Shown here in pieces: positions 1 to 64,000 of a stretch of DNA of 64,000 bases. Within the stretch, counting starts at the first letter, position 1. Each line of letters starts with the position of its first letter. Made by a program: the position numbers and the translations under genes. The notes under the pieces were generated by a model. The model ran no database searches. It saw nothing but the letters and a program-made list of their open reading frames with translations, and had not been told where the DNA came from. Source of the DNA: Patescibacteria group bacterium (GTDB taxonomy: Bacteria > Patescibacteriota > WWE3 > UBA101185 > 2-01-FULL-41-18); NCBI GenBank assembly GCA_038064575.1, contig JBBTST010000008.1, positions 2,458-66,457 of the forward strand. Reading direction: 5' to 3'.

Positions 1-2
1 TT

Positions 3-320
3 AACGGCTCAATAAAACTTTCAAGCTCAGGGACTGTACTGGCGGATAAAATTGAGACAAAAAACATAGTAACAGAAAAAGTTGCCATAAAAGGCTCCAG
101 TACTCTTGGAACAGCCCTAATCAAGGCAGGGGATACATTTGTTGAAATTGAAACTTCCGCAATTACCCCAAATTCAAAAATCTTTGTCACTCCAACCACT
201 GAAACGGACAAAACACTCTTTATTAAATCAAGAGAAGAAGGTATAAAGTTTGGAGTGGGAATTAAATCTTCCTCAAATGAGGACCTAAAATTTGATTGGT
301 GGATAATAGCAAATGACTGA
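3..320 (+). CDS. 3' part of a gene that begins upstream of the window (hypothetical protein; repetitive beta-strand-like sequence)
   Basis: Open frame from window edge to TGA at 318-320 (...TVLADKIETKNIVTEKVAIKGSSTLG...KFDWWIIAND*). It overlaps the next start by 8 nt. No start codon lies in the window. Confidence 0.3.
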   Translation, partial: NGSIKLSSSGTVLADKIETKNIVTEKVAIKGSSTLGTALIKAGDTFVEIETSAITPNSKIFVTPTTETDKTLFIKSREEGIKFGVGIKSSSNEDLKFDWWIIAND

Positions 321-1332
321 AAAAGAAGCAAAACTAACTAAGCCTTATTTAATTTTAAGTTTCCTTGCTCTTTTACTTGGAACCCTAAGCTTTCTTACGG
401 GGCATTATATAGGAACAAAAAAAGTAACTTGCCAGGAGAAAAGCAACCCTGGAAAAACAGTCAGAGAGAAAGAAAATGGCTTTATCTATATCAACCCCTT
501 ATTGGAATGTGAACTGTCTGAAGAACAAAATCAAAAAGAGTTAAAATCTTTCAGAGCCGAATTAAACGATCTTGTAAATAAAACACTAACCCAGCAGAAA
601 GCCAAACACATCTCCATATATTATAGAGACCTTAAAAATGGTCCTTGGATAGGTATAAATGAAAAAGAAGAATTTAATCCCGCAAGTCTCTCCAAAGTAC
701 CGGTAATGCTCTCATATCTGCTTCTTGGCCAGGAAGATAAGGCTATCTTAAGTAAAAAAATTCTCTTTGAAGAAGAAACTAAAGAAACATCTGTTCAATT
801 TTTCAAAACAGATGGTACGCTTGAAGCTGGAAAAGACTATTCGGTTGACCAGCTGCTTGTAAAAATGATTGCCGATTCAGACAATAACGCCACTAATTTG
901 CTTGTAAATAACCTAACAGTAGAACAAATATTAAGGCCGTACAAAAACCTTGGCATACCTCCCCCTGATCTGCAAAGCGATTACAAAATTAGAATTAAAG
1001 ATTATGCCACCTTTTTCAGAGTCTTATACAATGCTTCTTACCTAAACAAAGAATTCTCAGAAAAAGCTCTTGGGCTTTTGGCTCAGAGCAATTTTGATTT
1101 TGGCCTTGAGGGGGGCGTCAAAGAAGGCCTAAAAGTTTCCCACAAGTTTGGGGAAAGAATTCTAAAAAACCCTGACACAAACCAACTTCACGACTGCGGA
1201 ATAGTTTACCACCCAACACATCCTTACTTAATTTGCGTAATGACTAGAGGCAATGACTTTTCTGCGTTAGCAGAAATAATAAAAGATATTTCAAAATTTG
1301 TTTTTGAAAATATTGATACTCAATCCAATTAA
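313..1332 (+). CDS. Serine hydrolase of the class A beta-lactamase / PBP-like family
   Basis: 339-aa ORF with SxxK (ASLSKVPVM) and SDN (ADSDNNATN) motifs in the usual order. N-terminal hydrophobic segment (signal/anchor). The KTG-like third motif is unclear (HKFG). Confidence 0.5.
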   Translation: MTEKEAKLTKPYLILSFLALLLGTLSFLTGHYIGTKKVTCQEKSNPGKTVREKENGFIYINPLLECELSEEQNQKELKSFRAELNDLVNKTLTQQKAKHISIYYRDLKNGPWIGINEKEEFNPASLSKVPVMLSYLLLGQEDKAILSKKILFEEETKETSVQFFKTDGTLEAGKDYSVDQLLVKMIADSDNNATNLLVNNLTVEQILRPYKNLGIPPPDLQSDYKIRIKDYATFFRVLYNASYLNKEFSEKALGLLAQSNFDFGLEGGVKEGLKVSHKFGERILKNPDTNQLHDCGIVYHPTHPYLICVMTRGNDFSALAEIIKDISKFVFENIDTQSN

Positions 1333-1344
1333 TACATTAAATTT

Positions 1345-2970
1345 ATGGGAAAAAGAAGCCAACATAAAAAACCAATGGGTTTAAACCCTACAGACCCGGA
1401 ATCAAACAGTAAAAGCCTAAGAGTCCTGATAACAAACAACAAAGCTACTATTGTCTTTCTAGTTCTTTTCACCACTTTAATCTATCTAAATTCTTTAAAT
1501 GGACAGTTTGTATCAGATGACATCCCAAGCTTCAGAGATTATGACCTTGTCAGAAGCATTCCCAAAGCTTTTAGCTTCCTTATGGTTCAAAAAGCCCTGC
1601 ACGCTGTTTCCTACAGCTTGTTTGGTCTAAATCCTATCCCTCTTCACATACTTTCCCTCATCTCACACATTTTAGCGGTGCTTTTGCTATTTATTCTCAC
1701 CAGTCTTTTATTTAACAAAAAAACAGCCTCTTTTGCCTCTTTTCTTTTTGCCAGCCACCCTGTAAATACTGAGGCGGTTGCGTGGATCTCAGGGTTTAAT
1801 TACATTGCAAATACTATTGCCTTTTTATTAACGGCTATATTTTTTACAAAATTCAGACAGACCAATATGAATAAATACTATATTGCCTCCCTTACAATTT
1901 ACATTTTAACAGCCGCCTTTATAAGACTTCCATGGTTGATAACCACGCCTTTTCTCCTTCTGATTCTGGACTTCTCCCTTAGTCATTTGAAAAAACAACA
2001 AATCAGCAAAACCTTTCTATATCAAACTTTGTTCTTTATGACAGCCTTACTCTTTACAATCTTCATGAAAAGCTCAATTTCAGACAGAATTTATTATATG
2101 CAGGCAAGCCCTCAAACAGGTTTTGCTTACAAACCCCCTTATTTTATTAATATCCCTTTTATAATCTTTACTCAACTTAAAACTCTCCTTTTTCCTTTAC
2201 AGCTCACACTCTATTACCCAAATGTAACCCTGACCAAATTCTCTTTTCTTGCCATGATATTAACAACTGTTGCTTACCCTATTTCCGCCCTCTTTATATA
2301 TATAAAAAACAAACTCCTTGGAGGAGTTTTCCTTATGATTATTGCATCTCAGATCATAACTTATAGTCCTATATCTCTAGCCTCATCTTTAGCAGATAGA
2401 TATTTATATCTGGCAACTGTGCCTTTTTCTATTTTCATAGCTTTTCTAATCAATAAAATTGGCTACAAAAACAAAGCTGCTGCTTATTCGATTTGTACAA
2501 TTGTCATAGTTTTGTACTCACTAAGAACCGTTTTAAGAAACTCCGATTGGCATTCTTCTGAGACACTTGCCGTATCTCATGCTCAAATTAACAAGCAGGA
2601 TTACAAAGTGCTAAGTGATTTGGCTCAGGTCTATGCTGAAAAAAAAGCTTACTCACAGGCCATTTATTATTATGAGAAGGCAAGAGCCATAAACGCGGAT
2701 ATTGCAGAAGGAAGATATAATTTGGGCGTTGTGTATTATATGCTTGGGAGAGTAACTGAAGCTGAAAGTGAGTTTAGAGCGGCCGTAAAGCTAAACCCAA
2801 ACCTAAGCGAAGCATCTTACAATCTGGCTGTAATTGAAAATGACAAAGGTAATACCAAAGAAGCTATTGAACTTTTGATTTTGTCCTTAAAAGCAAATCC
2901 TAATTCTCCAAAAGCAAAGGAGGCACTGGAGGTGATCAGTTCAAAGGAAAAGCTAAAAGAGGGGAATTAA
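1345..2970 (+). CDS. Polytopic membrane protein with C-terminal TPR repeats (TMTC/DUF1736-like putative GT-C glycosyltransferase)
   Basis: About 9 predicted TM helices. Conserved 'SHPVNTEAVAWISGFNY' (the HPxHTEAV motif typical of TMTC/DUF1736). Three or more TPR units at the C-terminus (YNLGVVYYMLGRVTEAESEF...). Confidence 0.6.
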   Translation: MGKRSQHKKPMGLNPTDPESNSKSLRVLITNNKATIVFLVLFTTLIYLNSLNGQFVSDDIPSFRDYDLVRSIPKAFSFLMVQKALHAVSYSLFGLNPIPLHILSLISHILAVLLLFILTSLLFNKKTASFASFLFASHPVNTEAVAWISGFNYIANTIAFLLTAIFFTKFRQTNMNKYYIASLTIYILTAAFIRLPWLITTPFLLLILDFSLSHLKKQQISKTFLYQTLFFMTALLFTIFMKSSISDRIYYMQASPQTGFAYKPPYFINIPFIIFTQLKTLLFPLQLTLYYPNVTLTKFSFLAMILTTVAYPISALFIYIKNKLLGGVFLMIIASQIITYSPISLASSLADRYLYLATVPFSIFIAFLINKIGYKNKAAAYSICTIVIVLYSLRTVLRNSDWHSSETLAVSHAQINKQDYKVLSDLAQVYAEKKAYSQAIYYYEKARAINADIAEGRYNLGVVYYMLGRVTEAESEFRAAVKLNPNLSEASYNLAVIENDKGNTKEAIELLILSLKANPNSPKAKEALEVISSKEKLKEGN

Positions 2971-4727
2971 TGAAACTTACAAAAGCTAACAAAAAGTTTA
3001 TCAGGGAGAACAAAGGCTTCATGAGCCCTGATCAATTTTCACTCAAACTTGGAGTGCCCAAAGAGGCTGTTGTACACTATCTTGGCAAAAGCCCGGACCA
3101 AATCGGAACTTTAAGTAAAATTGAAGAAATCACCTCGGATTTCAGGCCAACTTCTCTACTTGCCATTCTAACTTTTATCAAAGGAAGAAGAGCCCATGTA
3201 CTTCTACTGCTTATACTGTGTTTTTTTGTCTATTTTAATTCACTAAATGGAGAGATGGTCTCAGATGATATAACAGGCTTTAAAGAAAACCCTGAGATAA
3301 GAAGCATCCCGCATGTTTTGGCAAACTTAGGTTTTTGGGGAATTCAGCAGCTCATTCAGTCAATAGCTTACAACCTCTTTGGCACAAATCAAATCCCTCT
3401 ACACGCAATTTCTTTGCTCGCGCACATGACGGCAACCGTCCTGGTTTTTATCTTTGTTTCTATTCTGCTAAACAGTAAACTAGGCTTTGTTTCTTCACTT
3501 TTGTTTGCGGTTTTCCCTGTAAATTCAGAGGCGGTAGCTTGGATTTCAGGCTTAAACTATATTTTAACTGCACTGGGCTTAATAATAACGTCTATCCTAT
3601 TTCTGATTTACAAAAATAACAACAAACCGGCGTATTTATGGCTGACCGGAATAAGTTTCTTTTTAACTTATGCTGTTGTAAAGAACCCTTTTTCTTTGAC
3701 TATTCCACCAATAATATTAATCCTTGCTGTTTTTTTTAGAAAACAGACCAACCTTAAAAAGCTAATACTTGAAATGCTTCCCATAGCAGTAGTTTCTACC
3801 CTTATTCTGATTTTGATGTTGGGCAGAATCCAGGGCAGGCTTACCTTTATGGAGGAGCTTGACAAGGAAACTCCATCAAAAGGCCCTTCCTATCTTATGG
3901 GCCTGCCCTACATTACTTCAACCTACATAGAACTTTACCTTATGCCTCTTAATCTGAGCCTGCTTCATGAAGAAACATTCATAAGTCTTAGCGGGTATAT
4001 ATATATGATTGTGATTTCCATAGTATTTCTTATAACCTTTATAATCCTGATTATTAAGAAGAAAAGAATAGAGGCGGGTCTTTTATTAATCATTCTATCT
4101 TCACTTTTGCCCTCATTTAGCCCCGTAAGAGTTGCGTGGTTTGTGGCTGAAAGGTATATGTATGTAGGTTCCATGGCTTTAATGACTCTTTATGCTTACT
4201 TACTTTCAAAGCTTGATACTAAAACTAAAAATAAGGACATTGGCAATTTTATTATTGTACTGCTCGTGTGCCTGTTTTCAATTAGAACCGCAATAAGAAA
4301 CTATGACTGGAGCACTCAAAAAAGGCTGTGGGTTGCAACAGAAAGAACCAACCCCAACAGCCCTAAAGTACACATCAATTTAGGAGATATTTACATGAGA
4401 GGTGGAGACTTAGACAAGGCTTTAACTGAATTCAACAAAGCATTGGTTCTGCGCCCTAATTACTCGGATGCGGCCCATAATATTGGCACTGTTTATCTTG
4501 CAAAAAAGGACTATGATAACGCCCAAAAATACTTTGCTCTGTCTTTAAAGTTTGATCCTAATATGTACCTATCCCACTACAAAAACGGAGTGATAGAGTA
4601 CAGAAAGGGCAATTTGGATAATGCCAGAAAAGAAATGTATCAGGTGTTAGAAAAAGATCCTAGCTTTGAACCTGCCAAAAACATCCTTATAAGTATAGAG
4701 AAGGAGCAAAAAAACCAAAGTCCATAA
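2970..4727 (+). CDS. Paralogous TPR-tailed membrane protein (TMTC/DUF1736-like)
   Basis: Shares 'LNSLNGEMVSDDI', 'AVFPVNSEAVAWISGLNY' and the same architecture with the upstream gene. ATGA start/stop overlap at 2967-2970 indicates a tandem paralog pair. Confidence 0.6.
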   Translation: MKLTKANKKFIRENKGFMSPDQFSLKLGVPKEAVVHYLGKSPDQIGTLSKIEEITSDFRPTSLLAILTFIKGRRAHVLLLLILCFFVYFNSLNGEMVSDDITGFKENPEIRSIPHVLANLGFWGIQQLIQSIAYNLFGTNQIPLHAISLLAHMTATVLVFIFVSILLNSKLGFVSSLLFAVFPVNSEAVAWISGLNYILTALGLIITSILFLIYKNNNKPAYLWLTGISFFLTYAVVKNPFSLTIPPIILILAVFFRKQTNLKKLILEMLPIAVVSTLILILMLGRIQGRLTFMEELDKETPSKGPSYLMGLPYITSTYIELYLMPLNLSLLHEETFISLSGYIYMIVISIVFLITFIILIIKKKRIEAGLLLIILSSLLPSFSPVRVAWFVAERYMYVGSMALMTLYAYLLSKLDTKTKNKDIGNFIIVLLVCLFSIRTAIRNYDWSTQKRLWVATERTNPNSPKVHINLGDIYMRGGDLDKALTEFNKALVLRPNYSDAAHNIGTVYLAKKDYDNAQKYFALSLKFDPNMYLSHYKNGVIEYRKGNLDNARKEMYQVLEKDPSFEPAKNILISIEKEQKNQSP

Positions 4728-4769
4728 AATCTTGTTAAGAAACTTAAAAATGCTAGCATTAAGTAACCT

Positions 4770-5729
4770 ATGCCAATTCCGTTTTTTGATAAAAAAGTAG
4801 ATGACACCAAAATAGTAAACGCACTGGCAAACTCTCCCTCATCTGGTTTTATAATCATAGATGCCAAGGGCTTATGTACATTTGCCAATCAGGGTTTTCA
4901 AAAAATGCTCTCATTATCTCTGAAAGAAATACTTGGGGAAGGTTGGATTGCTCACGCTCACTATGAAGACAAAAAAAGAATTACAGACAGGCTCAAGGAA
5001 CTCCTTACAACAAGGCAGTTGGATGAAATAGAGTATAAAAACTTAAAGAAGGATGAAACCGTTTCCTCAGTAAAAATTAAACTCTTTCCTGTTACAACTG
5101 ATAAGGGCTTTGAGGGCTTTTTAGGACTGGCAGAGGACATCACAACAGAAAAGCAGCTTCAGGAAGCAATCATAGAAAATGAGAAAAGGTTTAGAGCGCT
5201 TGTTGAAAACAGCTCTATTGCAGTAGCTTTGTATACGGGAGCGGGACTTACAACCTACATCAGCCCTGCCACACCAAAAGTTCTTGGCTACACTTATGAG
5301 GAATTGGTTGGTAAGGACTTTTTGTTTCTGATAGATGAAGAGGATAAAGAAAAGGCGTCGCAAACATTTGAAAGAAGTCTTCAGGAGCGGGGCCTAAACT
5401 TAAACTTCAATATCAAAATGAGACACAAAAACGGTGACATGCGTTGGATGGAATGTATTATCACCAACTTTTTAGATGAACAGAGTATACACTCTGTTGT
5501 AAACAGCTTCAGAGATGTAACAGAGAGACTGGAAGCTGAAGAAAAACTTAAAACCAGAACATCAGAACTTGAATTTTTGAACAAGGCTATGATAGGAAGA
5601 GAGCTCAAAATGATAGAACTCAAAGAAGAAAACCAAAAAATAAAAACCATTTTAGAAAAGCACAATCTTTCACAAGAGTTGGAAGAGCTCAATAATACCA
5701 ACGGCTCTGAAAGTAACGTAAACCCATAA
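4770..5729 (+). CDS. PAS-domain sensor protein (two PAS-like modules plus C-terminal coiled coil)
   Basis: Two PAS-like modules ('IIIDAKGLCTFANQGFQKMLSL', 'AVALYTGAGLTTYISPATPKVLGYTYEELVGKDF') followed by a coiled coil. It ends 5 nt before the kinase gene. Confidence 0.6.
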   Translation: MPIPFFDKKVDDTKIVNALANSPSSGFIIIDAKGLCTFANQGFQKMLSLSLKEILGEGWIAHAHYEDKKRITDRLKELLTTRQLDEIEYKNLKKDETVSSVKIKLFPVTTDKGFEGFLGLAEDITTEKQLQEAIIENEKRFRALVENSSIAVALYTGAGLTTYISPATPKVLGYTYEELVGKDFLFLIDEEDKEKASQTFERSLQERGLNLNFNIKMRHKNGDMRWMECIITNFLDEQSIHSVVNSFRDVTERLEAEEKLKTRTSELEFLNKAMIGRELKMIELKEENQKIKTILEKHNLSQELEELNNTNGSESNVNP

Positions 5730-5734
5730 TAATT

Positions 5735-7063
5735 ATGACTTTTGCATTGTTTAAAAATACCAAAAAAGAGGCAAAGCTTAGAGAAGAAGAGGAGCTTAGA
5801 AAACATTACGAAGAGGAAAAAAAGACTCAGGAGCTTCTTGAACATAAAGTAAAAGAGGTTCAGGAGCAGAATAAATTCCTGGAAGACACAAAAAAAGCCA
5901 TGCTAAATCTTCTGGATGATGAAAAAAAACTGGAGGAAGCTTTGGAAAAAGAAAAGAAGAGCGTTGAAGTAAAGGTAGAACAAAGAACAAAAGAGCTTAA
6001 ATATGAACAGGCACGGTTTTTGGCTGCAATTAATTCAGTCCCAACAGGTTTTGTGGTAACTAACTTAGAAGGCAAGATTATCACTACCAATAGTGCTCTT
6101 GCTAAACTTCTTGATTCTGAAGATAGCGCATGGACACTAGAAAAACTCTACAGCTTGTTTGAGGGCGTGATAAATATAAAAGAGGCTTACACTCGCTGCT
6201 TGAACGCTAAAGAACCAATTACTCTCCCCGACCTACAGTTTAAGAACAAATACTTAAAGGTCTTCATGGCTCCGGTATATATCACACAGGAAACAAGTGA
6301 GATTATTGGCACCGTAATACTAATAGAGGACGTAACTGAGGCAAAGATTTTGGAAAGGGCAAAAGACGAATTCTTTTCTATAGCATCTCATGAGCTTAGA
6401 ACCCCTTTGACAGCCCTAAGAGGAAACTCCTCTCTCATAAAAGAGTACTATGCCAATCAAATAGCAAACCCTGAGTTTAAAGACATGATAAATGATATTC
6501 ATGATGCAACCGTGAGGCTCATAGAAATAGTAAACGACTTTTTGACAACCTCAAGGCTGGAGCAGGGAAGAGTGGAGTTTAAAAAAGAGGACGTAGATCT
6601 TAAAGCACTGGTACATAAAATTTTAGAGAATTTTGAGGCAGAACTTAAGGAAAAAAATATAAACACAAAAGTTGATATCCTTCCAAAAAACCCAATAGGA
6701 GTGGCTGATTCAAAAAGGATTGAAGAAATAATAATAAACTTACTGGGAAACAGTATTAAATTTACAGAATTTGGTACTATTACAGTGTCGGTTTTAAGAG
6801 AGGAAGATTCATTGCGCCTAAGGGTATCAGACACAGGCAGCGGAATTCCAATCCAGAACCAGGCGCTGCTTTTTAGAAAGTTTCAGCAGGCAGGCGGGAG
6901 CATATATACAAGAGATTCCACAAGAGGTACAGGTTTGGGTCTGTACATTTCAAAGCTTATGATAGAAGCTATGGGAGGAAAGATTTTTCTTGAGTATTCG
7001 GAGGAAGGCAAAGGAACAACCTTTTCATTTACAATACCTGCCTCCAAAAACTATAATGATTGA
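5735..7063 (+). CDS. Sensor histidine kinase (coiled coil + PAS-like + HisKA + HATPase_c)
   Basis: H-box 'FFSIASHELRTPLTALRG'. N/G boxes 'LLGNSIKFT', 'DTGSGIP', 'GTGLGLYISKLMIEAMGG'. Confidence 0.85.
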   Translation: MTFALFKNTKKEAKLREEEELRKHYEEEKKTQELLEHKVKEVQEQNKFLEDTKKAMLNLLDDEKKLEEALEKEKKSVEVKVEQRTKELKYEQARFLAAINSVPTGFVVTNLEGKIITTNSALAKLLDSEDSAWTLEKLYSLFEGVINIKEAYTRCLNAKEPITLPDLQFKNKYLKVFMAPVYITQETSEIIGTVILIEDVTEAKILERAKDEFFSIASHELRTPLTALRGNSSLIKEYYANQIANPEFKDMINDIHDATVRLIEIVNDFLTTSRLEQGRVEFKKEDVDLKALVHKILENFEAELKEKNINTKVDILPKNPIGVADSKRIEEIIINLLGNSIKFTEFGTITVSVLREEDSLRLRVSDTGSGIPIQNQALLFRKFQQAGGSIYTRDSTRGTGLGLYISKLMIEAMGGKIFLEYSEEGKGTTFSFTIPASKNYND

Positions 7064-7076
7064 GAAGCGGTTTATT

Positions 7077-7463
7077 ATGCCAAAGATTCTGATCGTTGAT
7101 GACGATTTGTTAATGATAAAAATGTACACTAGAATATTCACCCATGAGGGTTTTACAGCTCTTACCGCCCAAAACGGCCCTGACGGCTTAAATAAAGCCA
7201 GGACAGAATCTCCCGACTTAATATTATTAGATGTCATGATGCCAAAAATGAATGGTCTGGAGGTTCTTTCAGAGCTCAAAAAGTCCAACGACACTAAAGC
7301 TATTCCCGTAATTATGCTCACTAACCTTGCAGGCCAGCAGGACGCAGAAAACGCCCTTGAAAGAGGAGCAATGAAATATGTCATAAAGAGCGAACATGAG
7401 CCAAAAGAAGTCTCCAAGATTGTCAGAGACGCCCTTGCGCACATTAAAACCCATAAGAGTTAA
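7077..7463 (+). CDS. Single-domain response regulator (CheY-like receiver)
   Basis: 'KILIVDDDLLMIKMY...DLILLDVMMPKMNGLEV...KAIPVIMLT' receiver motifs (DD, D, T, K). No output domain. The ATG at 7077 lies just after the HK stop; the longer ORF from 6990 overlaps the HK. Confidence 0.75.
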   Translation: MPKILIVDDDLLMIKMYTRIFTHEGFTALTAQNGPDGLNKARTESPDLILLDVMMPKMNGLEVLSELKKSNDTKAIPVIMLTNLAGQQDAENALERGAMKYVIKSEHEPKEVSKIVRDALAHIKTHKS

Positions 7464-7610
7464 TACCACTATCTCAAACAAAAAATTAAGGATTTTCAAC
7501 TATTTTTCTAAATCAAAATAAAAAAAATAAAAATTTTTAAAAAAGAACTGATTTGATAATTAAACACTTAAAATTGTGTGATCTCACCAAACCTAAAAAT
7601 TTTTACGCGA

Positions 7611-7643
7611 CGTCGTTAATCAAAATTTATGATGTCGTTAATC
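7611..7643. promoter_or_regulatory. Direct repeat CGTCGTTAATC / TGTCGTTAATC spaced 22 bp apart (candidate operator)
   Basis: Seen directly in the intergenic region between the response regulator and the 3' end of leuS. Confidence 0.25.
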
Positions 7644-7743
7644 TGAGTGCGGTAAACTGTAGTTATTATAATGTGTGTTGGAGGAGAAGTTTTAAGTTGT
7701 GTGATGTTCAAAACAATTAACGCATTTATACCGTAAAATAGTG

Positions 7744-10347
7744 CTAGGCTGATACTATGTTAAATACTCTCCCCTCTGAATAGAATGTGGCCTTTATTTC
7801 TACCCCCTTAATTAATTCCCTAACTTTTTCCGCAGCAAGTACCTTGCTTTCCACTTTGGCTTTGTCTTTGATTTCATCAGAAGGCACCATTACCCTGCCC
7901 CTTACTTTTCCATTGATCTGGATAACAATTTCAACCTCCTCATCATAAACTAAAGCCTCATCAAACTTGGGCCAGGATTCTTTGGTAACACTAAATTTAA
8001 GCCCCAACACCTCCCACAGCTCCTCCGCAATATGTGGCCCAAAAGGCGCAACTAAGACCAAAAAGCGTTTAACTAAATCAACCCCAACCACTTCCTTGTT
8101 CTTCTGCCAGAAATTCACAAACTCCATCATGGAAGCTATGGCAGTATTAAATTTAAGCTCATCCATATCAAAAGTTATTTTTTTAATAAGCCTGTGCATG
8201 AGGGCTGTAGCTTCTCTACTGGAGGTAACAGAGTTGTTTTGGGAAGCAAAATGAGTGAGCTCCCAGATCCGATTATAAAACCGCCTTACACCTTCTACAC
8301 CGCTTGTGCTCCAGGGCTTGGTAACATCAAGAGGTCCCATAAACATCTCAAAACTCCTCAGCGAATCAGCACCAAGACCGGAAACAACATCTTCAGGATT
8401 AATTACATTGCCCCATCTTTTGCTCATTTTCCTGTTATCTTCACCAAGAATTAGACCCAAAAATCTAAACTTTGTAAAAGGCTCGTCAAAATCTATAAAT
8501 CCGCAGTCATACAAAACTTTTGTAAAAAATCTGGCAAATATCAGGTGCGTAGTTACATGGTCCCCCCCCACATATAAGTCAACAGGACAAAACTTTTTCA
8601 AGCTCTCACTGCTTGCAAACTCCAAAGCATTATTGGGATCACAAAACCTTAAAAAATACCAGGAAGAATCAACAAAAGTATCAAGTGTGTCCACTTCCCT
8701 TCTAACAGCTTCCCTGGCACCACACTTTGGACAGGTAACATCCTTCTGAAAGTCTTTAGATCTGGCCAAAGGAGATTCTCCGGTTGGTTTAAAATCAACG
8801 TCTTTTGGAAGCTCAACAGGAAGGCTCTCCTCTGAAAGAGGCACAATTGCATACTTTACACCATCTATCGTGGTTATTTGGGTAGCTGTTTCACAATTGC
8901 AGCATTGGCAACTATGACTTGTTTCAGAACCGGACTCTTCATGCTTACAACCACAATCCCCGCCACAACACTCACCAGCCTCCTCAAAATGAGCACAATG
9001 CGGGCAATAAACAACAGGAATGGGCGCTCCCCAATAGCGCTGTCTTGATATCAACCAATCTCTCAAATTATAAAAAACCTCCCTATCACCAAATCCTTTT
9101 TCCTCAAGATATTCTTTGACTTTTTCTTTGGCATCAGTTTGGGCATCCAGGCCATTCAAAAAGTCCGAATTTATCATTTGACCCTCCTCAATTACCTGAT
9201 CCTCGGTTTCAACCGGGCCTTCATCTCCATTTGTGGATTTAATTACCCTCACAATTTCAATGTTGTATTTTTTTGCAAAATTAAAATCTCTTTTATCATG
9301 GGCGGGAACGCCAAAAACGGCACCTGTTCCATAAGTTGGCAACACATAATCAGCAACCCAGATAGGAATTTTTTTACCGTTTGCCGGATTTAGCGCAAAC
9401 GAGCCTGTGAACACGCCTGTTTTATCCTTTAACAAATCCCCTCTTTGGAAGTTTGTTTTCTTAGCAGATACCTTAATATAATTGTTAACACTGTTCTGTT
9501 CTCCCGTCACAACAATATTACCGATTAGCGTATGTTCTGGGGCAATTGCCAGAAAGGTTGTGCCAAAAATTGTTTCCGGGTATTTTGTGAATGTCTCAAC
9601 TTCAGACTGAGCAGGCTTATCACTATCTCCAATAAAGATTTTCCACTTGATTTTTGCTCCCTCTTGCCTGCCTATCCAATTTTTCTGTCCTTCTCTAGTA
9701 GAGGCAGGCCAATCAATATCTTCAAACCCTGACAAAAGCCGATCCGCATAATCCGTTATCTTTAAAAACCACTGATCAAGATTTTTCTGTATCACCTCTG
9801 CATCACATCTCTCACAAACGTTCTTATCATCCTTTTTCACAACTTGCTCGTTTGCCAGCACTGTTTGACAGCTTGGACACCAATTAACTGGTGCCTCTTT
9901 CTTATAAGCCAACCCATGCTTAAACAAAAGTAAGAAAAGCCACTGAGTCCACTTATAATAGTTTGGGTCACTCGTGTTGATTTCCCTTGACCAGTCGTAT
10001 GACAAACCAACCATGTTAAGTTGAGATTTATACCAATCTATAGCCTTTTGCGTTGTCTCTGAAGGATGAATTCCTTTTTTAATGGCAAAGTTTTCAGCAG
10101 GCAAACCAAAGGCGTCCCAGCCCATGGGATGCAAAACATTAAAGCCTTGGGCTCTTTTGTACCTGGAGTAAACATCCGTTGCCGTGTACCCTTCTAAATG
10201 CCCTACATGAAGACCTGCACCTGAAGGATAGGGAAACATATCAAGACAATAAAACTTCTGCTTATCCCCCTTTTCCTCAGTTTTATAAACGCCTTCCTCT
10301 TTCCACCTTTTTTGCCATTTTGGTTCTATTTCATCCGGTCTATACAT
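7744..10347 (-). CDS. leuS: Leucyl-tRNA synthetase
   Basis: 'PYPSGAGLHVGHLEGY' HIGH motif, 'KMSKRWGNV' KMSKS motif and LeuRS N-terminus 'IEPKWQKRW'. Zn knuckle CPSC...CERC. An extra Cys-rich insertion lies at residues ~448-485. Confidence 0.95.
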   Translation of the reverse strand: MYRPDEIEPKWQKRWKEEGVYKTEEKGDKQKFYCLDMFPYPSGAGLHVGHLEGYTATDVYSRYKRAQGFNVLHPMGWDAFGLPAENFAIKKGIHPSETTQKAIDWYKSQLNMVGLSYDWSREINTSDPNYYKWTQWLFLLLFKHGLAYKKEAPVNWCPSCQTVLANEQVVKKDDKNVCERCDAEVIQKNLDQWFLKITDYADRLLSGFEDIDWPASTREGQKNWIGRQEGAKIKWKIFIGDSDKPAQSEVETFTKYPETIFGTTFLAIAPEHTLIGNIVVTGEQNSVNNYIKVSAKKTNFQRGDLLKDKTGVFTGSFALNPANGKKIPIWVADYVLPTYGTGAVFGVPAHDKRDFNFAKKYNIEIVRVIKSTNGDEGPVETEDQVIEEGQMINSDFLNGLDAQTDAKEKVKEYLEEKGFGDREVFYNLRDWLISRQRYWGAPIPVVYCPHCAHFEEAGECCGGDCGCKHEESGSETSHSCQCCNCETATQITTIDGVKYAIVPLSEESLPVELPKDVDFKPTGESPLARSKDFQKDVTCPKCGAREAVRREVDTLDTFVDSSWYFLRFCDPNNALEFASSESLKKFCPVDLYVGGDHVTTHLIFARFFTKVLYDCGFIDFDEPFTKFRFLGLILGEDNRKMSKRWGNVINPEDVVSGLGADSLRSFEMFMGPLDVTKPWSTSGVEGVRRFYNRIWELTHFASQNNSVTSSREATALMHRLIKKITFDMDELKFNTAIASMMEFVNFWQKNKEVVGVDLVKRFLVLVAPFGPHIAEELWEVLGLKFSVTKESWPKFDEALVYDEEVEIVIQINGKVRGRVMVPSDEIKDKAKVESKVLAAEKVRELIKGVEIKATFYSEGRVFNIVSA

Positions 10348-10454
10348 ATTTTACACACTTAGCGTTTAAAACCCCCGTGAACAGTGGGTCTGTACGCCTC
10401 AGCCAAAAGACACTCTTATACTTAGGTACCTAAAACAATATCAAACATCGCCCA

Positions 10455-10481
10455 TTAAAAAAAGCTCCTTCTGGGAGCTTT
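10455..10481 (-). terminator. Intrinsic terminator-like hairpin (AAAAAAAGCTCC-TTCTG-GGAGCTTT) in the leuS leader, downstream of the ArsR gene
   Basis: 6-bp GC-containing stem with 5-nt loop, flanked by an A-run and a T-run. On the minus strand it reads hairpin + U-tract. Confidence 0.4.
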
Positions 10482-10683
10482 AGCTAAAACGCACCAACAA
10501 GCCCCCACCTCTACACATCGGTAAGAAGAAGGAGACTCCTTAAATTAACTTTTGCCAATTTTGCAATAAAATCCAAGATCATACTTTATGGAAAAATACA
10601 CCGCTCTATCAACAAACACAACACTCAACAACGCTCTCACTTGCCTCAGCACTCTTGATGATTCAAGAAAGCCCGTAAAAGAT

Positions 10684-10950
10684 TTACTTGAGAATCTCTT
10701 TTTTAATATCGCCAAGAACAGTATCCACCTTTTCCCTATTTATTGCGTAATATACTTCTCTGCCTTTTTTATTACTTTTCAAGAACCCAATTCCTGCTAA
10801 AACCCTCAAGTGATGGGAAGCCAAGTTCTCCTCTACTTTCAAAGAGTTGGCTACTTCACCAACATTTTTTGAACCTCCGCTCAAGAGTGTTAGAATCTTG
10901 AGTCGATTCTTATCTGAAAACGCTTTTGATACTTTTGTTAGGTCAAACAT
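10684..10950 (-). CDS. ArsR/SmtB-family HTH transcriptional regulator
   Basis: 'NRLKILTLLSGGSKNVGEVANSLKVEENLASHHLRVLAGIGFLKSNKKGREVYYAIN' is a canonical ArsR wHTH. Confidence 0.8.
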   Translation of the reverse strand: MFDLTKVSKAFSDKNRLKILTLLSGGSKNVGEVANSLKVEENLASHHLRVLAGIGFLKSNKKGREVYYAINREKVDTVLGDIKKEILK

Positions 10951-11121
10951 ACGCTTACTCCTTTATCAAATTTTAATAATAATTATGAATAACAATACAA
11001 CTCCGGTTGAGTTTTTGCAAGTCCAAAAGTTTTTTGACCAATTTTATAAATTCTATTTCAGTAAGCCAAGCGCGTACAAACATCTTGACATTGTCTATAG
11101 GTTAAATATAATCCTTTTGGA

Positions 11122-11793
11122 ATGCCTGAAGAAAAAGAACAACTCATATCAATAGAAGAGCTAATCAAAAAAGCCAAAAAAAGAGGTGTTATATTTGGAA
11201 AAACTGATCCTTATAACAGACTCAGATATTATACTAAAATCTCCCTTCTCCCCCACATGGAAAGGCGCAAGGCAAAAAACGGTGACATAAAAGCTTTTTA
11301 CCCAGCCTCATCGCTTGAGAAATTGATAAAAATAGAATCGTTAAAGCTTCAAGGTCTTACAAATGAAGCAATCCTTGTGGAAATGGACAAAGAAGAAAAG
11401 TCCTTACTCAAAAATATTAAGGGCCACATCAATAGAAACAGCATACTGGGTACTCTAGTTCTTCTAGTATTAATCACCGTCCTATTAAACTCACAGGGCT
11501 TTATCAACTTGGGTAAAGAAACTAATCAGAAAATATTTAATCCGTATTACAATAAAGAACAAATCATACTTGATTCAGGAACGGCATCTATTAAAGCCGG
11601 TAGATCAAAATCTTTTGTGAAATCTAAGATTATTGGGGAAGACTCAAGCATTGAGATAGCTTTTAAAACTTCCATTCATCCCGCAACAAGTTTTTCAATT
11701 GACTCAAAAGTACCTGGTGAAGGTTTTGTTTTGACTCTTGATTCGCAAACCGCACAGGATTCTCAGTTCTCCTGGTGGATAAGCCAAAAATAA
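11122..11793 (+). CDS. Hypothetical single-pass membrane protein
   Basis: 223-aa ORF. One TM helix (LGTLVLLVLITVLL) separates a basic N-terminal region from a C-terminal domain. No recognisable motif. Confidence 0.4.
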   Translation: MPEEKEQLISIEELIKKAKKRGVIFGKTDPYNRLRYYTKISLLPHMERRKAKNGDIKAFYPASSLEKLIKIESLKLQGLTNEAILVEMDKEEKSLLKNIKGHINRNSILGTLVLLVLITVLLNSQGFINLGKETNQKIFNPYYNKEQIILDSGTASIKAGRSKSFVKSKIIGEDSSIEIAFKTSIHPATSFSIDSKVPGEGFVLTLDSQTAQDSQFSWWISQK

Positions 11794-11963
11794 CCCCAAT
11801 TTCCGTAACGGAAATAAAACTCTTGACATTTAATAACACCTGTATCTATCATTTAACCAGCCAAAATTAAATTTGTATCTTTAGTTTGGTCTGTAAAAGT
11901 GTTTGAAGCTTGCCCCTCATGCACAAAAGTAGTGCATCAGAGAACACAGCTTGAAAGGAAACA

Positions 11964-14186
11964 ATGAAACAAAAGTATCTTCCTGTATTAAATAGAACGG
12001 TAACAACCCTTATTACCGCTCTTGTATTCTTATTGCCAGTATTTTTCCTACCTGTTACCACAGAATTCTTTGAATTTAACAAGCTTGCTTTAACCTCAGG
12101 AGTAACACTTGCAATTCTTGCTCTGTGGGCTCTCAAAATGATCATTGAGGGAAAAGTAGAAATAGTAAAAGCCCCGGTTAATATACCTATGATCCTTTTA
12201 CTCGTTGCCTACGGAGCATCTACTTATTTCTCAATAGACAAATATTCAAGCTTGATGGGAAGTTATGGGAGATGGGGCGGGAGTCTTTTCCTAACTATTC
12301 TTTTGACTCTTCTCTACTTTGCGGTAAGTTCAAATATCAAAACAAAAGAGGATGTTAAAAGAACAATGTTTGCCTTTATACTTGGTGCAAGCATCTCTTC
12401 ACTCATAGTTACCTTAACTTTTTTTGGCTTAAAACTTGGCGGAGCCGGGTTTTTGCAGATCAGAAACTTCACTCTTACAGGGTCTTCAACTCTAGCATCG
12501 GCAGTAGCTGCCCTAGCTTCAGTCACAGCTCTTGGAATGCTTTTTGATACACAAAACAAAAAGGCAAGAATTCTTTTGAGTACCCTTGCGCTATTAAACT
12601 TTTTACCGGTAACTTTTGTGGGCGTCTTTTCTTCTTGGGTACTTTTTGTAGTTTCATTAGCAGCGTTGATGGTTTTTACCTCTGCTGAAAGAATAAGAGC
12701 CTCCAACAGATTATTGGGAATAGTTTTTGGAGTTATGGTTCTCTTTGGTGTGTTATTTAGTATCCCAGGACTAAAGTCGGCTTTAAGACTACCAACTGAT
12801 TACCCAAAAGAGCTTAAACTAGGTCTTAGACCTTCTTGGATAATCACATCCTCAAGCCTTAGAGATTTTCCAATCCAAGGATCAGGTCCAAGTACATTCT
12901 ATTTAAACTTTTCTCACTACAGACCACTTGGGCTAAACGCAAGTGATACCTGGAATGTGAGATTCGATAAGCCTTTTAATGAGCTTTTAGAGGTCACAGC
13001 TACTCTTGGAATAGCCGGACTTCTAATATTTGTCTTGTTTGCAGTAAAAACTTTAAAGCTTGTAAGAAACACAGATACTTCAGGTGTAAACGCAGCTTTA
13101 AGCGCGGGTGTGGTAGGAATATTGGTTTTCTTCCTGTTTTCACACTCTTACGTCCTCCTAAGCGTACTTCTATACCTATTCATTGGTCTTCTTGTCTCAT
13201 ATATGCAGGCGCTTGACTCCAACAGCCTTGCCGCAAATATGCTTGTTGAGAGCGCAATTATCAGTTTTGCAATATCCGGAAGCCAAACCAATGTAACTAC
13301 CAAAACTGTATCTATTATTTTTGCCGTGCCCTTGATGCTTGTAGCAGTTGCGGGAGCGTATTTCACAGGAAGGACGTACGCAGGCGAGGTCATGATGAGA
13401 AGAGCTATACAAGCAGCTCAAACAAATGGTGCTCAGGCATTATTTGCAAATCAGAGAGCTGCCATTAGATTAAATCCTTATATAGGCGCTTATCATGCAT
13501 CATTTGCACAGACAAACTTTTTGGTTGCCAACGCTCTTGCAGCAAGTAAAAAGCAGGAAGAATTAACAGATCAAGACAGGAGGAACATTCAAACATTAAT
13601 AGGAGCGGCTATTCAGGAAACAAGAGTTACAACAGAACTGTTAAGCAAAACAAATCCCGCCAACTGGGAACAAAGAGGCAGACTCTACTCCCTACTAACA
13701 GGTGTTGCAAAAGACGCAGACACCTGGTCTACCGCATCTTACACAAGAGCAATAGAGCTTGATCCAACCAATCCAATCTTAAGAGTAAGCCTTGGAGGAG
13801 TGTTCTTTACAGCTAAAAACTTTGATCAGGCTGAGAGGCATTTCAGAGCGGCAACATCTTTGAAACCGGATTATGCAAACGCTCATTACAATCTTGCGCA
13901 GGCACTAAAAGCAAATAAGAAATATGTGGATGCTGTAACTGAAATGCAGATAGTTCTTAGGTTAATTCCACAAGATGGAGAGGACGCTAAAAGAGCAAAT
14001 GACGAGTTGGCAGCCCTTAAAGCAATGCCTGAAGTTGCCGGAGCGCAAGACAACAAACCCTCAGTTAATGACATCCAAGGCAACGGAGGAAAGCCAACTA
14101 AACAGGAAAATCTAACTAACCCTGCAACCAGACCTAATCCCTCTATCACGGAAGCAACGGCCTCCTTAAAGCCCGCAGGTCAGTAA
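11964..14186 (+). CDS. O-antigen ligase/polymerase-like (Wzy_C-type) polytopic membrane protein with C-terminal TPR repeats
   Basis: More than 10 TM helices followed by TPR units ('YANAHYNLAQALKANKKYVDAVTEMQIVLRLIP'). Confidence 0.55.
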   Translation: MKQKYLPVLNRTVTTLITALVFLLPVFFLPVTTEFFEFNKLALTSGVTLAILALWALKMIIEGKVEIVKAPVNIPMILLLVAYGASTYFSIDKYSSLMGSYGRWGGSLFLTILLTLLYFAVSSNIKTKEDVKRTMFAFILGASISSLIVTLTFFGLKLGGAGFLQIRNFTLTGSSTLASAVAALASVTALGMLFDTQNKKARILLSTLALLNFLPVTFVGVFSSWVLFVVSLAALMVFTSAERIRASNRLLGIVFGVMVLFGVLFSIPGLKSALRLPTDYPKELKLGLRPSWIITSSSLRDFPIQGSGPSTFYLNFSHYRPLGLNASDTWNVRFDKPFNELLEVTATLGIAGLLIFVLFAVKTLKLVRNTDTSGVNAALSAGVVGILVFFLFSHSYVLLSVLLYLFIGLLVSYMQALDSNSLAANMLVESAIISFAISGSQTNVTTKTVSIIFAVPLMLVAVAGAYFTGRTYAGEVMMRRAIQAAQTNGAQALFANQRAAIRLNPYIGAYHASFAQTNFLVANALAASKKQEELTDQDRRNIQTLIGAAIQETRVTTELLSKTNPANWEQRGRLYSLLTGVAKDADTWSTASYTRAIELDPTNPILRVSLGGVFFTAKNFDQAERHFRAATSLKPDYANAHYNLAQALKANKKYVDAVTEMQIVLRLIPQDGEDAKRANDELAALKAMPEVAGAQDNKPSVNDIQGNGGKPTKQENLTNPATRPNPSITEATASLKPAGQ

Positions 14187-14231
14187 GACCCGACCAAATA
14201 GATGGCGCATCTAAAACTCAATATTGACAAC

Positions 14232-14272
14232 AAAAAGACCCCGCCTTTAACGCGGGGTCTTTCTTTGATTTT
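14232..14272. terminator. Bidirectional intrinsic terminator between convergent genes
   Basis: AAAAA-GACCCCGC-CTTTAAC-GCGGGGTC-TTTCTTTGATTTT: an 8-bp GC stem flanked by A-run and T-run. Confidence 0.65.
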
Positions 14273-14290
14273 CATGAAAATCCAAATAAA

Positions 14291-14596
14291 TTAAGCGTTT
14301 CTGCTTGCTTTATAGCAGTTTTCACACAAAACCGGCTTGTCTCCTTTTGGAACAAAAGGAACCTGAGCCTCACCACCACAGTTTGAACATGTGGTTGTGT
14401 ACATTTCACGCTCTCTTCTAGGACCACCAAATCCACCTCTTCCACCTCTTACTTCATTCTTTCTTGCCTGTCTACATTCTTTACATCTTTTAGGTTCGTT
14501 TGAAAAACCTTTCTGAGCGTAAAATTCCTGCTCGGCAGCCGTAAATACAAACTGCTTACCACAGGATTCGCAAACTAATGTTTTATCTTGAAACAT
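14291..14596 (-). CDS. Small zinc-ribbon protein (CxxC...F.F...EQEFY..KGF...PKRCKECR; zf-trcl-like, inferred)
   Basis: 'CESCGKQFVFTAAEQEFYAQKGFSNEPKRCKECR' plus a second 'CSNCGG...CENC' ribbon. A Gly/Arg-rich linker lies between them. Confidence 0.55.
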   Translation of the reverse strand: MFQDKTLVCESCGKQFVFTAAEQEFYAQKGFSNEPKRCKECRQARKNEVRGGRGGFGGPRREREMYTTTCSNCGGEAQVPFVPKGDKPVLCENCYKASRNA

Positions 14597-14761
14597 GTGT
14601 TAATAATTCACCTCCTTTGACAATTCCCCGCTCTTCCTTAAAAAACCGCCGGGAAATGCCAAAGGCAAATCTAAGGGTTAAGAATATCCGGGTAAATATA
14701 CTGCGTGGAGTATAACACAAAACTAGCCGGGCAGACAAAACCCACTTCAAACAGTAAAGAT

Positions 14762-14816
14762 TTATGAATGAGTTTTTAGAATCCACGCCTTCTCAAAAGT
14801 GAATTCCAAAAATCCC
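14762..14816. repeat. Copy 1 of a ~55-nt intergenic repeat family (TTATGAATG.GTTTTTAGAATCCAC...GTGAATTCCAAAAATCCC)
   Basis: Aligned by eye with copies at 16187, 20619 and 25365. Confidence 0.6.
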
Positions 14817-15133
14817 GCTACTAAACCTCAAACAAAGTTTAGTAGCCGCTAAGACCAAAAGGTCTTGCAGGTTTCCTGTCCTCAAATAACTTGAGTCATC
14901 TCCTTTGCGCCGCGGAGAAAGATTCGTTGTCTTGTCATCAAACTTACATTTCACAATTAAGTTTGATCCAGCGGTGGTCCTGAGCCCATTTTGTCTCAAG
15001 TTTGTACCTTGCCGCGCTTCAGCATGACCTTCCTCAAGGTCAAACTACAACCTGCCTAACTCTGAGGTTTTACCGGTACTAATTGGGCGAGTTAGATTCC
15101 CAATGTTTCCTGCCTGGCATCCAGGGCTTTTTA

Positions 15134-15394
15134 CTACCTTAACCCAAGCCTCTCTAGGTATCTCATCCCTTCGAGATCATAGTTTTCACAAGCTTGGTTT
15201 GCACAACAGCTTGTAAAAAACCTCCCATCCAAGTAAACCTTCATCCACGCCTTACCGCAGATAAGGCAGGACAGTTCTACCGGGTGGGTTACCAAGACAC
15301 CCTTAACATCACTGTTAGGGCACCCAGGGATTGAGCATCTGGCACCGTCATAGCCCAAACTGCCACCACAACCCAAACAAAAATAGTCTGCCAT
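15134..15394 (-). CDS. Small Cys-rich (putative metal-binding) protein
   Basis: 86 aa with CxxC pairs (CLGCGG, CSIPGCPN, CLICG, CCANQAC). GC-rich codon usage. Confidence 0.35.
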   Translation of the reverse strand: MADYFCLGCGGSLGYDGARCSIPGCPNSDVKGVLVTHPVELSCLICGKAWMKVYLDGRFFTSCCANQACENYDLEGMRYLERLGLR

Positions 15395-15544
15395 TTTAGT
15401 CTCCTTTCTTTTGAGAACCGGGCAATGGCTTAGCCCGCCTCAAAAGTACCCTATCGCTCTAACGTAGCGGCCTTTTACACAAACGTTAGAAATTCCCCAT
15501 CAATGCTTATAAGCCTTCTGATGGGTAGATAGGTATGTTGACTC

Positions 15545-16132
15545 TCAAAGGTATATAATTTTAGGGCGAATAAACCTTGAAATTTCCGCACCAAGGTCAA
15601 GCAGAGTGTGTAAAATCATGGCGTTGATCAAGCCATAATTTAAGACCACCACCCAGCATAAAGCCCCAATGAAGAAGGCATTAGCAACTCTCACAAAACC
15701 TCCATGCCCATAGCGATGGCCCATGGCAAAGTACACAAGGGCAATGAGAACTGCAACCCAAAAGCTTTTCACCCCAACCAACTGCAATAGGGAGAAAAAA
15801 GCCAATGGAGTTAGCCATCTGTCCGCAACCTCTTCCAAAACTCCGTGCATTACTGCCCGGGTGAAGAGTGCGAACGCCACAAAACCGATTCCCCTACCCT
15901 TAGGAACTCGGATCTCTTTTCGCGTTTTGATGGGATAATTGGTAGCCACCCCATACAAAAGCACAAAAAGAAACGTGGCAATGAGTGGAAGATCAACCCC
16001 TGTCCACATAGGGATTTCCACTTTCTGACCCCCAAATAGCGCAAGGATCAGAATCGCCGCGGGAATCTCCAGAAAAGCCAATGGCATTTCCGAAAGACAT
16101 CCCCTCAAGAGATGTTTCATTCTTTCCTCCAA
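15545..16132 (-). CDS. CPBP-family (CAAX/Abi-like) intramembrane metalloprotease
   Basis: Motifs occur in order: EExxxR 'LEEVADRW', FxxxH 'FAMGH', HxxxD 'HTLLD'. About 5 TM helices. Confidence 0.6.
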   Translation of the reverse strand: MEERMKHLLRGCLSEMPLAFLEIPAAILILALFGGQKVEIPMWTGVDLPLIATFLFVLLYGVATNYPIKTRKEIRVPKGRGIGFVAFALFTRAVMHGVLEEVADRWLTPLAFFSLLQLVGVKSFWVAVLIALVYFAMGHRYGHGGFVRVANAFFIGALCWVVVLNYGLINAMILHTLLDLGAEISRFIRPKIIYL

Positions 16133-16186
16133 GATTCGCCTGCCTTTTAAGGTTCAGGAGTTACGATCTTCATTCACAAACTCTTG

Positions 16187-16239
16187 CTTGTGAACGGGTT
16201 TTTGGAACCCACCTCCTATCTAGGTGAGCCCCAAAAACC
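16187..16239. repeat. Copy 2 of the ~55-nt intergenic repeat family (immediately upstream of the CPBP gene)
   Basis: CTTGTGAACGGGTTTTTGGAACCCACC...GGTGAGCCCCAAAAACC. Confidence 0.55.
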
Positions 16240-16274
16240 TTGTCATACATCCAAATTTGTGTTAGGTTTTACCC

Positions 16275-16481
16275 ATGATCTCAAGCAAAGTAAAGTTAAC
16301 TAAAATCGAGCAGGAACTCATTCTCCTCAAATCTTTCATAATTGGCTTAGCCGGAAAAGATAATGAAGGCGCTTACCGTCAAGAATTTGTCAAAAAAACT
16401 CTTGAGAGTCTTTCTGAAACACCCAAACGCGAATTTTCCGATTCCAAGTCATTCCTCCGACAAATCTCTGAATCAAAATGA
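16275..16481 (+). CDS. Putative antitoxin partner of a degraded RelE module
   Basis: 68-aa ORF whose stop overlaps the toxin ATG (ATGA at 16478-16481). Confidence 0.4.
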   Translation: MISSKVKLTKIEQELILLKSFIIGLAGKDNEGAYRQEFVKKTLESLSETPKREFSDSKSFLRQISESK

Positions 16482-16744
16482 TTAAAGTTGTTTATTCCGA
16501 CTCATTTGTCAATTCCGCAAAAAAGCTCCCCAAACAACAAAAAGAAAAACTTTCAAAACTCCTTGTGCTTCTTACAGAAAACCCTTTCCATCCTCTACTC
16601 CACTCTAAACCCCTAGTTGGACAATTAGCGGGCCTATATTCATTTAGGATAACCTGAGAGTACAGGGTTATTTTTAGCTTCAATAATCCTCACAAAATTA
16701 AGCTCGTTAGCCTTGGTCATAGGAAGGAAATTTATAAACACTAA
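16478..16744 (+). pseudogene. RelE/ParE-family toxin interrupted by an in-frame TGA (codon 60, 16655-16657)
   Basis: Translation MIKVVYSDSFVNSAKKLPKQQKEKLSKLLVLLTENPFHPLLHSKPLVGQLAGLYSFRIT*EYRVIFSFNNPHKIKLVSLGHRKEIYKH*. The RelE signature 'YSFRI..YRVIF...I.L..GHRKEIY' is split by the stop. A CGA->TGA change is the most plausible cause. Confidence 0.6.
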
Positions 16745-17873
16745 CGCGTTTCGCTCTTTTGCGATTTGCTTAAATTTTGCAAGCAAACCGAGCTCATCAG
16801 ACTTGGCACACACCAAGTTACGCGTGACCTAGGTTGAGCATTAGCAAAAAGCTACCTCTCAACCCAAGCCGCAAATGTTTTTTTATTATTCCCTGTCATG
16901 GCGGAAAAGGAGTTTTCTCTCCAAAACTAGCTTCAGTAGACCGCTCGCACTAAAAAGCACACAGCATCTGAAACCTTTCTCCAAACTTTTTATAGAGTTT
17001 ATCCCTCTAACCACGGAAAATATTCGCCTTTCGCGGTTACCTTCACATCACGCGCTACTGACACGACTTCAAGAAGGGTTTTGCGCGAGAAATATTCTTT
17101 ATCCCATGAGCCCTTAACCTCCCACTGATCGTAGGGGTTGACCCAAAGATAAAGAGTTTTCTCTTCCCCGACTCTTGTTATTACAAAAGCCTGGGTTTCG
17201 AACATGCACCCTGTCCTCAACGCCGTGAAGAGGCTAAGGTACGTGTTCTGGCTGTCCAACCACAAATCCAGGGACAGACTGGAGCAGTCGAGTTTGGTAA
17301 GCATGGTTTTTTAAACCTCCTGCTTAACCCTTGTTCTACCACCTCTCAAATCCTAGTATGGGAACTTTGCTTCTGATCCACACTAAAGCACTCGTGTGTG
17401 GCCCAGTTATAGATCCGTCCGTTCGGACAATCCAGAACTCATCCGCCTCAAACAGCCACTGCATTAGAGATTCTGGGAAAATGTCCGTATGAATTTCGTC
17501 ATATATCCCACCGTTCCGAAGGACAGCCTGTGGGCTTCCTTTGGAGGCGTACTCTCTCGCTTTCGCAAAAGCAGCCTCCCTAGTTAGAATATAACTTGCC
17601 ATCTTAATATCCTCCTTTTGAGGACTATTCTCCCAGATCAGTAACAGCCCTTAAGCGTTTACCAACTCAGGATTTTTGCTACGCAGCTTGAGCGATGATT
17701 TCAAGTTGCGGGGCCCGACCTTTGCCGTTTAACTTCAAGCCTCTTTGAGACAACCCATTATTTCACTTTAGTCCTACAAAAATCATCGTAGGCCTTAAAC
17801 ATAAATGAAAACTAGCGTTATCCCAAAATATTTGAAAGTAGCAACCCAAATCCAAAACAGCAGAAATGTTAAA

Positions 17874-18311
17874 TTAGACCAGATCAGAAAGCAGCACTAC
17901 ACCTTGAGTTTTAAAATGTCTGTCAAAGGTAAAAACACAATCAATCCCAAACCTCTTCTCTCTAGCAATAACAAAACTCACACAATCAACAAAAGATACA
18001 TTCTTAGACTTAATCCTCTTAAAAACCTCTATCGCCTTGTAAAAGATAATTTCTTCTACAAACAAAAGTTCTATATTCACAATTTCAGAAATAAGTCTGA
18101 GGGCAAAGTCCTTACCCACCTTCATAGCTATCACAGTTATACTTTCGCCAACAATCTCGGATGTAGTCACAAGCCTTGCATCAGATGGAAGACTGGCAAA
18201 CATGTTGGCAGCTTGCTTATGGGTTGGGTCATTCTTGTCGTAAAGAGCCACAAAAATATTCGTATCTATTAATACTGTGAGCTTAGCTCTCCTTTTTGCT
18301 GAAATCGCCAT
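17874..18311 (-). CDS. PIN-domain toxin (VapC-like)
   Basis: 'LTVLIDTNIFVAL', '...SFVDCVSFVIAREKRFGIDCVFTFDRHF': PIN acidic residues in order. The ORF is extended upstream; the likely start is at Met22. Confidence 0.7.
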   Translation of the reverse strand: MAISAKRRAKLTVLIDTNIFVALYDKNDPTHKQAANMFASLPSDARLVTTSEIVGESITVIAMKVGKDFALRLISEIVNIELLFVEEIIFYKAIEVFKRIKSKNVSFVDCVSFVIAREKRFGIDCVFTFDRHFKTQGVVLLSDLV

Positions 18312-18546
18312 ACGCATATCTGTCATATTCGCTGTTCCCGGGCCCATATCCTGCATTTTTAACCATCCGCTCAACTATTTCCTTGGGGGTTAGCATCTTT
18401 TTAGCCTCTTTAGCTTGAACATCTTCAAGTTTTTCTGCTAATAACACCCGCACAAGCTCGGACATAGAGGTATTTCTTTTGCGAGAAAGCGTGTATAAAG
18501 CGCTTTTTAATTGCTTATCCAGCATTATCTGAGATCTCTGTAACAT
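18283..18546 (-). CDS. Ribbon-helix-helix antitoxin (VapB-like)
   Basis: 'IMLDKQLKSALYTLSRKRNTSMSELVRVLLAEKLE' is an RHH fold signature. It lies upstream of and overlaps the PIN gene. Confidence 0.5.
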   Translation of the reverse strand: MLQRSQIMLDKQLKSALYTLSRKRNTSMSELVRVLLAEKLEDVQAKEAKKMLTPKEIVERMVKNAGYGPGNSEYDRYAYGDFSKKES

Positions 18547-18762
18547 ATACACAACTTTATTACACAACAGCCTATACGTCAAGACTAAACTATCACAAAC
18601 CTCTTTGAGGCAACCCAGTATTCTCACTTATATTTAGGCTAACAAGTTCTATTTATTGGCTTAGCACTCAAAATGAAAACTAGCGTTGTCACAAACTAAT
18701 ATATTAAAAACAGACGGTGGTGTTAGCTTGTACTAAAAACTTACTAGCACCACCGTTTAAAC

Positions 18763-19662
18763 TTATTCTAAGGATGGTAAATTCCCAAGGTGATACACCG
18801 ACCAATTGGTCAATGTCACCTCGAAGCCATCCCTCTCCCCACTATCGCGAAGGGCTTGAAGAACCTGCCCTGCTGCGACCGTGGAACCCCCGGGAAACTC
18901 GATACGTACTTCCCTCAGGAGGTATAGGAAATGCTCGAGGGTCAGGTCTCCTGGAGCAGAATACCATCCGAGGTGTATTCTCCGACCTGAGCTCTCAGTT
19001 ACGATGAGAGTCGGCCATCCAGCGGCATTAAAATAAACGCTCGGGCCTGAGAATGGGCCTGCAATGAACTCCCCTTCACCCCACTTAGAGAAGAACTCCA
19101 CCAGTTTCTCCCGGTCCCAAAGTGCTTCCAGGGTCGGGATATCGAAGACCTTCCGCAGGGCCTCATACAAAGCCGCGCGGTCGCCTCCATGGTAAGGAGC
19201 GTTCCCTTGCCGAGCAATGATACTCAACACTTTGGTCTGAGGCCAAAGATCGGCCATGCACCCCACCGCCTCGTCTGCCTGAATCGCTCCTGACCCAACT
19301 TTCACACAGGTCAGGAAAAAATCCCGCACCAACTCGGCCTCTTTCTGATACCCTAAACCCGGTTGATTAAACTTCCGAGCCAGGAGACCAAAAGTAATGC
19401 CGGCGTCTTCAAGAGCTTTAGCTCCATTCGCAGCGGTTTTGACCAAATCCTTGATAACATTGAGTGGTGAGCACTCGAGCCACACAACTTGCGGAAAACC
19501 AAACACCTGCGGCTGCATATTAAAGGCTGCCAAGGCATAGGTTACCCCACGGTCGAGCACTTTCACCTCGGCCAGGGGACCCATGGAACTCCCAAGGAAC
19601 GCATTAAACTTCCGGAGAAAGGAGGGCTCAAACGCCCTGATTGGAATCATCTTTACCTCCAT
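18763..19662 (-). CDS. Hypothetical protein (GC-rich island)
   Basis: 299-aa ORF with GC-rich codon usage and no motif I recognise. Confidence 0.4.
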   Translation of the reverse strand: MEVKMIPIRAFEPSFLRKFNAFLGSSMGPLAEVKVLDRGVTYALAAFNMQPQVFGFPQVVWLECSPLNVIKDLVKTAANGAKALEDAGITFGLLARKFNQPGLGYQKEAELVRDFFLTCVKVGSGAIQADEAVGCMADLWPQTKVLSIIARQGNAPYHGGDRAALYEALRKVFDIPTLEALWDREKLVEFFSKWGEGEFIAGPFSGPSVYFNAAGWPTLIVTESSGRRIHLGWYSAPGDLTLEHFLYLLREVRIEFPGGSTVAAGQVLQALRDSGERDGFEVTLTNWSVYHLGNLPSLE

Positions 19663-20211
19663 TTTTGGTTACAACCTATCCAAAAGATGAGAATGGATAA
19701 GAGGTTTCTTGCCTTGTTTGTTTCCTGCCTTACGGTCAGGTGTCTAAGACAAAACAAAGATTTGGCTTTGCACCTAGTTCTTTGGGTCTCCCCGCTTCAG
19801 AACAAGCCTCTTTTTTCGTAAGATATACGCTCCAAAATTCAGGAGCATCTGAGCTCAATATTTCAAAAAACACTAAATGTTGAATCCAAATGTTCCCGCC
19901 TAACCTTGATATTGAAAAATAAACTTCACATTCTTCAAAGTTAGGCTTCAGTAATTTTGCAATAAGTATGCAAAGATTTCTGAAAATACTACTCTGAGAC
20001 CCTTAGATCTTTTATCACGACGGAAGAAGATCTAGCCTCGCATTGGTTACCCAACACACAATCCAAACAGGCGTAGTTCACCTGACGTCTTTTGAACGCT
20101 GGACTATGCGGAAACCCAGGTTTTTTTACCAGCCGTTAGCCGGTTCGCATCCTGCTCTGCGAATTAAACCTAAACTCTAAGCCTTTACGGTTCATAAAAG
20201 CTTGGCCCTAA

Positions 20212-20565
20212 TTAGCTAAAACCACGACCCTTTCTGATCGCCTCGCCTTTTCCCCAAGGTGATTTATCATCTCCCATATCTACAGGAGATACCGACGCTA
20301 GCCCTACAACAAGCGGCGGTCTGTCTGAGGGCTTTTCAGGTTCAAAGACAACCTCTGCTATCCAGTAACCGGCAACCGGATAGGCATATCTATTGAGAGT
20401 ATCTTTCCCCTCTACAAACCTGACCTGCCTGAATTCATCATAAGAGGCAAGTACGCCCTCGCCATATTCACTGGCAAACCATGTCGGCCTGATTCGATTA
20501 TCTGGCACACCATAGCTGCCAGTAGTAGTGCTGACTACTATTATGTCTCCAACAGCCATCTTCAA
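20212..20565 (-). CDS. Hypothetical protein
   Basis: 117-aa ORF preceded by AAGGAG-like SD and repeat copy 3. Confidence 0.4.
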   Translation of the reverse strand: MKMAVGDIIVVSTTTGSYGVPDNRIRPTWFASEYGEGVLASYDEFRQVRFVEGKDTLNRYAYPVAGYWIAEVVFEPEKPSDRPPLVVGLASVSPVDMGDDKSPWGKGEAIRKGRGFS

Positions 20566-20618
20566 TCTCCTTTCTGGTTAATCAACCAGACCATCAATCT
20601 CACCCACAAGCTCCTTAG

Positions 20619-20685
20619 CTTGTGAACGGATTTCTGGAATCCACCAAGCGCTAACCTTCCAATAACAAGTGAATCCCAAAAATCC
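20619..20685. repeat. Copy 3 of the ~55-nt intergenic repeat family (with a 12-nt insertion)
   Basis: CTTGTGAACGGATTTCTGGAATCCACC...GTGAATCCCAAAAATCC, preceded by hairpin CACAAGCT-CCTT-AGCTTGTG. Confidence 0.6.
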
Positions 20686-20996
20686 TGGCGCATGAACGAT
20701 GTTTTACACATTCATTTCATGGCCGCCTCAAGTTTTCAAAAGAAAAATTGAGGGAGGATTTTAGTTAGTCTCGCCTAGTGTTTCTCTATCCTCTTACGAG
20801 TGTCACTAGACGCTGTTGGCTATCTCAAAGGTTTCTATTAAAGACCCCAATGAGTTTTCGAATCCAACAGTTTGCCGCATGCGGTATTTCGAAAGACCGC
20901 GGGTGGTTTGGTTTTAACCTTTCCTGGATCGATCCACCATTTCCAGAACCAAAACTTATCGCCTCCTTGTTAAGGGTCGGGCGCCTTGGCCGGGTA

Positions 20997-21545
20997 TTAG
21001 TGAGGCCAGCAGGGGCTGTGCTGGGATTCAGACCAATCGTCCCCATAACGAACCCAGTATGGGTCCAAGCAAGAACTTCCCTGCCTCACAACTGCGGGGT
21101 GTGCGAGTGCCCACATCCCTGTGCAGAACTGCTCAGCTGCAGCTTTGGCTCCCTCAAGTGTGAGGAAGCCTAGAACTTCTGGCTCGTAATTTCTTACCAG
21201 AAAACCCCCTCCCCCACAGATAAAACCGGGGAGGAATTGCGGGCCTTTGAGAACTAAATCGAGGGTTTTCATAACTGCTCCCGGAACAAAGTCCTCTTCA
21301 AGCCAGAGAAGTTTACAAGTACCATAACGATGACTCTCAGTCACCTCAACAATGGCAACAGGAACTCCACTCTGGAGGAGCACATAGTACTCCCAATTAT
21401 ATGGTGCTGTGCAATTAGTCCACACAAACACCAATTCCCCCTCTTTCGGAACGAGTGAGGAAGGGAGATAATGGGCGTTCCCCTCTTCTACCTCCAAGCC
21501 AAATAGTTCTTGGCTTGGGTTGTTAAGCCCCAAAAACTTTCTCAT
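20997..21545 (-). CDS. Hypothetical protein
   Basis: 182-aa ORF with no recognisable motif. Confidence 0.35.
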   Translation of the reverse strand: MRKFLGLNNPSQELFGLEVEEGNAHYLPSSLVPKEGELVFVWTNCTAPYNWEYYVLLQSGVPVAIVEVTESHRYGTCKLLWLEEDFVPGAVMKTLDLVLKGPQFLPGFICGGGGFLVRNYEPEVLGFLTLEGAKAAAEQFCTGMWALAHPAVVRQGSSCLDPYWVRYGDDWSESQHSPCWPH

Positions 21546-22198
21546 TTTCCTTTATCCTTTTTTTGCCCTCCGGCTCATGACTTAAATTTCTAAGCCAAGT
21601 CCTTAATGGGCGGGTTAGTTGAAAATGAATTTTTAAAATCCACATTTTTACAATTGTTCCACAGTCACAATTGTGTAAATTATAAAAACCCATGCCCAAT
21701 CAAAAGCGTAAGAATACATGACAAGATTTCTAAGCTCAAAGCAAAGAAAAACAAGTCAGGATTACACCTTCTTCCAATTGGGCCGCGTCTTATCTTAAAT
21801 TCTCTACACCGGACAAAAGAAAATAAGATAAGAAAAGTTGATAGCCTTAGCAGACGAGCTATCTTGGGGATTCCGCTTACTTGGGGTTCACCGTGTTTTT
21901 GGTCTATCTCAAGGATAGCTCCACATCACGTTTCTAGTCCCTTTCTCTCGGATTACACCACGTCCTCCTTTAAGCAAGGTCAGAGGAGCACACTGGTTTT
22001 CAGCTCTCAGACAACCGCAAGCTCAAATTTCAAAACTGTAGTCGCCTTTGATCCTACTTCCAGATCACCCAACCGTTATCCGTTGGGGTTTGCCAAGTCT
22101 TTTTCTTAACTTCCTTTCAATCGGCTTTGGACTTTGCATTTAAGCAAAACCCTGGCCAACTAGGAAGAAGTGCTTGGAGTACTTTTTTGCGGATTGAG

Positions 22199-22864
22199 CT
22201 ATAAACCCTCTACGATCTGTTTAGGGTCGTAAGGATAATCCCCAACCCAGCTACGAGGAATTTTATAGTAGCCATAGTGCTCTCCTCTTGCCGAAAGCAG
22301 AGAACTCATTTCCTTAGCTAATTCCTCATTTCGGAATTTCTCCATCAAGCTAACACAGAATTTCTTGATGGCTTCCACGGACAGGCCGGCTGTCAAACCG
22401 CTTACTATAGCGGTTGTGACCGGGTATTCGGACTGATACCACATAGTCCCATAAATACCCCCGCAGTTTGCCTTGAGCCCATTAGAGTCATGAGCCCATT
22501 CATTTAAGGCTCTGACCTTATCCACACACTGTTTTGCCTCAGCGTATGGGATCTTTGTCCATATGGCAGTGTAATATGCACTGCCACCGGAGAAACCGGA
22601 CTGAAATTCAATGTCCGGCTTTCCTAGTGCCCCTGTACTGTACCAACCATACTGCCGTTGGGCACCTTCAACAGCATAGTATGGACCGGTAACCTTGCGC
22701 AAAAACTGCGCTTTGCCGGATTTAGATTGACCTACGATTTTTACTTGGTAGGTCTCCCCAACTTTTGGCGCCCATCCCCTTTCAGGAAAGGACACCTTTC
22801 CCTCAATTCGGGCAATGACTCCGTCATGGCCCTTAAAGAAGGTGGCAAAGATCATTTCTGCCAT
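22199..22864 (-). CDS. Hypothetical protein
   Basis: ORF 22199..22921. The probable start is Met20 (MAEMIFATFF). No recognisable motif. Confidence 0.4.
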   Translation of the reverse strand: MAEMIFATFFKGHDGVIARIEGKVSFPERGWAPKVGETYQVKIVGQSKSGKAQFLRKVTGPYYAVEGAQRQYGWYSTGALGKPDIEFQSGFSGGSAYYTAIWTKIPYAEAKQCVDKVRALNEWAHDSNGLKANCGGIYGTMWYQSEYPVTTAIVSGLTAGLSVEAIKKFCVSLMEKFRNEELAKEMSSLLSARGEHYGYYKIPRSWVGDYPYDPKQIVEGL

Positions 22865-23905
22865 TTTCCTTTTCTCCTTTTCTTTTTTTGAATAATTCTC
22901 AAACCTCAAGTTCAAAACCACTCTTGAAGTCTGGGAATCAGAGTCGAAAATACAACAGTGTGCACTTTCGACTCTTTAACGAACGCAATTCAGTTATGTG
23001 AGGAGGACATAACCAAAGGAGCGCTCGGAACTTTTTGAAACTTCAGGTAAGCTTGCCACCACGGCCCTGCAGCAGCGCTTCTTAGGGCTTCTTGTTAATT
23101 TTTTCGTTTCATCCGGGCGATTGATGTTACATATGGCTTTACCCCCGGAGCTTACGCTTTGCACACCTGAAGTTCTAGTTTAGATAAAGGGTATCCTTGA
23201 ATCCCCTAGAGTTTCCTTACAGCCGTGTACTCGAACTCGAATGTACAGGGCTGCAAGCCTCCCGATTCATCAAGACAGGGAGAGTTGGGACACAGCAGTT
23301 TTTTGGGCAATCTTTGCAGGGATTACTTAAACTCCGCTGTGCGGACTCATGATTTCCCGTTTGGCCCCGTGCTTCTTCTTTATCCCAAATACACCGGTCA
23401 CCCGAACGTAGCAGAATAAAGATGCATCACACAGGACGGGAAATCTGCCATTTCTGCCTCTCCTTTTCCCCTTTACCTTTGATTACCTCTACCAACGACT
23501 TGTGAGCAGTAAAGACAATTAAAGATAAAGGGGAACATTTTTTGCGTTTTCGTAAAATTCTAAAATCTAACAGCAAATCTGTTGAATTCCAGAATTTTAC
23601 CTCCTAGCATCACATATAGTGAAAGTAAGAAATTTTCACGACTTCTGAAAATCTCCCACTGCTAAGAGGCGACATATAGCCCAATAAAACATCCGATGGT
23701 CCCTTCCCTTCTCTCTCCACTTAAGGCTGCACGCTTCCTTCTCCAATCTCATGATTAGGAGCTAGTACGCTATGGCAATAAGTTTCATTGAAAGAGGGTA
23801 CTATACCATCATTTTTTTCAGTCTTATTTTGCTATAACCCCTTCAGCAACTCGCTGATTATGTTGACAGGCTGAGGATACAGCCCCGAGTCTTAGTCAGT
23901 GTCGG

Positions 23906-24250
23906 CTAGGCCTCGACCTCCCACAACCCAAAGGCAAAGGTCGCCTTTGAGATCTCTTCGTCCGTAAATTCGCGAGTCTCCCGAGGGAGTCCGCGGACGG
24001 ACATAACGATGACCTTGTCCTCTACCCCTAAGGAAACCTTGGGGGCAACTTCGGGAACGGACACCTCAATCCCATGCTTCACCCTCAACGCAGCCAACGT
24101 ATTGGCATGCGATGGGTTGCAGCACGAAACGGCCGTGGGGGCCATGGATTTAACTTCCTCCACCGTCAACTGGCGGCGGGAGAAGCTACCAGACTGCGGA
24201 AACATTGAGTCCGCAATCGCCAAACCAATGTAAATCATTTCTTCCTCCAC
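23906..24250 (-). CDS. Hypothetical small alpha/beta protein
   Basis: 114-aa ORF with no motif I recognise. Confidence 0.3.
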   Translation of the reverse strand: MEEEMIYIGLAIADSMFPQSGSFSRRQLTVEEVKSMAPTAVSCCNPSHANTLAALRVKHGIEVSVPEVAPKVSLGVEDKVIVMSVRGLPRETREFTDEEISKATFAFGLWEVEA

Positions 24251-24488
24251 CCAGGTTAGGTTTTAGGCTTGAGAGCCAGAACCTGGGCAATGCCCTTACG
24301 AGCTTTGCAGAGGACTTCGATTTCGGTGAAGACCGCCTCATTTGAGGAATCAATCGGCAAACATATTCCCGACTCATTTCTCAAATAGGCATCTTCCTCA
24401 CTTCAATTAACACGGTTTATCCAAACTCACTTAAATGAACTTAGATAAACCGTTTGCCTTCAAGATTTCTCTCAGGCAAGCGGTCCCT

Positions 24489-24827
24489 TTACTTTTTCTT
24501 CCTCCTATAGTATCCACCCAGCTTACTCCTCAAGAAGTTTTTCTCTCCATCGGAGGCTCTCGGGTAGAAAAATCTGCCAATCCACCATCCGGCACAAAAT
24601 GCAACTAATAAGTGCCAGTGGCTCCAGCTTACAAAAAAAAGCCAGGCGGACAGACCTGTCGTGGTAACACCAAACAAATCCGACATCAAAAACCGGAACA
24701 GATGCCGGAAAAACAACCGATCGTGCCACGACTCCCAAAATCGGTTGCTATACCTCACCTGGATCCACCCAGAATTCAGAGCGTATCCAAAGAGGACGAA
24801 AACGCCGATGGAAATCAACGTTTCCAT
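24489..24827 (-). CDS. Hypothetical small membrane protein
   Basis: 112 aa with 3 hydrophobic helices. Confidence 0.3.
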   Translation of the reverse strand: METLISIGVFVLFGYALNSGWIQVRYSNRFWESWHDRLFFRHLFRFLMSDLFGVTTTGLSAWLFFVSWSHWHLLVAFCAGWWIGRFFYPRASDGEKNFLRSKLGGYYRRKKK

Positions 24828-25364
24828 TCTTCCTCCGCCCGGATCTTAATTTTTGGCTCAAAAGCCAGAACCCGAGAGTACCCTTACGAGCCTTAAGCGG
24901 AGAAAACAATCTGCAACAAAACCACCTTGCAAACTGGTTTCCAAGCTTACACCAGAATCAAAAATAACCTGGCCTTTATAACCCCAGAAGTCCTATCTTA
25001 CTTCTAGGGCTATAAAGACCGCCTAACGCAAACTGCCCGCTCACTGATACAGTCAAGGGAGCGTCCACATGAAAACAAATATTGCTCATCTCCGTTAGGC
25101 TTTTGCTAAATCGCACACAAACTGTACTTAGACAGTGATGGATCCAGCAAAGAAAGCAAAATCATATTTTCAACAGCCCTGGTTATTGGAATGGCAGATA
25201 CGAAACTCTCGATGCTTTGTCGAGTTAGCCTGATTTGTTGAAACAAAGTGGTAGTGTCGAACGGTAGTTAGCCGCGCGATTTTCCCTTTTGCCCCAAATC
25301 GTATCTTTTCTTACTTTTTCAGTTTTAATGAACGAAACCCAAAATCTCACCCATAAACCCGTGT

Positions 25365-25417
25365 TTATGAATGTATTTCTGAAATCCACCCTATCCAAAA
25401 GGTGAATCCCAAAAATC
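25365..25417. repeat. Copy 4 of the ~55-nt intergenic repeat family
   Basis: TTATGAATGTATTTCTGAAATCCACC...GGTGAATCCCAAAAATC, preceded by hairpin CATAAAC-CCGT-GTTTATG. Confidence 0.6.
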
Positions 25418-25763
25418 AGCCTCCGAACAAAGCGTTATACTTAGTGTTCAGAGCCAAAGAGAGGGAAAAGTGCATGTTTCAACTTCGCCCACTCCAGCAA
25501 AAAAGGTTTCATTATCCTCAAGCATGCGCTTGATATCGGACCACAATCTCAAAACCTCCTCCCAAAATAGCAAGCTCATGTTGCTTAGTTTGGGATTGAA
25601 AATCAGTCCGTCGCCGATTCGGTTTGTCACCCACTAATTCCTACCCAAGCAGAAAAGCGGATCAAAGGCCTCAACGAAGCTTTTTAGCGTCTGGCCAACC
25701 TGAGACAGTCTTAAACAAAATTCCATCTGTAGAATTCTGCGGTCAACTGACAACCACTAAAAC

Positions 25764-26228
25764 TTAAGCGTCCCGCCCGTCAGGATATTTTTTGCAGACG
25801 GTGCACCAACCTCCTCTCTGAACTTCTCTTACAGAGGAGTGCTTATCGTCCAGTCCGTCATACCAAGTGTCAACTTCAGTGCGGACACGACGAACTTGTA
25901 TGTGAGTCGTCATCGCCAAGCAGTTCTTGCAGAAGAACTCCTCGGTGTTATTGCCCCACATACCTTTTGACTTGGGAAACGAAGCTTCAACGATTTCGTC
26001 TCCGGAGTCATTTAGGTAGACGATAATCGTATCGCCTTCCCTTGGGTTCCTCTTGCCAGCTGTTCTCCAGTCAAACGACTGGGGATGTAGCGGGAGGCTC
26101 AGAGGTCCCTCTTCAATCCGTACCAGCCAACCTTCCAAGTCGGCCCCGTCAGGGTCTGGTAAAACCAGGCCCCAGGTTTTTTTAGCCATTTTTTTCTCCT
26201 TTCTTTGAAGGTTTCGCCTATGAACCAA
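25764..26228 (-). CDS. Hypothetical protein with C-terminal CxxC...CxxC
   Basis: 154-aa ORF (start may be Met14). 'CKNC...CTVCK' is a putative zinc ribbon. Confidence 0.35.
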   Translation of the reverse strand: MVHRRNLQRKEKKMAKKTWGLVLPDPDGADLEGWLVRIEEGPLSLPLHPQSFDWRTAGKRNPREGDTIIVYLNDSGDEIVEASFPKSKGMWGNNTEEFFCKNCLAMTTHIQVRRVRTEVDTWYDGLDDKHSSVREVQRGGWCTVCKKYPDGRDA

Positions 26229-26494
26229 ATGGTAAGTTCACAAGCTAGGGTTGGCAAAAGCCTTTATATCCCGACTTTGCGAGAAACCCTTCCTGTTGGA
26301 AATTGCGGCATTTGGTAAAACTTAGCCAAAACAAATCTCCTTCGGGCACGACCAGACTCAAATCTCCTACGCTGAAAGCGCGGAAAATTAAATCCAAACG
26401 TGTCCGTCTAACACCCTAAAGTATACCGATGTTAGAGTGATCTCACTTTTCACCATAGTTGACAAACATTGCCAAAGTTTGTTAAGATCCCGTC

Positions 26495-26788
26495 ATGATG
26501 CAAACAGTAAACATTTCCCTAACTGAAGAGCAAACAAAGCTCGTTGACGAGATGTCGTCAAAACACGGCTTTGCTAATCGAAGCGAGTTTTTCCGAACCC
26601 TTCTGAGGATCCTCCTTTACAAACCAGAAATCATAAAGGAATCCGATCTTTTGCCTTTTGAATCCCCTGCCGTTAAGAGCTCGGACGCAATCTTAAAAAG
26701 CTTTAAAGATAGCAAAAAATACTCTAAAGGTTTCTTAAAAGACCTTGAAAGAGGGCTTAAAGAAAGCAGCTATTTTGACAAGAAATGA
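26495..26788 (+). CDS. Ribbon-helix-helix antitoxin (ParD/CopG-like)
   Basis: 'ISLTEEQTKLVDEMSSKHGFANRSEFFRTLLR'. Its stop overlaps the next ATG (ATGA). Confidence 0.6.
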   Translation: MMQTVNISLTEEQTKLVDEMSSKHGFANRSEFFRTLLRILLYKPEIIKESDLLPFESPAVKSSDAILKSFKDSKKYSKGFLKDLERGLKESSYFDKK

Positions 26789-27036
26789 AAATTCTTCCAC
26801 TTTCTCCTACCGTCTCAAAATATCTTCAGAGTCATAACTTAATCAAAAAATACAAAAAACAAGTAAAACTTTTAGAAGAAGATATGCACTATCCAAGTCT
26901 AAACGTGGAATTGTTAGAACCTAAAGTGAATAGAATTTATAGCTTTAGACTAGATATTAAGTATAGAACCCTGTTCATTTTCCGAGACGACTTAAACGCG
27001 ATAGAAATCCTGTCAATAACAAAGCATTATCAGTAA
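26785..27036 (+). CDS. RelE/ParE-family toxin
   Basis: 'NRIYSFRLDIKYRTLFIFRDDLNAIEILSITKHY' is the RelE core. Its arrangement is coupled to the upstream antitoxin. Confidence 0.6.
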   Translation: MKILPLSPTVSKYLQSHNLIKKYKKQVKLLEEDMHYPSLNVELLEPKVNRIYSFRLDIKYRTLFIFRDDLNAIEILSITKHYQ

Positions 27037-27825
27037 ATACCCCGGCTTCCTTCGGGTACGGCCGGTTTCAATCTCCACCGGTAGCCAACAACCATTAGCA
27101 TCCCCGCTATAAAGAAGCTGGCCGTGAAATAAGCTGTTTTTAGCACGGCGGGCCTCCTTTCTGTCTAACCAAGTTTGGTTTTCCTCATTTGAGGAACCTG
27201 GAAAGACTTTATCAAAACCTAATACTCCTTTGCGGTAGCAGGCTTGGATAAAGTGGAAATTAAGAACTGCTTTTATTTCCACAGTGGCCACTTTGTGCAC
27301 TTTAAGTTGTGCAAGGATACCAAGCCTTTTATATTTTCGGGGTAATGATTGGCTCATCGGCGCGTCACCGTATCTCTCTTCTCAAGCATCGCACGCTTAA
27401 GAAAGGAACGGGTCTGGCGAACGACTCCCCTCAACCCCTAATCAATGCCTTTCATAAGGCACTGGTCCCGAGCGATACCCTGTGGATCATCGCGTAACTC
27501 ATCAGCTAGTTGCTGACGGCGCTCCCCAGGAAGGGCTTCTCGGCGGATTTCGGCGCGGTAAAAACTAAATCCGTTTCTTCATCCGTCTAAACTCTTTAAG
27601 TTACTAAAGAGCTTAAGACCGATAAAAAAAGGCATTTCTAAGATCACAAATTCTTATGAGCTTAGAAATGGGGGGATATCAGGTTTATGACCTAGTACAT
27701 CCCCCAGTAATAGCAGATTTAATTTCCACCTAAGTTGTTTACGGAGTAATTGTGGAAACACTCCGAGCACATAGAAATTAAGCCCTGCTTAATTCCAGAT
27801 TTTACAGCGCTATTTTTAGAAGGGT

Positions 27826-28617
27826 CTAAGCGTGTTGCTTACTTTGACCCTTCCCCCTCTTAGCTTTCTTACCCGTGGCCTTTTTCTTCTTCCCCATGCC
27901 CTCAATTTTGATGATGGAGAAGGTCGGATCCACCCAGGCGTCACCAGCGGCGGCTCTCGAGGTCAAAGCGGTAGCCCTGGCCAATTCAACGGCCGCGGCA
28001 TTCTCAGCCTTGGCATTGAGAGAGGCTTCGGAAACTTCGGGCTCGTACTTTTCGTGCCCATTACCTTTAACCTCCAACCTCTGACCGCTGCTAAACCGAC
28101 GATCTGATTTCAATACCAGACCAACTACCGCAGCCAGACTTGTCTCGTCCCTATCCGCTTCGATCTTGCGACGGATCGATTGGCGGAGATTGACAACCGC
28201 TTTCTTAGCCTGTCGAGCCAAGGCGATTTTTGCCTTCAAAGACTTCTCACCTTTGGCTTCGACCAGCAGACGCTGGGCGAAGGAGAAGTCCAGGTGCCAA
28301 CCATTGAATTCGACCATGGACTCTTCCATCTCAACCGCGATCTCCGCGATCAAGACGGGGAGTTCTACGCGGTTGGCCAGTTCAACGGCCTCCCACGCAA
28401 GCTTGGTGGCGTGGCCAGTGTTTTGGGCGAGGACGGCTTCGTCAAACTTAATCCCTGCCTCGCCAAGGGCGAAAGCCACATCGGCGTCCAACCTCGCAAC
28501 CGGAGTACAATGTTGAACAATTGATTGGAAAATCCTCCTAGGCAACTCAAAGCCCGCGGGGTCAACCTTACCATTGGAATTATTGTTCGCGTTCATGGTA
28601 TCCTCCTTAGGGTCCAA
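27826..28617 (-). CDS. Hypothetical protein with Lys-rich C-terminal tail
   Basis: 263-aa ORF. The C-terminus 'GMGKKKKATGKKAKRGKGQSKQHA' suggests nucleic-acid binding (inference). Confidence 0.35.
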   Translation of the reverse strand: MDPKEDTMNANNNSNGKVDPAGFELPRRIFQSIVQHCTPVARLDADVAFALGEAGIKFDEAVLAQNTGHATKLAWEAVELANRVELPVLIAEIAVEMEESMVEFNGWHLDFSFAQRLLVEAKGEKSLKAKIALARQAKKAVVNLRQSIRRKIEADRDETSLAAVVGLVLKSDRRFSSGQRLEVKGNGHEKYEPEVSEASLNAKAENAAAVELARATALTSRAAAGDAWVDPTFSIIKIEGMGKKKKATGKKAKRGKGQSKQHA

Positions 28618-30012
28618 CCCTAAGTACTAAAAACATCTTGGCCCTAACATCTCGGCCAAGTTAAAAAGTTCGATTCCATTCTCCTTAAATCTCAGACCGC
28701 TAAGTCCAATCTTTAAGTTTTTCCTCAGCCGTTACCAGCTTTGGAACACACCGACGATGGATCGCCGGGGGCACTCGCCTCTCACCTTCGCCTCCGCGAC
28801 AGCAAAAAAACGCGCTGATCACGAACAAGACAAAAGTGTAAATAAAAGCGATTAAAACTTGGGTCTATGCCTATCTACGGCCTTCACCCAAGAGCCATTT
28901 TGCAAGCAAATCTCCGCGTCGGTCCAAGGTGCAAATCCCCGGATGACGACTTTGCGCTAGTCCTTATCCTCCCGTCTCTATCAGACCTTCAGGGAGTGCT
29001 CAACCACAGGACTAGATCAGAAGTTCATTTTTTGCGCTGGTCGTGGCTTCCCTAAAGGAAGCTCGCAAAAAACTTCTCCCTCAGGGAGCCTAACTTTCCG
29101 CCTATTACAAAACAAAAGCAGAAAGAAAGACCTTCTCCAAATTTCTTTGGAATCGCGGGTTTGTGGTTAACCCAACTTGATTTGATCGCCGGTTCAAGTC
29201 AGACCGTTATAACTTCATCCGTTTAAACTAAGCCTCAATCTTAAGCTCCAACCGATGGACTTATATAATACAGCTTTGAGGAAAGGATCAGCCTTGATAC
29301 TTAATAACAATCAGGAAAGCCTTTCGGCCGTCTGATAATAATCAGCATACAAAACCGCCCTTCCCTCTGGCTGTATAAAATCAAATTTCAATATATAGTC
29401 ATATTTAATTGTCAAAGTTCTTTTTGAGCTTTTTGGCAAAATCAAAAAAAGAAACCGCCAAGGCCCAAAACAAATCTCTTCCAATCCTCTGGTTTAAATT
29501 CACAAACTGGCATCTTAGCAAAAATACGCAATTGAATGCGCTGTGTAATAGTGTTTGTAAACTTAAATAAGGGGAATAGAAAAGTCGCAGCGGGTTTGCC
29601 TTTGCGATCATCTCTCCTCCTCTTTTGTTGGGGCAACTCTGCCCCACTCCGGGTAACAAAAAAGCCAGGATCTAATGAGATTCCCTAAACTTAACCGCCG
29701 ACCAAAAGCTCGATTTATAAAAAGCTTGAGAGCTTTGTGCGAAAGTAAAGAAATTTCGTTAGATCCTGGCCTTCTTAGAACTTCTATGAATTTCAGGTTT
29801 ACTAAAGACGCTGATTTGACAATCTTTAGATAGGCTCAAGATCATCTGCGTGAACAAAAGTATAGTACTATAGGATTGAACTCTTGTCAAGGGTTGCAGC
29901 GTAAAGATAGGTTCCAAAGTAATCTGCCACCAAGTCAGCACAAGCACAGCCTATCACATATTCTACATATATACTAAATATCTTTACTTAACTACATAAA
30001 TATGATATAAAT

Positions 30013-31146
30013 TTGTATATGATCGAGAGGTTATTACTCAATTTAATACTCAAAGAACAAAAAGAAGGGTTTATCACCCTCATTCACGGCTCCCGCCGGG
30101 TTGGAAAGACCGTCTTACTAAGCCGTATTCTTGACCGCTTTCCTCAGGCAGAAAAGCTTGTTCTAAACGGCGATACCGATGAAGCAAGAACTCTTCTTGG
30201 CACAACCTCTGAAGTGAGTCTTACAGGACTTGTTGCAAACTACCCTATCATTGCAATAGACGAAGCGCAAAGAATCCCAAATATCGGACTTTCTTTAAAG
30301 ATAATTATAGACAAGTTCCCAACAAAGAAGATTTTTGTGACGGGTTCATCCTCTTTATACTTAGCCAAGGGTCTTCACGAAACTCTTACCGGCCGAACGC
30401 TGAAATACAAACTCTTCCCTCTTTCCACAAAAGAATTAGCTCAAAGCCTTAAACCGCACGAAATTCCCTTTCTGCTTGAAAATGAACTCATTTACGGCGG
30501 TTACCCTTACATACAAAACCTCGCTACTCCGACCGAAAAGCAGGCATACCTCCAATCGATTACACAAGATTATTTGTTTAAAGACCTCTTAGAACTTGAA
30601 CGGCTGGAAAACCCCGACTCGCTCAAAAAACTTGCGAGTTTGCTAGCTTTTCAGATTGGCAGTGAGGTTTCGCTCAATGAGCTTGCAACAAAGCTCTCGA
30701 TAAATGTTAAAACGGTGGCGAGGTACTTAAACCTTCTTAAGGAAAGCTTTGTAATCTTTGAGCTTGGTGCGTTCTCGTCTAACTTAAGGGATGAGGTAAC
30801 AACCGGCAAAAAATACTATTTCTACGATTTAGGAATAAGAAACGCGTTGATTTTACAATTTCATTCACTTGATGTAAGAACTGACATTGGCAATCTATGG
30901 GAGAATTTTTTGGCCGTCGAAAGATTAAAAAAGCATGAATATGAGCGAAATCTTACACCCCACTACTTCTGGAGAGATTACGCTAAAGCGGAAATTGACT
31001 GGATCGAAGGTGCATCAGGAAGCTTAAGTGCGTTCGAGTTCAAGTGGAAAAACCGCGCTTTTAAGACCCCAAAGAAATTTAAAGATAAATATGGGCTAAC
31101 TGCTTCTGTTGTGAACAAAGAGAATTATCTGGGTTTTATTATGTAA
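30013..31146 (+). CDS. AAA+ ATPase (AAA_14 + DUF4143 family)
   Basis: Walker A 'GSRRVGKTVLL', Walker B 'IIAIDEAQRI', and a C-terminal DUF4143-like region. Confidence 0.75.
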   Translation: MYMIERLLLNLILKEQKEGFITLIHGSRRVGKTVLLSRILDRFPQAEKLVLNGDTDEARTLLGTTSEVSLTGLVANYPIIAIDEAQRIPNIGLSLKIIIDKFPTKKIFVTGSSSLYLAKGLHETLTGRTLKYKLFPLSTKELAQSLKPHEIPFLLENELIYGGYPYIQNLATPTEKQAYLQSITQDYLFKDLLELERLENPDSLKKLASLLAFQIGSEVSLNELATKLSINVKTVARYLNLLKESFVIFELGAFSSNLRDEVTTGKKYYFYDLGIRNALILQFHSLDVRTDIGNLWENFLAVERLKKHEYERNLTPHYFWRDYAKAEIDWIEGASGSLSAFEFKWKNRAFKTPKKFKDKYGLTASVVNKENYLGFIM

Positions 31147-31621
31147 ATTTCATCCCGACCCATAAAACACCTTTTCATCTTTTGTGCCATTTCCATGCTC
31201 AAATACCCTTGTTCCTGCCCAATTTAAGCCCAAAAACAGCAGGGTATTTAAAGGTCTCTTGGCTCCTTCCAATACCCATCCTGAACTTCACGGGCCGCAA
31301 CGCCTGCAAAGCCATCTTCCTATTCTCCCTTGCTCTGCCCTGGTCTTTTGGAAGATGTTACGGTCAGGTTCCGAAGGATCTAATCTCACCACTTGCCGAG
31401 GGTGGCTGATCCTTTTGAGTTGGCGCGCTTTTAAGCCTCTGTTTTGAAGCTATAACCTCCCACCGGTTTTTTTCCCGGCTCTAGGGCAATCTTTGCATGC
31501 GCCGCGGGGAGGAATTTAAGAAATTATTTAGTCATCGTAAGTAATCCTTTCTTTCGGTGACTGTTGTGGCCGACTAGCCAACCAATTTCGGGCAGCTGCC
31601 GGTCCACGGGGTACCAAAAAA

Positions 31622-31630
31622 GGGGGGGGG
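31622..31630. repeat. G9 homopolymer tract flanked by GGTACC and GTCGAC
   Basis: Seen directly: GGGGTACCAAAAAAGGGGGGGGGTCGAC. Confidence 0.5.
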
Positions 31631-31764
31631 TCGACAAGAGGGCTTTGTTACTGGAACATAGCTCTCACATCCTTTTTATTTTTTGTGATTCTAACAGAAT
31701 AGAAGAAGAAAATCAATAACTATAGGTTCTTGTCTTTTAAAGAGTTGCCATATATAATGCACGC

Positions 31765-32016
31765 ATGACAAATGAAACTGTTATCAAAGCTCAAATTTAT
31801 CTTCCTAAAGCCATCTATGAACTACTTAAAGAGCGTTCAAAAGCCACAGGGAGTTCCATTGCCCTTCAGATCAGACAGGCTTTGGCGGAATCAATCAAAG
31901 AAGAAACAGCCTCCAACCCTTTGCTCAAATTCTCTCGAAAATTTGCCAAAAAAAGATCCAAAAGCTTTAGAAAAAATATAGACGAAGTAGTCTATAACGA
32001 CACTTATGTCCCCTAA
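31765..32016 (+). CDS. Putative antitoxin (RHH/VapB-like)
   Basis: 'IYLPKAIYELLKERSKATGSSIALQIRQAL'. It overlaps the downstream PIN gene by 11 nt. Confidence 0.5.
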   Translation: MTNETVIKAQIYLPKAIYELLKERSKATGSSIALQIRQALAESIKEETASNPLLKFSRKFAKKRSKSFRKNIDEVVYNDTYVP

Positions 32017-32467
32017 AAAAATGCTTATATCTAAAAATGGAGACATTCTTGGTAAAGCTGTGCTTGCTGACTCAAATATAATTATTGCCTCTTTGGACTC
32101 TAATCATCCAGACTTTTCAAAAGCAGAAGATCTTTTAACGGAAGTTCAGGATTTGCATCTGAAAATTGTTCTGACTGACCTTATTCTTAGTGAGGTAAGC
32201 ACATTTCTTCTGCACAACTCTCTTTTTGAAGAGCTCTACGCGCTATTTGACCTTATTGAAGAGAACCAGCTGGAAATTATTCCTTTTGAAAATGGGAAGC
32301 TGAGCCAGGCAAAGGAAATTATTAAGGAGAGGTCAAACGGAAAAATAAGCTTTTGCGATTATTACTCGATGATACTTATAAAAAGTTCTAACAGATATTA
32401 CAAAAAAGCTATCCTATCTTTGGATGAGCACTTCAAGGGGAGCAGGCTTTTTATAGATGTTAAATAA
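32006..32467 (+). CDS. PIN-domain toxin (VapC-like)
   Basis: 'AVLADSNIIIASLDSNHPD', 'IVLTDLILSEV', 'FCDYYSMIL' PIN residues. Confidence 0.7.
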   Translation: MSPKKMLISKNGDILGKAVLADSNIIIASLDSNHPDFSKAEDLLTEVQDLHLKIVLTDLILSEVSTFLLHNSLFEELYALFDLIEENQLEIIPFENGKLSQAKEIIKERSNGKISFCDYYSMILIKSSNRYYKKAILSLDEHFKGSRLFIDVK

Positions 32468-32562
32468 AACCTGTCTATCTACAAAAAGAGGGCGTCCCTG
32501 AAGATTAAAAACCTTCAAAAGAGCCCTCTTTGAAAACGCCGGATGTAATCGCTTTGATTTTG

Positions 32563-33114
32563 CTAGACGCCTCCGCCAACAGCTCTATTTCTTTGAATCC
32601 TTCTCCAAAAAAACAAACCGATGAATAGAAGCGAGGCTAACTCAAACAAAAGCAAGCCAAGTAGAGCCCAAGGTATGGGTTCCGTGCTCGGTTCCGACAG
32701 CGCGTATAGTTCAGGCCGGTAATACCCAGGGTAATCCATTCCTTTAACCTTCCCTATCTCCCAACCTTCTACAGCGGGCGGTGGAGGGCAAGGACCAGGA
32801 AAATTCCGGCTATAAATTTCACGACCAGCATCAAGAGTTACGGCGTTTGGGATGAACCCCAACTCCAGAAGCCTCTCAAAAACTGTGTAAGCTTCCTCCA
32901 CATTCTGGTCAAGCTCCACCGTCACCTCGCAGATTTGGGTTTTGGGATCGGTACCCATTGAGTTGAATTGGATGGACCGTACCCCTTCTCTATACTTCAC
33001 GAGCTCGGCAACAATTTCGGCAACACCCTCTGTTTGGGCCAGGGCCGAGACCGGAGTAGATACGAACACCGCCAAAGCCAGCAGAAGTCCTAAAAGCTTG
33101 TGTAATCTTTTCAT
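32563..33114 (-). CDS. Secreted protein with signal peptide and C-terminal TM anchor followed by a basic cluster (PEP-CTERM-like tail, tentative)
   Basis: N-terminus 'MKRLHKLLGLLLALAVFVSTPVSALA'. C-terminus '...STEPIPWALLGLLLFELASLLFIGLFFWRRIQRNR'. Confidence 0.4.
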   Translation of the reverse strand: MKRLHKLLGLLLALAVFVSTPVSALAQTEGVAEIVAELVKYREGVRSIQFNSMGTDPKTQICEVTVELDQNVEEAYTVFERLLELGFIPNAVTLDAGREIYSRNFPGPCPPPPAVEGWEIGKVKGMDYPGYYRPELYALSEPSTEPIPWALLGLLLFELASLLFIGLFFWRRIQRNRAVGGGV

Positions 33115-33418
33115 TTTTCTCTCCGTTCAAAGATTTGGATTTGGGGAGAATTATACTATAAGTGGCCATGTTTAGCTTTCAGACTTAAAGCCTGAGGGTG
33201 GGTACCTCCGAAGTTGCTTTGAGTTTTAACTTCCATACCAAACATCTGTCTCTCCAAGAAGATCTTCATCCTCACCTACTTTTTCATTTGAGGTGGTCTT
33301 TCCCCTTTGCCTAACCTAGTGCTTCTTTTTCTTCATTGTTTTGAGGCTCTTCTAGAAAAGTATCCGACATCGGCTCTGTTTTTTCAACTAGAAATAGCGT
33401 GTGGCAAAATGCTAAACA

Positions 33419-33826
33419 TTATTCCGGCTTTGAAACAGTAACACCATTCAGTTTAAGCAATCTTTTGTCAAATGTTCGCAGGACTCCTGGCCCTTGTGCT
33501 GACGCCAATGCAACAAGGTATGCATCTACAAAAGAAATAGAATTGCTGCTAAAAACGTCTAAAGCCTTTTGCATAAGAATCCTGTTAATTTTAAATTTCT
33601 CATAAGAAACCAGAGCTTGCAGCTTATCTACGACTTCGGCCTTGCTTAAGTCATAAAAAGAAAGAAGAACAAAAATCACCTCAGCAACGACCATGTCCGG
33701 TACAATCAAAGTTTTGGGCGCAGCCTTTTTGAAAAAACCCTCTATAACCGCAGCTTGCTCCGGTGTGTCGTTAGTAAGAAAACGAATTAGAATGTTAGTA
33801 TCAAGAATATCTAAGCTTTTTTTCAT
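33419..33826 (-). CDS. PIN-domain toxin (VapC-like)
   Basis: 'ILDTNILIRFL', 'IVPDMVVAEV', 'ISFVDAYLVALA' PIN residues. Confidence 0.7.
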   Translation of the reverse strand: MKKSLDILDTNILIRFLTNDTPEQAAVIEGFFKKAAPKTLIVPDMVVAEVIFVLLSFYDLSKAEVVDKLQALVSYEKFKINRILMQKALDVFSSNSISFVDAYLVALASAQGPGVLRTFDKRLLKLNGVTVSKPE

Positions 33827-34058
33827 ATTCTTCTTTTAGAAGTTTTAGCACTGTTTTATCAGCTTGCACCGGAGAGTATGTTCTGCTGGATTTAACAGAT
33901 CCTTTAAAGGACAAAAAATTCTTTGCCTGAGTTAAGACAACCTGATTGTTGGTCATACTAAACGTTACTTTCTCAAAAGGTTTTATGTCGAGCTTTTTTC
34001 TTATCTCTATTGGTATGGTCACCCGTCCTTTTTGAGTCAGAGTTGTATTATAAATCAC
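33801..34058 (-). CDS. AbrB/MazE-type (SpoVT/AbrB looped-hinge) antitoxin
   Basis: 'TQKGRVTIPIEIRKKLDIKPFEKVTF'. It overlaps the PIN gene by 26 nt. Confidence 0.6.
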   Translation of the reverse strand: MIYNTTLTQKGRVTIPIEIRKKLDIKPFEKVTFSMTNNQVVLTQAKNFLSFKGSVKSSRTYSPVQADKTVLKLLKEEYEKKLRYS

Positions 34059-34147
34059 AGTAATGATACTGTATCATAAGTAATACTTATTATCAATGAG
34101 TAATGCATACGGTTAAATCCGTGGTACCCTGTTGCTTCGCAAGTGCG

Positions 34148-34223
34148 TGGTGGACCTGGGGGGACTCAAACCCCCCACCTCCGCAATGCGAATGCGGCGC
34201 TCTATCAGATGAGCTACAGGCCC
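34148..34223 (-). tRNA. tRNA-Ala (anticodon CGC), CCA encoded
   Basis: Reverse complement GGGCCTGTAGCTCATCTGATAGAGCGCCGCATTCGCATTGCGGAGGTGGGGGGTTTGAGTCCCCCCAGGTCCACCA. G3:U70 pair, T-loop GTTTGAGTCC, anticodon loop TTCGCAT. Confidence 0.85.
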
Positions 34224-34349
34224 CTAACAAAACAATTAAAAAATTCTCCCCCGGACTAAGACTTTAGAACATAAAGATTATGCCACTTATAGGTTTGAAA
34301 TAATATCGCGTTTATTAGACAATAGCCAAAATCCCAAAAAATAATACAG

Positions 34350-34994
34350 GTGGAGAGAAAAATGAATAAAACAACCAAAAGAGCGCTGTTGACCTTGATT
34401 TGCGCTAGCTTACTAGCAGCATGTGGGACTGTGCTTCCAACTCATGCCCCCGCAGCACAGTCAGTTACGGGAAATGCTAAGTATTCAGGGATGGAAGAGA
34501 TGCAAACAATTGAAGTTGAGGTTGGCAGAGCGTATGGTATAGCCTATCAGGTTAACCAGACTTCCTACTTTTCCTTCTTCCAGATCCTTGAAAAAGAGGA
34601 GGAAACTCTACACAGCCTTGAGCTTCATTCTGAAAATGGCTTTTGGTTGTTTGAATACGAGTTTTTGTGGTATCGCGTGTTCAAGATAGAATCCGTTTCC
34701 AAGGATAAAGCCATAATCAGTATGGATGTTAAGTCTTATCTTTTTGACACCTTATGGATTGACAGGGCTGGCAACATTAACATCTACCCTGGAACCGTAA
34801 CTGTAGAAACAAGGTGGCATGTTACCCCAAATGGTCTGTACTTGCTTCAGGGAGATACCATGTATGGGCCATACAGCTCAGGGGACGAGGTACAAATTAG
34901 CAACCTTCCGGTTGGAGAAATACACACATTTGTGGTTGGATCTGGCAAAGATGCAAATGGAAATAACATTGTAGTATTGAGTCCTAAGGATTGA
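34350..34994 (+). CDS. Lipoprotein (hypothetical)
   Basis: Signal peptide with lipobox 'LLAACG'. 214 aa. Confidence 0.5.
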   Translation: MERKMNKTTKRALLTLICASLLAACGTVLPTHAPAAQSVTGNAKYSGMEEMQTIEVEVGRAYGIAYQVNQTSYFSFFQILEKEEETLHSLELHSENGFWLFEYEFLWYRVFKIESVSKDKAIISMDVKSYLFDTLWIDRAGNINIYPGTVTVETRWHVTPNGLYLLQGDTMYGPYSSGDEVQISNLPVGEIHTFVVGSGKDANGNNIVVLSPKD

Positions 34995-35069
34995 CGGCAC
35001 CTAAAACGCTCAAAAATAAAACCCGGTTGCACTAACTTTTGCAGCCGGGTTTTTGCTTTCTACATTAGT

Positions 35070-35690
35070 TCAGGGAGTCTTTGGAGTAATACAAACACTT
35101 GCATTACCTATCTCTACCTGAAAAACAACAGTCCTTTCAATCCCTAAAGTATCCAAACCACCGCTTTCATTCTCATGGAATACCTCAAATAGAAAAGACA
35201 CATCTACTGCCCCCCCTGCCCCTTGCATCACTTCTTCAAAAGTATAAGGACTCATACCTTCAGGAATTTTATAACCTGGGTATAAGAAGGACATGGTCAC
35301 CCCATCAGAATTCCAACTCTCAATAGTGATAGCGGTGACTGCCGAGTCTACCAACTGCGTGGGATTTTCAGGGTTCCTGAGCCGCGCTTGGGCAAAATAA
35401 GTGACCGGAAGCACTGGCGCATTGTTCTGGATGCAAACAACCTCCTCAAGCATCCAAGAGCTCTCCCCCAGTTCAATGAGAGTCATCTCCCCATTAGCCC
35501 CACCTGTGCTTTTTACCCAATCATAGACCGCGGGGTCCTGATTGGAATTTGACACCAGTATTTCCGTAGAAATCCCTGTGGTGGAAACTGTGGGTGAAGG
35601 GGTTTCAATCCTGACAACAACGGGTTCTGGTTCTGCCCCACACGCTGCAAGAAGCAGAGAACCAATCACCAACCAAAGTAACCTATTCAT
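35070..35690 (-). CDS. Lipoprotein (hypothetical)
   Basis: The ORF extends to 35756 but the likely start is 'MNRLLWLVIGSLLLAACG' (lipobox). Confidence 0.5.
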   Translation of the reverse strand: MNRLLWLVIGSLLLAACGAEPEPVVVRIETPSPTVSTTGISTEILVSNSNQDPAVYDWVKSTGGANGEMTLIELGESSWMLEEVVCIQNNAPVLPVTYFAQARLRNPENPTQLVDSAVTAITIESWNSDGVTMSFLYPGYKIPEGMSPYTFEEVMQGAGGAVDVSFLFEVFHENESGGLDTLGIERTVVFQVEIGNASVCITPKTP

Positions 35691-35808
35691 TTTTACATTT
35701 TCTCCTCTAGAGCTTAAGATTTTGGGGATTATAACATAATTATAGGTTATATACATTTCTAAGGGCTTTGAAGCTGCTATTTAAAGGTGATAGGACTATA
35801 AAATGTCT

Positions 35809-35885
35809 TGGTGGACCCTAGGGGACTCGAACCCCTCACCTCTTCCATGCCATGGAAGCGCTCTAGCCAGATGAGCTAAGGGCCC
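35809..35885 (-). tRNA. tRNA-Ala (anticodon GGC), CCA encoded
   Basis: Reverse complement GGGCCCTTAGCTCATCTGGCTAGAGCGCTTCCATGGCATGGAAGAGGTGAGGGGTTCGAGTCCCCTAGGGTCCACCA. G3:U70, anticodon loop ATGGCAT. Confidence 0.85.
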
Positions 35886-35972
35886 TTACAAAGGGACCGG
35901 ACAGCAAACGGAATTATAAATTAGATCCGTCAAAGCTTCTAGGTTCAAAAAATGTAGCCCGTGTGAAAAAGA

Positions 35973-38332
<2,360 letters not shown>

Positions 38333-38453
38333 AAGTGTCCAAAGTCAGGACTGAGGGCAATTATAACTCAACCTATTCAAAGTTGAAACTTACTCAAAAA
38401 CACATCTTAGCTTAATGAATCAAGCCAAACCAACCACCTTAGCAGCCGTGAAG

Positions 38454-39869
38454 CTATTGACCTTGAGCAAGAGTTTGTAAAAACTCTTCATTGTTTTGCG
38501 TTTTTCTCATTCTCTCCACCACAAGTTGAGTAGCTTCCCTCTCATCCAAAAGATCAACCATTCTTCTAAGTCTGAAAACTGCTTCCAGTGTCTTTTTCTC
38601 ATATAAGAGTTCTTCATGCCTTGTTGAGGACTTCTTGATATCAAGAGCTGGGTAAATTCTTCTTTCTGCCAGAGTTCTATCAAGGTGCAGTTCCATGTTA
38701 CCAGTTCCCTTAAACTCCTCATAAACCAGATCGTCCATCCTTGAGCCTGTATCCACTAAAGCTGTAGCAATAATTGTTAAACTACCGGCAGATTCAAAGT
38801 TTCTGGCAGCTCCAAAAAAGTGCTTTGGAGGGTACAGTGCGGAAGGATCAAAACCGCCTGATAGCGTTCTTCCTGAAGGCGGAACCACCAGGTTATAAGC
38901 TCTTGCCAAACGGGTTAGAGAATCCATTAGAATAACAACATCTTTTCCGGCTTCAGCCAGACGCTTTGCTCTTTCCAAAACTATCTCAGCAGCTCTTGTT
39001 TGGGCTTCAGCTGCTTCATCAAAATTACTGGCAAACACTTCCCCATTAACGCTTCTTTGCATATCTGTTACCTCTTCAGGTCTTTCTCCAATTAAAGCAA
39101 CCATCAAAACTACCTCGGGATGATTTGTGGTAATACCATTTGCAATGTCCTTAAGAAGCCAGGTTTTACCGGCTTTAGGAGGCGCAACTATCATAGAGCG
39201 TTGTCCCTTACCAACAGGAGAAATAAGATCAATCAACCTAGTTGACAGAATATCTTTAGCTGTCTCAAGTCTAAGCCAAGAATTTGGAAAAACAGGTATG
39301 AGCTTTTCAAATAAGGGTCTTTTGCGGGCAGCCTCCGGATCCATGTCTTCAACTTTTTCCACCCTTAACAAAGACAGGTATCTTTCATTTTCTTTGGGCG
39401 GTCTTGCAAGCCCTTCTACAATATCCCCCATCCTTAGAGCAAAACGCCTGATTTGGGACTGGCTTATATACACGTCTTTTGGAAGATTCTCTTTTGCATT
39501 TTTATCTTCCTGTCTTAAAACACCATAATCGGGCAAAATCTCAAGTACTCCTTTTACCGGAACCGTTTCACCTAAAAAGCCTTCCGGTCCAAAGTCAGAG
39601 CCCTGCATATAACCATACCCACCGTTTTGCCCCTGATTTGTTGAGGCATCCCCATTTTGGCCTTGGATTGGCTGATAACCTTGCCCACCTTGTGATCCCT
39701 GAGGAGCCTGAAAGCCTTGTGAACCCTGGGAAAAGTCTTTAGGCTCTCTTGACCCTCTGGTATCTCTTGCATAACCGCCTGAACTTGAGGAGTCACCATT
39801 TCTGGAATAGGACCTTGAAGGTTGATACTCTTTGGGTGAGTTGGATCTATACATAATATTACTTGGCAA
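38454..39869 (-). CDS. rho: Transcription termination factor Rho with Q/G/Y-rich N-terminal insertion
   Basis: Walker A 'APPKAGKTWLLKDIA', RNA-binding/Q-loop regions, 'RVEKVEDMDPE' OB-fold. Residues ~40-100 are low-complexity Q/G/N/Y-rich. Confidence 0.9.
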   Translation of the reverse strand: MPSNIMYRSNSPKEYQPSRSYSRNGDSSSSGGYARDTRGSREPKDFSQGSQGFQAPQGSQGGQGYQPIQGQNGDASTNQGQNGGYGYMQGSDFGPEGFLGETVPVKGVLEILPDYGVLRQEDKNAKENLPKDVYISQSQIRRFALRMGDIVEGLARPPKENERYLSLLRVEKVEDMDPEAARKRPLFEKLIPVFPNSWLRLETAKDILSTRLIDLISPVGKGQRSMIVAPPKAGKTWLLKDIANGITTNHPEVVLMVALIGERPEEVTDMQRSVNGEVFASNFDEAAEAQTRAAEIVLERAKRLAEAGKDVVILMDSLTRLARAYNLVVPPSGRTLSGGFDPSALYPPKHFFGAARNFESAGSLTIIATALVDTGSRMDDLVYEEFKGTGNMELHLDRTLAERRIYPALDIKKSSTRHEELLYEKKTLEAVFRLRRMVDLLDEREATQLVVERMRKTQNNEEFLQTLAQGQ

Positions 39870-40140
39870 ATTGCCACAATTAAATAAACTTAAATTTTAG
39901 CTTTAGACTGAAGTTTCATAAGAAAAACCAACGCAAACCGCAAATACCAAAAACAGCCTTAATGTTTTGATCTGTAATGATTAAAAAATTGCATGTTGGA
40001 CTTTGGATTCAGAAAGATGAATAACTTCTTCTTAAGGTAAAGCCTATCTTAAATGAAAAACCCTGTCAACTGAGAAGTGTAATGGTGAACCAAGCAAGTG
40101 TTGAGGAAGACAAAATTTGTACCTTGGCGCCTAAATACGC

Positions 40141-40180
40141 AAAAAACTCGGGATAAAACACTGTTTCTTCCCGAGTTTTG
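40141..40180 (-). terminator. Intrinsic terminator downstream of tRNA-Arg and the tRNA-like element
   Basis: AAAAAACTCGGG-ataaaacactgtttcttc-CCGAGTTTT. It reads hairpin + U-run on both strands. Confidence 0.5.
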
Positions 40181-40185
40181 TAAAT

Positions 40186-40344
40186 TTGGTCTGATGGACT
40201 CGAACCATCTTGTGATTTGAGCCTCAATTGGCACCACCCCACTTAAAAGTTTGGAAGTGGCTCCTTTCCTAATTGGGATCTGCCGGCATTATCCGCTACT
40301 TACTTAAAAGTAGTAAACACAAAGCGTTAGCAGATCAGACCAAG
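40186..40344 (-). ncRNA. ~158-nt tRNA-like structured element (10-bp terminal helix TTGGTCTGAT/ATCAGACCAA plus canonical T-arm GATGGTTCGAGTCCATC); function unknown
   Basis: Perfect 10-bp inverted repeat at both ends. T stem-loop sits directly 5' of the 3' strand of the terminal helix. No D-arm or U8. It lies between tRNA-Arg and a terminator on the same strand. Confidence 0.3.
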
Positions 40345-40417
40345 TACCCTCGACAGGACTCGAACCTGTAACGCGGAGCTTAGAAGTCTCCCGCTCTATC
40401 CATTGAGCTACAAGGGC
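40345..40417 (-). tRNA. tRNA-Arg (anticodon TCT), CCA not encoded
   Basis: Reverse complement GCCCTTGTAGCTCAATGGATAGAGCGGGAGACTTCTAAGCTCCGCGTTACAGGTTCGAGTCCTGTCGAGGGTA. Anticodon loop CTTCTAA as in E. coli argU. Confidence 0.8.
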
Positions 40418-40439
40418 CCTGTTAAAAAGTTTCCCTTTC

Positions 40440-40928
40440 CTAGCGATACCGAATAATCTTTCTGGTGTTAGCAAGATATAAAATCACGTCTCTACCTGCC
40501 AACACCCTGTTAAAGTTATCAACATCCACTCTTCTGGCAAGTCCCAGAGCAAGTGAGAATTTGGGTGGAAGTTCATCAGATTGCAAACCCCCCAACCTAA
40601 TGAGAATAACTTCTAGCACACCTTCTGAGAGTGCCTCCCAGATATCATCTGGCAGATAATATTGCCTCTTGAAAAGCACCACAGGGTTCAAAGACAATTC
40701 TGCCCTACATCTTTGAAGGGTTCTGGCCAGAGCTTCCAACTTCTTTCCCAAGGAGAAGTGATTTTCTCCCAGGTCAATTGATAAAAGGAGGTCAATTACC
40801 CTTTTAAGCTGTTCGGGCTTTGGCAAAGGCTTACTACTAACCTTTGGTTTACCTAACTTAAACCCAGAACTTCTTGTAGGGTGATAAAACTCTTCAGCTA
40901 AATAGTCTAAACTAGGGATGCCATACAT
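40440..40928 (-). CDS. Hypothetical protein
   Basis: 162-aa ORF with no recognisable motif. Confidence 0.4.
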   Translation of the reverse strand: MYGIPSLDYLAEEFYHPTRSSGFKLGKPKVSSKPLPKPEQLKRVIDLLLSIDLGENHFSLGKKLEALARTLQRCRAELSLNPVVLFKRQYYLPDDIWEALSEGVLEVILIRLGGLQSDELPPKFSLALGLARRVDVDNFNRVLAGRDVILYLANTRKIIRYR

Positions 40929-41236
40929 TTTGACTTCTCCTTTCTTTTTGAGATATTGTAATATTAGAAACTTATAGGGTATTTTGCAAGTGGAAACGGG
41001 TTAATAAAAGTGTATGTAAAAACTATCAGGGGAGATAGTCACTGCCCCCAGCTACCTCCCCTAACAATGATCCTATAAAGTTAGAACGGCAATGTCAATA
41101 ACTTTGTACACACCCTTTACAGATATAGAGGCAATATATTACTCGCTTGAAACATTTGAACCGACTTTACAACACTTTAATTTATTAATTAAGCAACGGG
41201 TAGTAAAACTTGTAACAAAAATGATAAGTAATTTAG

Positions 41237-41902
41237 TTATAGTTTCTTAGCTTTTATCAAAAGCCGCTTGCTATAGTCTTTTTCTACAGGACTCCATACG
41301 CCGCCACACGTGATAACAGTCAAAATTGGGTCTTTTGTTTCCTCATATGCTTTTAGAACCGCGCCGGGGTCATTCATGGAAACATAAGAGACCTCATAAA
41401 TCTCAAACTTAATAAGTCTTTGTGTAGAATCTTCAACCTCTATCAAATCCCCGGGTTCCAGTTTAACCAGCTTGTAAAAAACTGCGGGAGAGCCGCCTAC
41501 CCTATCATAATGCCCGGCTAGAATCGCGTTGCCCTCTTCTCCGGCTTTCGGTCCGTTCTTATACCAGCCTACCTCATTGTAGTTTTTGGGAGTTTCAAGC
41601 CTGCCATCTTTATCAACACCTACTTCGACCACAGGCGCCTCTTTGAGACCGATTTTGGAAATTGAAAGTTTTTTGGGCTCAAAGAAGATAGGCTTCAACA
41701 GAGAGGCAAAGATAGAAGGGTTTGAATCCTGGGCCACAGGAGCGTCTGAGGTAGTTATACCTAAAATAGCCTTAGTATTAAAGTAAAGTAACGCAAAAGA
41801 GGCGGACACAAGGATTCCGGTTAGAATCACAAGCATTCCGCCCCTCCTGCCTGAAAACAAGTTCATATATAAGCTTTGTAAGCCGGAACAGTCCGAACTC
41901 AC
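41237..41902 (-). CDS. Sortase (transpeptidase)
   Basis: N-terminal TM anchor. 'ILAGHYDR' (His), 'LTVITCGG' (TLxTC Cys), '...SKRLLIKA' (Arg). Confidence 0.7.
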   Translation of the reverse strand: MSSDCSGLQSLYMNLFSGRRGGMLVILTGILVSASFALLYFNTKAILGITTSDAPVAQDSNPSIFASLLKPIFFEPKKLSISKIGLKEAPVVEVGVDKDGRLETPKNYNEVGWYKNGPKAGEEGNAILAGHYDRVGGSPAVFYKLVKLEPGDLIEVEDSTQRLIKFEIYEVSYVSMNDPGAVLKAYEETKDPILTVITCGGVWSPVEKDYSKRLLIKAKKL

Positions 41903-41905
41903 AAA

Positions 41906-42589
41906 TTAGGAAACGATTCTCTTTAGAAAAAGCCCGGTAAGCACGAGTCCGACACCATAAATGGTAAAGAGTACCGTATCCTCGCTTCCTGTCTTTGGAA
42001 GCTCTTTTAATCCGTACCCATAGCATACTGTAGCTGTATCGCTCGCGACAGTTTTAAGTTTACCATCCTCTTCATCTTTCAATTTTACCTCGTTTACAAC
42101 ACATTTCTGAACCCCAGTCTGGTACTCGATATCCTTAACTCTAGCAGTAATACAAAAAACCTTGACCGCGTTTCCAACACCGCTACAGCCATCTACCTTT
42201 GTGTCGTCACCGTTATCAATAACTTCAATCACCTCGGTTAGGGAACCTGTAAGCTTTTCAAGTTCCTTAGGGAGGCTGTCAATAACCTCAAGGTCCTTAC
42301 CATCAACATCACCTATGTTAGTTACGACGATTCTAAAGGTTAAAACGTCACCTTTCTTAACACCCTCAACCTTGTCCTCAAACTTATCGGCACCGTTCAC
42401 CTTAACCTTCTTTTCTATTCTAAATCCACGATCGCACTCTTTTCCCCCACCATAGGTTCTATCGCATGAGTTGGCAAAGGATAGAATGGTAAAAGAGTAT
42501 ACTGTAGCAACAATGCCTATAGCAAAGATTAGAGCTAAAACTATTAATTTTTTGGTCAATAAAGTAGTCATAAATAGTCCTTTTACCAA
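41906..42589 (-). CDS. LPXTG cell-wall-anchored surface protein (sortase substrate), DUF11-like repeat
   Basis: Signal/TM at N-terminus. C-terminus 'LPKTGSEDTVLFTIYGVGLVLTGLFLKR' (LPKTG + TM + basic tail). Confidence 0.7.
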   Translation of the reverse strand: MVKGLFMTTLLTKKLIVLALIFAIGIVATVYSFTILSFANSCDRTYGGGKECDRGFRIEKKVKVNGADKFEDKVEGVKKGDVLTFRIVVTNIGDVDGKDLEVIDSLPKELEKLTGSLTEVIEVIDNGDDTKVDGCSGVGNAVKVFCITARVKDIEYQTGVQKCVVNEVKLKDEEDGKLKTVASDTATVCYGYGLKELPKTGSEDTVLFTIYGVGLVLTGLFLKRIVS

Positions 42590-42729
42590 ACTAAAATAAC
42601 AAGGGAATTAGCTTCACCTAAAGGAAAACCGGAATCTCTAGGAAAAGCAAATCCCCTTGCTAATTACAGCTATTTGCAGGATGTATTTTGGACAGAGGGA
42701 TTATATAGGATAAAAGCTAACTCGTCAAG

Positions 42730-45700
42730 CTATAGGTTATAACGGTTTTTTTGGGTCCGTGACCTCAAAGGACTTGCTATTTTTCCAGAAAGGGTTAGAA
42801 AGAACCCTCCTATAAGAAAAAAGCCTAAAACCTCCAAAATCTGGGGCCAGAAAAAGATCAATAAATATCTGGTTTTGCCATTAACCAACCACCCATTCGA
42901 CCAATTATTTACAACCACATGTTTAAAAGGCGGCCAAGTTAACCACCCCTGTTCAAAAGATTGATTCAGTGTTACTAAACCCTCTACACCCTGCTCATCA
43001 GATGAAGACAATAAAACCAAATAAAATGGATTAAAGCCCATTACATTCTCAACTCCTGCTAAATTACTTATTGAATCATTATTTCCTATATTAATCGATT
43101 GAATCCATGAAAAAGGAACAGGATAAAATTTAATAGATTTTAAGTGATTCACTGAAGGTACAAGCCCAAAAGACAAATTGTCCACATCAACACCATATCC
43201 ATATTTATCACCATCTAGGGTCGGAAGTATAAAATATTCTTTAGTAAAAGATCTTGTAGGCAATAAAGTAGTGTAGAGGTCACAACGTTTTGTAATATAG
43301 TTGACCACACAAAGTCTGAGGGGCAACCCAGAAACATTTTTGGCTTCAATTTCTATTAGATAAGTTCTAAGTTGAGATAGATCAGCAATAGGATAATGAT
43401 CACAGGTAAATCCATTAGTGACAGAATATTCCACATAACCTTCATGAAAGACTTTATCAAAATCTTTAGGTACCCCATAACTGCATGGAGTGGACTTGTT
43501 TGATTTATCAAAAACAGGTAAAGTAGCCCCAAAACGCGAAAGCCTAGAATTTACGTTAAGTGTGCCATCTGTAACTATTGAAGCAGAAGTTGGAAAAGAA
43601 GCTAGCTTTTCAATCTCATTCTTTGAAAGCAAAACTGTAAATTCAGGCAAATAATATGACACAGTTAAATCCCTATATATCCCTGTTATATCCTCATTCT
43701 CCCCAACTCCATCTAACATTAACCTTAAAAAGTAAGAATCAGATTGATCTAAATCTACAAATGTCCTATAAATCCAATGCGAATTGTGAGTTCTAAATGA
43801 GTCCGTAATACATCTTCCCGTGATACTATTTAAGATACAAAGAAGTGGCTCCTTGTCCCCCTCAAACTCATAAGCAATTTCTACAATTGATTTACCCTTA
43901 ACTGAAGGCACACCTTTACTCAATTTATTAAGTGGGATTGTGAGACAGGATTTTACATTCCTAGCAAAAAGGCTAGTGCCTGAAGCATCAGATTTAAAGC
44001 CAAAAGATTGGTTTGTGTCAACAAAACTACAACTCTCAGGCTTAATAGCTAAATCTGAGAAGACAACTTTATGATCTTTGATAAACTTGCTACCAAAAAA
44101 GGCTAGTGAAACATCCTCCCCAAGCATAAGTTCCGCTTCTTCCGGTCTTTTCAAAATAGACTCAAGGGAAATTATAGTTTCCCTAACATTTAACAGATAG
44201 TTCTTATTCTGAGAGCTACTTATTGGAACTTTTAAACTGTTACCATTAACCATGCCTGAAACGCTTGGCAGGCCTGGAGTGATTGTAAGACTCGAACTTT
44301 CAGAATCTCGAAAAGCAGCCAAAGTAACAGGCAAAACTTTTTCAAAAACCGAATAAGCGGGTAAATTTATCTTCTGGTTATTATTCAAAGATCTAGCCTC
44401 AAACTTATAAGAACCCGCAAATGCTGAAAACAACTCCGTATTTAGCGATTCGTTAATTGTAAAGATGTTTCTAAAAGGGTAAGACGCTGAATTCTTGGTA
44501 TTTTGATCATCTGAGACATAGTCCCCTCTTATGTAGGCTGTATCCAAATAAGATCTGGACATTTCAGGCTTCACAGAATAAAAAGAGTCAGGTGTTTCAA
44601 CTAAATCTCTTTTTTTATTAACTTTATAGACCCTTAACCCACCACCAAAATCTCTCTCAAGTACAATTGAGGCTTTATCAAGCATAGATTTAAGAACATT
44701 CAAATTTAGGGCTGTCTTATCCACACCTGGAGAAAAAACACTTTCATCTACAAGAACCCAAGAAACCTGATACTTATCTAAAACACGTTCAAACAGGTTA
44801 GAATCTCCTTTATATAATGCATAGGAAATCTCTCTATAATACTGTTCATTTCGAGGGTCCCACCTATCAAATTCTCTATCTAATAAGGGTTGCTTTATGC
44901 CAAACCATAAAAACCCAGCTCCCTGATAACCAAGCATGTTGTTTTCATTCCAGTTGTAATAAACCCAACCCCAGAAGGAATGCACAGGAAAGTTTGCTAC
45001 ACGTTCAGTATCTCCTTGTTCACTAAAGAACTTAAACATATCAAAATATCTTTGGGGTATAGTCACACGCATAGTAGGGCTTACTAAACCACCCCTAAAA
45101 ACTGGAAACATAAAATAGCCAAACAAAAACAAATAAATTAAGGAATAAGAAATGAATGCAAAATTAGAAAACTTACCCCGGAACTCAAACAAGTTTGTTA
45201 AACGGGCGTGAAAAATACCAAAAAAGGTTGAGTAGGAAAAAGCAAGTAAAATAGAAAACTTAGTAAAAGGCAGGCGGAAAGCCTCCCTAAATAGGGAAAC
45301 ATTACTTTGGAAAAAACCAAAAACTGAACCCAGAGGCCCATTTGTGGTCAACAAAAAAAATACTGAGAAAAGCATCAGTGCCAAAAATGGAAGACTGACT
45401 TTGTCCCTTTTAAAAAAGGTATAAACTGCTCCAAGAATAATTAAAAAGAAGAAATAATAACCAATCTTTAAGACAAAAGGCTCTTTCTGGTGAGAAACCC
45501 ATTCATCTAACAAATTTCCAAAATTTCCGTTTCCCACATGCTCTCCCCAACTAAATAGAAAACCCTTTAAAATGGCCAAATCTTGAAAATTCCCGTATGT
45601 TTTATTTTGTAAGAATGCTTCTTGGGAAAAGAGATAGTGAATTTTAGACTCCTGAACTTGTTTTCCATGACCTAATACAAAATAAAGGTTTGGAAGAAGC

Positions 45701-46455
45701 CAAAAAGAATTTAGTAAAAAAGTTAGTAACAGTATGTAAAAAACGTTTTTTAACCCTTGAACACTAAAATCGCCTAACAGGAGAATTAGTAAATATAAGA
45801 CAAGGGCACCAAAAAATACAAACCATAGAGTAGAAGTATGAGCCATAGAAGTCCCAAGAAGTGAAAATGCAGAAAAGAGAAGAACATTTCTTTTAGACCT
45901 GTTTTTAAAAAGGTTGTAGGAACAATAAAAAAGCCATGGCAGCAAGGCGTAATGAACAGCAAACATTTCAAGGGGTACATAAAATTGCTGTAGAGTACCC
46001 AAATTAAGCAAATAAAAGAGGGCACCTAAAAAAGCTCCTACTTTTGAAGACCTCTCCAACAGACCTTCTAATACAACTCTTTTCAAAAGTACATATACAC
46101 CCAAAGGCCCAACTAAAAGGCATAAAAAAAAGAATACGTACCTTACCAGTGAAAGTGGAAGAAATATATCCAACAAAAAAAGTACTGGTAGCCGTGTAAT
46201 TTCAGAGGCATGGGCTTGAGTGGCAACTGCCCCCAAACCCTGATGAGGTTGCCAAGCACCAAATACCACTCTTTTCAAATAGGAGGAGTAATTGAATTCG
46301 GGATGAAGTGTATCCCATCCCGTAAGAAAGGTTTTAGCCTCATAATTTCTAACCGAAATAAAAAGACCCAATAAAATCAAGGTCAAAACGGGTAAGTGGT
46401 TTTTTATAAAGTTAAAAATCTTTTCTTTCATACTCTCTTGCTTCAAAAGAAGCAT
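42730..46455 (-). CDS. Very large polytopic membrane protein; GT-C-like glycosyltransferase candidate (AftD/DUF3367-like N-terminus) with ~800-aa extracytoplasmic C-terminal region
   Basis: 1241 aa, more than 14 TM helices. 'GWDTLHPEFNYSSYLKRVVFGAWQPHQGLG' near the N-terminus resembles the DUF3367 signature (from memory). Confidence 0.45.
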   Translation of the reverse strand: MLLLKQESMKEKIFNFIKNHLPVLTLILLGLFISVRNYEAKTFLTGWDTLHPEFNYSSYLKRVVFGAWQPHQGLGAVATQAHASEITRLPVLFLLDIFLPLSLVRYVFFFLCLLVGPLGVYVLLKRVVLEGLLERSSKVGAFLGALFYLLNLGTLQQFYVPLEMFAVHYALLPWLFYCSYNLFKNRSKRNVLLFSAFSLLGTSMAHTSTLWFVFFGALVLYLLILLLGDFSVQGLKNVFYILLLTFLLNSFWLLPNLYFVLGHGKQVQESKIHYLFSQEAFLQNKTYGNFQDLAILKGFLFSWGEHVGNGNFGNLLDEWVSHQKEPFVLKIGYYFFFLIILGAVYTFFKRDKVSLPFLALMLFSVFFLLTTNGPLGSVFGFFQSNVSLFREAFRLPFTKFSILLAFSYSTFFGIFHARLTNLFEFRGKFSNFAFISYSLIYLFLFGYFMFPVFRGGLVSPTMRVTIPQRYFDMFKFFSEQGDTERVANFPVHSFWGWVYYNWNENNMLGYQGAGFLWFGIKQPLLDREFDRWDPRNEQYYREISYALYKGDSNLFERVLDKYQVSWVLVDESVFSPGVDKTALNLNVLKSMLDKASIVLERDFGGGLRVYKVNKKRDLVETPDSFYSVKPEMSRSYLDTAYIRGDYVSDDQNTKNSASYPFRNIFTINESLNTELFSAFAGSYKFEARSLNNNQKINLPAYSVFEKVLPVTLAAFRDSESSSLTITPGLPSVSGMVNGNSLKVPISSSQNKNYLLNVRETIISLESILKRPEEAELMLGEDVSLAFFGSKFIKDHKVVFSDLAIKPESCSFVDTNQSFGFKSDASGTSLFARNVKSCLTIPLNKLSKGVPSVKGKSIVEIAYEFEGDKEPLLCILNSITGRCITDSFRTHNSHWIYRTFVDLDQSDSYFLRLMLDGVGENEDITGIYRDLTVSYYLPEFTVLLSKNEIEKLASFPTSASIVTDGTLNVNSRLSRFGATLPVFDKSNKSTPCSYGVPKDFDKVFHEGYVEYSVTNGFTCDHYPIADLSQLRTYLIEIEAKNVSGLPLRLCVVNYITKRCDLYTTLLPTRSFTKEYFILPTLDGDKYGYGVDVDNLSFGLVPSVNHLKSIKFYPVPFSWIQSINIGNNDSISNLAGVENVMGFNPFYLVLLSSSDEQGVEGLVTLNQSFEQGWLTWPPFKHVVVNNWSNGWLVNGKTRYLLIFFWPQILEVLGFFLIGGFFLTLSGKIASPLRSRTQKNRYNL

Positions 46456-48457
46456 CCCCCACTCTCCATTTCACATGCACAACTTTCTTACAATCAGACC
46501 CGCAATGTCCTTTTTCTACCAAAGGTCTTCTTATTTCAGAGATTAGCTCTGAAACTAAGCCGTTTTTCTTACATAAGGTTGCTCCTCGATGCGGGAGGTT
46601 ATAGACATCTAAAACACTTTGGTGTTCAACATTTTCAAGCTGAAGTATGTATAAAACTCCTTCCTGATAATCTCTGGAAATTTTATCTATGGCAAAATGG
46701 CCTGTGTAAAAAAGGTATGTCGTATTCTTTTCCAGTTTTATTGACTCAATGCCATCATAAAACCCTGCCGATTGGATACAAGACTCGTTTTGAACTCCCC
46801 CAAGAACCTTTCTCTTAAATACATGCACAACATTTCCGTCCGGTGAATTAAAAAATTTTATGGCTTCAAATTTAGTATTTTCCAAGGAAGATAAATAACC
46901 TAGAACCTGATTTAAAGTTTGATAATTTCTAAGACCTTCAGGTCCGGGATCTATTGGCGCAACAATATAATCTACGTAATTATCTTCAAAATATTTTGCA
47001 ACTTCTGCATAATTCTTAAATGGCTCAAATTGGAAATAAGGTACAGGAACGTACATATTACTATATTTCATTTCCCTTCTTAGCATCTCAAAAGTGGCCA
47101 GGGAAAAGTTTTTAGAATCTACCAATGTTGTAACCCCCAAACCTTTATCAAGTGGGTAAGAAGCATCTTTGTATATAAAAGTCAGCACGTCTTTTACAGG
47201 CCAAACGTTTGGCTCATAGGAATAGATTGTTGGGTTATAAAACCAATCCATATAATTTGGCCCTGCCAAGACCAAACCAATGGATTTAAGCAAGCTGCTT
47301 TGAGGCTTGAACTGGTTAAAGGACAGAAAAAAAGAACTAAGTACAATATAGACACTACAAACTATAACAACAATAGGAAAAGAAGCCCTACTCTTCTCTT
47401 TAATTCTTAATAACAAATAAGAAGCAAAGAGAGCGAAGTAAGGGGTCATGGGCAACAGATATCTTAAGTTCTTATTTCTTATAAAGGTAAAAACGAGAAG
47501 AGGAAAAAATATTGATAGTAATAAAACTACCCCCTGTTTTTTATCCTTCCTCAGGTACAAAATAAAACCCACTATAGTCATAAGAAAAGGCAGAAATAAT
47601 AGCTGATAAACCATGATTCTTACAGGGTAGTAGAAAAAGCTTTGCAAACTCCATAAGTTTTGAGGGTCGTCTAATTCCGGCTGTGAGAAAATTGAGGAAA
47701 ATCGGATGAGATCGTTAAAGTTAACCAAGTACCAAGGAAGAACCATTATAATAAAGAACACTATTCCAAACAAAGTGTTTCTCAGAACTAGTCTTCTGAG
47801 GCTTTTGTCTGCAGTTTTAAGTGTTCCTATGATTAAATACGAAGTGGGCACAATAAGATAAATGAAAGCATACCACTTAGTAAGCTGGGCTAAACCAAAA
47901 AGAACAAAGAAGATAAAGGCTTGTCTTGTTTTGGTTAAACCCTGGGAAAGAACTACATAGTACAAAGCCATTATTGTCAGAGAAACAAGAGGCAGGTCCA
48001 AATGAAACACACGAGCTTGGCTTGTAACCTCAGGGAAAAAAGAGAAAAAGAATGCCGATAAGAGGGCTATGTCTCTATCCTCGCTCAAAAGCAATATCAG
48101 TTTGAATAAATAAATAATAGCCAACAAAAAGAAAACAAGACTGATATAAATGATCTTTTCGGAACTATATCCAAAAAGTAAAGCTACAAAAGACCCAAGG
48201 ATTTGTACAAAAGGAGGGTAGTAATTTGACGATTTAATAATGTCCGTAATTGATGAAGTGTTTACCAACAATCCTTTCATTTTGTCGGCAATCAAGAAAC
48301 TTGTTCCAATATGCCCTGCACTATCCCAAGTCTGATAACTCCTATTTAGGATCTGAAAAACAACAAAATAAATTGCGTGAAAAATACAGAGAAATAGAAG
48401 AGGAAGGTTTTTTGCTTTATTTCTTAGTAGAGCCCACATACAAAAATTATAGATCAA
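46412..48457 (-). CDS. Polytopic membrane protein, PMT_2/ArnT-like GT-C glycosyltransferase candidate
   Basis: 681 aa. About 11 TM helices with the first loop 'TWDSAGHIGTSFLIAD', followed by a soluble C-terminal domain. It overlaps the downstream gene by 44 nt. Confidence 0.45.
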   Translation of the reverse strand: MIYNFCMWALLRNKAKNLPLLFLCIFHAIYFVVFQILNRSYQTWDSAGHIGTSFLIADKMKGLLVNTSSITDIIKSSNYYPPFVQILGSFVALLFGYSSEKIIYISLVFFLLAIIYLFKLILLLSEDRDIALLSAFFFSFFPEVTSQARVFHLDLPLVSLTIMALYYVVLSQGLTKTRQAFIFFVLFGLAQLTKWYAFIYLIVPTSYLIIGTLKTADKSLRRLVLRNTLFGIVFFIIMVLPWYLVNFNDLIRFSSIFSQPELDDPQNLWSLQSFFYYPVRIMVYQLLFLPFLMTIVGFILYLRKDKKQGVVLLLSIFFPLLVFTFIRNKNLRYLLPMTPYFALFASYLLLRIKEKSRASFPIVVIVCSVYIVLSSFFLSFNQFKPQSSLLKSIGLVLAGPNYMDWFYNPTIYSYEPNVWPVKDVLTFIYKDASYPLDKGLGVTTLVDSKNFSLATFEMLRREMKYSNMYVPVPYFQFEPFKNYAEVAKYFEDNYVDYIVAPIDPGPEGLRNYQTLNQVLGYLSSLENTKFEAIKFFNSPDGNVVHVFKRKVLGGVQNESCIQSAGFYDGIESIKLEKNTTYLFYTGHFAIDKISRDYQEGVLYILQLENVEHQSVLDVYNLPHRGATLCKKNGLVSELISEIRRPLVEKGHCGSDCKKVVHVKWRVGDASFEAREYERKDF

Positions 48458-48519
48458 ATCTAATCAAAACACATGGTCGAGTAAGTTCCATGCTAAGAAA
48501 GATCAGGCACAAAAAGTAA

Positions 48520-48565
48520 AACGGACGTCATGAGGGTTTAATTCATAACGTCCGTTTGGGTGAGC
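48520..48565. terminator. Hairpin (AAACGGACGT ... ACGTCCGTTT) with flanking A/T runs at the island/core boundary
   Basis: 10-bp inverted repeat downstream of the 48592 lipoprotein gene. Confidence 0.4.
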
Positions 48566-48591
48566 CTACAAAGTTTTTGCGCGGGCGAGGA

Positions 48592-49380
48592 CTACGGGGC
48601 CGGTGAGGTCATCATCGGAGCGTAGACCATCTTGGCGCGCAGGAAGTTGTAGTCGGTGCGGGCTACCTTGCCATCGGGTGTCATGATGAAGTGCACACCC
48701 CCCACCGTATCGCAGTCGTACCCGCAATGGTGATTGAGCGGGTCCAACAGGGCGACGCCGGCAAGGTTTGCCATGCTCGGGTGGTCATCGGTGGCCGGGT
48801 CTTGATCAAACCCGTGGTAGTCAGCCAGTGAAGTCCCATCGGCCGGAATGCCCGAACATTTGAAAGGCACCGGCGCAGCAGTCTGATTCTCAAAGATCAG
48901 AATGTAAAGCGTGCCAGCTTTGTACTGATACACCACAGTCTGATCCCCAAAGGTGCAGGTGCCATGGCCCGTGAACATCACGTAGGCACCTTGCGATTGG
49001 ACAGAGACACCAGGGCTCGTTTCAGCCGACTCCACAAAGGCCGTCGACTGCCCCTTCCATTTGGTAGCCTGCTCAAACCCGCGAGCCTGGTCAGCTACCT
49101 CAAACGTCCACTGCTCAAAGGCAGTGGTGTAGAAGGCCGGCAGGACCGGGGTAGGAACAGCAGTGGGGGGTTCAAAGGTTGGCGGCACCACGGTTGCGGT
49201 TTCCGTCGGGGGCGGGGCAACCGTTGGGGTAACGCTCAAAGTAGCACCCGAGGTTGCAGCAGGTCCGCGCGTTGAGGTGGCCTCGCTGCCAAATTCCACG
49301 ACCGCTTCGGGCTGCCCCTGTTGACAGGCCCCAAGCAGCAGCGCCAGGGTTAGAACCACGATTCGAAACTTGGTCTTCAT
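48592..49380 (-). CDS. Lipoprotein with Pro/Thr-rich linker (GC-rich island)
   Basis: Lipobox 'LLLGAC'. Linker 'PTVAPPPTETATVVPPTFEPPTAVPTPVLP'. Confidence 0.5.
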   Translation of the reverse strand: MKTKFRIVVLTLALLLGACQQGQPEAVVEFGSEATSTRGPAATSGATLSVTPTVAPPPTETATVVPPTFEPPTAVPTPVLPAFYTTAFEQWTFEVADQARGFEQATKWKGQSTAFVESAETSPGVSVQSQGAYVMFTGHGTCTFGDQTVVYQYKAGTLYILIFENQTAAPVPFKCSGIPADGTSLADYHGFDQDPATDDHPSMANLAGVALLDPLNHHCGYDCDTVGGVHFIMTPDGKVARTDYNFLRAKMVYAPMMTSPAP

Positions 49381-49416
49381 TTTTTTTCTCCTTCAAAGTT
49401 TCGTAGGCCGATTTGC

Positions 49417-49878
49417 CTACTTAAGATTAACCTGAAGCGGAAACGCACACCGCGTTTCGCTACCAGGGGCTTGAATCACAACCGTTTTGCCGATTTCAGC
49501 GGGAGTGATTTCAATCCGCTGGTTGCTTAAATCTGTATGAGCCGGCAAAACCCACACAGGAACCTCGTTGCCGCAATTGTCCTCGACCACATTTTGTCCG
49601 GATTTTAAACTCACGACATCGTGAGAAAAGATTCGGAGTGTCACAATGCCAAGCGTGGCACAAAGTATGGTTGAAACAATCACAAGCCCAATCACGGAAG
49701 TCCTCTTGTGCCTACCCGCCAGTTCCCACAACATTTCCAGTGCAGGAATGATGTAAGTAGCGAAGACGTTCTGAGAGACCTCCACAATTTCTTCGTTGGC
49801 TTCCTTCCAATCTCCTTGATGCCTCAAAATCACAAAGGCACAGTAGAGAACCAGAAGTACCAGGATAAAAGTAACCAC
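49417..49878 (-). CDS. Small membrane protein
   Basis: 153 aa with two TM helices and a soluble tail. Confidence 0.4.
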   Translation of the reverse strand: MVTFILVLLVLYCAFVILRHQGDWKEANEEIVEVSQNVFATYIIPALEMLWELAGRHKRTSVIGLVIVSTILCATLGIVTLRIFSHDVVSLKSGQNVVEDNCGNEVPVWVLPAHTDLSNQRIEITPAEIGKTVVIQAPGSETRCAFPLQVNLK

Positions 49879-49894
49879 GGCTTATCTCCTTACT

Positions 49895-50284
49895 CTACTT
49901 CAACCTTGGCCCATTAGCCTTGGTTTGCGCATAGATTCGCTGTTGGTGCCATCTACCACCTAAGTAGCAGACAAAACCAAACAGCAATATCCCCAATAGC
50001 CCCGGGAGAGCCTCAGCACCAAGTTTAACAAGAGGCGCAGCAAATCCGGGCAAACTCGCAAGGACAGGACCAAGCGAGAGAAACCCACCGAATTGGAACT
50101 CGGGCAACTCCAGTTCAAAAAGTAGCAGGATGAATGGAATAGTTACCACCCACCACCACTTTTTCAGAAAGAGTTTAAGTTTCTTCCACCAGCTGGGAGT
50201 AAGATTCACATCCCCGGTGATAGAAACAACTCGCCCGGTGAAAAATCGATGGATAATCCAGTAGATTCTCCTAAAAAGTTTCAT
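49895..50284 (-). CDS. Small membrane protein
   Basis: 129 aa with Trp/Lys-rich 'KKLKLFLKKWWWVV' and two TM helices. Confidence 0.4.
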   Translation of the reverse strand: MKLFRRIYWIIHRFFTGRVVSITGDVNLTPSWWKKLKLFLKKWWWVVTIPFILLLFELELPEFQFGGFLSLGPVLASLPGFAAPLVKLGAEALPGLLGILLFGFVCYLGGRWHQQRIYAQTKANGPRLK

Positions 50285-50515
50285 TTGGCTTCCTCCTTAA
50301 TCTCTAGCCATAGATTCAAGTCTTCAAACCTAAATTAAGCCTTCCATCTAAAGCCAGGGTTTAAGAATTAAACTATCGATTAGGGTTAATACAGAGAATA
50401 AGGTTATGTGTATGCAGATCTTCATAATTACTTATTAAGAAGGATCAACACACTTTGAAAGGGTGGAAACACGGTAATACTTGTATTTCCACCCTTTTAG
50501 TTGAACCCTCAGTTA

Positions 50516-51007
50516 TTATTCTTCCAAGGGCTCAGTTGATGGTTTCTGTGCGGGTTTTGGGGCAGTCTTCTTGCGCTTCAGGTTTGCCAGAAACAGCATG
50601 ACCCAAATGCCAGAAACGAAACTGATCCCCATACAGCCCCCAATCGGAACTGGATACGCTCTTCCTGGCTCGATTGCGAACCAGAGGACGATGCGACCGA
50701 CCATCTCAAGCACCCATTCAATGAGACTCAAGAAACCAGGCATGATCCGGAAAGTCCCGAGCAAGGAGATGATCACCAAGACAGCCAGCAGAACATACAA
50801 AGGAAGCAGATTCGTGGTAGCCTCCTTCTCCTGCGGAGCGATCTCAGCGGTAGCCGACGGGGAAACCAAAACGACTGCTTGTCCTTCCTCGGGGGCAGGT
50901 GCCGGAGCTGGCGGAAGGCTGTCGAGCGGATCATCATCCACTTCGGCAGTGTGTTCCTGTGCAACGGGAGTTTTTGCCTCCACAGACTTCTTTGTTACTT
51001 TTTTCAT
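50516..51007 (-). CDS. Membrane protein with Pro/Ala-rich N-terminal region
   Basis: 163 aa. 'PPAPAPAPEEG', then 3 TM helices. Confidence 0.4.
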   Translation of the reverse strand: MKKVTKKSVEAKTPVAQEHTAEVDDDPLDSLPPAPAPAPEEGQAVVLVSPSATAEIAPQEKEATTNLLPLYVLLAVLVIISLLGTFRIMPGFLSLIEWVLEMVGRIVLWFAIEPGRAYPVPIGGCMGISFVSGIWVMLFLANLKRKKTAPKPAQKPSTEPLEE

Positions 51008-51080
51008 GTTTTATCCTCCAAACATTTGAAGGAGGGAGCTCAACTTAATGTTCTAAGAAGAGCTCCCTCAGAATCGATAA

Positions 51081-52601
51081 TTACCCTCCTAAACGGTCCT
51101 GAACCTCTCTCTCAAGCGCCTCCTGTTCACTTAGACGCTTGGCTTCCAGTTCAATACGCGCCTTGGGATCAAGAACACGCCCAAGAGTATTGAGCGCCCT
51201 AACCGCCAGGACATGCTGGTTGATACCAGGTTGAACCCATGTGTAGTACCTGGTAGGCGGATCTGGATCGAGCACAGGAAGGTGTTCTCCAGGTTCATAC
51301 AATCCTTCCGAGCCTAGAGCCCCAGCCGCGTAGGTACGCGCGAGAGTTATCCAGTTTTTCCGCCAATATTCCAAGGCCTTTTGAGCGGTGGAGTTCATAG
51401 CCGAAGCAATGATCCAAAGCTCATATCGAGCGAGCCCGACAAAGTCGCTGAGTCTCAGCTCCTCAACCGTTCGGACCCCAGCCTTCTTAAGAAGTTTACC
51501 CACAAAGGGCGAGCCCTTGAGGGTCAGGGTAAACTGTTCTGGCTTCCTGAATCTCCGCGGCCGCCCCCCTGTTATCACAACCTCGTTGTGAGTAACAAAG
51601 AGCAAACTGGGAAGCAATGCCTGAATGTGCTTGAGAGTAAGCAGGTGATGGTTGTGAACCTCCACCGGACAAAAGTTATCCGTATCAGGATTCCCAAACT
51701 TAAGCCAGCCGGCCTCAAAATACTTCAGGATTATATTCCTCGCCGACTCCGCAGTGACCTCTCCAACCTGGGCAAGAATGCTGGCCATCCACCTATCCAA
51801 CAAATCACTCCGGAAATTCACCCCAAGCATCCACATGTTGGGTGCAGTGTTGTGGATCTGGGCAAGGCGTTCTACATTGCTAAACAGCTCAGCAAGCCTG
51901 ACCGCCATGTCCGCAAGATCCGACCATGCGTTCCCCATCTTAGGGTGCCAATCGGTTTGCATGCCAGTGAACACGATCATCCGAGGAACGAGTTTTAACA
52001 TGCGTTCCACCCGTGTTACCACATGCTCTGCTACGACACCCCGAACCTGAATTGAGGGCACGTGAGTCAAGAGCCCGACCGGAACTACGGTGTAACCCGC
52101 CTCCGTAAGCACCGGACCAACCAATGGCAATGCCGCACCACCAGTCCCGCCCGTCAAACCACAGGCGAGGACCACCAGATCTGCACCTTCTTTGTGAAGC
52201 TCTCGCACCAGTTCTTCCCTACCTCCAAGAGCCAGGAAAGCCCCGATTTTGAGCACTCCGTGATGCAGATGTTGCCCGGCCCCAGTATTTTCAACAGGGG
52301 AAGTCAAATCCACACCCCATTCGTCAGGTGCAATTTGTTGAACGAGTTTCTCCACACGCCTGTAGTGAACAGTAACCCTTTGATTTCCCAGAATTGCTTC
52401 TTCAAGCTTGCGGAAAGTCAACCCTCCTTTTCCAAGCCTTGCTCGGAGGTAGGCATCAAGGTCCCAAACATGTTCGGGATATACGCCATCTCCATTGCGC
52501 TTTAGAAGAGGGATTGTACTGTCAATTTGCCACACACGCCCATCAGGCGGTGTGCCATTCATGGCCTCGCCAAACCTGATAAGCACAGTCTTCATTGGCA
52601 T
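51081..52601 (-). CDS. Hypothetical protein with tubulin/FtsZ-like GTPase motif pattern (highly divergent)
   Basis: 'ADLVVLACGLTGGTGGAALPLVGPV' (T4/tubulin-signature-like) at residues ~140-163. 'IRFGEAMNG' is at a T1-like position, 'GVNFRSDLLD' at a T7-like position. 506 aa in a GC-rich block. Confidence 0.4.
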   Translation of the reverse strand: MPMKTVLIRFGEAMNGTPPDGRVWQIDSTIPLLKRNGDGVYPEHVWDLDAYLRARLGKGGLTFRKLEEAILGNQRVTVHYRRVEKLVQQIAPDEWGVDLTSPVENTGAGQHLHHGVLKIGAFLALGGREELVRELHKEGADLVVLACGLTGGTGGAALPLVGPVLTEAGYTVVPVGLLTHVPSIQVRGVVAEHVVTRVERMLKLVPRMIVFTGMQTDWHPKMGNAWSDLADMAVRLAELFSNVERLAQIHNTAPNMWMLGVNFRSDLLDRWMASILAQVGEVTAESARNIILKYFEAGWLKFGNPDTDNFCPVEVHNHHLLTLKHIQALLPSLLFVTHNEVVITGGRPRRFRKPEQFTLTLKGSPFVGKLLKKAGVRTVEELRLSDFVGLARYELWIIASAMNSTAQKALEYWRKNWITLARTYAAGALGSEGLYEPGEHLPVLDPDPPTRYYTWVQPGINQHVLAVRALNTLGRVLDPKARIELEAKRLSEQEALEREVQDRLGG

Positions 52602-54533
52602 TTCAGCCTCCTAATAGTAAGCATCAATGATTTTCAATCAACATACCTTGATTGCCTAGTCTTGTAGCCATTCACCTTCAGCAACAAGCCGAAAGTTACT
52701 TCCCTACAAGTAGTCGACCCGAGGTTTGTCACTCGAGGCAATAATGATAAGCATTTTTGCTTAACATTCGTGGAAACCCCACTTAGTCGTTTAATTCGCG
52801 ACAACTACGTCTGATTTCGGACTCAACAAAATCGAGGCCAACCTACGTCAGAACACATTGTCGTTTAAAAGGGTCAGTGGTCTGATAGAGTCTTTATCAG
52901 AATATCTACCAGACCAGTTACCAGACTCCCGGCATACTCGAGGCCCCTAAATTTTCAAGAACGCCTTGGCAAGCGCCTTATTAACTCAGGACGAGATAGC
53001 TTGAGGAAATCCGGTTTTAAGAAGGTTTCTTACCAGACACAAAGTGGCAGGAAACCCACATCAAGCACAAATTAATAGACTTTATGCTCAAAGTGGGTTC
53101 CCCGCCAGTGACTATATGTTTTTTTACAGTTTTAAGTGTGTTCATACATACACAAAGGCCTACAAAGGACTCCACTCCACTCGAAAGCTTCATAGAGATA
53201 TATACCCTTATAAGCACCTTGTTCTCTGTATTTATTCAATTTTCAAAGTGCCCTATCTCAAACAAACCCACATCAACCCCAAACTCTCCGTTTAGGATTT
53301 TGGGTTATTTAAAACAGGCTGGAAAAAGCAAGAACCTTCCACATGCCTTATATCAACTAAGGCTGAATCACCCATCAACCATCGCTTAATTTACGGCGAG
53401 AGGCAACAATTTGGCTTTTTCAAGTCAATCTTAAATAGCTGCAGGTCTAACAAACCTCAAAGTCCTGTTCCCTTTCTTATTAACTTTCACCGGCAAAAAA
53501 TCAAATACAAACCGGTACAAAAAAAGAGTTCCTGATCCTTTTTACGGGGAGAACCCTTTAAAACTTCTTGAATATTAAATTTAGATCACCTCCCCTCAAT
53601 CTCAAGGCGGAGTGTAGCAAAATAAAATGAATTTGTCAACCTATAGTTAGGCTTAATAAAGCCTAAAAGTGGTAACTTATACACTGACTATAATAAATTG
53701 AAAGAATAGAATCTTTTGAATTTACAGCCTTCTATGGAGTTGTTGGCCTGCCCTCCCAACAACTCCGTAGAAAGCCGCAAGGACTTTCCAGAGGCACTCA
53801 GACCTCAAAATTATTGACTTAAGAAGCGCAATGTAATACGCTGACTTCAGTCATTTAGCACATTGCCTGTCCTAATGTGCGGACTAATCTAACGCTCTGC
53901 TAAACGCGCGTAGTCGCCCCAAGCGGAGCGTTTTAAATTTAGCGAATCCTTATTATAGCACTCCGCAACCTTCAATCTCAAAACCAACCTAAAATAAAAA
54001 TTCCCAAATTTTACCACGCGGGATTAGAAAACAATGTGATTGTATCAACAAAAACTTACACAGTCAACCCATAGTTACTAAAAGCATTGAATATTACTAG
54101 ACCTATAATCTCAGGGCTGCTTATTTTGTTTTAAGTACAGCAATAAATATAATTTAAACCGGTTGTGGATAACTAAAGAATAAGAGAGCCTAAGCTTTTT
54201 TCTATACTTAGACTCTCTGCACTACTCTACCTCGATTGTAGTTGTGTGGGACTTAACTAAGGAAGGAGAAACAAACCTAATTCTACAAAGTTTGTATCTT
54301 TCTCTTATGCTTTTACTAGGCCATAACTTGCAGGCTCGTGCCACAAGAAATTTTGCCACCATAGCAACTTTTGAAATCTTGGTAGCTCCACATTGGGGAC
54401 ATTTTGCACAAAAACTCACTCTGGGCTTCTTGTAGCTCATGCTCTACTCCTTCATATATATAGTTTTTGGGGAATGAGCAATTAATAACAACAAATTAAA
54501 CTTCAAGCAAGAAGTAAAACCTAAAGCAGCCCG

Positions 54534-55982
54534 TTATTCTGAAGTTTCTACACTGTAACCAAACTCTTTTAAAAGAGTCTTAAATTTTTCTGTATCTTTA
54601 ACGGCAGTTCCCAGCCGTACTTGCCTTGCCTGCTCATAAGCCTCTTCTGAACCTTCAAAACTGTCTTTACTCAACCCAAACACATCCTCTAAGGCAAGAT
54701 ACCTTTCTCTGGACAAAGTCTCGTTGGAGTCAAAATTTCCAAAAAGCCCTTTTATTTTTTCCTTTGCCCTTTTTGCCTGAGTAAGTTGAATGCTCTCTTC
54801 ATGAGAAATGAGTCCCAAAGCTTCTCTTTGCAAAAGATCCTTGGGATTAAGAAATTTATTTCCGTCCAACAACTCATCAAATTGCCTGTGCTGACTTCTT
54901 ACAAATAAATCGGCATTTTTTCTCCAATTTAAAAGAGTGGTTGCAATCTTTACTCTATCCTCAAGCACTTTGTCAGCTTCCTGCGTACTTTCCGGTAAGT
55001 CGTTCAAAATACTACCCTCTCCAAGTGTGTCAGACACACCTTTTAACCTTTCTCTTAACTCACTATTGCTTGAAGTGATATAAGTTTCATAACTTCCCCT
55101 ACCTGCCGCTCCTCTTAGATCATTTTGCGCAAGGAGCAAATCAAAAACAGACGAACCATCAGTAAGATACGGTTGGGAGACCTCAAAATGTTTACGCCCA
55201 TCCTCCTCTACCCTAAGCACCATTGAAGGGAGTGTTACTGCAACTGATTCAATAATTTCCTCAATAGAAACGTCATCAAAAAGCTTTTTTCCATCTTCAT
55301 CTATATATGTTTGAAGTTCATGCCAAGCAACAACGGCACTATACATCTCATTACCCATAATTTCCCCAAGCTCCTCATCCTCAAGTAGTGTGCGGGTTTT
55401 CACGTCTATGTCATTAAGCAGTACGGGCATATCATCTCCGGGATTCCCCACCGGTTTAAGACGACTCTGAGCCAACAAAGCCTGCAATCTGGCATTTCCG
55501 GTGATATCTTTCACCCACACACCTCTCAACTTCACACGCTCTGCATCTATACCCCTGTCAAAAACAACATCTTGCATCATCACATCGTGAGCTGCTGCAA
55601 CACATGAAGAAAGAGGCCCAAACTTTTCAAGTTTTGAGTCTTTGTCAAAAAGAGTTGGACAGTCCTTCTTAAGAACATCAAGACATTCCTCCATCCCACT
55701 CATAACATCAAAGGTGTGTATCAGACCGTGATATTCTTTGGGTTCTAAAGCCCTTTTGCCCTCAAAAGATTCACCATTTTTATAACCATAGCTCTCTGAA
55801 ATAAACCTGAGAAAACGCGTTTTAAAATCTTCCACGGCTTCCTCCCTGTTCTTAAATTTAGGAGTTTCCACTTTCATGCCTTCCGCTTTTGGAGGCGCTG
55901 CTTCTTTTTTCTCCGCCACAGTAGCCTCTACAGGAAGTCCTGCTATTTCCTCTGCGGGGGTTGAATCTAATGCCATCACCAT
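54534..55982 (-). CDS. HD-domain protein (putative metal-dependent phosphohydrolase) with long C-terminal helical region
   Basis: 'EYHGLIHTFDV' (His) and 'VAAAHDVMMQDVVFD' (HD) motifs. Confidence 0.45.
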   Translation of the reverse strand: MVMALDSTPAEEIAGLPVEATVAEKKEAAPPKAEGMKVETPKFKNREEAVEDFKTRFLRFISESYGYKNGESFEGKRALEPKEYHGLIHTFDVMSGMEECLDVLKKDCPTLFDKDSKLEKFGPLSSCVAAAHDVMMQDVVFDRGIDAERVKLRGVWVKDITGNARLQALLAQSRLKPVGNPGDDMPVLLNDIDVKTRTLLEDEELGEIMGNEMYSAVVAWHELQTYIDEDGKKLFDDVSIEEIIESVAVTLPSMVLRVEEDGRKHFEVSQPYLTDGSSVFDLLLAQNDLRGAAGRGSYETYITSSNSELRERLKGVSDTLGEGSILNDLPESTQEADKVLEDRVKIATTLLNWRKNADLFVRSQHRQFDELLDGNKFLNPKDLLQREALGLISHEESIQLTQAKRAKEKIKGLFGNFDSNETLSRERYLALEDVFGLSKDSFEGSEEAYEQARQVRLGTAVKDTEKFKTLLKEFGYSVETSE

Positions 55983-55985
55983 ACT

Positions 55986-56222
55986 TTAGTATGTATACTC
56001 GCTTGTTACATCCTTTCCATCAGACAAACTTACTATTTTAGTTATATTATGAACTCGAGACATAAACAACATCATAAAATGATCTTCGCACAAGAAAGCT
56101 TCATTTCCAAAAGAATCGGTGACCAAATACTTTGCGTTTTTTTCACAAAACTCATGATGACCAAAGATCCATTGACAGGTAGTTCCTATAGCACTCAGGG
56201 GCATACACTCATGATACAACAA
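55986..56222 (-). CDS. Small Cys/His-rich protein
   Basis: 78 aa with 'CQWIFGHHEFCEKN...CEDH'. Putative metal-binding. Confidence 0.3.
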   Translation of the reverse strand: MLYHECMPLSAIGTTCQWIFGHHEFCEKNAKYLVTDSFGNEAFLCEDHFMMLFMSRVHNITKIVSLSDGKDVTSEYTY

Positions 56223-56284
56223 AAATTGACTAATGCGACTAAAATTTTAGAAAGTTTTACACTACTGCACCGTTTGCACACCTT

Positions 56285-57256
56285 TTAGACGCCCGGTCTT
56301 CTGGTAAAGATCATTTTTCCGGCCTGAGTTTGAATGACCCTTGAAACAGAGACACTTACATCTGCCCCTACAAGCTCGGAACCCTTTTCTATAACTATCA
56401 TTGTCCCATCCGCAAGATAACCAACACCCTGAGTTGCATCTTTGCCCACATGAATAATTTTTATGTTCATTGTGTCTCCGGGAATCACCACGGTCTTAAC
56501 TGAGTTTGCAAGCTCATTCACATTTAAGACTTTGATTCCGGAAACTGATGCTACTTTATTTAAATTAAAATCCACTGTTGCAATAGAACAGTTGTAAGCT
56601 TTTGCAATTTTAATCAAAGCTCTATCCACGCCTTCATTTCCTTTATCTAAATTCTCCTCTTTCTCCTTTATCACTACGGTTGTAGCTTTTTTTAAGTCTT
56701 TAAGCATATCAAGCCCTCTTCTGCCTCTTTGTCTTTTTAGGTTGTCGTCAGAATCCGCTATTAGCTGAAGCTCTTCAATAACCACTCTTGGTACAACAAG
56801 TGTGTTATCCAAAAAACCCGTTTTAACAACGTCCAGTAATCTACCATCTATTATTGCAGATGTGTCCAAAACCACACTTTTAGCTGGTATCAAAGCCTTA
56901 TTTGACTCAAAAGATTCTTTTTGAGCTTCTTTGAGGCGCTCCTTCTCCAAAATTTCCTCCTCTTTCTTCTTTTTGGCTTCCAATGCCCTTTTTTCCTGTC
57001 TGTCCCAAAACTCAGACACAGCCTTTAAAGCAGTGTCTCTAATTATAAATTCAACCCAGGAAGCTGTTGTTGCAGCCAGTACTGGCAATACAATTACTCC
57101 AAAAGCTCCAAAAGCAAAAGCAAACAAAGTTTGACCAAAAAAAGGAATGTTAAACAAAGGATTGACTGAGAAATACAAATTGTGACTTAAGACAAAAGCT
57201 AAAATTGTGAGGAAGACGCCAATAACAAACTTGATGACATTTTTTGATAATTCCAT
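56285..57256 (-). CDS. yacL: Membrane-anchored PIN + TRAM domain protein (YacL-like)
   Basis: N-terminal TM helices. PIN 'VVLDTSAIIDGRLLDVV...VVPRVVIEELQ'. C-terminal TRAM 'GDTMNIKIIHVGKDATQGVGYLADGTMIVI'. It lies downstream of radA as in Firmicutes. Confidence 0.7.
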   Translation of the reverse strand: MELSKNVIKFVIGVFLTILAFVLSHNLYFSVNPLFNIPFFGQTLFAFAFGAFGVIVLPVLAATTASWVEFIIRDTALKAVSEFWDRQEKRALEAKKKKEEEILEKERLKEAQKESFESNKALIPAKSVVLDTSAIIDGRLLDVVKTGFLDNTLVVPRVVIEELQLIADSDDNLKRQRGRRGLDMLKDLKKATTVVIKEKEENLDKGNEGVDRALIKIAKAYNCSIATVDFNLNKVASVSGIKVLNVNELANSVKTVVIPGDTMNIKIIHVGKDATQGVGYLADGTMIVIEKGSELVGADVSVSVSRVIQTQAGKMIFTRRPGV

Positions 57257-57307
57257 AAAATAAATCCTCCAGTACGCATAAGTATTAATAAAACCAATGT
57301 ATACATA

Positions 57308-58639
57308 TTATTCTTTGGAGAAAGCCAGATCAAGTGCATTTTTTACAGATCTTACTTCAAGGGGAGAAATGATTTTGCTAAAGCCCAGTTTTTTTGCTTC
57401 TTTTACTCTGGCTTCCATGAAAGGCACTTTTCTTACTTCTCCGGAAAGACCTACCTCCCCAAACGCTGCTATTTTTGGGTTTATAACTTTCCCGGTGACA
57501 GATGAATAAATGGCAAGGCAAACTGCTAAATCACAAGAGTACTCATTTACTTTTATACCACCCGCTACGTTTACATATACATCCTGATCCGACAACTGCA
57601 GGTTGCACCTTTTTTCCAATACCGCAACAAGAACTGAAAGCCTGTTTGCATTAAATCCGCTTGAGGTTCTTTTAGGATAGCCAAAGTTTGAACGGGAAGT
57701 TAGAGCCTGAACCTCAAACAGAATTGGTCTGTAACCCTCCATAATTACCGTTACACAGGATCCGGGAGCAGACTTTAGTCTTTCTTCAAGAAAGATGTCC
57801 GACGGATTTAGAACCTCTTTTAGCCCCCCTTCAGCCATCTCAAAAATGCCAACTTCACTTACCGGACCGAATCTGTTTTTTGAAGTCCTTAAGAATCTAA
57901 AAAAATGATCGTTATCACCGTCAATATATAAAAGTGTATCAACCATGTGTTCCAGTACTTTTGGCCCCGCAATTGTGCCGTCTTTTGTTATATGTCCAAC
58001 CAGAACCAGCGGCACTCCCACAGCTTTTACATAACTGATCAATCTTTGTGCGCACTCTCTAACTTGCCCTACAGAACCACTCCCACCGGTAAGATCTAAG
58101 GTAGTTAGAGTTTGAATAGAATCTACAATAATTAAAGCTATAGTTTTTTTGGAAAGCGTGTTCAGCGTTAAAAGTATTTTATCTACATCTGTTTCATTAA
58201 CTAACTGTATATTTTGCCCGCTTATTCCAAGCCTCAATGCTCTTAGCCTCACCTGCTCAGGGCTCTCTTCCCCACAAACATAAATTACGCTGTTTTCAAA
58301 GAGAGATGCCACTTGGAGTAAAACTGTACTCTTACCAATTCCCGGCTCCCCTGAAAGTAAAACTACCTGACCTTGTACAAACCCCCCACCCAAAACCCTA
58401 TCAAACTCAGCCAGTTTGGTGGATGTTCTTGCTGTTTCCTTACTTTTAATGGCGTTTAAGGCAATCACTGAAGCGGGAGTATTAAAGTTTTTACCCAGTT
58501 TTGAATTATTAGAGGAAGTTACACGGGACAGCGTTTCAACAAAACTGTTCCATTTAAGGCATTCTGGACATTGACCAAGCCATTTTGGAGATTCAAACGA
58601 ACAATTCTCACAAATGTAGATTGCTTTTTCCTTTGACAT
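57308..58639 (-). CDS. radA: DNA repair protein RadA/Sms
   Basis: Zn finger 'CENCSFESPKWLGQCPEC'. Walker A 'GEPGIGKSTVLLQ', KNRFG motif 'SKNRFGP', Lon-like C-terminus. Confidence 0.9.
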   Translation of the reverse strand: MSKEKAIYICENCSFESPKWLGQCPECLKWNSFVETLSRVTSSNNSKLGKNFNTPASVIALNAIKSKETARTSTKLAEFDRVLGGGFVQGQVVLLSGEPGIGKSTVLLQVASLFENSVIYVCGEESPEQVRLRALRLGISGQNIQLVNETDVDKILLTLNTLSKKTIALIIVDSIQTLTTLDLTGGSGSVGQVRECAQRLISYVKAVGVPLVLVGHITKDGTIAGPKVLEHMVDTLLYIDGDNDHFFRFLRTSKNRFGPVSEVGIFEMAEGGLKEVLNPSDIFLEERLKSAPGSCVTVIMEGYRPILFEVQALTSRSNFGYPKRTSSGFNANRLSVLVAVLEKRCNLQLSDQDVYVNVAGGIKVNEYSCDLAVCLAIYSSVTGKVINPKIAAFGEVGLSGEVRKVPFMEARVKEAKKLGFSKIISPLEVRSVKNALDLAFSKE

Positions 58640-58651
58640 AAAGGGATAATT

Positions 58652-60988
58652 CTACAATAACACTGTTACATCAAGCGCTTTGGTTTTTTTCTTCAATGAC
58701 ACCTTCAGTTTGTAATTTGAGGACACACCTGACTCAACTAAAGCTTTGGCTATGGCATCAACCAAGAGTTTATTAAAGGTTCTTCTTAAGGACCTTGCTC
58801 CATATTCATCAGAAAAACCCTCTTTAATCAAAAGGTCCTTAACAGTTTTGTTAACTGATAGGTGCATGTTAGTTTCCTTCAAATGTTTTATAAATTCTTT
58901 AAGATATATATCCAGTATGCTTGCTACATGAACTTTATCAAGCTTATTGAACACAATTATTTCATCAAACCTGTTCAGAAGCTCAGGCTTTAAGATTTTT
59001 TTTAAATTATCAAGAAGTCTTTCTTTAATTGGATCTGAAATATCTTTTTTTTCAGGCTCATTTTTGAGTACAAAACCCATAGCATTCTTTTTTATAAGCT
59101 CTGAACCTAAGTTACTTGTAAGAATTACTACAGAGTTTGTAAAATCAAAGGCTTTTCCTCTAGCATCAACCAACGCCCCATCGTCAAGGATTTGAAGCAG
59201 AATATTTAAAACGTCACTATGCGCTTTTTCAATCTCATCAAAAAGCACAACAGAAAAGGGGCTTTTGGAAATCTTCTCAGTCAGTTCCCCTCCTTCAGCA
59301 AAACCTACATAACCGGGAGGTGCTCCTACAAGTCTTGATACCGTGTGCTTTTCTGAGAAATCGCTCATGTCAAGCTTTATTAGGCTGTCTGCACCAAAAA
59401 GTTCCTCACTTACAATCTTAGCTAGTTCTGTCTTACCAACTCCGGTTGGACCCAGAAATAAAAAGGAGCCAATTGGTCTTTTCTTGTTTGACAGACCAAG
59501 CCTACCCCTCAGAAGCGCAGAAGCCAAAGTATCAATTGCCTCTTCCTGCCCAATCAGCCTTTTTGCAAGCAAGCCCTTTATATTTGCATACACAAAAGCT
59601 TCTTTGTCAGAAAGTTTACCCAAAGGTATGCCTGTTTCTTTTGAAACTACTCTGTACAAGTATTCTTCAGTCAGGACAGGAATCCCCTTAGAGACTTTAT
59701 AATCTCCAAATTTTTGATCAATTTTTACCAGTCTTTTTTGAATTTTTGAAGCTGCCTCAAGGTTTCTCACTGATATAAATTTTGCCAAAGAGGCGTGTAG
59801 AGCCATTTTCTGCTTTTTAAGCTCAGATAGTTTGAGGGGGATTTTAGTTTTTTCTTTACTGAGTATGGAACATGCCTTATCCATAAGATCAATGCCTTTA
59901 AGCGGAAATTTTTTATCTCTTACGTATTTTTCACAGAGGTTATAGGCAGTAGCTGTTAACTCAGCAGGAATTTTAACAGCATGAAACTTCTCAAGCTCTT
60001 TTGCCTTTAAATCTAGAATTTCCTCAATGATAGTTTTGTCAGGTTCTTTTAGTTTAAGCGGCGTGAAATTAGACAACACATCTTCATCTTCACTTAAATA
60101 CTTCTGGAAGTGGGAGCTGGTTGTTGAAGCAACAATTTGTACACCGGAAAATAATAAAAGGTTTTTGAAAAGGTTAGAGATGAGGGTCGGCGCAAAAAGT
60201 GTGCCTTGAGGCGCAAATAACCCGTGAATTGAAGGTATATATAAAAGCGCATCAGGAACTGTCATCAACTCATCATGCAGAGCTGTAAAGCCTGCCTCAA
60301 CCCCCTCTCTTGAGATAACGGATGATAAAAAGGCGTCAAAGTCAAATTCAATTATTTGTATGTTAGAAATAAGAGCGCTTGTTTCAAAATTACATATCTT
60401 ATTAACAAGCAGTCTAACCAGAGAGGATTTACCAACGCCAGTCTCACCAACAATCAGCGCGTTAGCCTTGGCTTTTTGAAGAAGTATGGCTTCCAGATTT
60501 TCAACCTCCACTCTATCAATAAGCTTTTGGGAATTACCGCTTTCAAAGATTGCGCTCAAGTTTGTGCCAAAAGCGTCCAATAAAGGCGTCCTCTTGGGAG
60601 ACTTAACAGTTTTTTTAGAGATTTGGGGATAAGTTCCCGTAGTTAAAACTTTCTTTTGAACCTTTGAGTAATCCTTAGATCCAATGCTTTTAAGAAGGGC
60701 TAACAGAAGATGTTCTGTGCCAACGTACTGATGTTTCATCTCAAAAGCTTCCAGGGCCGACTGCTCAATCACCTCATAAAAATTTATTTTGGAAATGTTT
60801 ACTTTTAAAGCAGCGTAAACTCCAGGTTCCCAGTCTGAAGCAAGCAAGGAACCAAAACCGGACTCATCAACAATAGCTTGAAAAAGCGTGGTAGCAAAGA
60901 TTTTATCTTTGTTTTTGGTAAATTCAACCGTTTTACTTACTTTAGAAAGAATGTTTTTTGCTCTGTTAGTAAATTTATCAAGAACCAT
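58652..60988 (-). CDS. clpC: Clp/Hsp100-family AAA+ chaperone (ClpC-like, two AAA modules)
   Basis: D1 Walker A 'GETGVGKSS'. D2 'GPTGVGKTELAK', 'GARSLRR' sensor. Clp_N-like N-terminus. Confidence 0.8.
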   Translation of the reverse strand: MVLDKFTNRAKNILSKVSKTVEFTKNKDKIFATTLFQAIVDESGFGSLLASDWEPGVYAALKVNISKINFYEVIEQSALEAFEMKHQYVGTEHLLLALLKSIGSKDYSKVQKKVLTTGTYPQISKKTVKSPKRTPLLDAFGTNLSAIFESGNSQKLIDRVEVENLEAILLQKAKANALIVGETGVGKSSLVRLLVNKICNFETSALISNIQIIEFDFDAFLSSVISREGVEAGFTALHDELMTVPDALLYIPSIHGLFAPQGTLFAPTLISNLFKNLLLFSGVQIVASTTSSHFQKYLSEDEDVLSNFTPLKLKEPDKTIIEEILDLKAKELEKFHAVKIPAELTATAYNLCEKYVRDKKFPLKGIDLMDKACSILSKEKTKIPLKLSELKKQKMALHASLAKFISVRNLEAASKIQKRLVKIDQKFGDYKVSKGIPVLTEEYLYRVVSKETGIPLGKLSDKEAFVYANIKGLLAKRLIGQEEAIDTLASALLRGRLGLSNKKRPIGSFLFLGPTGVGKTELAKIVSEELFGADSLIKLDMSDFSEKHTVSRLVGAPPGYVGFAEGGELTEKISKSPFSVVLFDEIEKAHSDVLNILLQILDDGALVDARGKAFDFTNSVVILTSNLGSELIKKNAMGFVLKNEPEKKDISDPIKERLLDNLKKILKPELLNRFDEIIVFNKLDKVHVASILDIYLKEFIKHLKETNMHLSVNKTVKDLLIKEGFSDEYGARSLRRTFNKLLVDAIAKALVESGVSSNYKLKVSLKKKTKALDVTVLL

Positions 60989-60993
60989 CAGAT

Positions 60994-62148
60994 TTAAAGC
61001 TGCCTTGTGGATAAAGCAAGCTTTTGATTTGACCCATCAACCATAGTAACAATAGCTTCCACATGTTCTCCCTCTTTGAGGGGTCCTGCCGCCTCAGAAA
61101 CATGAATCAACCCATCAAGCCCTTTCTCTAAATTAACAAAGGCACCAAAGGGTACAACCTTAGTCACTATACCTGAAACTTTTGTACCTACAGGATATTT
61201 TTCATCAACAGTTTCCCAGGGATTTTTGGTAAGCCTCTTAACACTCAATGCAAGCTTGCCTGCCTCTTTATCACATGATAAAACTAGGACTTTTATTTTA
61301 TCCCCAACTGAAAAATATTTGCTTGGGTGGCTAACTTTTTCCCAAGCAATCTCGCTAATATGCACAAGCCCTTCGATACCATCAACATCAACAAAAACTC
61401 CAAAAGGCATAACACCGGTCACCAACCCATCAAGAGTTGACCCGTCTTTGATTTCAGAGAGCTTTTTTCTGCGGGATTCTTCATCAACCCCGGACTTGGC
61501 ATCTTTTTCTGATAGCACAAGCCTGTTTTTCTCCTGGTCTACTTCAATTACCTTTACTCTTAAAATTCTTCCTGATAAGAAGGATAGTTTCTCTTTAAGT
61601 TCAGCCTCACTTCCTGCTGCAAATTTCCCTTCATTTTCTGCAAAATAACCCTTATCAAGATGTGAAAGGGGAATAAAACCCCTTAAACCAAGGCAATCTA
61701 CTAAAAGTCCACCTTTATTGTACTCAATCACCTTAACTTCAAAAGGAGAGCCTTGTTTCATCCCATCTTCAAGATCTTTCCATCTTCTTTCTTTTTCTGC
61801 TTTTCTAAGTGAAAGCACTATATAGCCCTGATCATTTTCCGCTTGCACAACTTTGGCAACAATTGTATCCCCGGGTTTGTAATTTTTGTAGGAGCCCTCT
61901 TCATCAAGATTCATTCCGTTTATAATGCCTTCAGCCTTAGCTCCAACATCTACAAGAATTTCCCTGTTTGAAACAGACACTACTATCCCCTCAACAAGCT
62001 CCTGAGGCTTAAAAAGTTTGATTGCAATTTTGTGCTTATCCAACAGCTTATACATCGGATGATCTGTCTTTGCTGTAGTTGTTAACATGGAACTTTTTGT
62101 CATAGCAGCAAAGATTTTACATGAAGAAGGCCTGTTTAACAACTCCAA
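60994..62148 (-). CDS. rpsA: 30S ribosomal protein S1 (four S1 domains)
   Basis: Repeated S1 OB-fold motifs ('GIVVSVSNREILVDVG', 'GDTIVAKVV', 'GRILRVKVIEVD', 'GLVTGVMPFGVFVDV', 'GIVTKVVPFGAFVNL'). Confidence 0.7.
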   Translation of the reverse strand: MELLNRPSSCKIFAAMTKSSMLTTTAKTDHPMYKLLDKHKIAIKLFKPQELVEGIVVSVSNREILVDVGAKAEGIINGMNLDEEGSYKNYKPGDTIVAKVVQAENDQGYIVLSLRKAEKERRWKDLEDGMKQGSPFEVKVIEYNKGGLLVDCLGLRGFIPLSHLDKGYFAENEGKFAAGSEAELKEKLSFLSGRILRVKVIEVDQEKNRLVLSEKDAKSGVDEESRRKKLSEIKDGSTLDGLVTGVMPFGVFVDVDGIEGLVHISEIAWEKVSHPSKYFSVGDKIKVLVLSCDKEAGKLALSVKRLTKNPWETVDEKYPVGTKVSGIVTKVVPFGAFVNLEKGLDGLIHVSEAAGPLKEGEHVEAIVTMVDGSNQKLALSTRQL

Positions 62149-62543
62149 AATGACGCGAGAATAAGTGAGAGCTTTTCATTCAGCAAAAGCTCTCACAGAT
62201 CGAGGGCTATGACATTGTCTGTTAATGGCTTTGTGGAAAAGTACAGAGGAAAAATCGAATCCGACGAGCAGTCAGAAACCCCTGTAGACAAGGCTGTAAA
62301 ATTTCTAAATGGAATCAAGCCAACAATACTTGAAGAAGTAAAATCCTTTTCAAAAACCTTTGATGAAGGAAAACTAAAAGCAATGAAGCTTATGCATAAC
62401 GGTTGGTAGAAGAAGATAAAATACTCCTTGGGGAACCCGGAAAACTACTCGTTCTTGCCAACGACTTAAGAAACGAAACTATTTAACTCGTTTTAGGAAA
62501 AAACTAATAGCAGACACTTATATCCGTCATTTTTTATTGGCAA

Positions 62544-62665
62544 AGTCCCGGCGACGCCCTATTCTCACATGGAGTTGCCCCCACACTACCTTCGGCACTG
62601 GTGGTCTTAACTTCTCTGTTCGGGATGGGAAGAGGTGTTACCCCACCGCTATTGTCACCAGGACT
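62544..62665 (-). rRNA. 5S rRNA
   Basis: Reverse complement ...CCTGGTGACAATAGCGGTGGGGTAACACCTCTTCCCATCCCGAACAGAGAAGTTAAGACCACCAGTGCCGAAGGTAGTGTGGGG... aligns to bacterial 5S helices. Confidence 0.85.
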
Positions 62666-62985
62666 TTGCCAACAAAATTCAAAACTAATTATTATCCTAA
62701 ACAATTCTCAAGGTAAACCCGCGCCAAACGCGGGCTGCAATCATAAAAAGAAAAACATTCATTAGTACGGCTTAGCTGAAACCATTACTGGTCTTACACC
62801 TGCCGCCTATCAACCTCGTAGTCTCCAAGGGAATGTTAACGTCTTGCGACGTATAGGTTCTAATCTTGGGGTGTGCTTCGTACTTAGATGCTTTCAGTGC
62901 TTATCACGACCGAATGTAGCTACCCAGCCATGCTCCTGGCGGAACAACTGGAACACTAGAGATTCGTCCGCTCCGGTCCTCTCGT

Positions 62986-63743
62986 CAACTATTCTTCTAT
63001 CACTAGAAGGTTAGACTATATCTTCACCCAATTTATAACTTTATGGAAACTAAATTGGGGTTGGCGTATTACCTGTTTATTTCAACAAGTCCTCTGTGTA
63101 AAAGTGCGACTCTTACAAAGAAAGTCGTTACGGGGTCAGACCTAAAATTTGATATAACTCGCTTTTTGATCTCTTATATCTTGTCGAGTAGTTTTGCCTT
63201 TGAATCTCAAGCATATTACTCACAAGAAATTTAAGATCATTTTCAGACAGGTGTTTCTTTGTATTTAGTAAAGCACAGGAGGATAATAATACCTCCGCCT
63301 GAACCTTTTTAAACCGTAGATAGGGGACTAAAAGCTGGAGTATTGTATAAGTACTTCCATAACCATTAATCCTTAATTCTGTCATACCATCATTTCTCTG
63401 GGATAGGTAACCAACTCCAAGAATATGCTTAATCCATTTGAGATATTTTTCATGAGATGTTTTTTGATAAAAACATATAGTACTCATGAATCTAATACCC
63501 TTTTTAGAATCAGCACGCTTCTTTAATTGGAGCATTAAGCTACCATCTCCGTCAAGAAAACCAGCGATATATGAATAATCAATTTCAGATCGACTTCCCA
63601 CGGTATTATCTTATCAGACTTCGGTCCTCAAGTGGACCAATTAAACGTTAGCTTCAGGACCGAACACTAACATTAATCAGAAAGACTTCACCGTTATTAG
63701 CCAAATTGTCATCGCAGATTACTCCGCGAAGTAGCAATTTCTT
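62986..63743 (-). mobile_element. Group I intron in the 23S rRNA sarcin-ricin loop region (about E. coli U2656/A2657)
   Basis: The 5' exon ends ...CUCCUAGU (U before the splice site). The intron ends in G. Joined exons give CUCCUAGUACGAGAGGACC, identical to the conserved 23S sequence. The intron contains the LAGLIDADG ORF. Confidence 0.6.
63128..63601 (-). CDS. LAGLIDADG homing endonuclease (single-motif) encoded within the intron
   Basis: 'YIAGFLDGDGSLMLQL' is a LAGLIDADG motif. 157 aa. Confidence 0.8.
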   Translation of the reverse strand: MGSRSEIDYSYIAGFLDGDGSLMLQLKKRADSKKGIRFMSTICFYQKTSHEKYLKWIKHILGVGYLSQRNDGMTELRINGYGSTYTILQLLVPYLRFKKVQAEVLLSSCALLNTKKHLSENDLKFLVSNMLEIQRQNYSTRYKRSKSELYQILGLTP

Positions 63744-64000
63744 ACTAGGAGCAGCTCCCCTCAAAACCTTGCGCCCGTTGTGGATAGAGACCGACATTTT
63801 TGTTACTTCTTACTTAGTAAAAGTAAGCGGTTAACCATTTCTAGTTTTGGTTAAACTCTCCCAATCGCTTGGGGGATCCGACCATATCTTCATAGTTGTT
63901 AAGGTCATAGTAAATACTCTGTTGTGTTCGTATTTAAACTTTAACAAAATGTTTAGCGTATGGCCTGTGAGGATTTTCATACTAAAAGCATGAATCTTTC

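Follow-up and report, generated by a model that had tools for sequence, protein, structure and literature searches.

Between 14.6 and 29.4 kb, the window (the whole 64-kb stretch of Patescibacteria DNA that was analysed) contains a block that is GC-richer than its surroundings (0.41-0.52 in 1-kb windows, versus mostly 0.35-0.42 in the flanks) and encodes the following genes and toxin-antitoxin (TA) modules:

15134..15394, minus strand: cysteine-rich ORF of 86 aa without known family (GC3 0.52)
15545..16132, minus strand: Rce1-like (CPBP) membrane protease (Pfam PF02517, E 4.7e-5; GC3 0.49)
16275..16744, plus strand: TA module 1, a 68-aa antitoxin-like ORF, then a RelE-like toxin with an in-frame TGA
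16999..17602, minus strand: two orphan ORFs of 101 aa and 88 aa (mean folding z of the 101-aa ORF -3.2, minus strand)
17874..18525, minus strand: TA module 2, intact, VapB (RHH_1, E 4.6e-4) and VapC (PIN, E 3.7e-10)
18763..19650, minus strand: ORFan of 295 aa, matching only itself among 5.8e9 proteins (AF2 pLDDT 40)
20212..20565, minus strand: orphan ORF of 117 aa, unmatched in Pfam, PHROG and PADLOC
20997..21545, minus strand: orphan ORF of 182 aa, unmatched in Pfam, PHROG and PADLOC
22199..22864, minus strand: 221-aa protein with a conserved N-terminal domain of ~55 aa described by no library
23906..24827, minus strand: two orphan ORFs of 114 aa and 112 aa (the latter hydrophobic), with a perfect 20-bp hairpin between them (24410-24455)
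25764..26189, minus strand: orphan ORF of 141 aa with C-terminal CxxC pairs
26495..27036, plus strand: TA module 3, intact, RHH antitoxin and HigB/RelE-like toxin (Pfam)
27826..28617, minus strand: ORFan of 263 aa, matching only itself (NCBI: hypothetical protein AAB443_02700, Patescibacteria group bacterium)

The CPBP protease, VapBC and RHH-RelE genes that an earlier note on this DNA had recognised are confirmed by Pfam as Rce1-like, PIN plus RHH, and RHH plus HigB/RelE-like; the nonsense mutation reported in one RelE is also present, as a TGA at 16655-16657 beyond which RelE-like sequence runs on to 16744. The other ORFs of the block, including the 295-aa ORFan at 18763..19650, have no match in Pfam, PHROG or PADLOC, and the two large ORFs (295 aa and 263 aa) have no homologue among 5.8 billion proteins. 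One of the ORFs that the note lists as orphan hypotheticals, the 221-aa ORF at 22199..22864, does have relatives.

Composition sets the block apart from the host in sliding-window GC, codon usage and tetranucleotide frequencies alike. The clearest contrast is at codon position 3: GC3 is 0.54 in the non-TA genes of the block, 0.35 in host genes (n=22) and 0.38 in the TA genes. Codon frequencies correlate with those of the host at 0.60 for the non-TA genes versus 0.82 for the TA genes, and tetranucleotide frequencies at 0.72-0.86 in the block versus 0.86-0.97 in most other sequence of the window. Module 1 is host-like in GC3 and module 3, which is preceded by a promoter-like site (26459-26488), is host-like in composition; the three modules appear as GC dips inside the block (0.32-0.41). 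The GC contrast proposed at ~14.6 kb stands in 1-kb windows, but the rise is less abrupt than was claimed: GC is already 0.45 at the 3' end of the TPR gene, and it dips at the TA modules. The claim that such a block is unusual in a compact genome was overstated, since the window has another block of this kind at 48.5-54.5 kb and genomic islands are reported as common in Patescibacteria (PMC12455944).

Composition shifts at both edges, breaks in other assemblies at 14.10, 15.78 and 28.51 kb and the single in-frame TGA would be in keeping with an artefact, either a chimeric assembly or another genetic code, in which case the gene poverty would be unreal. However, the block and both junctions are 99.99-100% identical across five independent assemblies from two assemblers, and the block is therefore not chimeric; both junctions are spanned at 100% identity by a 38-kb Logan contig and by ENA contigs, and block and flank contigs have equal coverage (shared label cov_6). 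The joining of two organisms by mis-assembly, which the earlier note had named as a possible refutation, is excluded. Reading TGA, TAG or TAA as sense increases ORF coverage no more than expected and yields no coherent long genes, neither restoring long ORFs nor filling the gaps. We regard the artefact as refuted.

Coding density in the block is as low as had been claimed: counting stop-to-stop ORFs from 100 aa upwards, coverage is 58%, versus 93% and 81% in the flanks, and by our gene list intergenic DNA accounts for ~8.0 kb of 15.4 kb (~52%). All five stretches previously listed as ORF-free (19.68-20.21, 22.93-23.90, 24.90-25.76, 27.36-27.82 and 28.62-29.40 kb) are real. The minus-strand ORFs of the block are real genes: 15 reach at least 100 aa, versus 3.1 +/- 1.7 in shuffled sequence, and seven reach at least 150 aa, versus 0.2, with GC1 exceeding GC2 as expected of coding sequence. 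Between them lie the following non-coding stretches:

19651..20211, minus strand: hairpin-rich stretch (mean z -2.0, minimum -7.6)
21838..22198, minus strand: candidate conserved structured RNA of ~360 nt, directly downstream of the 221-aa gene
22865..23905, minus strand: stretch with three long hairpins at 23466-23535, 23552-23600 and 23622-23662 (mean z -2.2, minimum -9.2)
24828..25763, minus strand: stretch with hairpins at 24901-24942 and 24971-25020 and copy 5 of a repeated motif
27037..27825, minus strand: stretch with three consecutive near-perfect hairpins at 27587-27700 (z -9.6; mean z -3.4)
28618..29400, minus strand: structured leader with a long imperfect hairpin at ~29275-29375 (mean z -2.5)

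The last of these forms the right edge of the block, and the best minus-strand sigma-70-like site (29890-29862) lies just upstream of it. Intergenic GC is 0.35-0.45 in the block versus 0.26-0.40 in the host. The density of hairpins with 12 or more pairs is 2.8 per kb, versus ~1.1 per kb elsewhere, and the mean folding z of 120-nt segments is -1.69 on the minus strand and -1.25 on the plus strand, versus -0.3 outside the block (Mann-Whitney p 5e-27 and 4e-21, respectively); reference values are -0.14 for host sequence and -0.57 for host intergenic DNA. Each of the flagged ORF-free stretches has a mean z between -1.8 and -3.4 on the minus strand, whereas all three TA modules, VapBC included, are near 0. 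Rfam gave no family match, even at E <= 1.

Folding is strand-specific in the non-coding parts of the block (z -2.28 on the minus strand versus -1.36 on the plus strand), which fits RNA, or one particular DNA strand; the coding regions have no such asymmetry (-1.19 and -1.28). Strong folding, with z down to -3.6, is nevertheless also seen within the coding sequence of the block and of several relatives; a mutational or single-stranded-DNA process, and not selection acting on RNA, could be behind it. Accordingly, we considered a single-stranded DNA phase (rolling-circle or conjugative), in which the hairpins, including those in coding sequence, would be DNA-level origins or the products of template-switch mutation. 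The strongly negative z on both strands, the symmetry of the coding regions and the folding of homologues on other contigs throughout their coding sequence (z -2.4 to -3.6) are consistent with such a phase; the block, however, has no detectable Rep/HUH, relaxase or other replication gene, and the stronger non-coding fold lies on the coding strand, through G-U pairs whose complements are C-A mismatches. We consider this explanation improbable.

The earlier note had reported four copies of a ~55-nt repeat; those four are present, but the count must be raised by a diverged copy at 21619-21692. The five copies, found where 0.01 would be expected by chance, share one orientation and are confined to the block:

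14762..14816, minus strand: copy 1 (MFE -16.2 kcal/mol on the minus strand, -7.1 on the plus strand)
16188..16242, minus strand: copy 2 (MFE -27.8 kcal/mol on the minus strand, -19.2 on the plus strand)
20590..20687, minus strand: copy 3 together with a second small hairpin, located 61 nt before the ORF that starts at 20565
21619..21692, minus strand: copy 4, diverged (58 bits), located 80 nt before the ORF that starts at 21545
25365..25420, minus strand: copy 5, with no ORF behind it

Copy 1, 173 nt short of a host-like zinc-ribbon gene, delimits the block on the left, and copy 2 lies 61 nt upstream of the start codon of the protease. The repeat forms a hairpin whose 17-nt arms enclose a variable loop, and its fold favours the coding (minus) strand (MFE -16 to -28 kcal/mol versus -5 to -19 on the plus strand) owing to G-U pairs that turn into C-A mismatches on the opposite strand. 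In the alignment of the copies, 93% of cells are paired and four pairs are changed on both sides. The second small hairpin follows the motif in three copies; as read from the sequences, the one beside copy 3 has two compensatory pairs against copy 5, and the leaders of these two copies resemble each other. No relatives of the motif or of the remaining hairpins were found elsewhere, nor is the motif present on the contigs of the relatives of the 221-aa protein.

In several respects the block resembles sedentary chromosomal integrons and CALINs (attC clusters without integrase), in which hairpins that fold as single-stranded DNA are the recombination sites bounding gene cassettes: the ORFans share a strand and are interspersed with TA modules (two out of three in the opposite orientation), the repeated hairpins are imperfect, with variable terminal loops and a one-strand fold, the family of the 221-aa gene has undergone modular shuffling, and the contigs of its relatives begin 35-72 nt before the ORF in three assemblies. 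It differs from them in having neither IntI, nor any other tyrosine recombinase within the 64-kb window, nor complementary R''/R' core sites (RYYYAAC...GTTRRRY), the 3' GTT being present in two of the five copies and its 5' partner in none. The copies are moreover few and irregular (five for ~16 genes, at spacings of 1.0-4.7 kb), lie 61-80 nt before three ORF starts yet 300-750 nt past the preceding stop codon, and have no counterpart on the relatives' contigs. The repeat, with neither core sites nor a recombinase, is not an attC site, and we consider a cassette array highly unlikely.

HMMER identifies 18 relatives of the 221-aa protein, which has no Pfam or PDB match. The family, the one gene family of the block that could be traced, occurs in phage-like arrays of small genes and in DNA of GC 0.42-0.64, and the N-terminal domain recurs in compact small-ORF arrays with STIV_B116-like and HTH_3 genes; the N-terminal half, the C-terminal half and the trailer are shuffled independently among family members. 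Comparative support for RNA structure is limited to one non-coding stretch, the candidate RNA at 21838..22198, which is 76-95% identical to its counterparts L057 and L060 despite differing protein C-termini. A covariance model matches L057, L060 and L061 with 165-176 bits. The predicted structure has 82 pairs, 97% of them paired and 13 changed on both sides (versus 6.2 +/- 1.7 in shuffles); it was itself derived from this alignment of four sequences, which come from unrelated groundwater contigs and two of which are close. In the candidate, stems and some single-stranded stretches are conserved and terminal insertions vary in length; it matches no Rfam family.

These findings bear on whether the block is a decaying remnant, that is, an old prophage or island losing genes, whose ORF-free stretches would be eroded pseudogenes and whose hairpins would be incidental. 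The in-frame TGA in one RelE, the missing ORF behind copy 5 despite a leader like that of copy 3, the 52% share of non-coding DNA (versus 81-93% coverage by ORFs of at least 100 aa in the rest of the genome) and the lack of remaining mobility genes are what decay would leave. Fragments of the ORF-free stretches, however, match no Pfam family and resemble none of the block's own proteins; random erosion yields no strand-favouring excess of stable hairpins; one stretch retains its identity, with compensatory changes, where the adjacent coding sequence has been replaced; and the two other TA modules and all large ORFs are intact. The gene-poor half is full of stable hairpins, among them the conserved RNA and the five-copy motif, indicating that this is not simply decaying DNA. 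The earlier note's description of the element as undergoing decay is thus weakly supported, by one nonsense toxin and by copy 5, against the ORF excess, the absence of Pfam fragments and the structured stretches, and we consider decay unlikely; the other option it offered, abundant non-coding RNA, is the better fit in view of the conserved, structured stretch at 21838..22198 with its compensatory changes.

Horizontal acquisition, as the earlier note had suggested, is well supported by the foreign composition and codon usage, the two ORFans and the occurrence of the 221-aa family in phage-like arrays. Also in agreement with that note, the 64-kb window as a whole yielded no integrase, transposase or phage structural gene. 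Searches of the block with Pfam, PHROG and PADLOC found no integrase, transposase, Rep, capsid or terminase, INPHARED phages and IMG/VR gave no match, and a search of the borders found no flanking direct repeats or tRNA fragment.

On balance, and with moderate confidence, we interpret the block as an island derived from a mobile element in a Patescibacteria (CPR) chromosome, bearing three host-like TA modules and giving rise to heavily structured transcripts. Its source would most likely be a phage-like or plasmid-like element acquired by horizontal transfer. The island holds about twelve genes of foreign composition on one strand, mostly ORFans; the three interleaved type II TA modules, host-like in composition, probably stabilise the island. 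The non-coding half would be co-transcribed with the genes into heavily structured RNA rather than being decayed filler, and may comprise three kinds of element: long leaders and trailers made of stable hairpins; one or more conserved multi-stem RNAs, such as the ~360-nt one that follows the 221-aa gene; and the five-copy hairpin, which we propose to be RNA-level punctuation ahead of three ORFs, for example a site of processing, stability or translation control bound by a factor of the element. Such punctuation leaves the strong folding of the coding regions unexplained.

Islands are predicted by the hundreds in 125 aquifer genomes of Patescibacteria/CPR, occupying up to 13% of genome length (PMC12455944). 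The present block resembles them as a compositionally deviant segment of a small groundwater CPR genome, enriched in hypothetical and defence- or TA-type genes; it differs in being about half non-coding and exceptionally hairpin-dense, with its own repeated hairpin motif, features not mentioned in the passages of PMC12455944 that were consulted. The anatomy of the motif matches that of the extended start-associated sequences (ESAS) of Cluster K mycobacteriophages, which lie upstream of a subset of genes in a single orientation, adjoin a 13-bp motif at the start codon and are of unknown function (PMC3203893). There is no sequence similarity to ESAS, and the motif lies 61-80 nt upstream, with the second small hairpin in three copies, in an unrelated host phylum and in a block without phage structural genes.

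GOLLD and ROOL are large prophage-associated RNAs. The DIMPL approach locates structured non-coding RNAs in long GC-rich intergenic regions of AT-rich bacteria (PMC8723152). Like RNAs of the DIMPL type, GOLLD and ROOL, the intergenic regions of the block are long, well-folding and GC-richer than the host, and one has conserved stems; unlike them, the candidate RNA has no Rfam match, is tied to one gene family and is known from four sequences. Some RNA viruses possess genome-scale ordered RNA structure (GORS). Although the block is bacterial chromosomal DNA with no RNA replicon involved, it is like GORS in that its excess folding energy reaches through coding sequence, beyond the untranslated parts.

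The genome behind the window is that of a member of the Patescibacteria (CPR) assembled from Hainich groundwater, and NCBI lists two proteins of the GC-rich block as hypothetical, under the name "Patescibacteria group bacterium"; locus tags there include AAB443_02675 and AAB443_02700. The flanks encode LeuRS, Obg, Rho, a sortase with an LPXTG protein, and a 23S rRNA apparently interrupted by a LAGLIDADG gene. The features discussed here are as follows (window coordinates).

14600-29400: the block
14762-14816: hairpin motif, copy 1
16188-16242: hairpin motif, copy 2
16275-16744, plus strand: toxin-antitoxin module with an interrupted RelE
17874-18525, minus strand: VapBC module
18763-19650, minus strand: orphan gene, 295 aa
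20590-20687 (region): hairpin motif, copy 3
21619-21692: hairpin motif, copy 4
21838-22198, minus strand: trailer, a conserved structured stretch directly downstream of the 221-aa gene
22199-22864, minus strand: gene of the 221-aa protein
23466-23662: three hairpins
25365-25420: hairpin motif, copy 5
26495-27036, plus strand: RHH and HigB/RelE-like module
27587-27700: three hairpins in a row (folding z -9.6)
27826-28617, minus strand: orphan gene, 263 aa

An artefact, whether chimeric assembly or another genetic code, is largely excluded. The block and both of its junctions are 99.99-100% identical in contigs of five independent assemblies (ENA and Logan), and ENA contigs of the flanks carry the same coverage label as ENA contigs of the block, which excludes the misassembly that an earlier note had wished to see checked; the recovered copies all represent one clonal population, and a related genome was not found. 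Reading TGA, TAG or TAA as sense brings no coherent gain in ORFs. In other assemblies of the same population contigs break at 14098, 15772-15789 and 28513, two of these inside block genes, and the breaks may reflect strain heterogeneity or low coverage (6x).

The composition of the block deviates from that of its host, as the earlier note had proposed: GC content in 1-kb windows is 0.41-0.52 against mostly 0.35-0.42 in the surroundings, GC3 is 0.54 in the genes outside the toxin-antitoxin modules compared with 0.35 in 22 host genes and 0.38 in the toxin-antitoxin genes, codon frequencies correlate with those of the host at 0.60 for the former block genes and 0.82 for the toxin-antitoxin genes, and the tetranucleotide correlation falls to 0.72-0.86. 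The change is less abrupt than had been described, since at 300-nt resolution the rise on the left is gradual; GC dips at the toxin-antitoxin modules. Measured against a host reference of only 64 kb of genome, the block has the deviating composition and codon usage of a genomic island. It is also gene-poor, with stop-to-stop ORFs of at least 100 aa covering 58% of it versus 93% and 81% of the flanks, and intergenic DNA totals about 8.0 kb of 15.4 kb. The likeliest explanation is a foreign island descended from a phage-like or plasmid-like element of some kind; Patescibacteria are reported to carry genomic islands frequently (PMC12455944). In kind it is an ordinary genomic island, and its non-coding architecture is what is unusual.

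The named genes of the block are supported by Pfam: an Rce1-like protease and three type II toxin-antitoxin modules, in each of which, by domain and gene order, a small RHH antitoxin gene and a PIN or RelE/HigB toxin gene stand side by side in an operon, including a PIN+RHH and an RHH+HigB/RelE-like pair. The second RelE is indeed interrupted: an in-frame TGA lies at 16655-16657 and RelE-like sequence continues beyond it. Because the aligned position of the intact paralogue is not a conserved Gly or Trp, a nonsense mutation is a simpler reading of this TGA than translation as either residue. A promoter-like site at 26459-26488 belongs to at least one module. The modules are interspersed among the other block genes, have host-like composition and fold with z near 0, as host genes do; they probably act as stabilisers.

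Most of the orphan ORFs are genes. The minus strand of the block holds 15 ORFs that reach 100 aa and 7 that reach 150 aa, where dinucleotide shuffles yield 3.1 +/- 1.7 and 0.2, respectively, and GC1 exceeds GC2, a coding-like pattern. The 295-aa and 263-aa proteins match only themselves among 5.8 billion proteins, and the block proteins have no match in PHROGs or PADLOC. AlphaFold2 models of the 221-aa and 295-aa proteins (pLDDT 50 and 40) are too poor to use. The decay suspected in the ORF-free stretches was not borne out by a search for hidden pseudogenes: the longest stop-to-stop fragments lack Pfam matches, and tblastn of the block proteins against the block finds the two RelE copies and nothing else.

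The 221-aa protein belongs to a wider family. Its relatives include one full-length protein (62% identity) and several that are about 70% identical over the first 120-130 residues and have unrelated C-termini. The N-terminal domain spans about 55 residues (consensus GKVSFPERGW.PK.GE.WEVEI.GQN..GKV.FLR) and is common to many otherwise different proteins, in which it occurs singly or in two to four tandem copies ahead of unrelated C-terminal regions; proteins P0003-P0023 are listed with the 221-aa gene as its bearers. No Pfam entry matches the domain, nor does any PDB entry in a profile search. More distant members are encoded in tight arrays of small ORFs on a single strand, together with a STIV_B116-like gene and HTH_3 regulators, in DNA of GC 0.42-0.64; these arrays have the look of the early region of a phage or mobile element. 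Three contigs of relatives (L057, L058 and L059), from three assemblies of related Rifle groundwater samples, begin at the same base, 35 nt ahead of the homologous ORF, as would be expected if repeated or variable sequence lay directly upstream.

The block is more strongly folded than sequence elsewhere. In sliding 120-nt windows scored against dinucleotide shuffles, mean z is -1.69 on the minus strand and -1.25 on the plus strand, where sequence outside the block averages about -0.3 (p 5e-27 and 4e-21 by Mann-Whitney test), and z below -2.5 is reached in 28% (minus) and 18% (plus) of windows, compared with 6.5% and 4% elsewhere. Non-coding windows of the block average -2.28 (minus) and -1.36 (plus); in the minus-strand scan, each of the ORF-free stretches singled out earlier averages -1.8 to -3.4 and orphan ORFs -0.9 to -3.2, with host intergenic DNA at -0.57 and host sequence overall at -0.14. 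The signal arises from series of long, near-perfect hairpins that are not copies of one another. They are not simply intrinsic terminators, because few are followed by a T-run. Rfam does not account for them either, matching nothing in the block, its ORF-free stretches included, and nothing in the relatives. The non-coding half of the block is not junk. Horizontal acquisition followed by decay, the earlier note's first interpretation, stands in part: the foreign composition favours acquisition, and pure decay is a weaker rival for stretches so dense in hairpins.

Within the coding sequence of the 221-aa family, hairpins are conserved (22700-22790, minus strand, and contigs L056, L057, L060 and L061) and are built from codons complementary to each other; ACCUACGA...UCGUAGGU, which codes for TYE...IVG, is an example. 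The relatives' coding regions fold with z of -2.4 to -3.6. As a rival to RNA function, single-stranded DNA structure or a mutational process may be responsible for such strong folding inside coding sequence, in the block and in relatives alike. Under the preferred reading of a foreign island, the genes with their long leaders and trailers would form heavily structured minus-strand transcripts.

Among the non-coding stretches, only the trailer has comparative support. Read on the minus strand from 22198 to 21838, it recurs with 76-95% identity in L057 (Rifle groundwater) and in L060 and L061 (Logan runs), and the C-terminal halves of the proteins on these contigs differ; beside the full-length orthologue on L056 the element is absent. 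This distribution implies that N-terminal half, C-terminal half and trailer are modules that recombination exchanges independently. Folded as a consensus, the four sequences form 82 pairs, with 97% of cells paired (the structure being derived from the same alignment). Changes on both sides are found in 13 pairs compared with 6.2 +/- 1.7 in column shuffles (none of 500 reaches 13), again for four sequences and a fold taken from their own alignment, and sliding the partners leaves 0-3. One helix changes from CCCCAA...UUGGGG to CUUUAG...CUAAAG, and a conserved stem encloses a terminal insertion whose length is very different in each sequence. This substitution pattern appears typical of functional RNA, subject to the small sample and the shared alignment. 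The trailer has no match in Rfam 15 at gathering score or E <= 1 and no paralogue elsewhere in the window. It is at least one candidate structured RNA new to Rfam, linked to an undescribed protein domain family. The alternative interpretation of the earlier note, a region rich in non-coding RNAs, is favoured over decay, with comparative support confined to this one candidate element; overall, its observation of the block is confirmed and its interpretation is partly supported.

Other parts of the window merit description. A second GC-rich block (48500-54500, GC 0.45-0.53; mean minus-strand folding z -1.34) carries five minus-strand ORFs (48592-52601; GC3 0.56) without Pfam matches, whose codon usage correlates at 0.75 with that of the first block's orphans, and an ORF-poor stretch (52.6-54.5 kb) with hairpins of 26 pairs (53045-53107) and 24 pairs (53722-53780). 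Plasmids and phages use tubulin/FtsZ-like proteins for partition; the 506-aa protein at 51081-52601 (minus strand), which also lacks a Pfam match, is weakly similar to FtsZ around a GGTGG nucleotide-binding loop (best PDB E-value 6e-4) and may be a divergent protein of this kind. To the right of the first block, 30013-34223 holds an AAA_14/DUF4143 ATPase, two PIN-domain genes and unannotated ORFs at host-like GC and ends at a tRNA-Ala (34148-34223); this accessory-looking stretch may be part of a larger variable region. A small AT-rich ORF (29405-29611, minus strand; 68 aa from ATG) with a strong Shine-Dalgarno sequence separates the block from the best promoter-like site on the minus strand (29890-29862). 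At 62546-63601 (minus strand) a 5S rRNA adjoins only the last ~250 nt of a 23S rRNA, and because a LAGLIDADG endonuclease ORF (63128-63601) lies directly upstream of this fragment, the 23S gene appears to be intron-interrupted, as is common in CPR bacteria.

Genomic islands of CPR bacteria tend to be dismissed as stretches of hypothetical genes. The block shows that organised and conserved structure at the nucleic-acid level can reside in the "empty" half of such an island. The block offers three testable objects: a candidate structured RNA, a repeated hairpin on the coding strand, and a folding excess that runs through coding sequence. If the structures are functional, they would help to explain how mobile elements without known mobility genes are regulated or moved in ultra-small bacteria; if they are not, the block is an ordinary island.

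The statement that integrase, transposase and phage structural genes are missing agrees with Pfam and PHROGs searches, which reveal no phage hallmark (integrase, terminase, portal, capsid or tail), and no integrase or recombinase domain occurs in window ORFs of at least 110 aa or in smaller ORFs of the block. Neither the DNA nor the concatenated orphan proteins match any of 50,697 phage records by blastn and tblastn, and an IMG/VR phage-similarity search also gives no match. Prophage att sites often form direct repeats at a tRNA gene; the borders of the block share no direct repeat of at least 12 nt and contain no tRNA fragment, the nearest tRNA being 4.7 kb away.

The scattered repeat of about 55 nt is real and occurs in five copies rather than four, which share one orientation and are confined to the block (0.01 matches expected), and it is a new repeated hairpin element. 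Its minus-strand sequence is GGAUUUUUGGGAUUCAC, a loop of 9-29 nt, and GUGGAUUCCAGAAAUCC, followed in four of the five copies by (G/A)UUCA(C/U)AA; three copies have a second small hairpin on the 3' side. The stem has 18 pairs (93% of cells paired), including one invariant U-G pair and four pairs with both-side changes (1 of 500 shuffles), and its folding energy is -16 to -28 kcal/mol for the minus strand, a far more stable fold than the -5 to -19 of the plus strand. Three minus-strand ORFs start 61, 61 and 80 nt after a copy, the zinc-ribbon gene follows another at 173 nt, and the remaining copy is not followed by an ORF; preceding stop codons are 309-756 nt away. No further copy exists in the window, in the relatives' contigs or in IMG/VR. 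The 47 single matches in reference genomes, in unrelated taxa, are about the chance expectation; a strict pattern finds nothing in JGI metagenomes, and the one match to a relaxed pattern, in eukaryote-like repeat DNA, was judged to be chance.

In integrons, an attC site consists of an imperfect hairpin bordered by the complementary cores R'' (RYYYAAC) and R' (GTTRRRY), one site follows each cassette ORF, cassettes are typically 0.5-1 kb, and the IntI tyrosine recombinase adjoins the array, except in CALINs, which by definition lack it. The motif has the hairpin but no complementary R''/R' pair, GTT occurs in only two of five copies, and the layout differs from one site per cassette, since about 16 genes share only five copies, which lie at intervals of 1.0-4.7 kb and 300-750 nt past the preceding stop. 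The motif was not classed as integron-derived because complementary core sites and a recombinase are lacking, and an integron reading of the block is largely excluded.

The motif would act on RNA, as a proposed site of processing, stability or translation control. It is conceivable, if improbable, that the block and its relatives on groundwater contigs represent an unrecognised mobile or viral element of CPR or subsurface bacteria, whose genes would sit in nucleic acid that is folded throughout and which would carry large structured RNAs of a new kind (the ~360-nt trailer being one, and the first) and hairpin punctuation analogous to the unexplained extended start-associated sequences (ESAS) of mycobacteriophages, functioning through RNA or single-stranded DNA structure with no need for a known mobility protein. 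In the ESAS of Cluster K mycobacteriophages, a variable spacer separates the arms of an imperfect 17-bp inverted repeat; the elements have one orientation and unknown function and are located upstream of a subset of genes (PMC3203893). The motif has no sequence similarity to ESAS. Its anatomy is the same: an inverted repeat with a variable spacer, placed ahead of several genes in a single orientation.

Follow-up and report, generated by a model that had tools for sequence, protein, structure and literature searches.

The intergenic gaps of a foreign, half-noncoding 15-kb island in a groundwater member of the Patescibacteria (CPR) contain a family of four related elements, each of which folds on the minus strand into two consecutive hairpins. 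Nearly all genes of the island likewise have the minus strand as their sense strand, and the pairing was kept while the copies diverged. Our preferred reading, held tentatively and at somewhat less than even odds, is that the element may be a cis-acting structured module of the island mRNAs which serves intercistronic or 5'-UTR processing and stability and is plausibly a substrate of RNase III. The element would most likely belong to an already known general kind. No described relatives of the family itself were found in Rfam or among phages and plasmids.

Detection and extent of the repeat family

The window, i.e. the whole stretch of 64 kb that was analyzed, contained exactly four matches to the minus-strand pattern TTTTTGGNNNTCACN{4,34}GTGGRTTNNARAAA, here named c1 to c4, at a chance expectation of 0.00 (100 shuffles). 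The same copies were recovered by a repeat search as family D1/D3/D5 (c4 as D9). Apart from this family, self-BLAST of the region from 13 to 34 kb yielded a single further repeat pair; pairwise E-values ranged from 1e-6 to 2e-4. All four copies are intergenic, have the same orientation, are spaced 1.4-4.7 kb apart and are 65-80% identical to each other. They come from one population without variants.

A covariance model (R1) was built from c1-c4. Within the window it located copies in the island only and none elsewhere, and it added four weak, degenerate relatives (14.7-18.8 bits) from further intergenic gaps of the island, always on the minus strand. Four copies in one orientation and confined to the island are also what the first-pass annotation of this DNA had described, and the sequence, the repeat search and the strict pattern confirm this; within the window, the covariance scan that it had proposed extended the family inside the island and not beyond it. 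The length of about 55 nt given there has to be corrected. The unit comprises a long stem, a second hairpin and a tail and measures approximately 70-110 nt; homology stops at this point and the flanks of the copies are unrelated.

Two-hairpin architecture and RNA folding

Read 5' to 3' on the minus strand, the element consists of the long stem 1, hairpin 2 and a partly conserved tail of about 27 nt. Two motifs of about 17 nt are the two arms of one inverted repeat of 17-18 bp. They form stem 1 as a perfect helix of 17-18 bp (GAUUUUUGGGAUUCACC / GGUGGAUUCCAGAAAUC), in which 3-5 pairs are G·U. Its loop of 6-22 nt varies freely in length and in sequence, whereas the stem is maintained. The arms pair perfectly on the minus strand only, since on this strand all mismatches between them become G·U wobbles. 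Hairpin 2 has 8-11 bp and follows stem 1 at a distance of 0-3 nt. Short hairpins had been noted earlier as preceding the element; copies 2-4 do have them and copy 1 has a degenerate version, and on the folding strand they come after the long stem.

Folded as RNA, the whole elements c1 to c4 reached -21 to -42 kcal/mol on the minus strand, with z-scores of -2.3, -7.9, -5.0 and -5.6, respectively, compared with -0.95, -4.0, -3.1 and -1.6 on the plus strand. For stem 1 alone the z-scores ranged from -3.8 to -5.7 on the minus strand and from -0.3 to -0.7 on the plus strand (c1, c3 and c4). With DNA parameters the stems yielded just -4.6 to -13.6 kcal/mol, and z was about -1.8 in three of the four copies. 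The fold thus favours RNA over single-stranded DNA, in which the hairpins are weak in three of the four copies.

Pairing was kept in 91.7% of 108 pair cells, against 33-59% when the partners were slid by 1-3 columns. Compensatory changes, which the first-pass annotation had suggested looking for, are present: five pairs are altered on both sides. G·U accounts for 20 pair cells and A·C for only two, the latter by reading of the sequences. Because there are only four clear copies, from a single population without variants, the covariation statistics are thin: the observed values were reached by 7-22 of 500 shuffles. The minus strand is G+U-rich across the entire window, and a hairpin census counted 67 on the minus and 14 on the plus strand, so the strand asymmetry is partly compositional. 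The test of wobble orientation was borderline (p approximately 0.01-0.06 by our own estimate). Pairing that is kept by compensatory and wobble changes in copies of only 65-80% identity argues for selection on structure.

Individual copies and their relatives

Copy c1 (14738..14816, minus strand) has its stem 1 at 14770-14816 (core 14773-12) with a loop of 12 nt, and a degenerate hairpin 2 at 14738-14763. Its stem 1 folds as RNA with -17.7 kcal/mol on the minus strand (z -3.8) versus -7.1 kcal/mol on the plus strand (z -0.7). It is preceded by a 13-bp hairpin (14817-14846). The tail overlaps the -35 box (TTGTCT, 14733-14738) of a conserved zf_Tbcl promoter, which places c1 where island and core meet on the left; what lies downstream is the promoter belonging to the core zf_Tbcl gene itself. 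The c1 element was not found upstream of zf_Tbcl in relatives, where the content of the junction differs, i.e. a toxin-antitoxin (TA) pair in L020 and tRNAs in L024.

Copy c2 (about 16144-16239, minus strand) combines a stem 1 of 18 bp with a 7-nt loop (16197-16239) and, without spacer, a hairpin 2 of 11 bp with a tetraloop (16171-16196); the whole element folds as RNA with -42 kcal/mol (z -7.9). Its tail extends to about 16144 and is followed by the Shine-Dalgarno (SD) sequence GGAGG and the ATG (16120) of a CPBP/Rce1-like gene. In c3 (20577..20685, minus strand) the 18-bp stem 1 (20628-20685) encloses a 22-nt loop containing a small stem of its own, and hairpin 2 (20605-20624) has 8 bp and the loop AAGG; the minus-strand RNA fold amounts to -42.2 kcal/mol (z -5.0). 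The tail GGGUGAGAUU...UUGAUUAA ends at 20577 and is followed by the SD AAGGAG and the ATG (20559) of an ORFan. Hairpin 2 thus ends about 50 nt (c2) and about 45 nt (c3) upstream of an SD-led start codon. Homologous gene modules elsewhere carry unrelated hairpins directly upstream of the SD. Copy c4 (25325..25416, minus strand) consists of an 18-bp stem 1 with a 6-nt loop (25375-25416), a hairpin 2 of 11 bp with the loop ACGG (25348-25373) and a tail to 25325 that is homologous to the c3 tail. No ORF was found close downstream.

Among the degenerate relatives, all on the minus strand, c5 (21625..21693) resembles stem 1 (GGGUUUUUAUAAUUUACAC ... GUGGAUUUUAAAAAUUC; R1 18.8 bits, E 9e-4 in a 3.8-kb search). 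It is located about 80 nt upstream of a gene for 182 amino acids (start 21545) and downstream of the terminator of a conserved island ncRNA. This ncRNA is about 250-360 nt long, and 250-280 nt in other groundwater contigs. The relative c6 (23552..23600; 16.2 bits) is a 22-bp sense-strand hairpin (UUCUGGAAUUCAAC / GUUAGAUUUUAGAA) with c1-like arms that lacks hairpin 2, and c8 (24410..24455; 14.7 bits) a 21-bp sense-strand hairpin (GGUUUAUCUAAGUUCAU / GUGAGUUUGGAUAAACC) with c2-like ends. A perfect 21-bp sense-strand hairpin, c7 (24971..25020; 15.4 bits), shares a GAUAG-containing loop with c2 and c4; since its sequence similarity to the family is weak, it may be a mere analogue. These relatives are further long sense-strand hairpins that are related to the family in sequence only partly.

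Comparison with known classes of elements

With Rfam 15 at gathering thresholds no matches were obtained in the island, and at E-values up to 5 c3 was overlapped only by a chance-level match to the miRNA mir-3167 (23 bits versus an 86-bit cutoff). The element matched no phage or plasmid. Searches with the strict pattern in 185,579 species genomes and 241 million metagenome records found almost nothing similar, and one doubtful relative was the only find in these large DNA collections.

An intrinsic (Rho-independent) terminator was ruled out, as the sequence behind hairpin 2 (GGUGAGAUUG, AUGAAGAUC and similar) is not a U-tract. None of c1-c4 was picked up by the terminator scan; canonical U-tract terminators are present in the neighbourhood, one at 14234-14262 and another near 21830-21855, where the conserved ncRNA ends. 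A leader peptide was rejected as well: the plus-strand ORFs of the type M/V-N-x-F-L-E/K-S/P-T (10-12 codons, three copies) have no SD, and no reading frame is conserved across c1-c4. On the minus strand the conserved blocks lie in different frames in c3 and c4 because the length of hairpin 2 differs.

Setting and alternative explanations

The island was horizontally acquired and is rich in ORFans and TA modules. It also carries classical-looking GCCTAAC...GTTAGGC palindromes and a repeat-flanked TA module, and a 221-aa gene together with the ncRNA forms a discrete module common to other groundwater contigs.

The best of the alternatives, though an unlikely one, is that the copies are recombination sites or cassette boundaries, i.e. 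attC-like folded hairpins at the boundaries between gene modules that would have accreted at a hotspot upstream of zf_Tbcl. The single orientation, the unrelated flanks and the limitation of homology to the unit would fit, as would the position of c1 at a junction that holds other content in relatives, the palindromes and the shared module described above. Like the attC sites of integrons and of CALIN-type clusters, the element conserves structure over sequence, has a variable loop (which recalls the variable terminal structure of attC), and lies in one orientation between promoterless-looking ORFan and TA modules, an integron-cassette-array-like setting, with one copy at the array edge. However, the base of stem 1 reads GGAUUUUU / AGAAAUCC, and a scan for complementary RYYYAAC...GTTRRRY cores misses c1-c4; neither R''/R' cores nor extrahelical bases nor an unpaired central spacer are present. 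The stems are perfect and not of the imperfect attC type. Whereas attC sites fold as bottom-strand single-stranded DNA, the island element folds on the coding strand and poorly as DNA. Its spacing of 1.4-4.7 kb and hairpin 2 set it further apart from attC arrays, and recombination leaves hairpin 2 and the tail unexplained. No IntI was found, and no Phage_integrase, Xer, HUH, Y1 transposase or other recombinase was detected among the scanned ORFs of at least 150 aa in the window; CALIN-type clusters are attC sites without integrase, so an integrase is not required. The population data contained no variants with breakpoints at the elements.

Less probable still is a miniature non-autonomous mobile element or a REP- or Correia-like selfish palindrome that was spread or duplicated in the island, with an incidental effect on RNA. 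The family is dispersed, intergenic and multi-copy, and the two arms of stem 1, 17-18 nt each, amount to terminal inverted repeats that enclose a short, variable core. The conserved unit, however, reaches about 50 nt past one arm and is asymmetric, since hairpin 2 and the tail have no counterpart on the other side; the flanks of c1-c4 share no direct repeat that could be a target-site duplication. The copies are old by their divergence and still paired, which points to selection on structure, and neither a transposase nor a RAYT was found among the scanned ORFs of the window. Correia elements (CREE) of Neisseria are comparable as repeats (PMC2649163). They can create promoters, and RNase III can bind, cleave or protect them and thereby alter the expression of adjacent genes (PMC2649163). 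REP/BIME and ERIC of enterobacteria and CREE are, like the island element, short intergenic inverted repeats which fold as RNA hairpins and are co-transcribed with genes. They occur in tens to hundreds of copies genome-wide and in both orientations, whereas within the window the island element has four clear and about four degenerate copies in one orientation and one island, and almost nothing similar in the large collections. CREE moreover have TA target duplications and promoter-generating ends, neither of which was found here, and a REP element is a palindrome of about 35 nt that has GTAG conserved at its 5' side and is associated with a RAYT transposase, while the GTAG head is absent from c1-c4.

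A double-stranded operator for a dimeric regulator encoded by the island, such as a ribbon-helix-helix (RHH) protein binding reiterated GGATT/AATCC half-sites, is improbable. The motif GGATT-N5-AATCC, on which this idea of the first-pass annotation was based, is present without deviation in c3, has co-varied to GGGTT-N5-AACCC in c2 and is imperfect in c1 and c4. Copies c2 and c3 are gene-proximal and the island encodes two RHH proteins; these are, however, the antitoxin halves of TA pairs, and antitoxins of such pairs normally autoregulate. The same annotation had placed copies 2 and 3 within a promoter or 5'-UTR, and for the promoter we found no support: no sigma-70-like site (-35/-10 with a spacing of 16-18 nt) overlaps, adjoins or closely precedes c2-c4, the only overlap with a promoter being that of the c1 tail. 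A promoter and a 5'-UTR would hardly fit into the 45-50 nt between hairpin 2 and the start codons of c2 and c3. Furthermore, a duplex site cannot explain why the arm mismatches are wobbles on one strand only, and hairpin 2 with its compensatory changes would be meaningless for it.

Slightly weaker again are independent small-RNA genes or a processive antitermination RNA acting in cis on RNA polymerase or in trans on targets: multi-copy sRNA families exist and all copies lie on the sense strand of a foreign element, but the copies have no promoter-like site upstream, no terminator downstream and no Rfam match even at E-values up to 5, and no complementary targets were noticed. The antitermination RNAs of phage HK022, putL and putR, act in cis and recall the element in their two adjacent stem-loops of about 70 nt, their presence in more than one copy in transcripts of a foreign element and their cis action, which is putative here. 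They differ in being promoter-proximal with bulged stems, whereas no promoter and no similarity in sequence or in Rfam was found for the island element.

A putative role in the processing of island transcripts

For the cis-acting mRNA module that we favour, the family, its strand-specific RNA fold, the pairing kept during divergence and the position of the copies are shown, whereas transcription, cleavage and any effect on stability or translation are inferred. If transcription proceeds across the elements, as is assumed, the transcripts of the island would carry them. The long helix, possibly stacked on hairpin 2, would determine processing or stability of 5'-UTR or intercistronic RNA through a double-strand-specific RNase of the RNase III type. 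A helix of 17-18 bp is shorter than the substrates of about two turns that are classically preferred by E. coli RNase III; coaxial stacking of stem 1 and hairpin 2 over the 0-3 nt between them would give about 26-29 bp in such a transcript. The cut would separate the downstream cistron from the long structured untranslated RNA upstream of it. In copies 2 and 3, hairpin 2 would then remain close to the newly formed 5' end and protect it as a stem-loop in front of SD and ATG. Copy 1, at the edge of the island, may insulate the core zf_Tbcl transcript. The strand-specific fold, the G·U pairs, the compensatory changes and the position of c2 and c3 favour the cis-regulatory RNA among the options suggested earlier, but not a fixed leader of particular genes: c4 has no nearby gene and c1 precedes a promoter, which speaks against a uniform leader role.

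The RNase III sites of phage T7 (R0.3, R0.5, R1.1 and others) are hairpins of early and late mRNAs that are processed by this enzyme. Like the island element they form a small family whose hairpins resemble one another and share one orientation, are intercistronic within a foreign, unidirectionally transcribed block, act at the RNA level (putatively so for the island element) and are not terminators. In T7 an internal loop directs a single cut, whereas the helix of the island element is perfect and its cleavage only proposed. No sequence similarity between the two was found, and the island is not recognisably phage, with no PHROG matches and no viral relatives.

Beyond the element itself, two wider readings of the island are conceivable, with a low probability and on an equal footing. 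The island could be a CPR cassette-type platform of gene accretion, in which non-canonical hairpin sites replace attC and IntI; the two-hairpin family together with its degenerate relatives and the GTTAGRC-GG palindromes would supply these sites. Equally, it could be a battery of new cis-acting and 3'-UTR structured RNAs, among them the conserved RNA of about 250-360 nt that other groundwater contigs also have, in a lineage regarded as streamlined and as having little regulatory RNA.

The four-copy hairpin family

The four stretches that the first-pass annotation had aligned by eye as a family of intergenic elements (14762-14816, 16187-16239, 20619-20685 and 25365-25417; here named c1 to c4) are present and share an identical orientation. 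A repeat search of the window recovered them as one family (D1, D3 and D5), and self-BLAST of the 13-34 kb region returned nothing beyond this family, a single other pair of repeats and two local palindromes. The minus-strand pattern TTTTTGGNNNTCACN{4,34}GTGGRTTNNARAAA matched exactly c1 to c4 in the 64 kb searched and was not matched in 100 dinucleotide-preserving shuffles. The wider half-site motif TTTTGGGATTCAC was not enriched beyond the copies, with 42 matches vs 33 expected. Comparison of the flanks detected no similarity outside a unit of about 70-110 nt, and the copies therefore do not delimit a larger repeat.

In a mismatch search the "right" motif GTGAATCCCAAAAATC also matched the "left" motif as its reverse complement, so that the two form the arms of a single long inverted repeat, which on folding was perfect on the minus strand only. 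Each copy contained a helix of 17-18 bp (stem 1, consensus GAUUUUUGGGAUUCACC / GGUGGAUUCCAGAAAUC) that includes 3-5 G·U pairs and closes a loop of 6-22 nt. Beyond stem 1, after 0-3 nt, came another hairpin of 8-11 bp (hairpin 2). The short hairpin thought to precede three of the copies thus exists; on the folding strand it is hairpin 2 and follows the long helix. Hairpin 2 is followed on its 3' side by a partly conserved tail of ~27 nt with a terminal UUAA, best seen between c3 and c4 (D9).

As minus-strand RNA the whole elements c1 to c4 had folding energies of -21.1, -42.0, -42.2 and -32.3 kcal/mol (z -2.3, -7.9, -5.0 and -5.6), compared with z-scores of -0.95, -4.0, -3.1 and -1.6 on the plus strand. 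Stem 1 alone reached -17.7 to -28.6 kcal/mol on the minus strand (z -3.8 to -5.7), and on the plus strand that of c1, c3 and c4 did not differ from shuffles. Under DNA parameters the minus-strand stems reached only -4.6 to -13.6 kcal/mol, with z around -1.8 in three of the four copies. In the whole window 67 long hairpins were found on the minus and 14 on the plus strand; since the minus strand is G+U-rich throughout, part of the strand asymmetry of the folds is compositional.

Maintenance of the pairing

In the alignment of c1 to c4, which comprised 108 pair cells, 91.7% of the cells held standard pairs, compared with 33-59% when the 3' partners were slid by 1-3 columns. Both sides had changed in five pairs. 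Compensatory changes were seen in columns 10-63 (A-U to G-C), 20-53 (U-A to C-G), 71-86 (C-G to U-A) and 74-83 (G-C, G·U and A-U), and columns 75-82 carried changes on both sides. Twenty cells were G·U and only two were A·C, both of the latter at the frayed base of the stem according to our reading of the sequences. The covariation statistics are weak, as the four sequences are related and the observed values were reached by 7-22 of 500 shuffles. Judged from these sequences, the four-member family appears to be maintained through compensatory and wobble changes.

A covariance model built from c1 to c4 and run without filters over the window yielded four additional weak matches, which are all on the minus strand and occupy further intergenic gaps within the island: c5 (21566-21698, 18.8 bits), c6 (23517-23604, 16.2 bits), c7 (24938-25026, 15.4 bits) and c8 (24370-24458, 14.7 bits). 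All four are near-perfect hairpins of 20-22 bp, and the arm motifs of the family are present in c5, c6 and c8. In total, 10 of the 18 minus-strand stems of at least 18 bp in the window are located inside the island.

The island and its gene content

The sequence originates from a Patescibacteria (CPR) population of Hainich groundwater, well H41 (NCBI protein tags AAB443_...). The island is foreign and spans about 15 kb (~14.6-29.4 kb) with a GC content of 42-52%, compared with ~36-40% around it. It carries ORFans, a PIN/ribbon-helix-helix (RHH) pair, an RHH/RelE pair and a CPBP protease, almost all on the minus strand. Approximately half of the island is noncoding, both by the standard code and when any one stop codon is reassigned; recoding was rejected as the cause, since ORFs did not merge when TGA, TAG or TAA was read as sense.

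The zf_Tbcl gene next to c1 (14291-14596) is a core gene, and relatives have kept the TPR-zf_Tbcl synteny, the promoter and the 5'-UTR. Upstream of it they carry a toxin-antitoxin (TA) pair or tRNA genes and no island. Copy c1 stops exactly where the homology upstream of zf_Tbcl starts, its tail overlapping the -35 box TTGTCT (14733-14738), and therefore lies at the junction between island and core. In the stretch 14597-14740 (minus strand), relatives with 64-69% protein identity conserve both the zf_Tbcl promoter (TTGTCT-18-TATACT with TG) and the 5'-UTR of the gene. A hairpin in this stretch (14614-14665) pairs CCUUUGGCAUUUCCC with GGGAAUUGUCAAAGG and adjoins the Shine-Dalgarno (SD) sequence GGAGGUG; it may be a translational control leader.

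The proposed position of c2 and c3 shortly upstream of start codons was borne out, as their hairpins 2 end about 50 and 45 nt before the SD-led ATGs at 16120 and 20559, respectively. The 115-aa gene adjoining c3 is an ORFan. No ORF was found within about 500 nt downstream of c4. In all four copies 250-760 nt separate the end of the upstream gene from the element.

Direct repeats of ~95 nt (17736-17830 and 18596-18698; D10/D13), partly conserved with blocks at ~89% identity, lie on either side of the PIN/RHH TA module (17874-18525). The arrangement suggests insertion or duplication of the module in cassette form. Furthermore, attC-like palindromes occur at 19898-19946, 25021-25100 and 26405-26440, twice as GCCTAAC...GTTAGGC and once as the shorter CTCTAAC...GTTAGAC, each followed by GG on the minus strand. 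A 38-nt repeat (19867-19904 and 26375-26412) flanks two of them.

A candidate noncoding RNA of ~250-360 nt (21823-22184, minus strand) lies directly 3' of a 221-aa ORFan (22199-22864). It is conserved above its own gene in three other groundwater contigs (L019, L028 and L029), and RNA and gene occur together in other groundwater metagenomes. BLAST-aligned blocks shared 77-95% nucleotide identity with L019, compared with ~70% for the gene. Of the 61 pairs predicted by RNAalifold, 10 carry compensatory changes, and a canonical U-tract terminator is present at the end near 21830-21855. The candidate had no match in Rfam and a single copy in the window.

Two further regions of the window were recorded. 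A second GC-rich block (~48000-53800, 45-52% GC) contains minus-strand ORFans without Pfam matches, beyond which come very long hairpins of 27 bp (53045-53107) and 25 bp (53722-53780); no copy of the two-hairpin element was found in the block. At 62755-63004 (minus strand) only the last ~250 nt of the 23S rRNA (model positions 2656-2912) were matched, adjoining the 5S. A LAGLIDADG endonuclease ORF (63128-63601) is located directly upstream of this fragment (region 62546-63601, minus strand), which points to an intron or an insertion interrupting the 23S gene. Such introns and insertions are common in CPR.

Relatives outside the window

Among GTDB species genomes (one for each of 185,579 species) the strict stem pattern gave five chance matches and no relative; most lacked a comparable hairpin, and that of one genome, L009, was unrelated. 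The same pattern found a single relative, plausible though uninformative, in JGI metagenomes (241 million records), located at 1179-1313 on the minus strand of Ga0049107_10072585 (L011), a 2.4-kb contig with no ORF above 105 aa. Its 16-bp stem contains six G·U pairs, is identical to the arms of c2 at 15 of 17 positions and scored 22 bits; no hairpin 2 was present, and further U-rich palindromes adjoin it. Two patterns gave no match in IMG/VR, and BLAST against plasmids and phages returned nothing meaningful. As the pattern is strict and the genome of the window is absent from both large DNA collections, missing matches are weak evidence.

The element was absent upstream of the zf_Tbcl homologues of relatives and from the contigs carrying homologues of the 221-aa protein. 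For the island proteins of 295 and 256 aa, no relatives were found among viruses. All contigs found with the island were 99.99-100% identical to the window, without population variants. One of them, Hain_H41_01um_R2_3244 (L034), matches 14135-29425, and its nucleotides 1-30 differ from what follows 29425 on the right. Either part of the population has another right junction of the island, or the difference is an artefact of the assembly end.

With so few relatives outside, the family is narrow. The four copies are real, structured and lineage-restricted repeats of a generally familiar kind, the dispersed intergenic hairpin elements, and this two-hairpin family is without a described homologue; no Rfam family matched c1 to c4.

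Possible function of the elements

Several readings were rejected. A plus-strand mini-ORF (MNEFLEST...) has no SD sequence, and on the minus strand the conserved blocks of c3 and c4 are in different frames; synonymous-looking changes are due to the compensatory pairs in hairpin 2. No U-tract follows hairpin 2 as in an intrinsic terminator, whereas the genome does use canonical terminators (14234-14262 and the end of the conserved noncoding RNA). A single-strand promoter like Frpo of conjugative leading regions was dismissed, since the strand that folds is the coding rather than the template one and -35 and -10 boxes would not fit into so short a stem. Likewise, no island protein family in Pfam or PHROG suggested phage morphogenesis or replication, which argues against intergenic hairpins of filamentous phages; most scanned island proteins were assigned to no family of either collection.

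Among the functions initially offered we tentatively favour a cis-regulatory RNA, in the form of a cis-acting module in the sense transcripts of the island, located ahead of SD-led genes or at the boundaries of modules. It would consist of a perfect helix of ~18 bp with the shorter hairpin directly after it. The long helix would be a processing and stability determinant of RNase III type, and hairpin 2 would be left as a 5'-proximal protective stem-loop on the downstream message. Copy c1 would keep the transcript of the core gene zf_Tbcl apart from those of the island. In function, the nearest parallels are the RNase III site family that lies between genes of phage T7 and the Correia elements, which are processed by RNase III (PMC2649163).

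A hairpin recombination or cassette-boundary site is rather unlikely. The location of c1 at a junction, the modular layout in one orientation and the cassette-like gene content are in its favour, but every attC-defining feature tested fails: the elements lack RYYYAAC/GTTRRRY cores, extrahelical bases and a spacer bulge, fold on the coding strand and are weak as ssDNA. Pfam identified no recombinase or transposase domain among the scanned window ORFs of at least 150 aa. It is more doubtful still that the copies are a selfish repeat of MITE or REP type, as a target-site duplication is absent, the unit is asymmetric and all copies have a single orientation. The proposed promoter or operator, acting as double-stranded DNA, is improbable, because no sigma-70-like site overlaps or closely precedes c2 to c4. 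An sRNA or a put-like antitermination RNA seems slightly less probable again.

Significance for CPR biology

Genomes of CPR/Patescibacteria are small and densely coding. Their control of gene expression after transcription and their acquisition of accessory genes are, to our knowledge, almost unexplored. The setting is more unusual than the family itself: a streamlined CPR genome carries a half-noncoding accessory island that is rich in long sense-strand hairpins and contains a conserved structured RNA. Should the hairpins serve as signals for processing or stability, they would offer a handle on the mRNA metabolism of uncultured ultra-small bacteria; as recombination sites they would point to integron-like gene capture without a canonical integrase.

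Follow-up and report, generated by a model that had tools for sequence, protein, structure and literature searches.

A 158-nt tRNA-shaped element behind tRNA-Arg(UCU) in a Patescibacteria bacterium: a candidate non-decoding RNA with a design resembling phage T4 species 1 RNA

What is encoded by a segment that carries the two acceptor-type ends and the T-arm of a tRNA, and in which all other tRNA parts are absent? Such a segment of 158 nt (here called the element) lies at 40186-40343 on the minus strand of the window, the 64,000-nt stretch that we analysed from a WWE3-like groundwater Patescibacteria bacterium. A single nucleotide, C, separates its start from the 3' end of tRNA-Arg(TCT). The preliminary description of the locus had reported a tRNA-Arg(TCT) followed by a tRNA-like segment; this arrangement is real and its coordinates are correct (ARAGORN; Rfam, 59.2 bits). 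In the order of transcription, the features of the locus are as follows.

41070-41098, upstream of ORF162: second promoter-like site (consensus match only)
40440..40928, minus strand: ORF162, an orphan open reading frame of 162 aa that ends 22 nt before tRNA-Arg
40473..40502, minus strand: TTGGCA-18-TATCTT, promoter-like by consensus match only and located 56 nt before tRNA-Arg
40344..40417, minus strand: tRNA-Arg(TCT), a canonical cloverleaf with no encoded CCA (ARAGORN; Rfam RF00005, 59.2 bits)
40337..40343, minus strand: 5' strand of the acceptor-type helix, UUGGUCU, element nt 1-7 (from sequence and descriptor; pair probabilities 0.42-1.0)
40277..40336, minus strand: arm 1, element nt 8-67, an 8-bp helix GAUCUGCU/GGCAGAUC and then the CUACUU/AAGUAG hairpin (predicted folds)
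40265..40276, minus strand: spacer, element nt 68-79, mostly unpaired in the constrained fold, where the purine run AGGAAAGGAG begins
40230..40264, minus strand: arm 2, element nt 80-114, the CCACUU/AAGUGG hairpin or the alternative register GCCACUUC/GGGGUGGU (predicted folds)
40210..40229, minus strand: 20-nt linker, element nt 115-134, containing GGCUCAAAUCA, which is able to pair with the 5' half and loop of the T-arm
40193..40209, minus strand: T-arm GAUGG-UUCGAGU-CCAUC, element nt 135-151 (from sequence and descriptor)
40186..40192, minus strand: 3' strand of the acceptor-type helix, AGACCAA, element nt 152-158 (from sequence and descriptor)
40137..40179, minus strand: intrinsic terminator, a 16-bp hairpin followed by UUUUUU

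The ends of the element are TTGGTCTGAT (40343-40334) and ATCAGACCAA (40195-40186), and the T stem-loop GATGG-TTCGAGT-CCATC described earlier is present at 40209-40193. A 10-bp terminal helix next to a canonical T-arm had been proposed. The inverted repeat is indeed in the sequence, but the 10-bp helix and the 5-bp T stem have ATC bases in common, so that both cannot be full and the options are 7/5, 8/4, 9/3 or 10/2. In the 7/5 arrangement the shell consists of a perfect 7-bp acceptor-type helix and an adjoining perfect 5-bp T stem (12/12 Watson-Crick pairs). The A at 40185 occupies the discriminator position and no CCA follows it. Arm 1 begins directly after the 5' acceptor strand, the place of the D-arm in a tRNA, and the reported lack of a D-arm, U8 and encoded CCA was borne out (position 8 is G). 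The T-arm 11-mer GGTTCGAGTCC is the same in the element, tRNA-Arg and the tRNA-Ala(GGC) of the window. A shell descriptor (5-bp T stem, TTCRANN loop and adjacent 7-bp acceptor) run on 40 shuffles gave 0.2 matches per 64 kb, or 0.125 for spans above 100 nt, while in the real window it returned the element, tRNA-Ala(GGC) and one weak AT-rich match (14486-14645). The shell is more than chance. It is also no assembly artefact, since the element sequence is identical across three independent assemblies. The observation made in the preliminary description is thereby confirmed, and its interpretation is partly supported.

Between these ends, the interior is predicted to be strongly structured. For the 158-mer the computed folding energy is -53.9 kcal/mol (z = -4.1 against shuffles), and three separate modules, namely tRNA, element and terminator, are predicted in a transcript of 282 nt. 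The intrinsic terminator reported earlier is well supported (hairpin 40179-40143 plus U-run, -18.9 kcal/mol, z = -5.4), and the two 6-bp hairpins are present, CTACTT/AAGTAG at 40313-40308 / 40301-40296 and CCACTT/AAGTGG at 40260-40255 / 40244-40239. A pairing analogous to tmRNA helix P2 fared less well: TTGTG (40322-40318) and CACAA (40214-40210) exist, but their pairing is disfavoured by 8.6 kcal/mol, the fold that contains it reaching -41.9 kcal/mol compared to -50.5 kcal/mol with the 8-bp helix GAUCUGCU (nt 8-15) / GGCAGAUC (nt 60-67). The latter helix, which the preliminary description had missed, fits better, and its inner five pairs (nt 10-14) have probabilities of 0.73-1.0. The T-arm itself has a competitor in thermodynamic folding, a 10-of-11-bp hairpin GGCUCAAAUCA/UGGUUCGAGUC. 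The energy model prefers this alternative hairpin over the T-arm (minimum free energy -53.9 kcal/mol versus -50.5 kcal/mol for the tRNA-like fold), and the T stem has probability 0 in the computed ensemble. At 40261-40268, GAAAGGAG reads as a complement of CUCCUUUC, the tail in which 16S usually ends, the organism's own 16S 3' end lying outside the window. A small ORF led by GAAAGGAG as a Shine-Dalgarno sequence was considered but dropped, as no start codon is suitably spaced from it.

The tRNA-like domain of tmRNA (ssrA) is of this general form, with an acceptor helix on a T-arm, no anticodon arm and a large insert between, as in the element. A miniature tmRNA-like ribosome-rescue RNA would combine the tRNA-like domain with a short tag frame whose stop codon sits in a hairpin. 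The acceptor/T-arm shell without an anticodon arm fits such a molecule, nt 6-20 loosely resemble a tmRNA 5' region by eye, and there is a 17-codon frame, ADNAGRSQLGKEPLPNF*, which starts with GCG and ends with UAA inside hairpin 2. The preliminary description had found no plausible tag frame; this frame does exist, but it is not tmRNA-tag-like, its product having none of the usual hydrophobic or alanine C-terminal residues. The identity of the acceptor stem also argues against a tmRNA, because the 3:70 pair (UUGGUCU / AGACCAA) is G-C and not the alanine identity pair G3-U70 of the tmRNA tRNA-like domain. None of the Rfam tmRNA clan models (tmRNA, alpha, beta, cyano and mitochondrial) matched the element at E<=10, and ARAGORN -m called no tmRNA in it even with an 80% threshold. 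The P2 pairing, as noted, is 8.6 kcal/mol worse than its competitor. Compared to tmRNA, the element is about 100 nt or more shorter and has no pseudoknots, as 158 nt leaves no room for PK1-PK4, and its sole frame, ADNAGRSQLGKEPLPNF*, is atypical. tmRNA is broadly conserved among bacteria, whereas the element is missing from the related loci examined. The reduced tmRNA put forward earlier is thus not upheld, and we consider a miniature rescue RNA extremely unlikely. The literature on tmRNA or tRNA-like RNAs in CPR/Patescibacteria yielded nothing relevant.

A decoding tRNA with unconventional insertions is another way to read the shell. The Rfam tRNA model RF00005 matches tRNA-Arg only and not the element, and ARAGORN in its default form calls nothing in it, whether intron mode is on or off; the checks suggested earlier (ARAGORN in tmRNA and intron modes, Rfam tmRNA and tRNA models) thus leave the element uncalled at default settings. 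Relaxed ARAGORN does report a 'tRNA-Stop(UUA) with 65-nt intron'. This call speaks for a functional tRNA, either of that kind or allo-tRNA-like with an 8/4 arrangement, and so does the terminal helix, which can be extended to 8-10 bp as in 8/4 or 9/3 tRNAs. The relaxed mode, however, makes about 2 false calls per kb, and the call, whose D stem is mismatched and whose intron sits at a non-canonical position, was dropped once this rate had been measured. We know of no bacterial mechanism that removes a 65-nt non-group-I intron, which weighs against the reading. The Intron_gpI model has no match on the element and the insert is too short for a group I intron, while the same model detects 23S introns in the same window. 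Deleting single segments from the element gave 26 ARAGORN calls, compared to 0-377 (median about 70) for ten shuffled interiors, and no single excision restores a tRNA better than these shuffles do. The gene is not permuted either, because its 5' acceptor strand precedes the 3' one, as is normal. The intron-containing or permuted tRNA suggested earlier accordingly finds no support. Long insertion-bearing tRNAs do occur in phage tRNA clusters (PMC6784885), but these mostly retain a canonical D-arm, which the element does not have. Overall, a functional decoding tRNA appears very unlikely.

The perfect 10-bp terminal inverted repeat could instead mark the end or remnant of a mobile element (a MITE, an att-site scar or a retron-like ncRNA) and resemble an acceptor helix by chance, and a lineage-specific block inside a variable region would suit such an origin. 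But the element occurs once in the window and in none of the related loci, its flanks (TAC / ATT) carry no target-site duplication, and the T-loop beside the repeat is left unaccounted for. The MITE of the preliminary description fails on these counts, and we hold a mobile origin of any kind to be highly improbable. No reverse transcriptase, transposase or integrase lies within about 4 kb on either side of the element; a retron ncRNA, which the terminal repeat had brought to mind, was dropped because there is no reverse transcriptase nearby. Bacterial Y-RNA-like YrlA and the eukaryotic mascRNA/MALAT1 modules are non-decoding tRNA mimics recognised by tRNA-processing or tRNA-binding factors. 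The element would be similar to them in being non-decoding and tRNA-mimicking, with the difference that the mimic of YrlA is apical and that of the element terminal. The YrlA model reached 13.8 bits where its gathering score is 69, with most of the match on the genuine tRNA-Arg, and YrlA was rejected. No Ro/Rsr/TROVE gene is present in the set of the seven largest ORFs on the minus strand from 35973 to 46455.

For the comparison with relatives, we used rho-anchored loci of GTDB genomes and nine contigs of the closest relatives, whose Rho proteins are 75-86% identical. Both tRNA-Arg and the element are absent upstream of rho in the nine related rho loci, and the region upstream of rho varies between relatives. 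One sister lineage keeps the order ORF162 to tRNA-Arg, its contig stopping inside the tRNA. Neither nhmmer nor blastn against all collected loci found a second element, BLAST of phage and plasmid collections found no relative of it, and a single-sequence covariance model of the element (R1) had no match over the Patescibacteria and viral loci. Viral scans with its 5' 20-mer and 3' 21-mer gave 0 matches, and a viral scan for the architecture returned only an analogue, described below. A metagenome scan with GGTTCRANTCCNNNAGACCAA (T-loop plus 3' acceptor strand) gave at least 118 mostly coding chance matches, and none of those listed resembles the element. The earlier suggestion to look for covarying homologues in relatives thus yielded none in the nine related rho loci. 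Because no homologue was found, no helix of the element is backed by covariation. For ORF162, no relative was found among 1.84 billion representatives; Pfam, PHROGs, PADLOC and a viral scan were all uninformative and revealed no phage relatives, and its AlphaFold model has a pLDDT of 40.

Such a distribution would suit a non-functional relic. In that case a tRNA gene, or a partial copy of one made by tandem duplication, would have had its middle replaced, either through recombination or because a mobile element inserted and was excised, and only the acceptor strands and T-arm would remain. The element is found in one species-level lineage and no examined relative has it at the syntenic site, relatives differ in the region upstream of rho, the neighbouring ORF162 is a strict orphan, and both D-arm and anticodon arm are gone. 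Since the element sits between tRNA-Arg and the terminator, its transcription would be passive. Random decay, however, should hit shell and interior alike, and here the shell is flawless (12/12 Watson-Crick pairs, canonical T-loop) while the interior is unrecognisable as tRNA. The strong structure of that interior (z = -4.1) and the failure of any single excision to restore a tRNA better than shuffled controls also argue against a relic. We therefore regard it as unlikely, though with an appreciable share of the probability.

The species 1 and 2 RNAs of phage T4 have been known for decades. Of the candidates named in the preliminary description, a tRNA-derived or tRNA-like RNA is the reading that survives, and it gains a precedent that had not been named there, T4 species 1 RNA (rnaC, NC_000866 70908-71046, 139 nt). 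In T4, rnaC comes last in the gene order tRNA-Arg(UCU), 1 nt, rnaD, rnaC. It lacks a D-arm; its 7-bp terminal stem encloses a long arm, then a hairpin and finally a canonical T-arm adjoining the 3' strand. Across seven Tevenvirinae, 22/44 of its pairs show compensatory changes, and it is present unannotated in the tRNA clusters of other phage genera. It has no Rfam entry. Both RNAC and RNAD are expressed, with their roles listed as unknown (PMC3014915; PMC9697503). Because T4-like phages conserve the D-arm-less design, with covariation, it is not just debris, a further point against a relic.

The design and genomic setting of the element match those of rnaC. The two RNAs (rnaC 139 nt, the element 158 nt) each belong to a tRNA transcription unit and come after tRNA-Arg(UCU), both have a 7-bp terminal stem and an adjoining canonical 5-bp T-arm on the 3' side, and neither has a D-arm, an anticodon arm or an encoded CCA. 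Both have a long first arm after the 5' strand, a single-stranded linker and a second hairpin, which for the element are those of single-sequence folding. There are also differences. The stem of rnaC has two conserved U-U mismatches whereas that of the element is perfect; T4 has rnaD between tRNA and rnaC, whereas the element directly follows tRNA-Arg; the linker before the T-arm is 20 nt in the element compared to 1 nt in rnaC; and the element resides in a Patescibacteria chromosome rather than a phage. Beyond the generic tRNA shell, the two have no sequence or profile similarity.

Could the element nevertheless be a true evolutionary member of the rnaC family, acquired from or shared with phages along with tRNA-Arg(UCU)? 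The common setting and architecture would be explained, the 5' ends are similar (UCGGUUCGA in rnaC, UUGGUCUGA in the element), and a covariance model of rnaC (R2) ranks the element first in the window with an end-to-end alignment (13.0 bits, E = 0.21) and, with default filters, finds nothing above it in further bacterial and metagenome DNA amounting to about 1 Mb. Control searches place this score in perspective: ordinary tRNAs and unrelated long tRNA-like elements reach 10-18 bits and a lone T-arm 9.5 bits. Homology does not follow from 13 bits, because this lies within the range of ordinary tRNAs, and family membership is unproven. The conserved rnaC motifs (GAGGA after the stem and the AGCGUCAACU loop) are missing from the element, the reciprocal model scores rnaC at 9.4 bits, and ORF162 has no phage relatives. 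Moreover, the rnaC homologues found by BLAST are nearly all in Tevenvirinae-type phages of enterobacteria. Common descent with rnaC is thus quite improbable.

The analogue from the viral architecture scan is a 147-nt tRNA-shaped element between tRNA-Arg(UCU) and tRNA-Met (locus L322, 10814-10960 of an IMG/VR contig, IMGVR_UViG). Like our element, it has a perfect 7-bp acceptor helix, an adjacent T-arm, internal hairpins and no canonical D-arm, and is missed by ARAGORN; unlike it, it is unrelated in sequence (no R1 match), begins 22 nt behind the tRNA instead of 1 nt and belongs to a viral tRNA array. A further comparison is the rtT RNA of the E. coli tyrT operon, a small stable RNA that carries a tRNA 3' part and that tRNA-processing enzymes set free from the distal portion of this tRNA operon. 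rtT is a series of repeats copying the 3' end of the tRNA before it, whereas the shell of the element neither copies tRNA-Arg nor occurs as a repeat. One viral locus (L285) has an rtT-comparable repeat structure after tRNA-Arg. Lak megaphages encode long tRNAs with 'enigmatic introns' (PMC6784885). Long phage tRNAs of this type, also seen at loci L228, L285, L299 and L304, are similar to the element in being over-long, tRNA-shaped, located in tRNA clusters and missed by standard tools. But they mostly keep the D-arm and apparently the anticodon arm, so that excision could yield a tRNA from them; the element does not keep these arms, and its single excisions did no better than those from shuffled interiors.

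Taken together, the element is most likely a tRNA-scaffolded small RNA matured by tRNA-processing enzymes. To the fuller statement, that it is a gene for a small non-decoding RNA on a tRNA shell with two long internal arms replacing the D-arm and anticodon arm, we assign about an even chance. The element would be co-transcribed with tRNA-Arg(UCU), and possibly with ORF162, which is possibly the first gene of the transcription unit, and transcription would stop at the element's own intrinsic terminator. RNase P accepts acceptor/T-arm minihelices, and it is on this basis that we infer all the processing steps. The enzyme would recognise the 12-bp acceptor/T-arm stack and cut at U1, and the same cut would free tRNA-Arg with a one-base 3' trailer, C, usable as C74. 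The terminator tail would be removed after A159, in the way of tRNA precursors that lack CCA, and CCA addition may follow. A stable RNA of about 158-162 nt would result, with tRNA-like ends that would provide defined termini and protection, and the arms and the exposed purine-rich linker would be its working parts.

The same RNase P cut could also be the whole purpose of the locus. The element would then be a cis-acting module that only gives tRNA-Arg a clean 3' end: the cut at its 5' end leaves A73-C, the element shields the tRNA from the 3' exonucleases and the terminator, and the released RNA is functionless. The spacing of exactly 1 nt, with C as the base, is consistent with this, as is the fact that tRNA-Arg has no encoded CCA while both tRNA-Ala genes in the window encode it. 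The RNA-processing repertoires of Patescibacteria are reduced, which would also suit such a module. A minihelix of 24-35 nt would suffice for the purpose, however, which leaves over a structured interior of 120 nt, and relatives do without the element at the rho locus. We find a module of this kind improbable, and retain the small-RNA gene as our preferred explanation.

More broadly, the element, T4 species 1 RNA and the viral analogue might form an uncatalogued class of D-arm-less tRNA-shell RNAs in tRNA operons, with the element as its first cellular (Patescibacteria) member and with a shared function that depends on tRNA-like handling. This proposal is doubtful and we make it tentatively. 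The members of such a class may, for example, act as a decoy towards nucleases that target tRNA or enzymes that bind it, or as a CCA-tagged scaffold that presents the arms to a partner. None of the three is in Rfam, and tRNA finders miss or misname them. If the element is a relic, it reflects ordinary genome wear and is of little consequence. If not, the arrangement suggests an economical maturation of a CCA-less tRNA, in which tRNA-Arg gets its 3' end, and the RNA after it its 5' end, from one and the same RNase P cut. A chromosomal element of species 1 RNA design would show that this design recurs outside the T-even phages, and with a minimal-genome bacterium as host and a third example in an unrelated viral contig, the design would merit a dedicated search.

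The segment immediately 3' of tRNA-Arg(TCT) lies in a Patescibacteria genome from Hainich groundwater (candidate division WWE3-like); the most similar Rho proteins are labelled WWE3, and the window sequence recurs in three independent assemblies. All surrounding genes are on the minus strand, in the order sortase, ORF162 (an orphan 162-aa ORF), tRNA-Arg(TCT), the element, a terminator, rho, M23 peptidase and obg. The preliminary description of a tRNA-Arg directly followed by a 158-nt tRNA-like segment is borne out, coordinates included, for the tRNA by ARAGORN and Rfam and for the segment by the sequence, and the intrinsic terminator described behind it is a 16-bp hairpin with a U-run (-18.9 kcal/mol, z = -5.4).

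Features at the junction
40344-40417, minus strand: tRNA-Arg(TCT), called by both ARAGORN and Rfam
single base C: spacer between tRNA-Arg(TCT) and the element
40343-40186, minus strand: the element, 158 nt

Both tRNA-Ala genes of the window, 34148-34223(-) and 35809-35885(-), encode their 3' CCA; tRNA-Arg(TCT) at 40344-40417(-) and the element do not. Elsewhere in the window, the 5S rRNA at 62546-62662 adjoins only the last ~250 nt of a 23S rRNA (62755-63004), corresponding to model positions 2656-2912. Two sub-threshold group I intron matches stand directly upstream, at 62993-63127(-) with 39 bits (E 5e-8) and at 63858-64000(-) with 30.9 bits (E 1e-5), so that the 23S gene is interrupted by one or more group I introns, as reported for CPR bacteria.

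The first seven nucleotides of the element, UUGGUCU, pair completely with the last seven, AGACCAA, as an acceptor-type helix. Immediately 5' of the 3' strand is the T-arm GAUGG-UUCGAGU-CCAUC, with the perfect 5-bp stem and canonical loop of the textbook stem-loop described there. The 10-bp terminal helix that had been proposed alongside this T stem is also present, but the two have three bases in common, so that the true alternatives are 7/5, 8/4, 9/3 or 10/2. A descriptor consisting of a T-arm plus adjacent 7-bp acceptor matched the window at the element, at tRNA-Ala(GGC) and at one weak AT-rich site, compared with 0.2 matches per 64 kb in shuffled windows. The element is also more stable than its shuffles (z = -4.1), and in the predicted fold it is a closed module between tRNA-Arg and the terminator. 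The element is, on these results, no accident of composition: it is a genuine feature and not a product of chance.

Layout of the element (own numbering from 40343; fold with acceptor and T-arm imposed)
nt 1-7: acceptor 5' strand
nt 8-67: long arm 1, beginning right behind the acceptor strand, with 8-bp helix GAUCUGCU/GGCAGAUC
nt 68-79: linker, with the greater part of the purine run AGGAAAGGAG; the run continues into arm 2
nt 80-114: arm 2
20 nt: second linker, between arm 2 and the T-arm
nt 135-151: T-arm
nt 152-158: acceptor 3' strand

By itself, the energy model favours a hairpin that competes with the T-arm (-53.9 vs -50.5 kcal/mol), and because no homologues of the element were found, none of its helices can be checked by covariation. 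The tmRNA-like P2 pairing UUGUG/CACAA suggested earlier is 8.6 kcal/mol worse than the fold with the 8-bp helix and is not retained. Inside the element, the 8 nt GAAAGGAG (window 40261-40268(-)) are perfectly complementary to the 3' tail that bacterial 16S rRNA usually has; the window does not reach this organism's own 16S 3' end. No start codon was found at Shine-Dalgarno distance from GAAAGGAG.

Three of the identities first considered for the element find no support. As for a reduced tmRNA, neither a tmRNA-clan model nor any other Rfam family reaches E = 10 on the element, ARAGORN's tmRNA mode returns nothing even at a relaxed threshold, and its sole frame, ADNAGRSQLGKEPLPNF*, is unlike a tag. 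Furthermore, its 3:70 pair is G-C and not G-U, the defining feature for alanine charging. A mini-tmRNA is the least credible of the readings. For an intron-containing tRNA, ARAGORN at an 80% threshold in intron mode does report a 'tRNA-Stop(tta)' that has a 65-nt intron and a D stem with mismatches; no other setting makes such a call, and it carries no weight because in the mostly protein-coding DNA of relatives the same settings yield 19 calls in 9.2 kb, 13 in 5.8 kb and 5 in 2.0 kb. When each possible internal segment was deleted and default ARAGORN was asked for a tRNA, 26 calls resulted, no better than the 0-377 (median about 70) from ten versions with shuffled interiors. A decoding tRNA carrying insertions is therefore very improbable. 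Equally improbable is the remnant of a mobile element: the element, proposed earlier as a MITE, is present as a single copy in the window, with none at related loci and no target-site duplication.

The region upstream of rho was recovered from nine relatives with Rho 75-86% identical, and neither tRNA-Arg nor the element was found there in any of the nine; tRNA-Asn, toxin-antitoxin genes or small ORFs occupy this variable region instead. ORF162 has a single relative (88% identity, same aquifer), on a 665-nt contig that keeps the order ORF162, tRNA-Arg and ends within the tRNA. Pattern scans found no element among the metagenome matches listed or in viral collections; BLAST searches of phage and plasmid sequences returned nothing, and a covariance model of the element's single sequence found no relative across all comparison loci. 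The covarying homologues hoped for in relatives were thus found neither at the syntenic site nor, as near-identical sequence, in the collections, and so far the element appears confined to one lineage. In one WWE3 relative (L088), an 88-nt tRNA at 2330-2417(-), between a DUF11/CLIPPER protein and sortase, is called tRNA-Val(AAC) by ARAGORN; with an 8-bp acceptor, 4-bp T stem, long variable arm, encoded GCCA end and a UCA within its anticodon region ACUUCAACAAAGU, its shape resembles allo-tRNA or tRNA-Sec. At 4325-4400(+) of the same locus, where the variable stretch upstream of rho adjoins an RF-1-domain protein, ARAGORN calls a tRNA-Asn(GTT) with U33 replaced by G and an imperfect T stem. The Rfam tRNA model at gathering score reports neither.

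The closest known thing to the element is rnaC of phage T4 (NC_000866), where tRNA-Arg(UCU) is followed after 1 nt by rnaD (species 2 RNA, 119 nt) and then rnaC (species 1 RNA, 139 nt). In the fold of rnaC, two U-U mismatches fall within the 7-bp terminal stem. Right behind the 5' strand comes a first arm of ~70 nt, then an A-rich linker and a hairpin of 10 bp; the T-arm, CCGGG-UUCGAAU-CCCGG, is canonical and abuts the 3' strand, and there is no D-arm. The element shares this plan and this kind of location. Homologues of rnaC occur in 748 phage records, and when seven were aligned, 22 of the 44 pairs in their consensus structure showed compensatory changes, terminal stem included; Rfam holds no such family, and reviews give the role of T4 rnaC as unknown (PMC3014915; also PMC9697503). 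Most of these records leave the gene unannotated or call it a hypothetical protein or, occasionally, tRNA-Lys (e.g., OQ599310.1, NC_054919.1). Other Tevenvirinae genera have it between tRNA-Trp/Phe and tRNA-Gly/Trp and not behind tRNA-Arg (Karamvirus, Moonvirus and Kagamiyamavirus loci, L215-L220).

Run unfiltered across the window, a covariance model built from that alignment of rnaC ranked the element first and aligned it end to end (13.0 bits, E = 0.21). With default filters, about 1 Mb of DNA from other bacteria and from metagenomes gave no higher score (next best, 11.5 bits). But in phage tRNA clusters the same model gives 10-18 bits to ordinary tRNAs and also to long, unrelated elements of tRNA-like form, and a bare T-arm gets 9.5 bits, and the reciprocal model scores rnaC at 9.4 bits, below real tRNAs, so the match reflects a generic tRNA shell. 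The two share their setting and, as predicted for the element, their architecture, but common descent with rnaC is improbable.

Viral contigs were scanned for tRNA-Arg(UCU) followed 135-165 nt further on by a second T-loop, which fell outside any ARAGORN tRNA at 17 of 120 loci. Between tRNA-Arg(UCU) and tRNA-Met, one IMG/VR contig (L322, 10814-10960(+)) carries a 147-nt element on which ARAGORN makes no call. Its acceptor helix is perfect and has a T-arm beside it; there are four hairpins in the interior, and a canonical D-arm is missing. It is a third example beside the window element and rnaC. The other long tRNA-shaped genes at these loci mostly keep a canonical D-arm and are similar in appearance to the 'enigmatic intron' tRNAs of Lak megaphages (PMC6784885). 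A 154-nt tRNA-shaped gene (L127, 2842-2995(-), JGI Ga0316218_1008817; also L200, L175), with ends GGTGGGC...GCCCGCC, has a class-II D-arm and, in its interior, a second T-arm, GTGGTTCGAGTCCAC; it resembles the Lak 'tRNA within a tRNA intron'. Downstream of tRNA-Arg(TCT) in another IMG/VR contig (L285) are tandem ~75-nt repeats, each ending in a copy of that tRNA's T-arm and 3' acceptor strand (GTTGTGGGTTCGACTCCCACTAGGGGTA) and reminiscent of E. coli tyrT/rtT repeats. In two more (L243, L292), a recurring motif CCAAGTTYTAGGNTASTTNCAGCAA (e.g., CCAAGTTTTAGGCTACTTTCAGCAA) runs behind tRNA genes into a lone T-arm, possibly as a further type of non-canonical tRNA-like unit.

By analogy with known RNase P substrates and the T4 precedent, the element would share one transcript with tRNA-Arg, and its acceptor/T-arm stack would be recognised by RNase P and cut at U1. 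This cut would leave tRNA-Arg ending in A73-C, with the spacer C as a possible C74, and the terminator tail would be trimmed in the manner of a CCA-less tRNA precursor. The product would be a stable RNA with tRNA ends, displaying two arms and a purine-rich linker. We consider the chances of this pathway about even. That the tRNA shell is instead the relic of a rearranged tRNA gene is possible but rather unlikely, and a processing module acting purely in cis, where the cut would be the same and the released RNA would have no role, is a doubtful reading. The element is a genuine and well-formed candidate for a tRNA-shelled RNA gene, missed by known models, and its design and setting place it with the T4 species-1-type RNAs of tRNA operons, a kind that is known but little understood.
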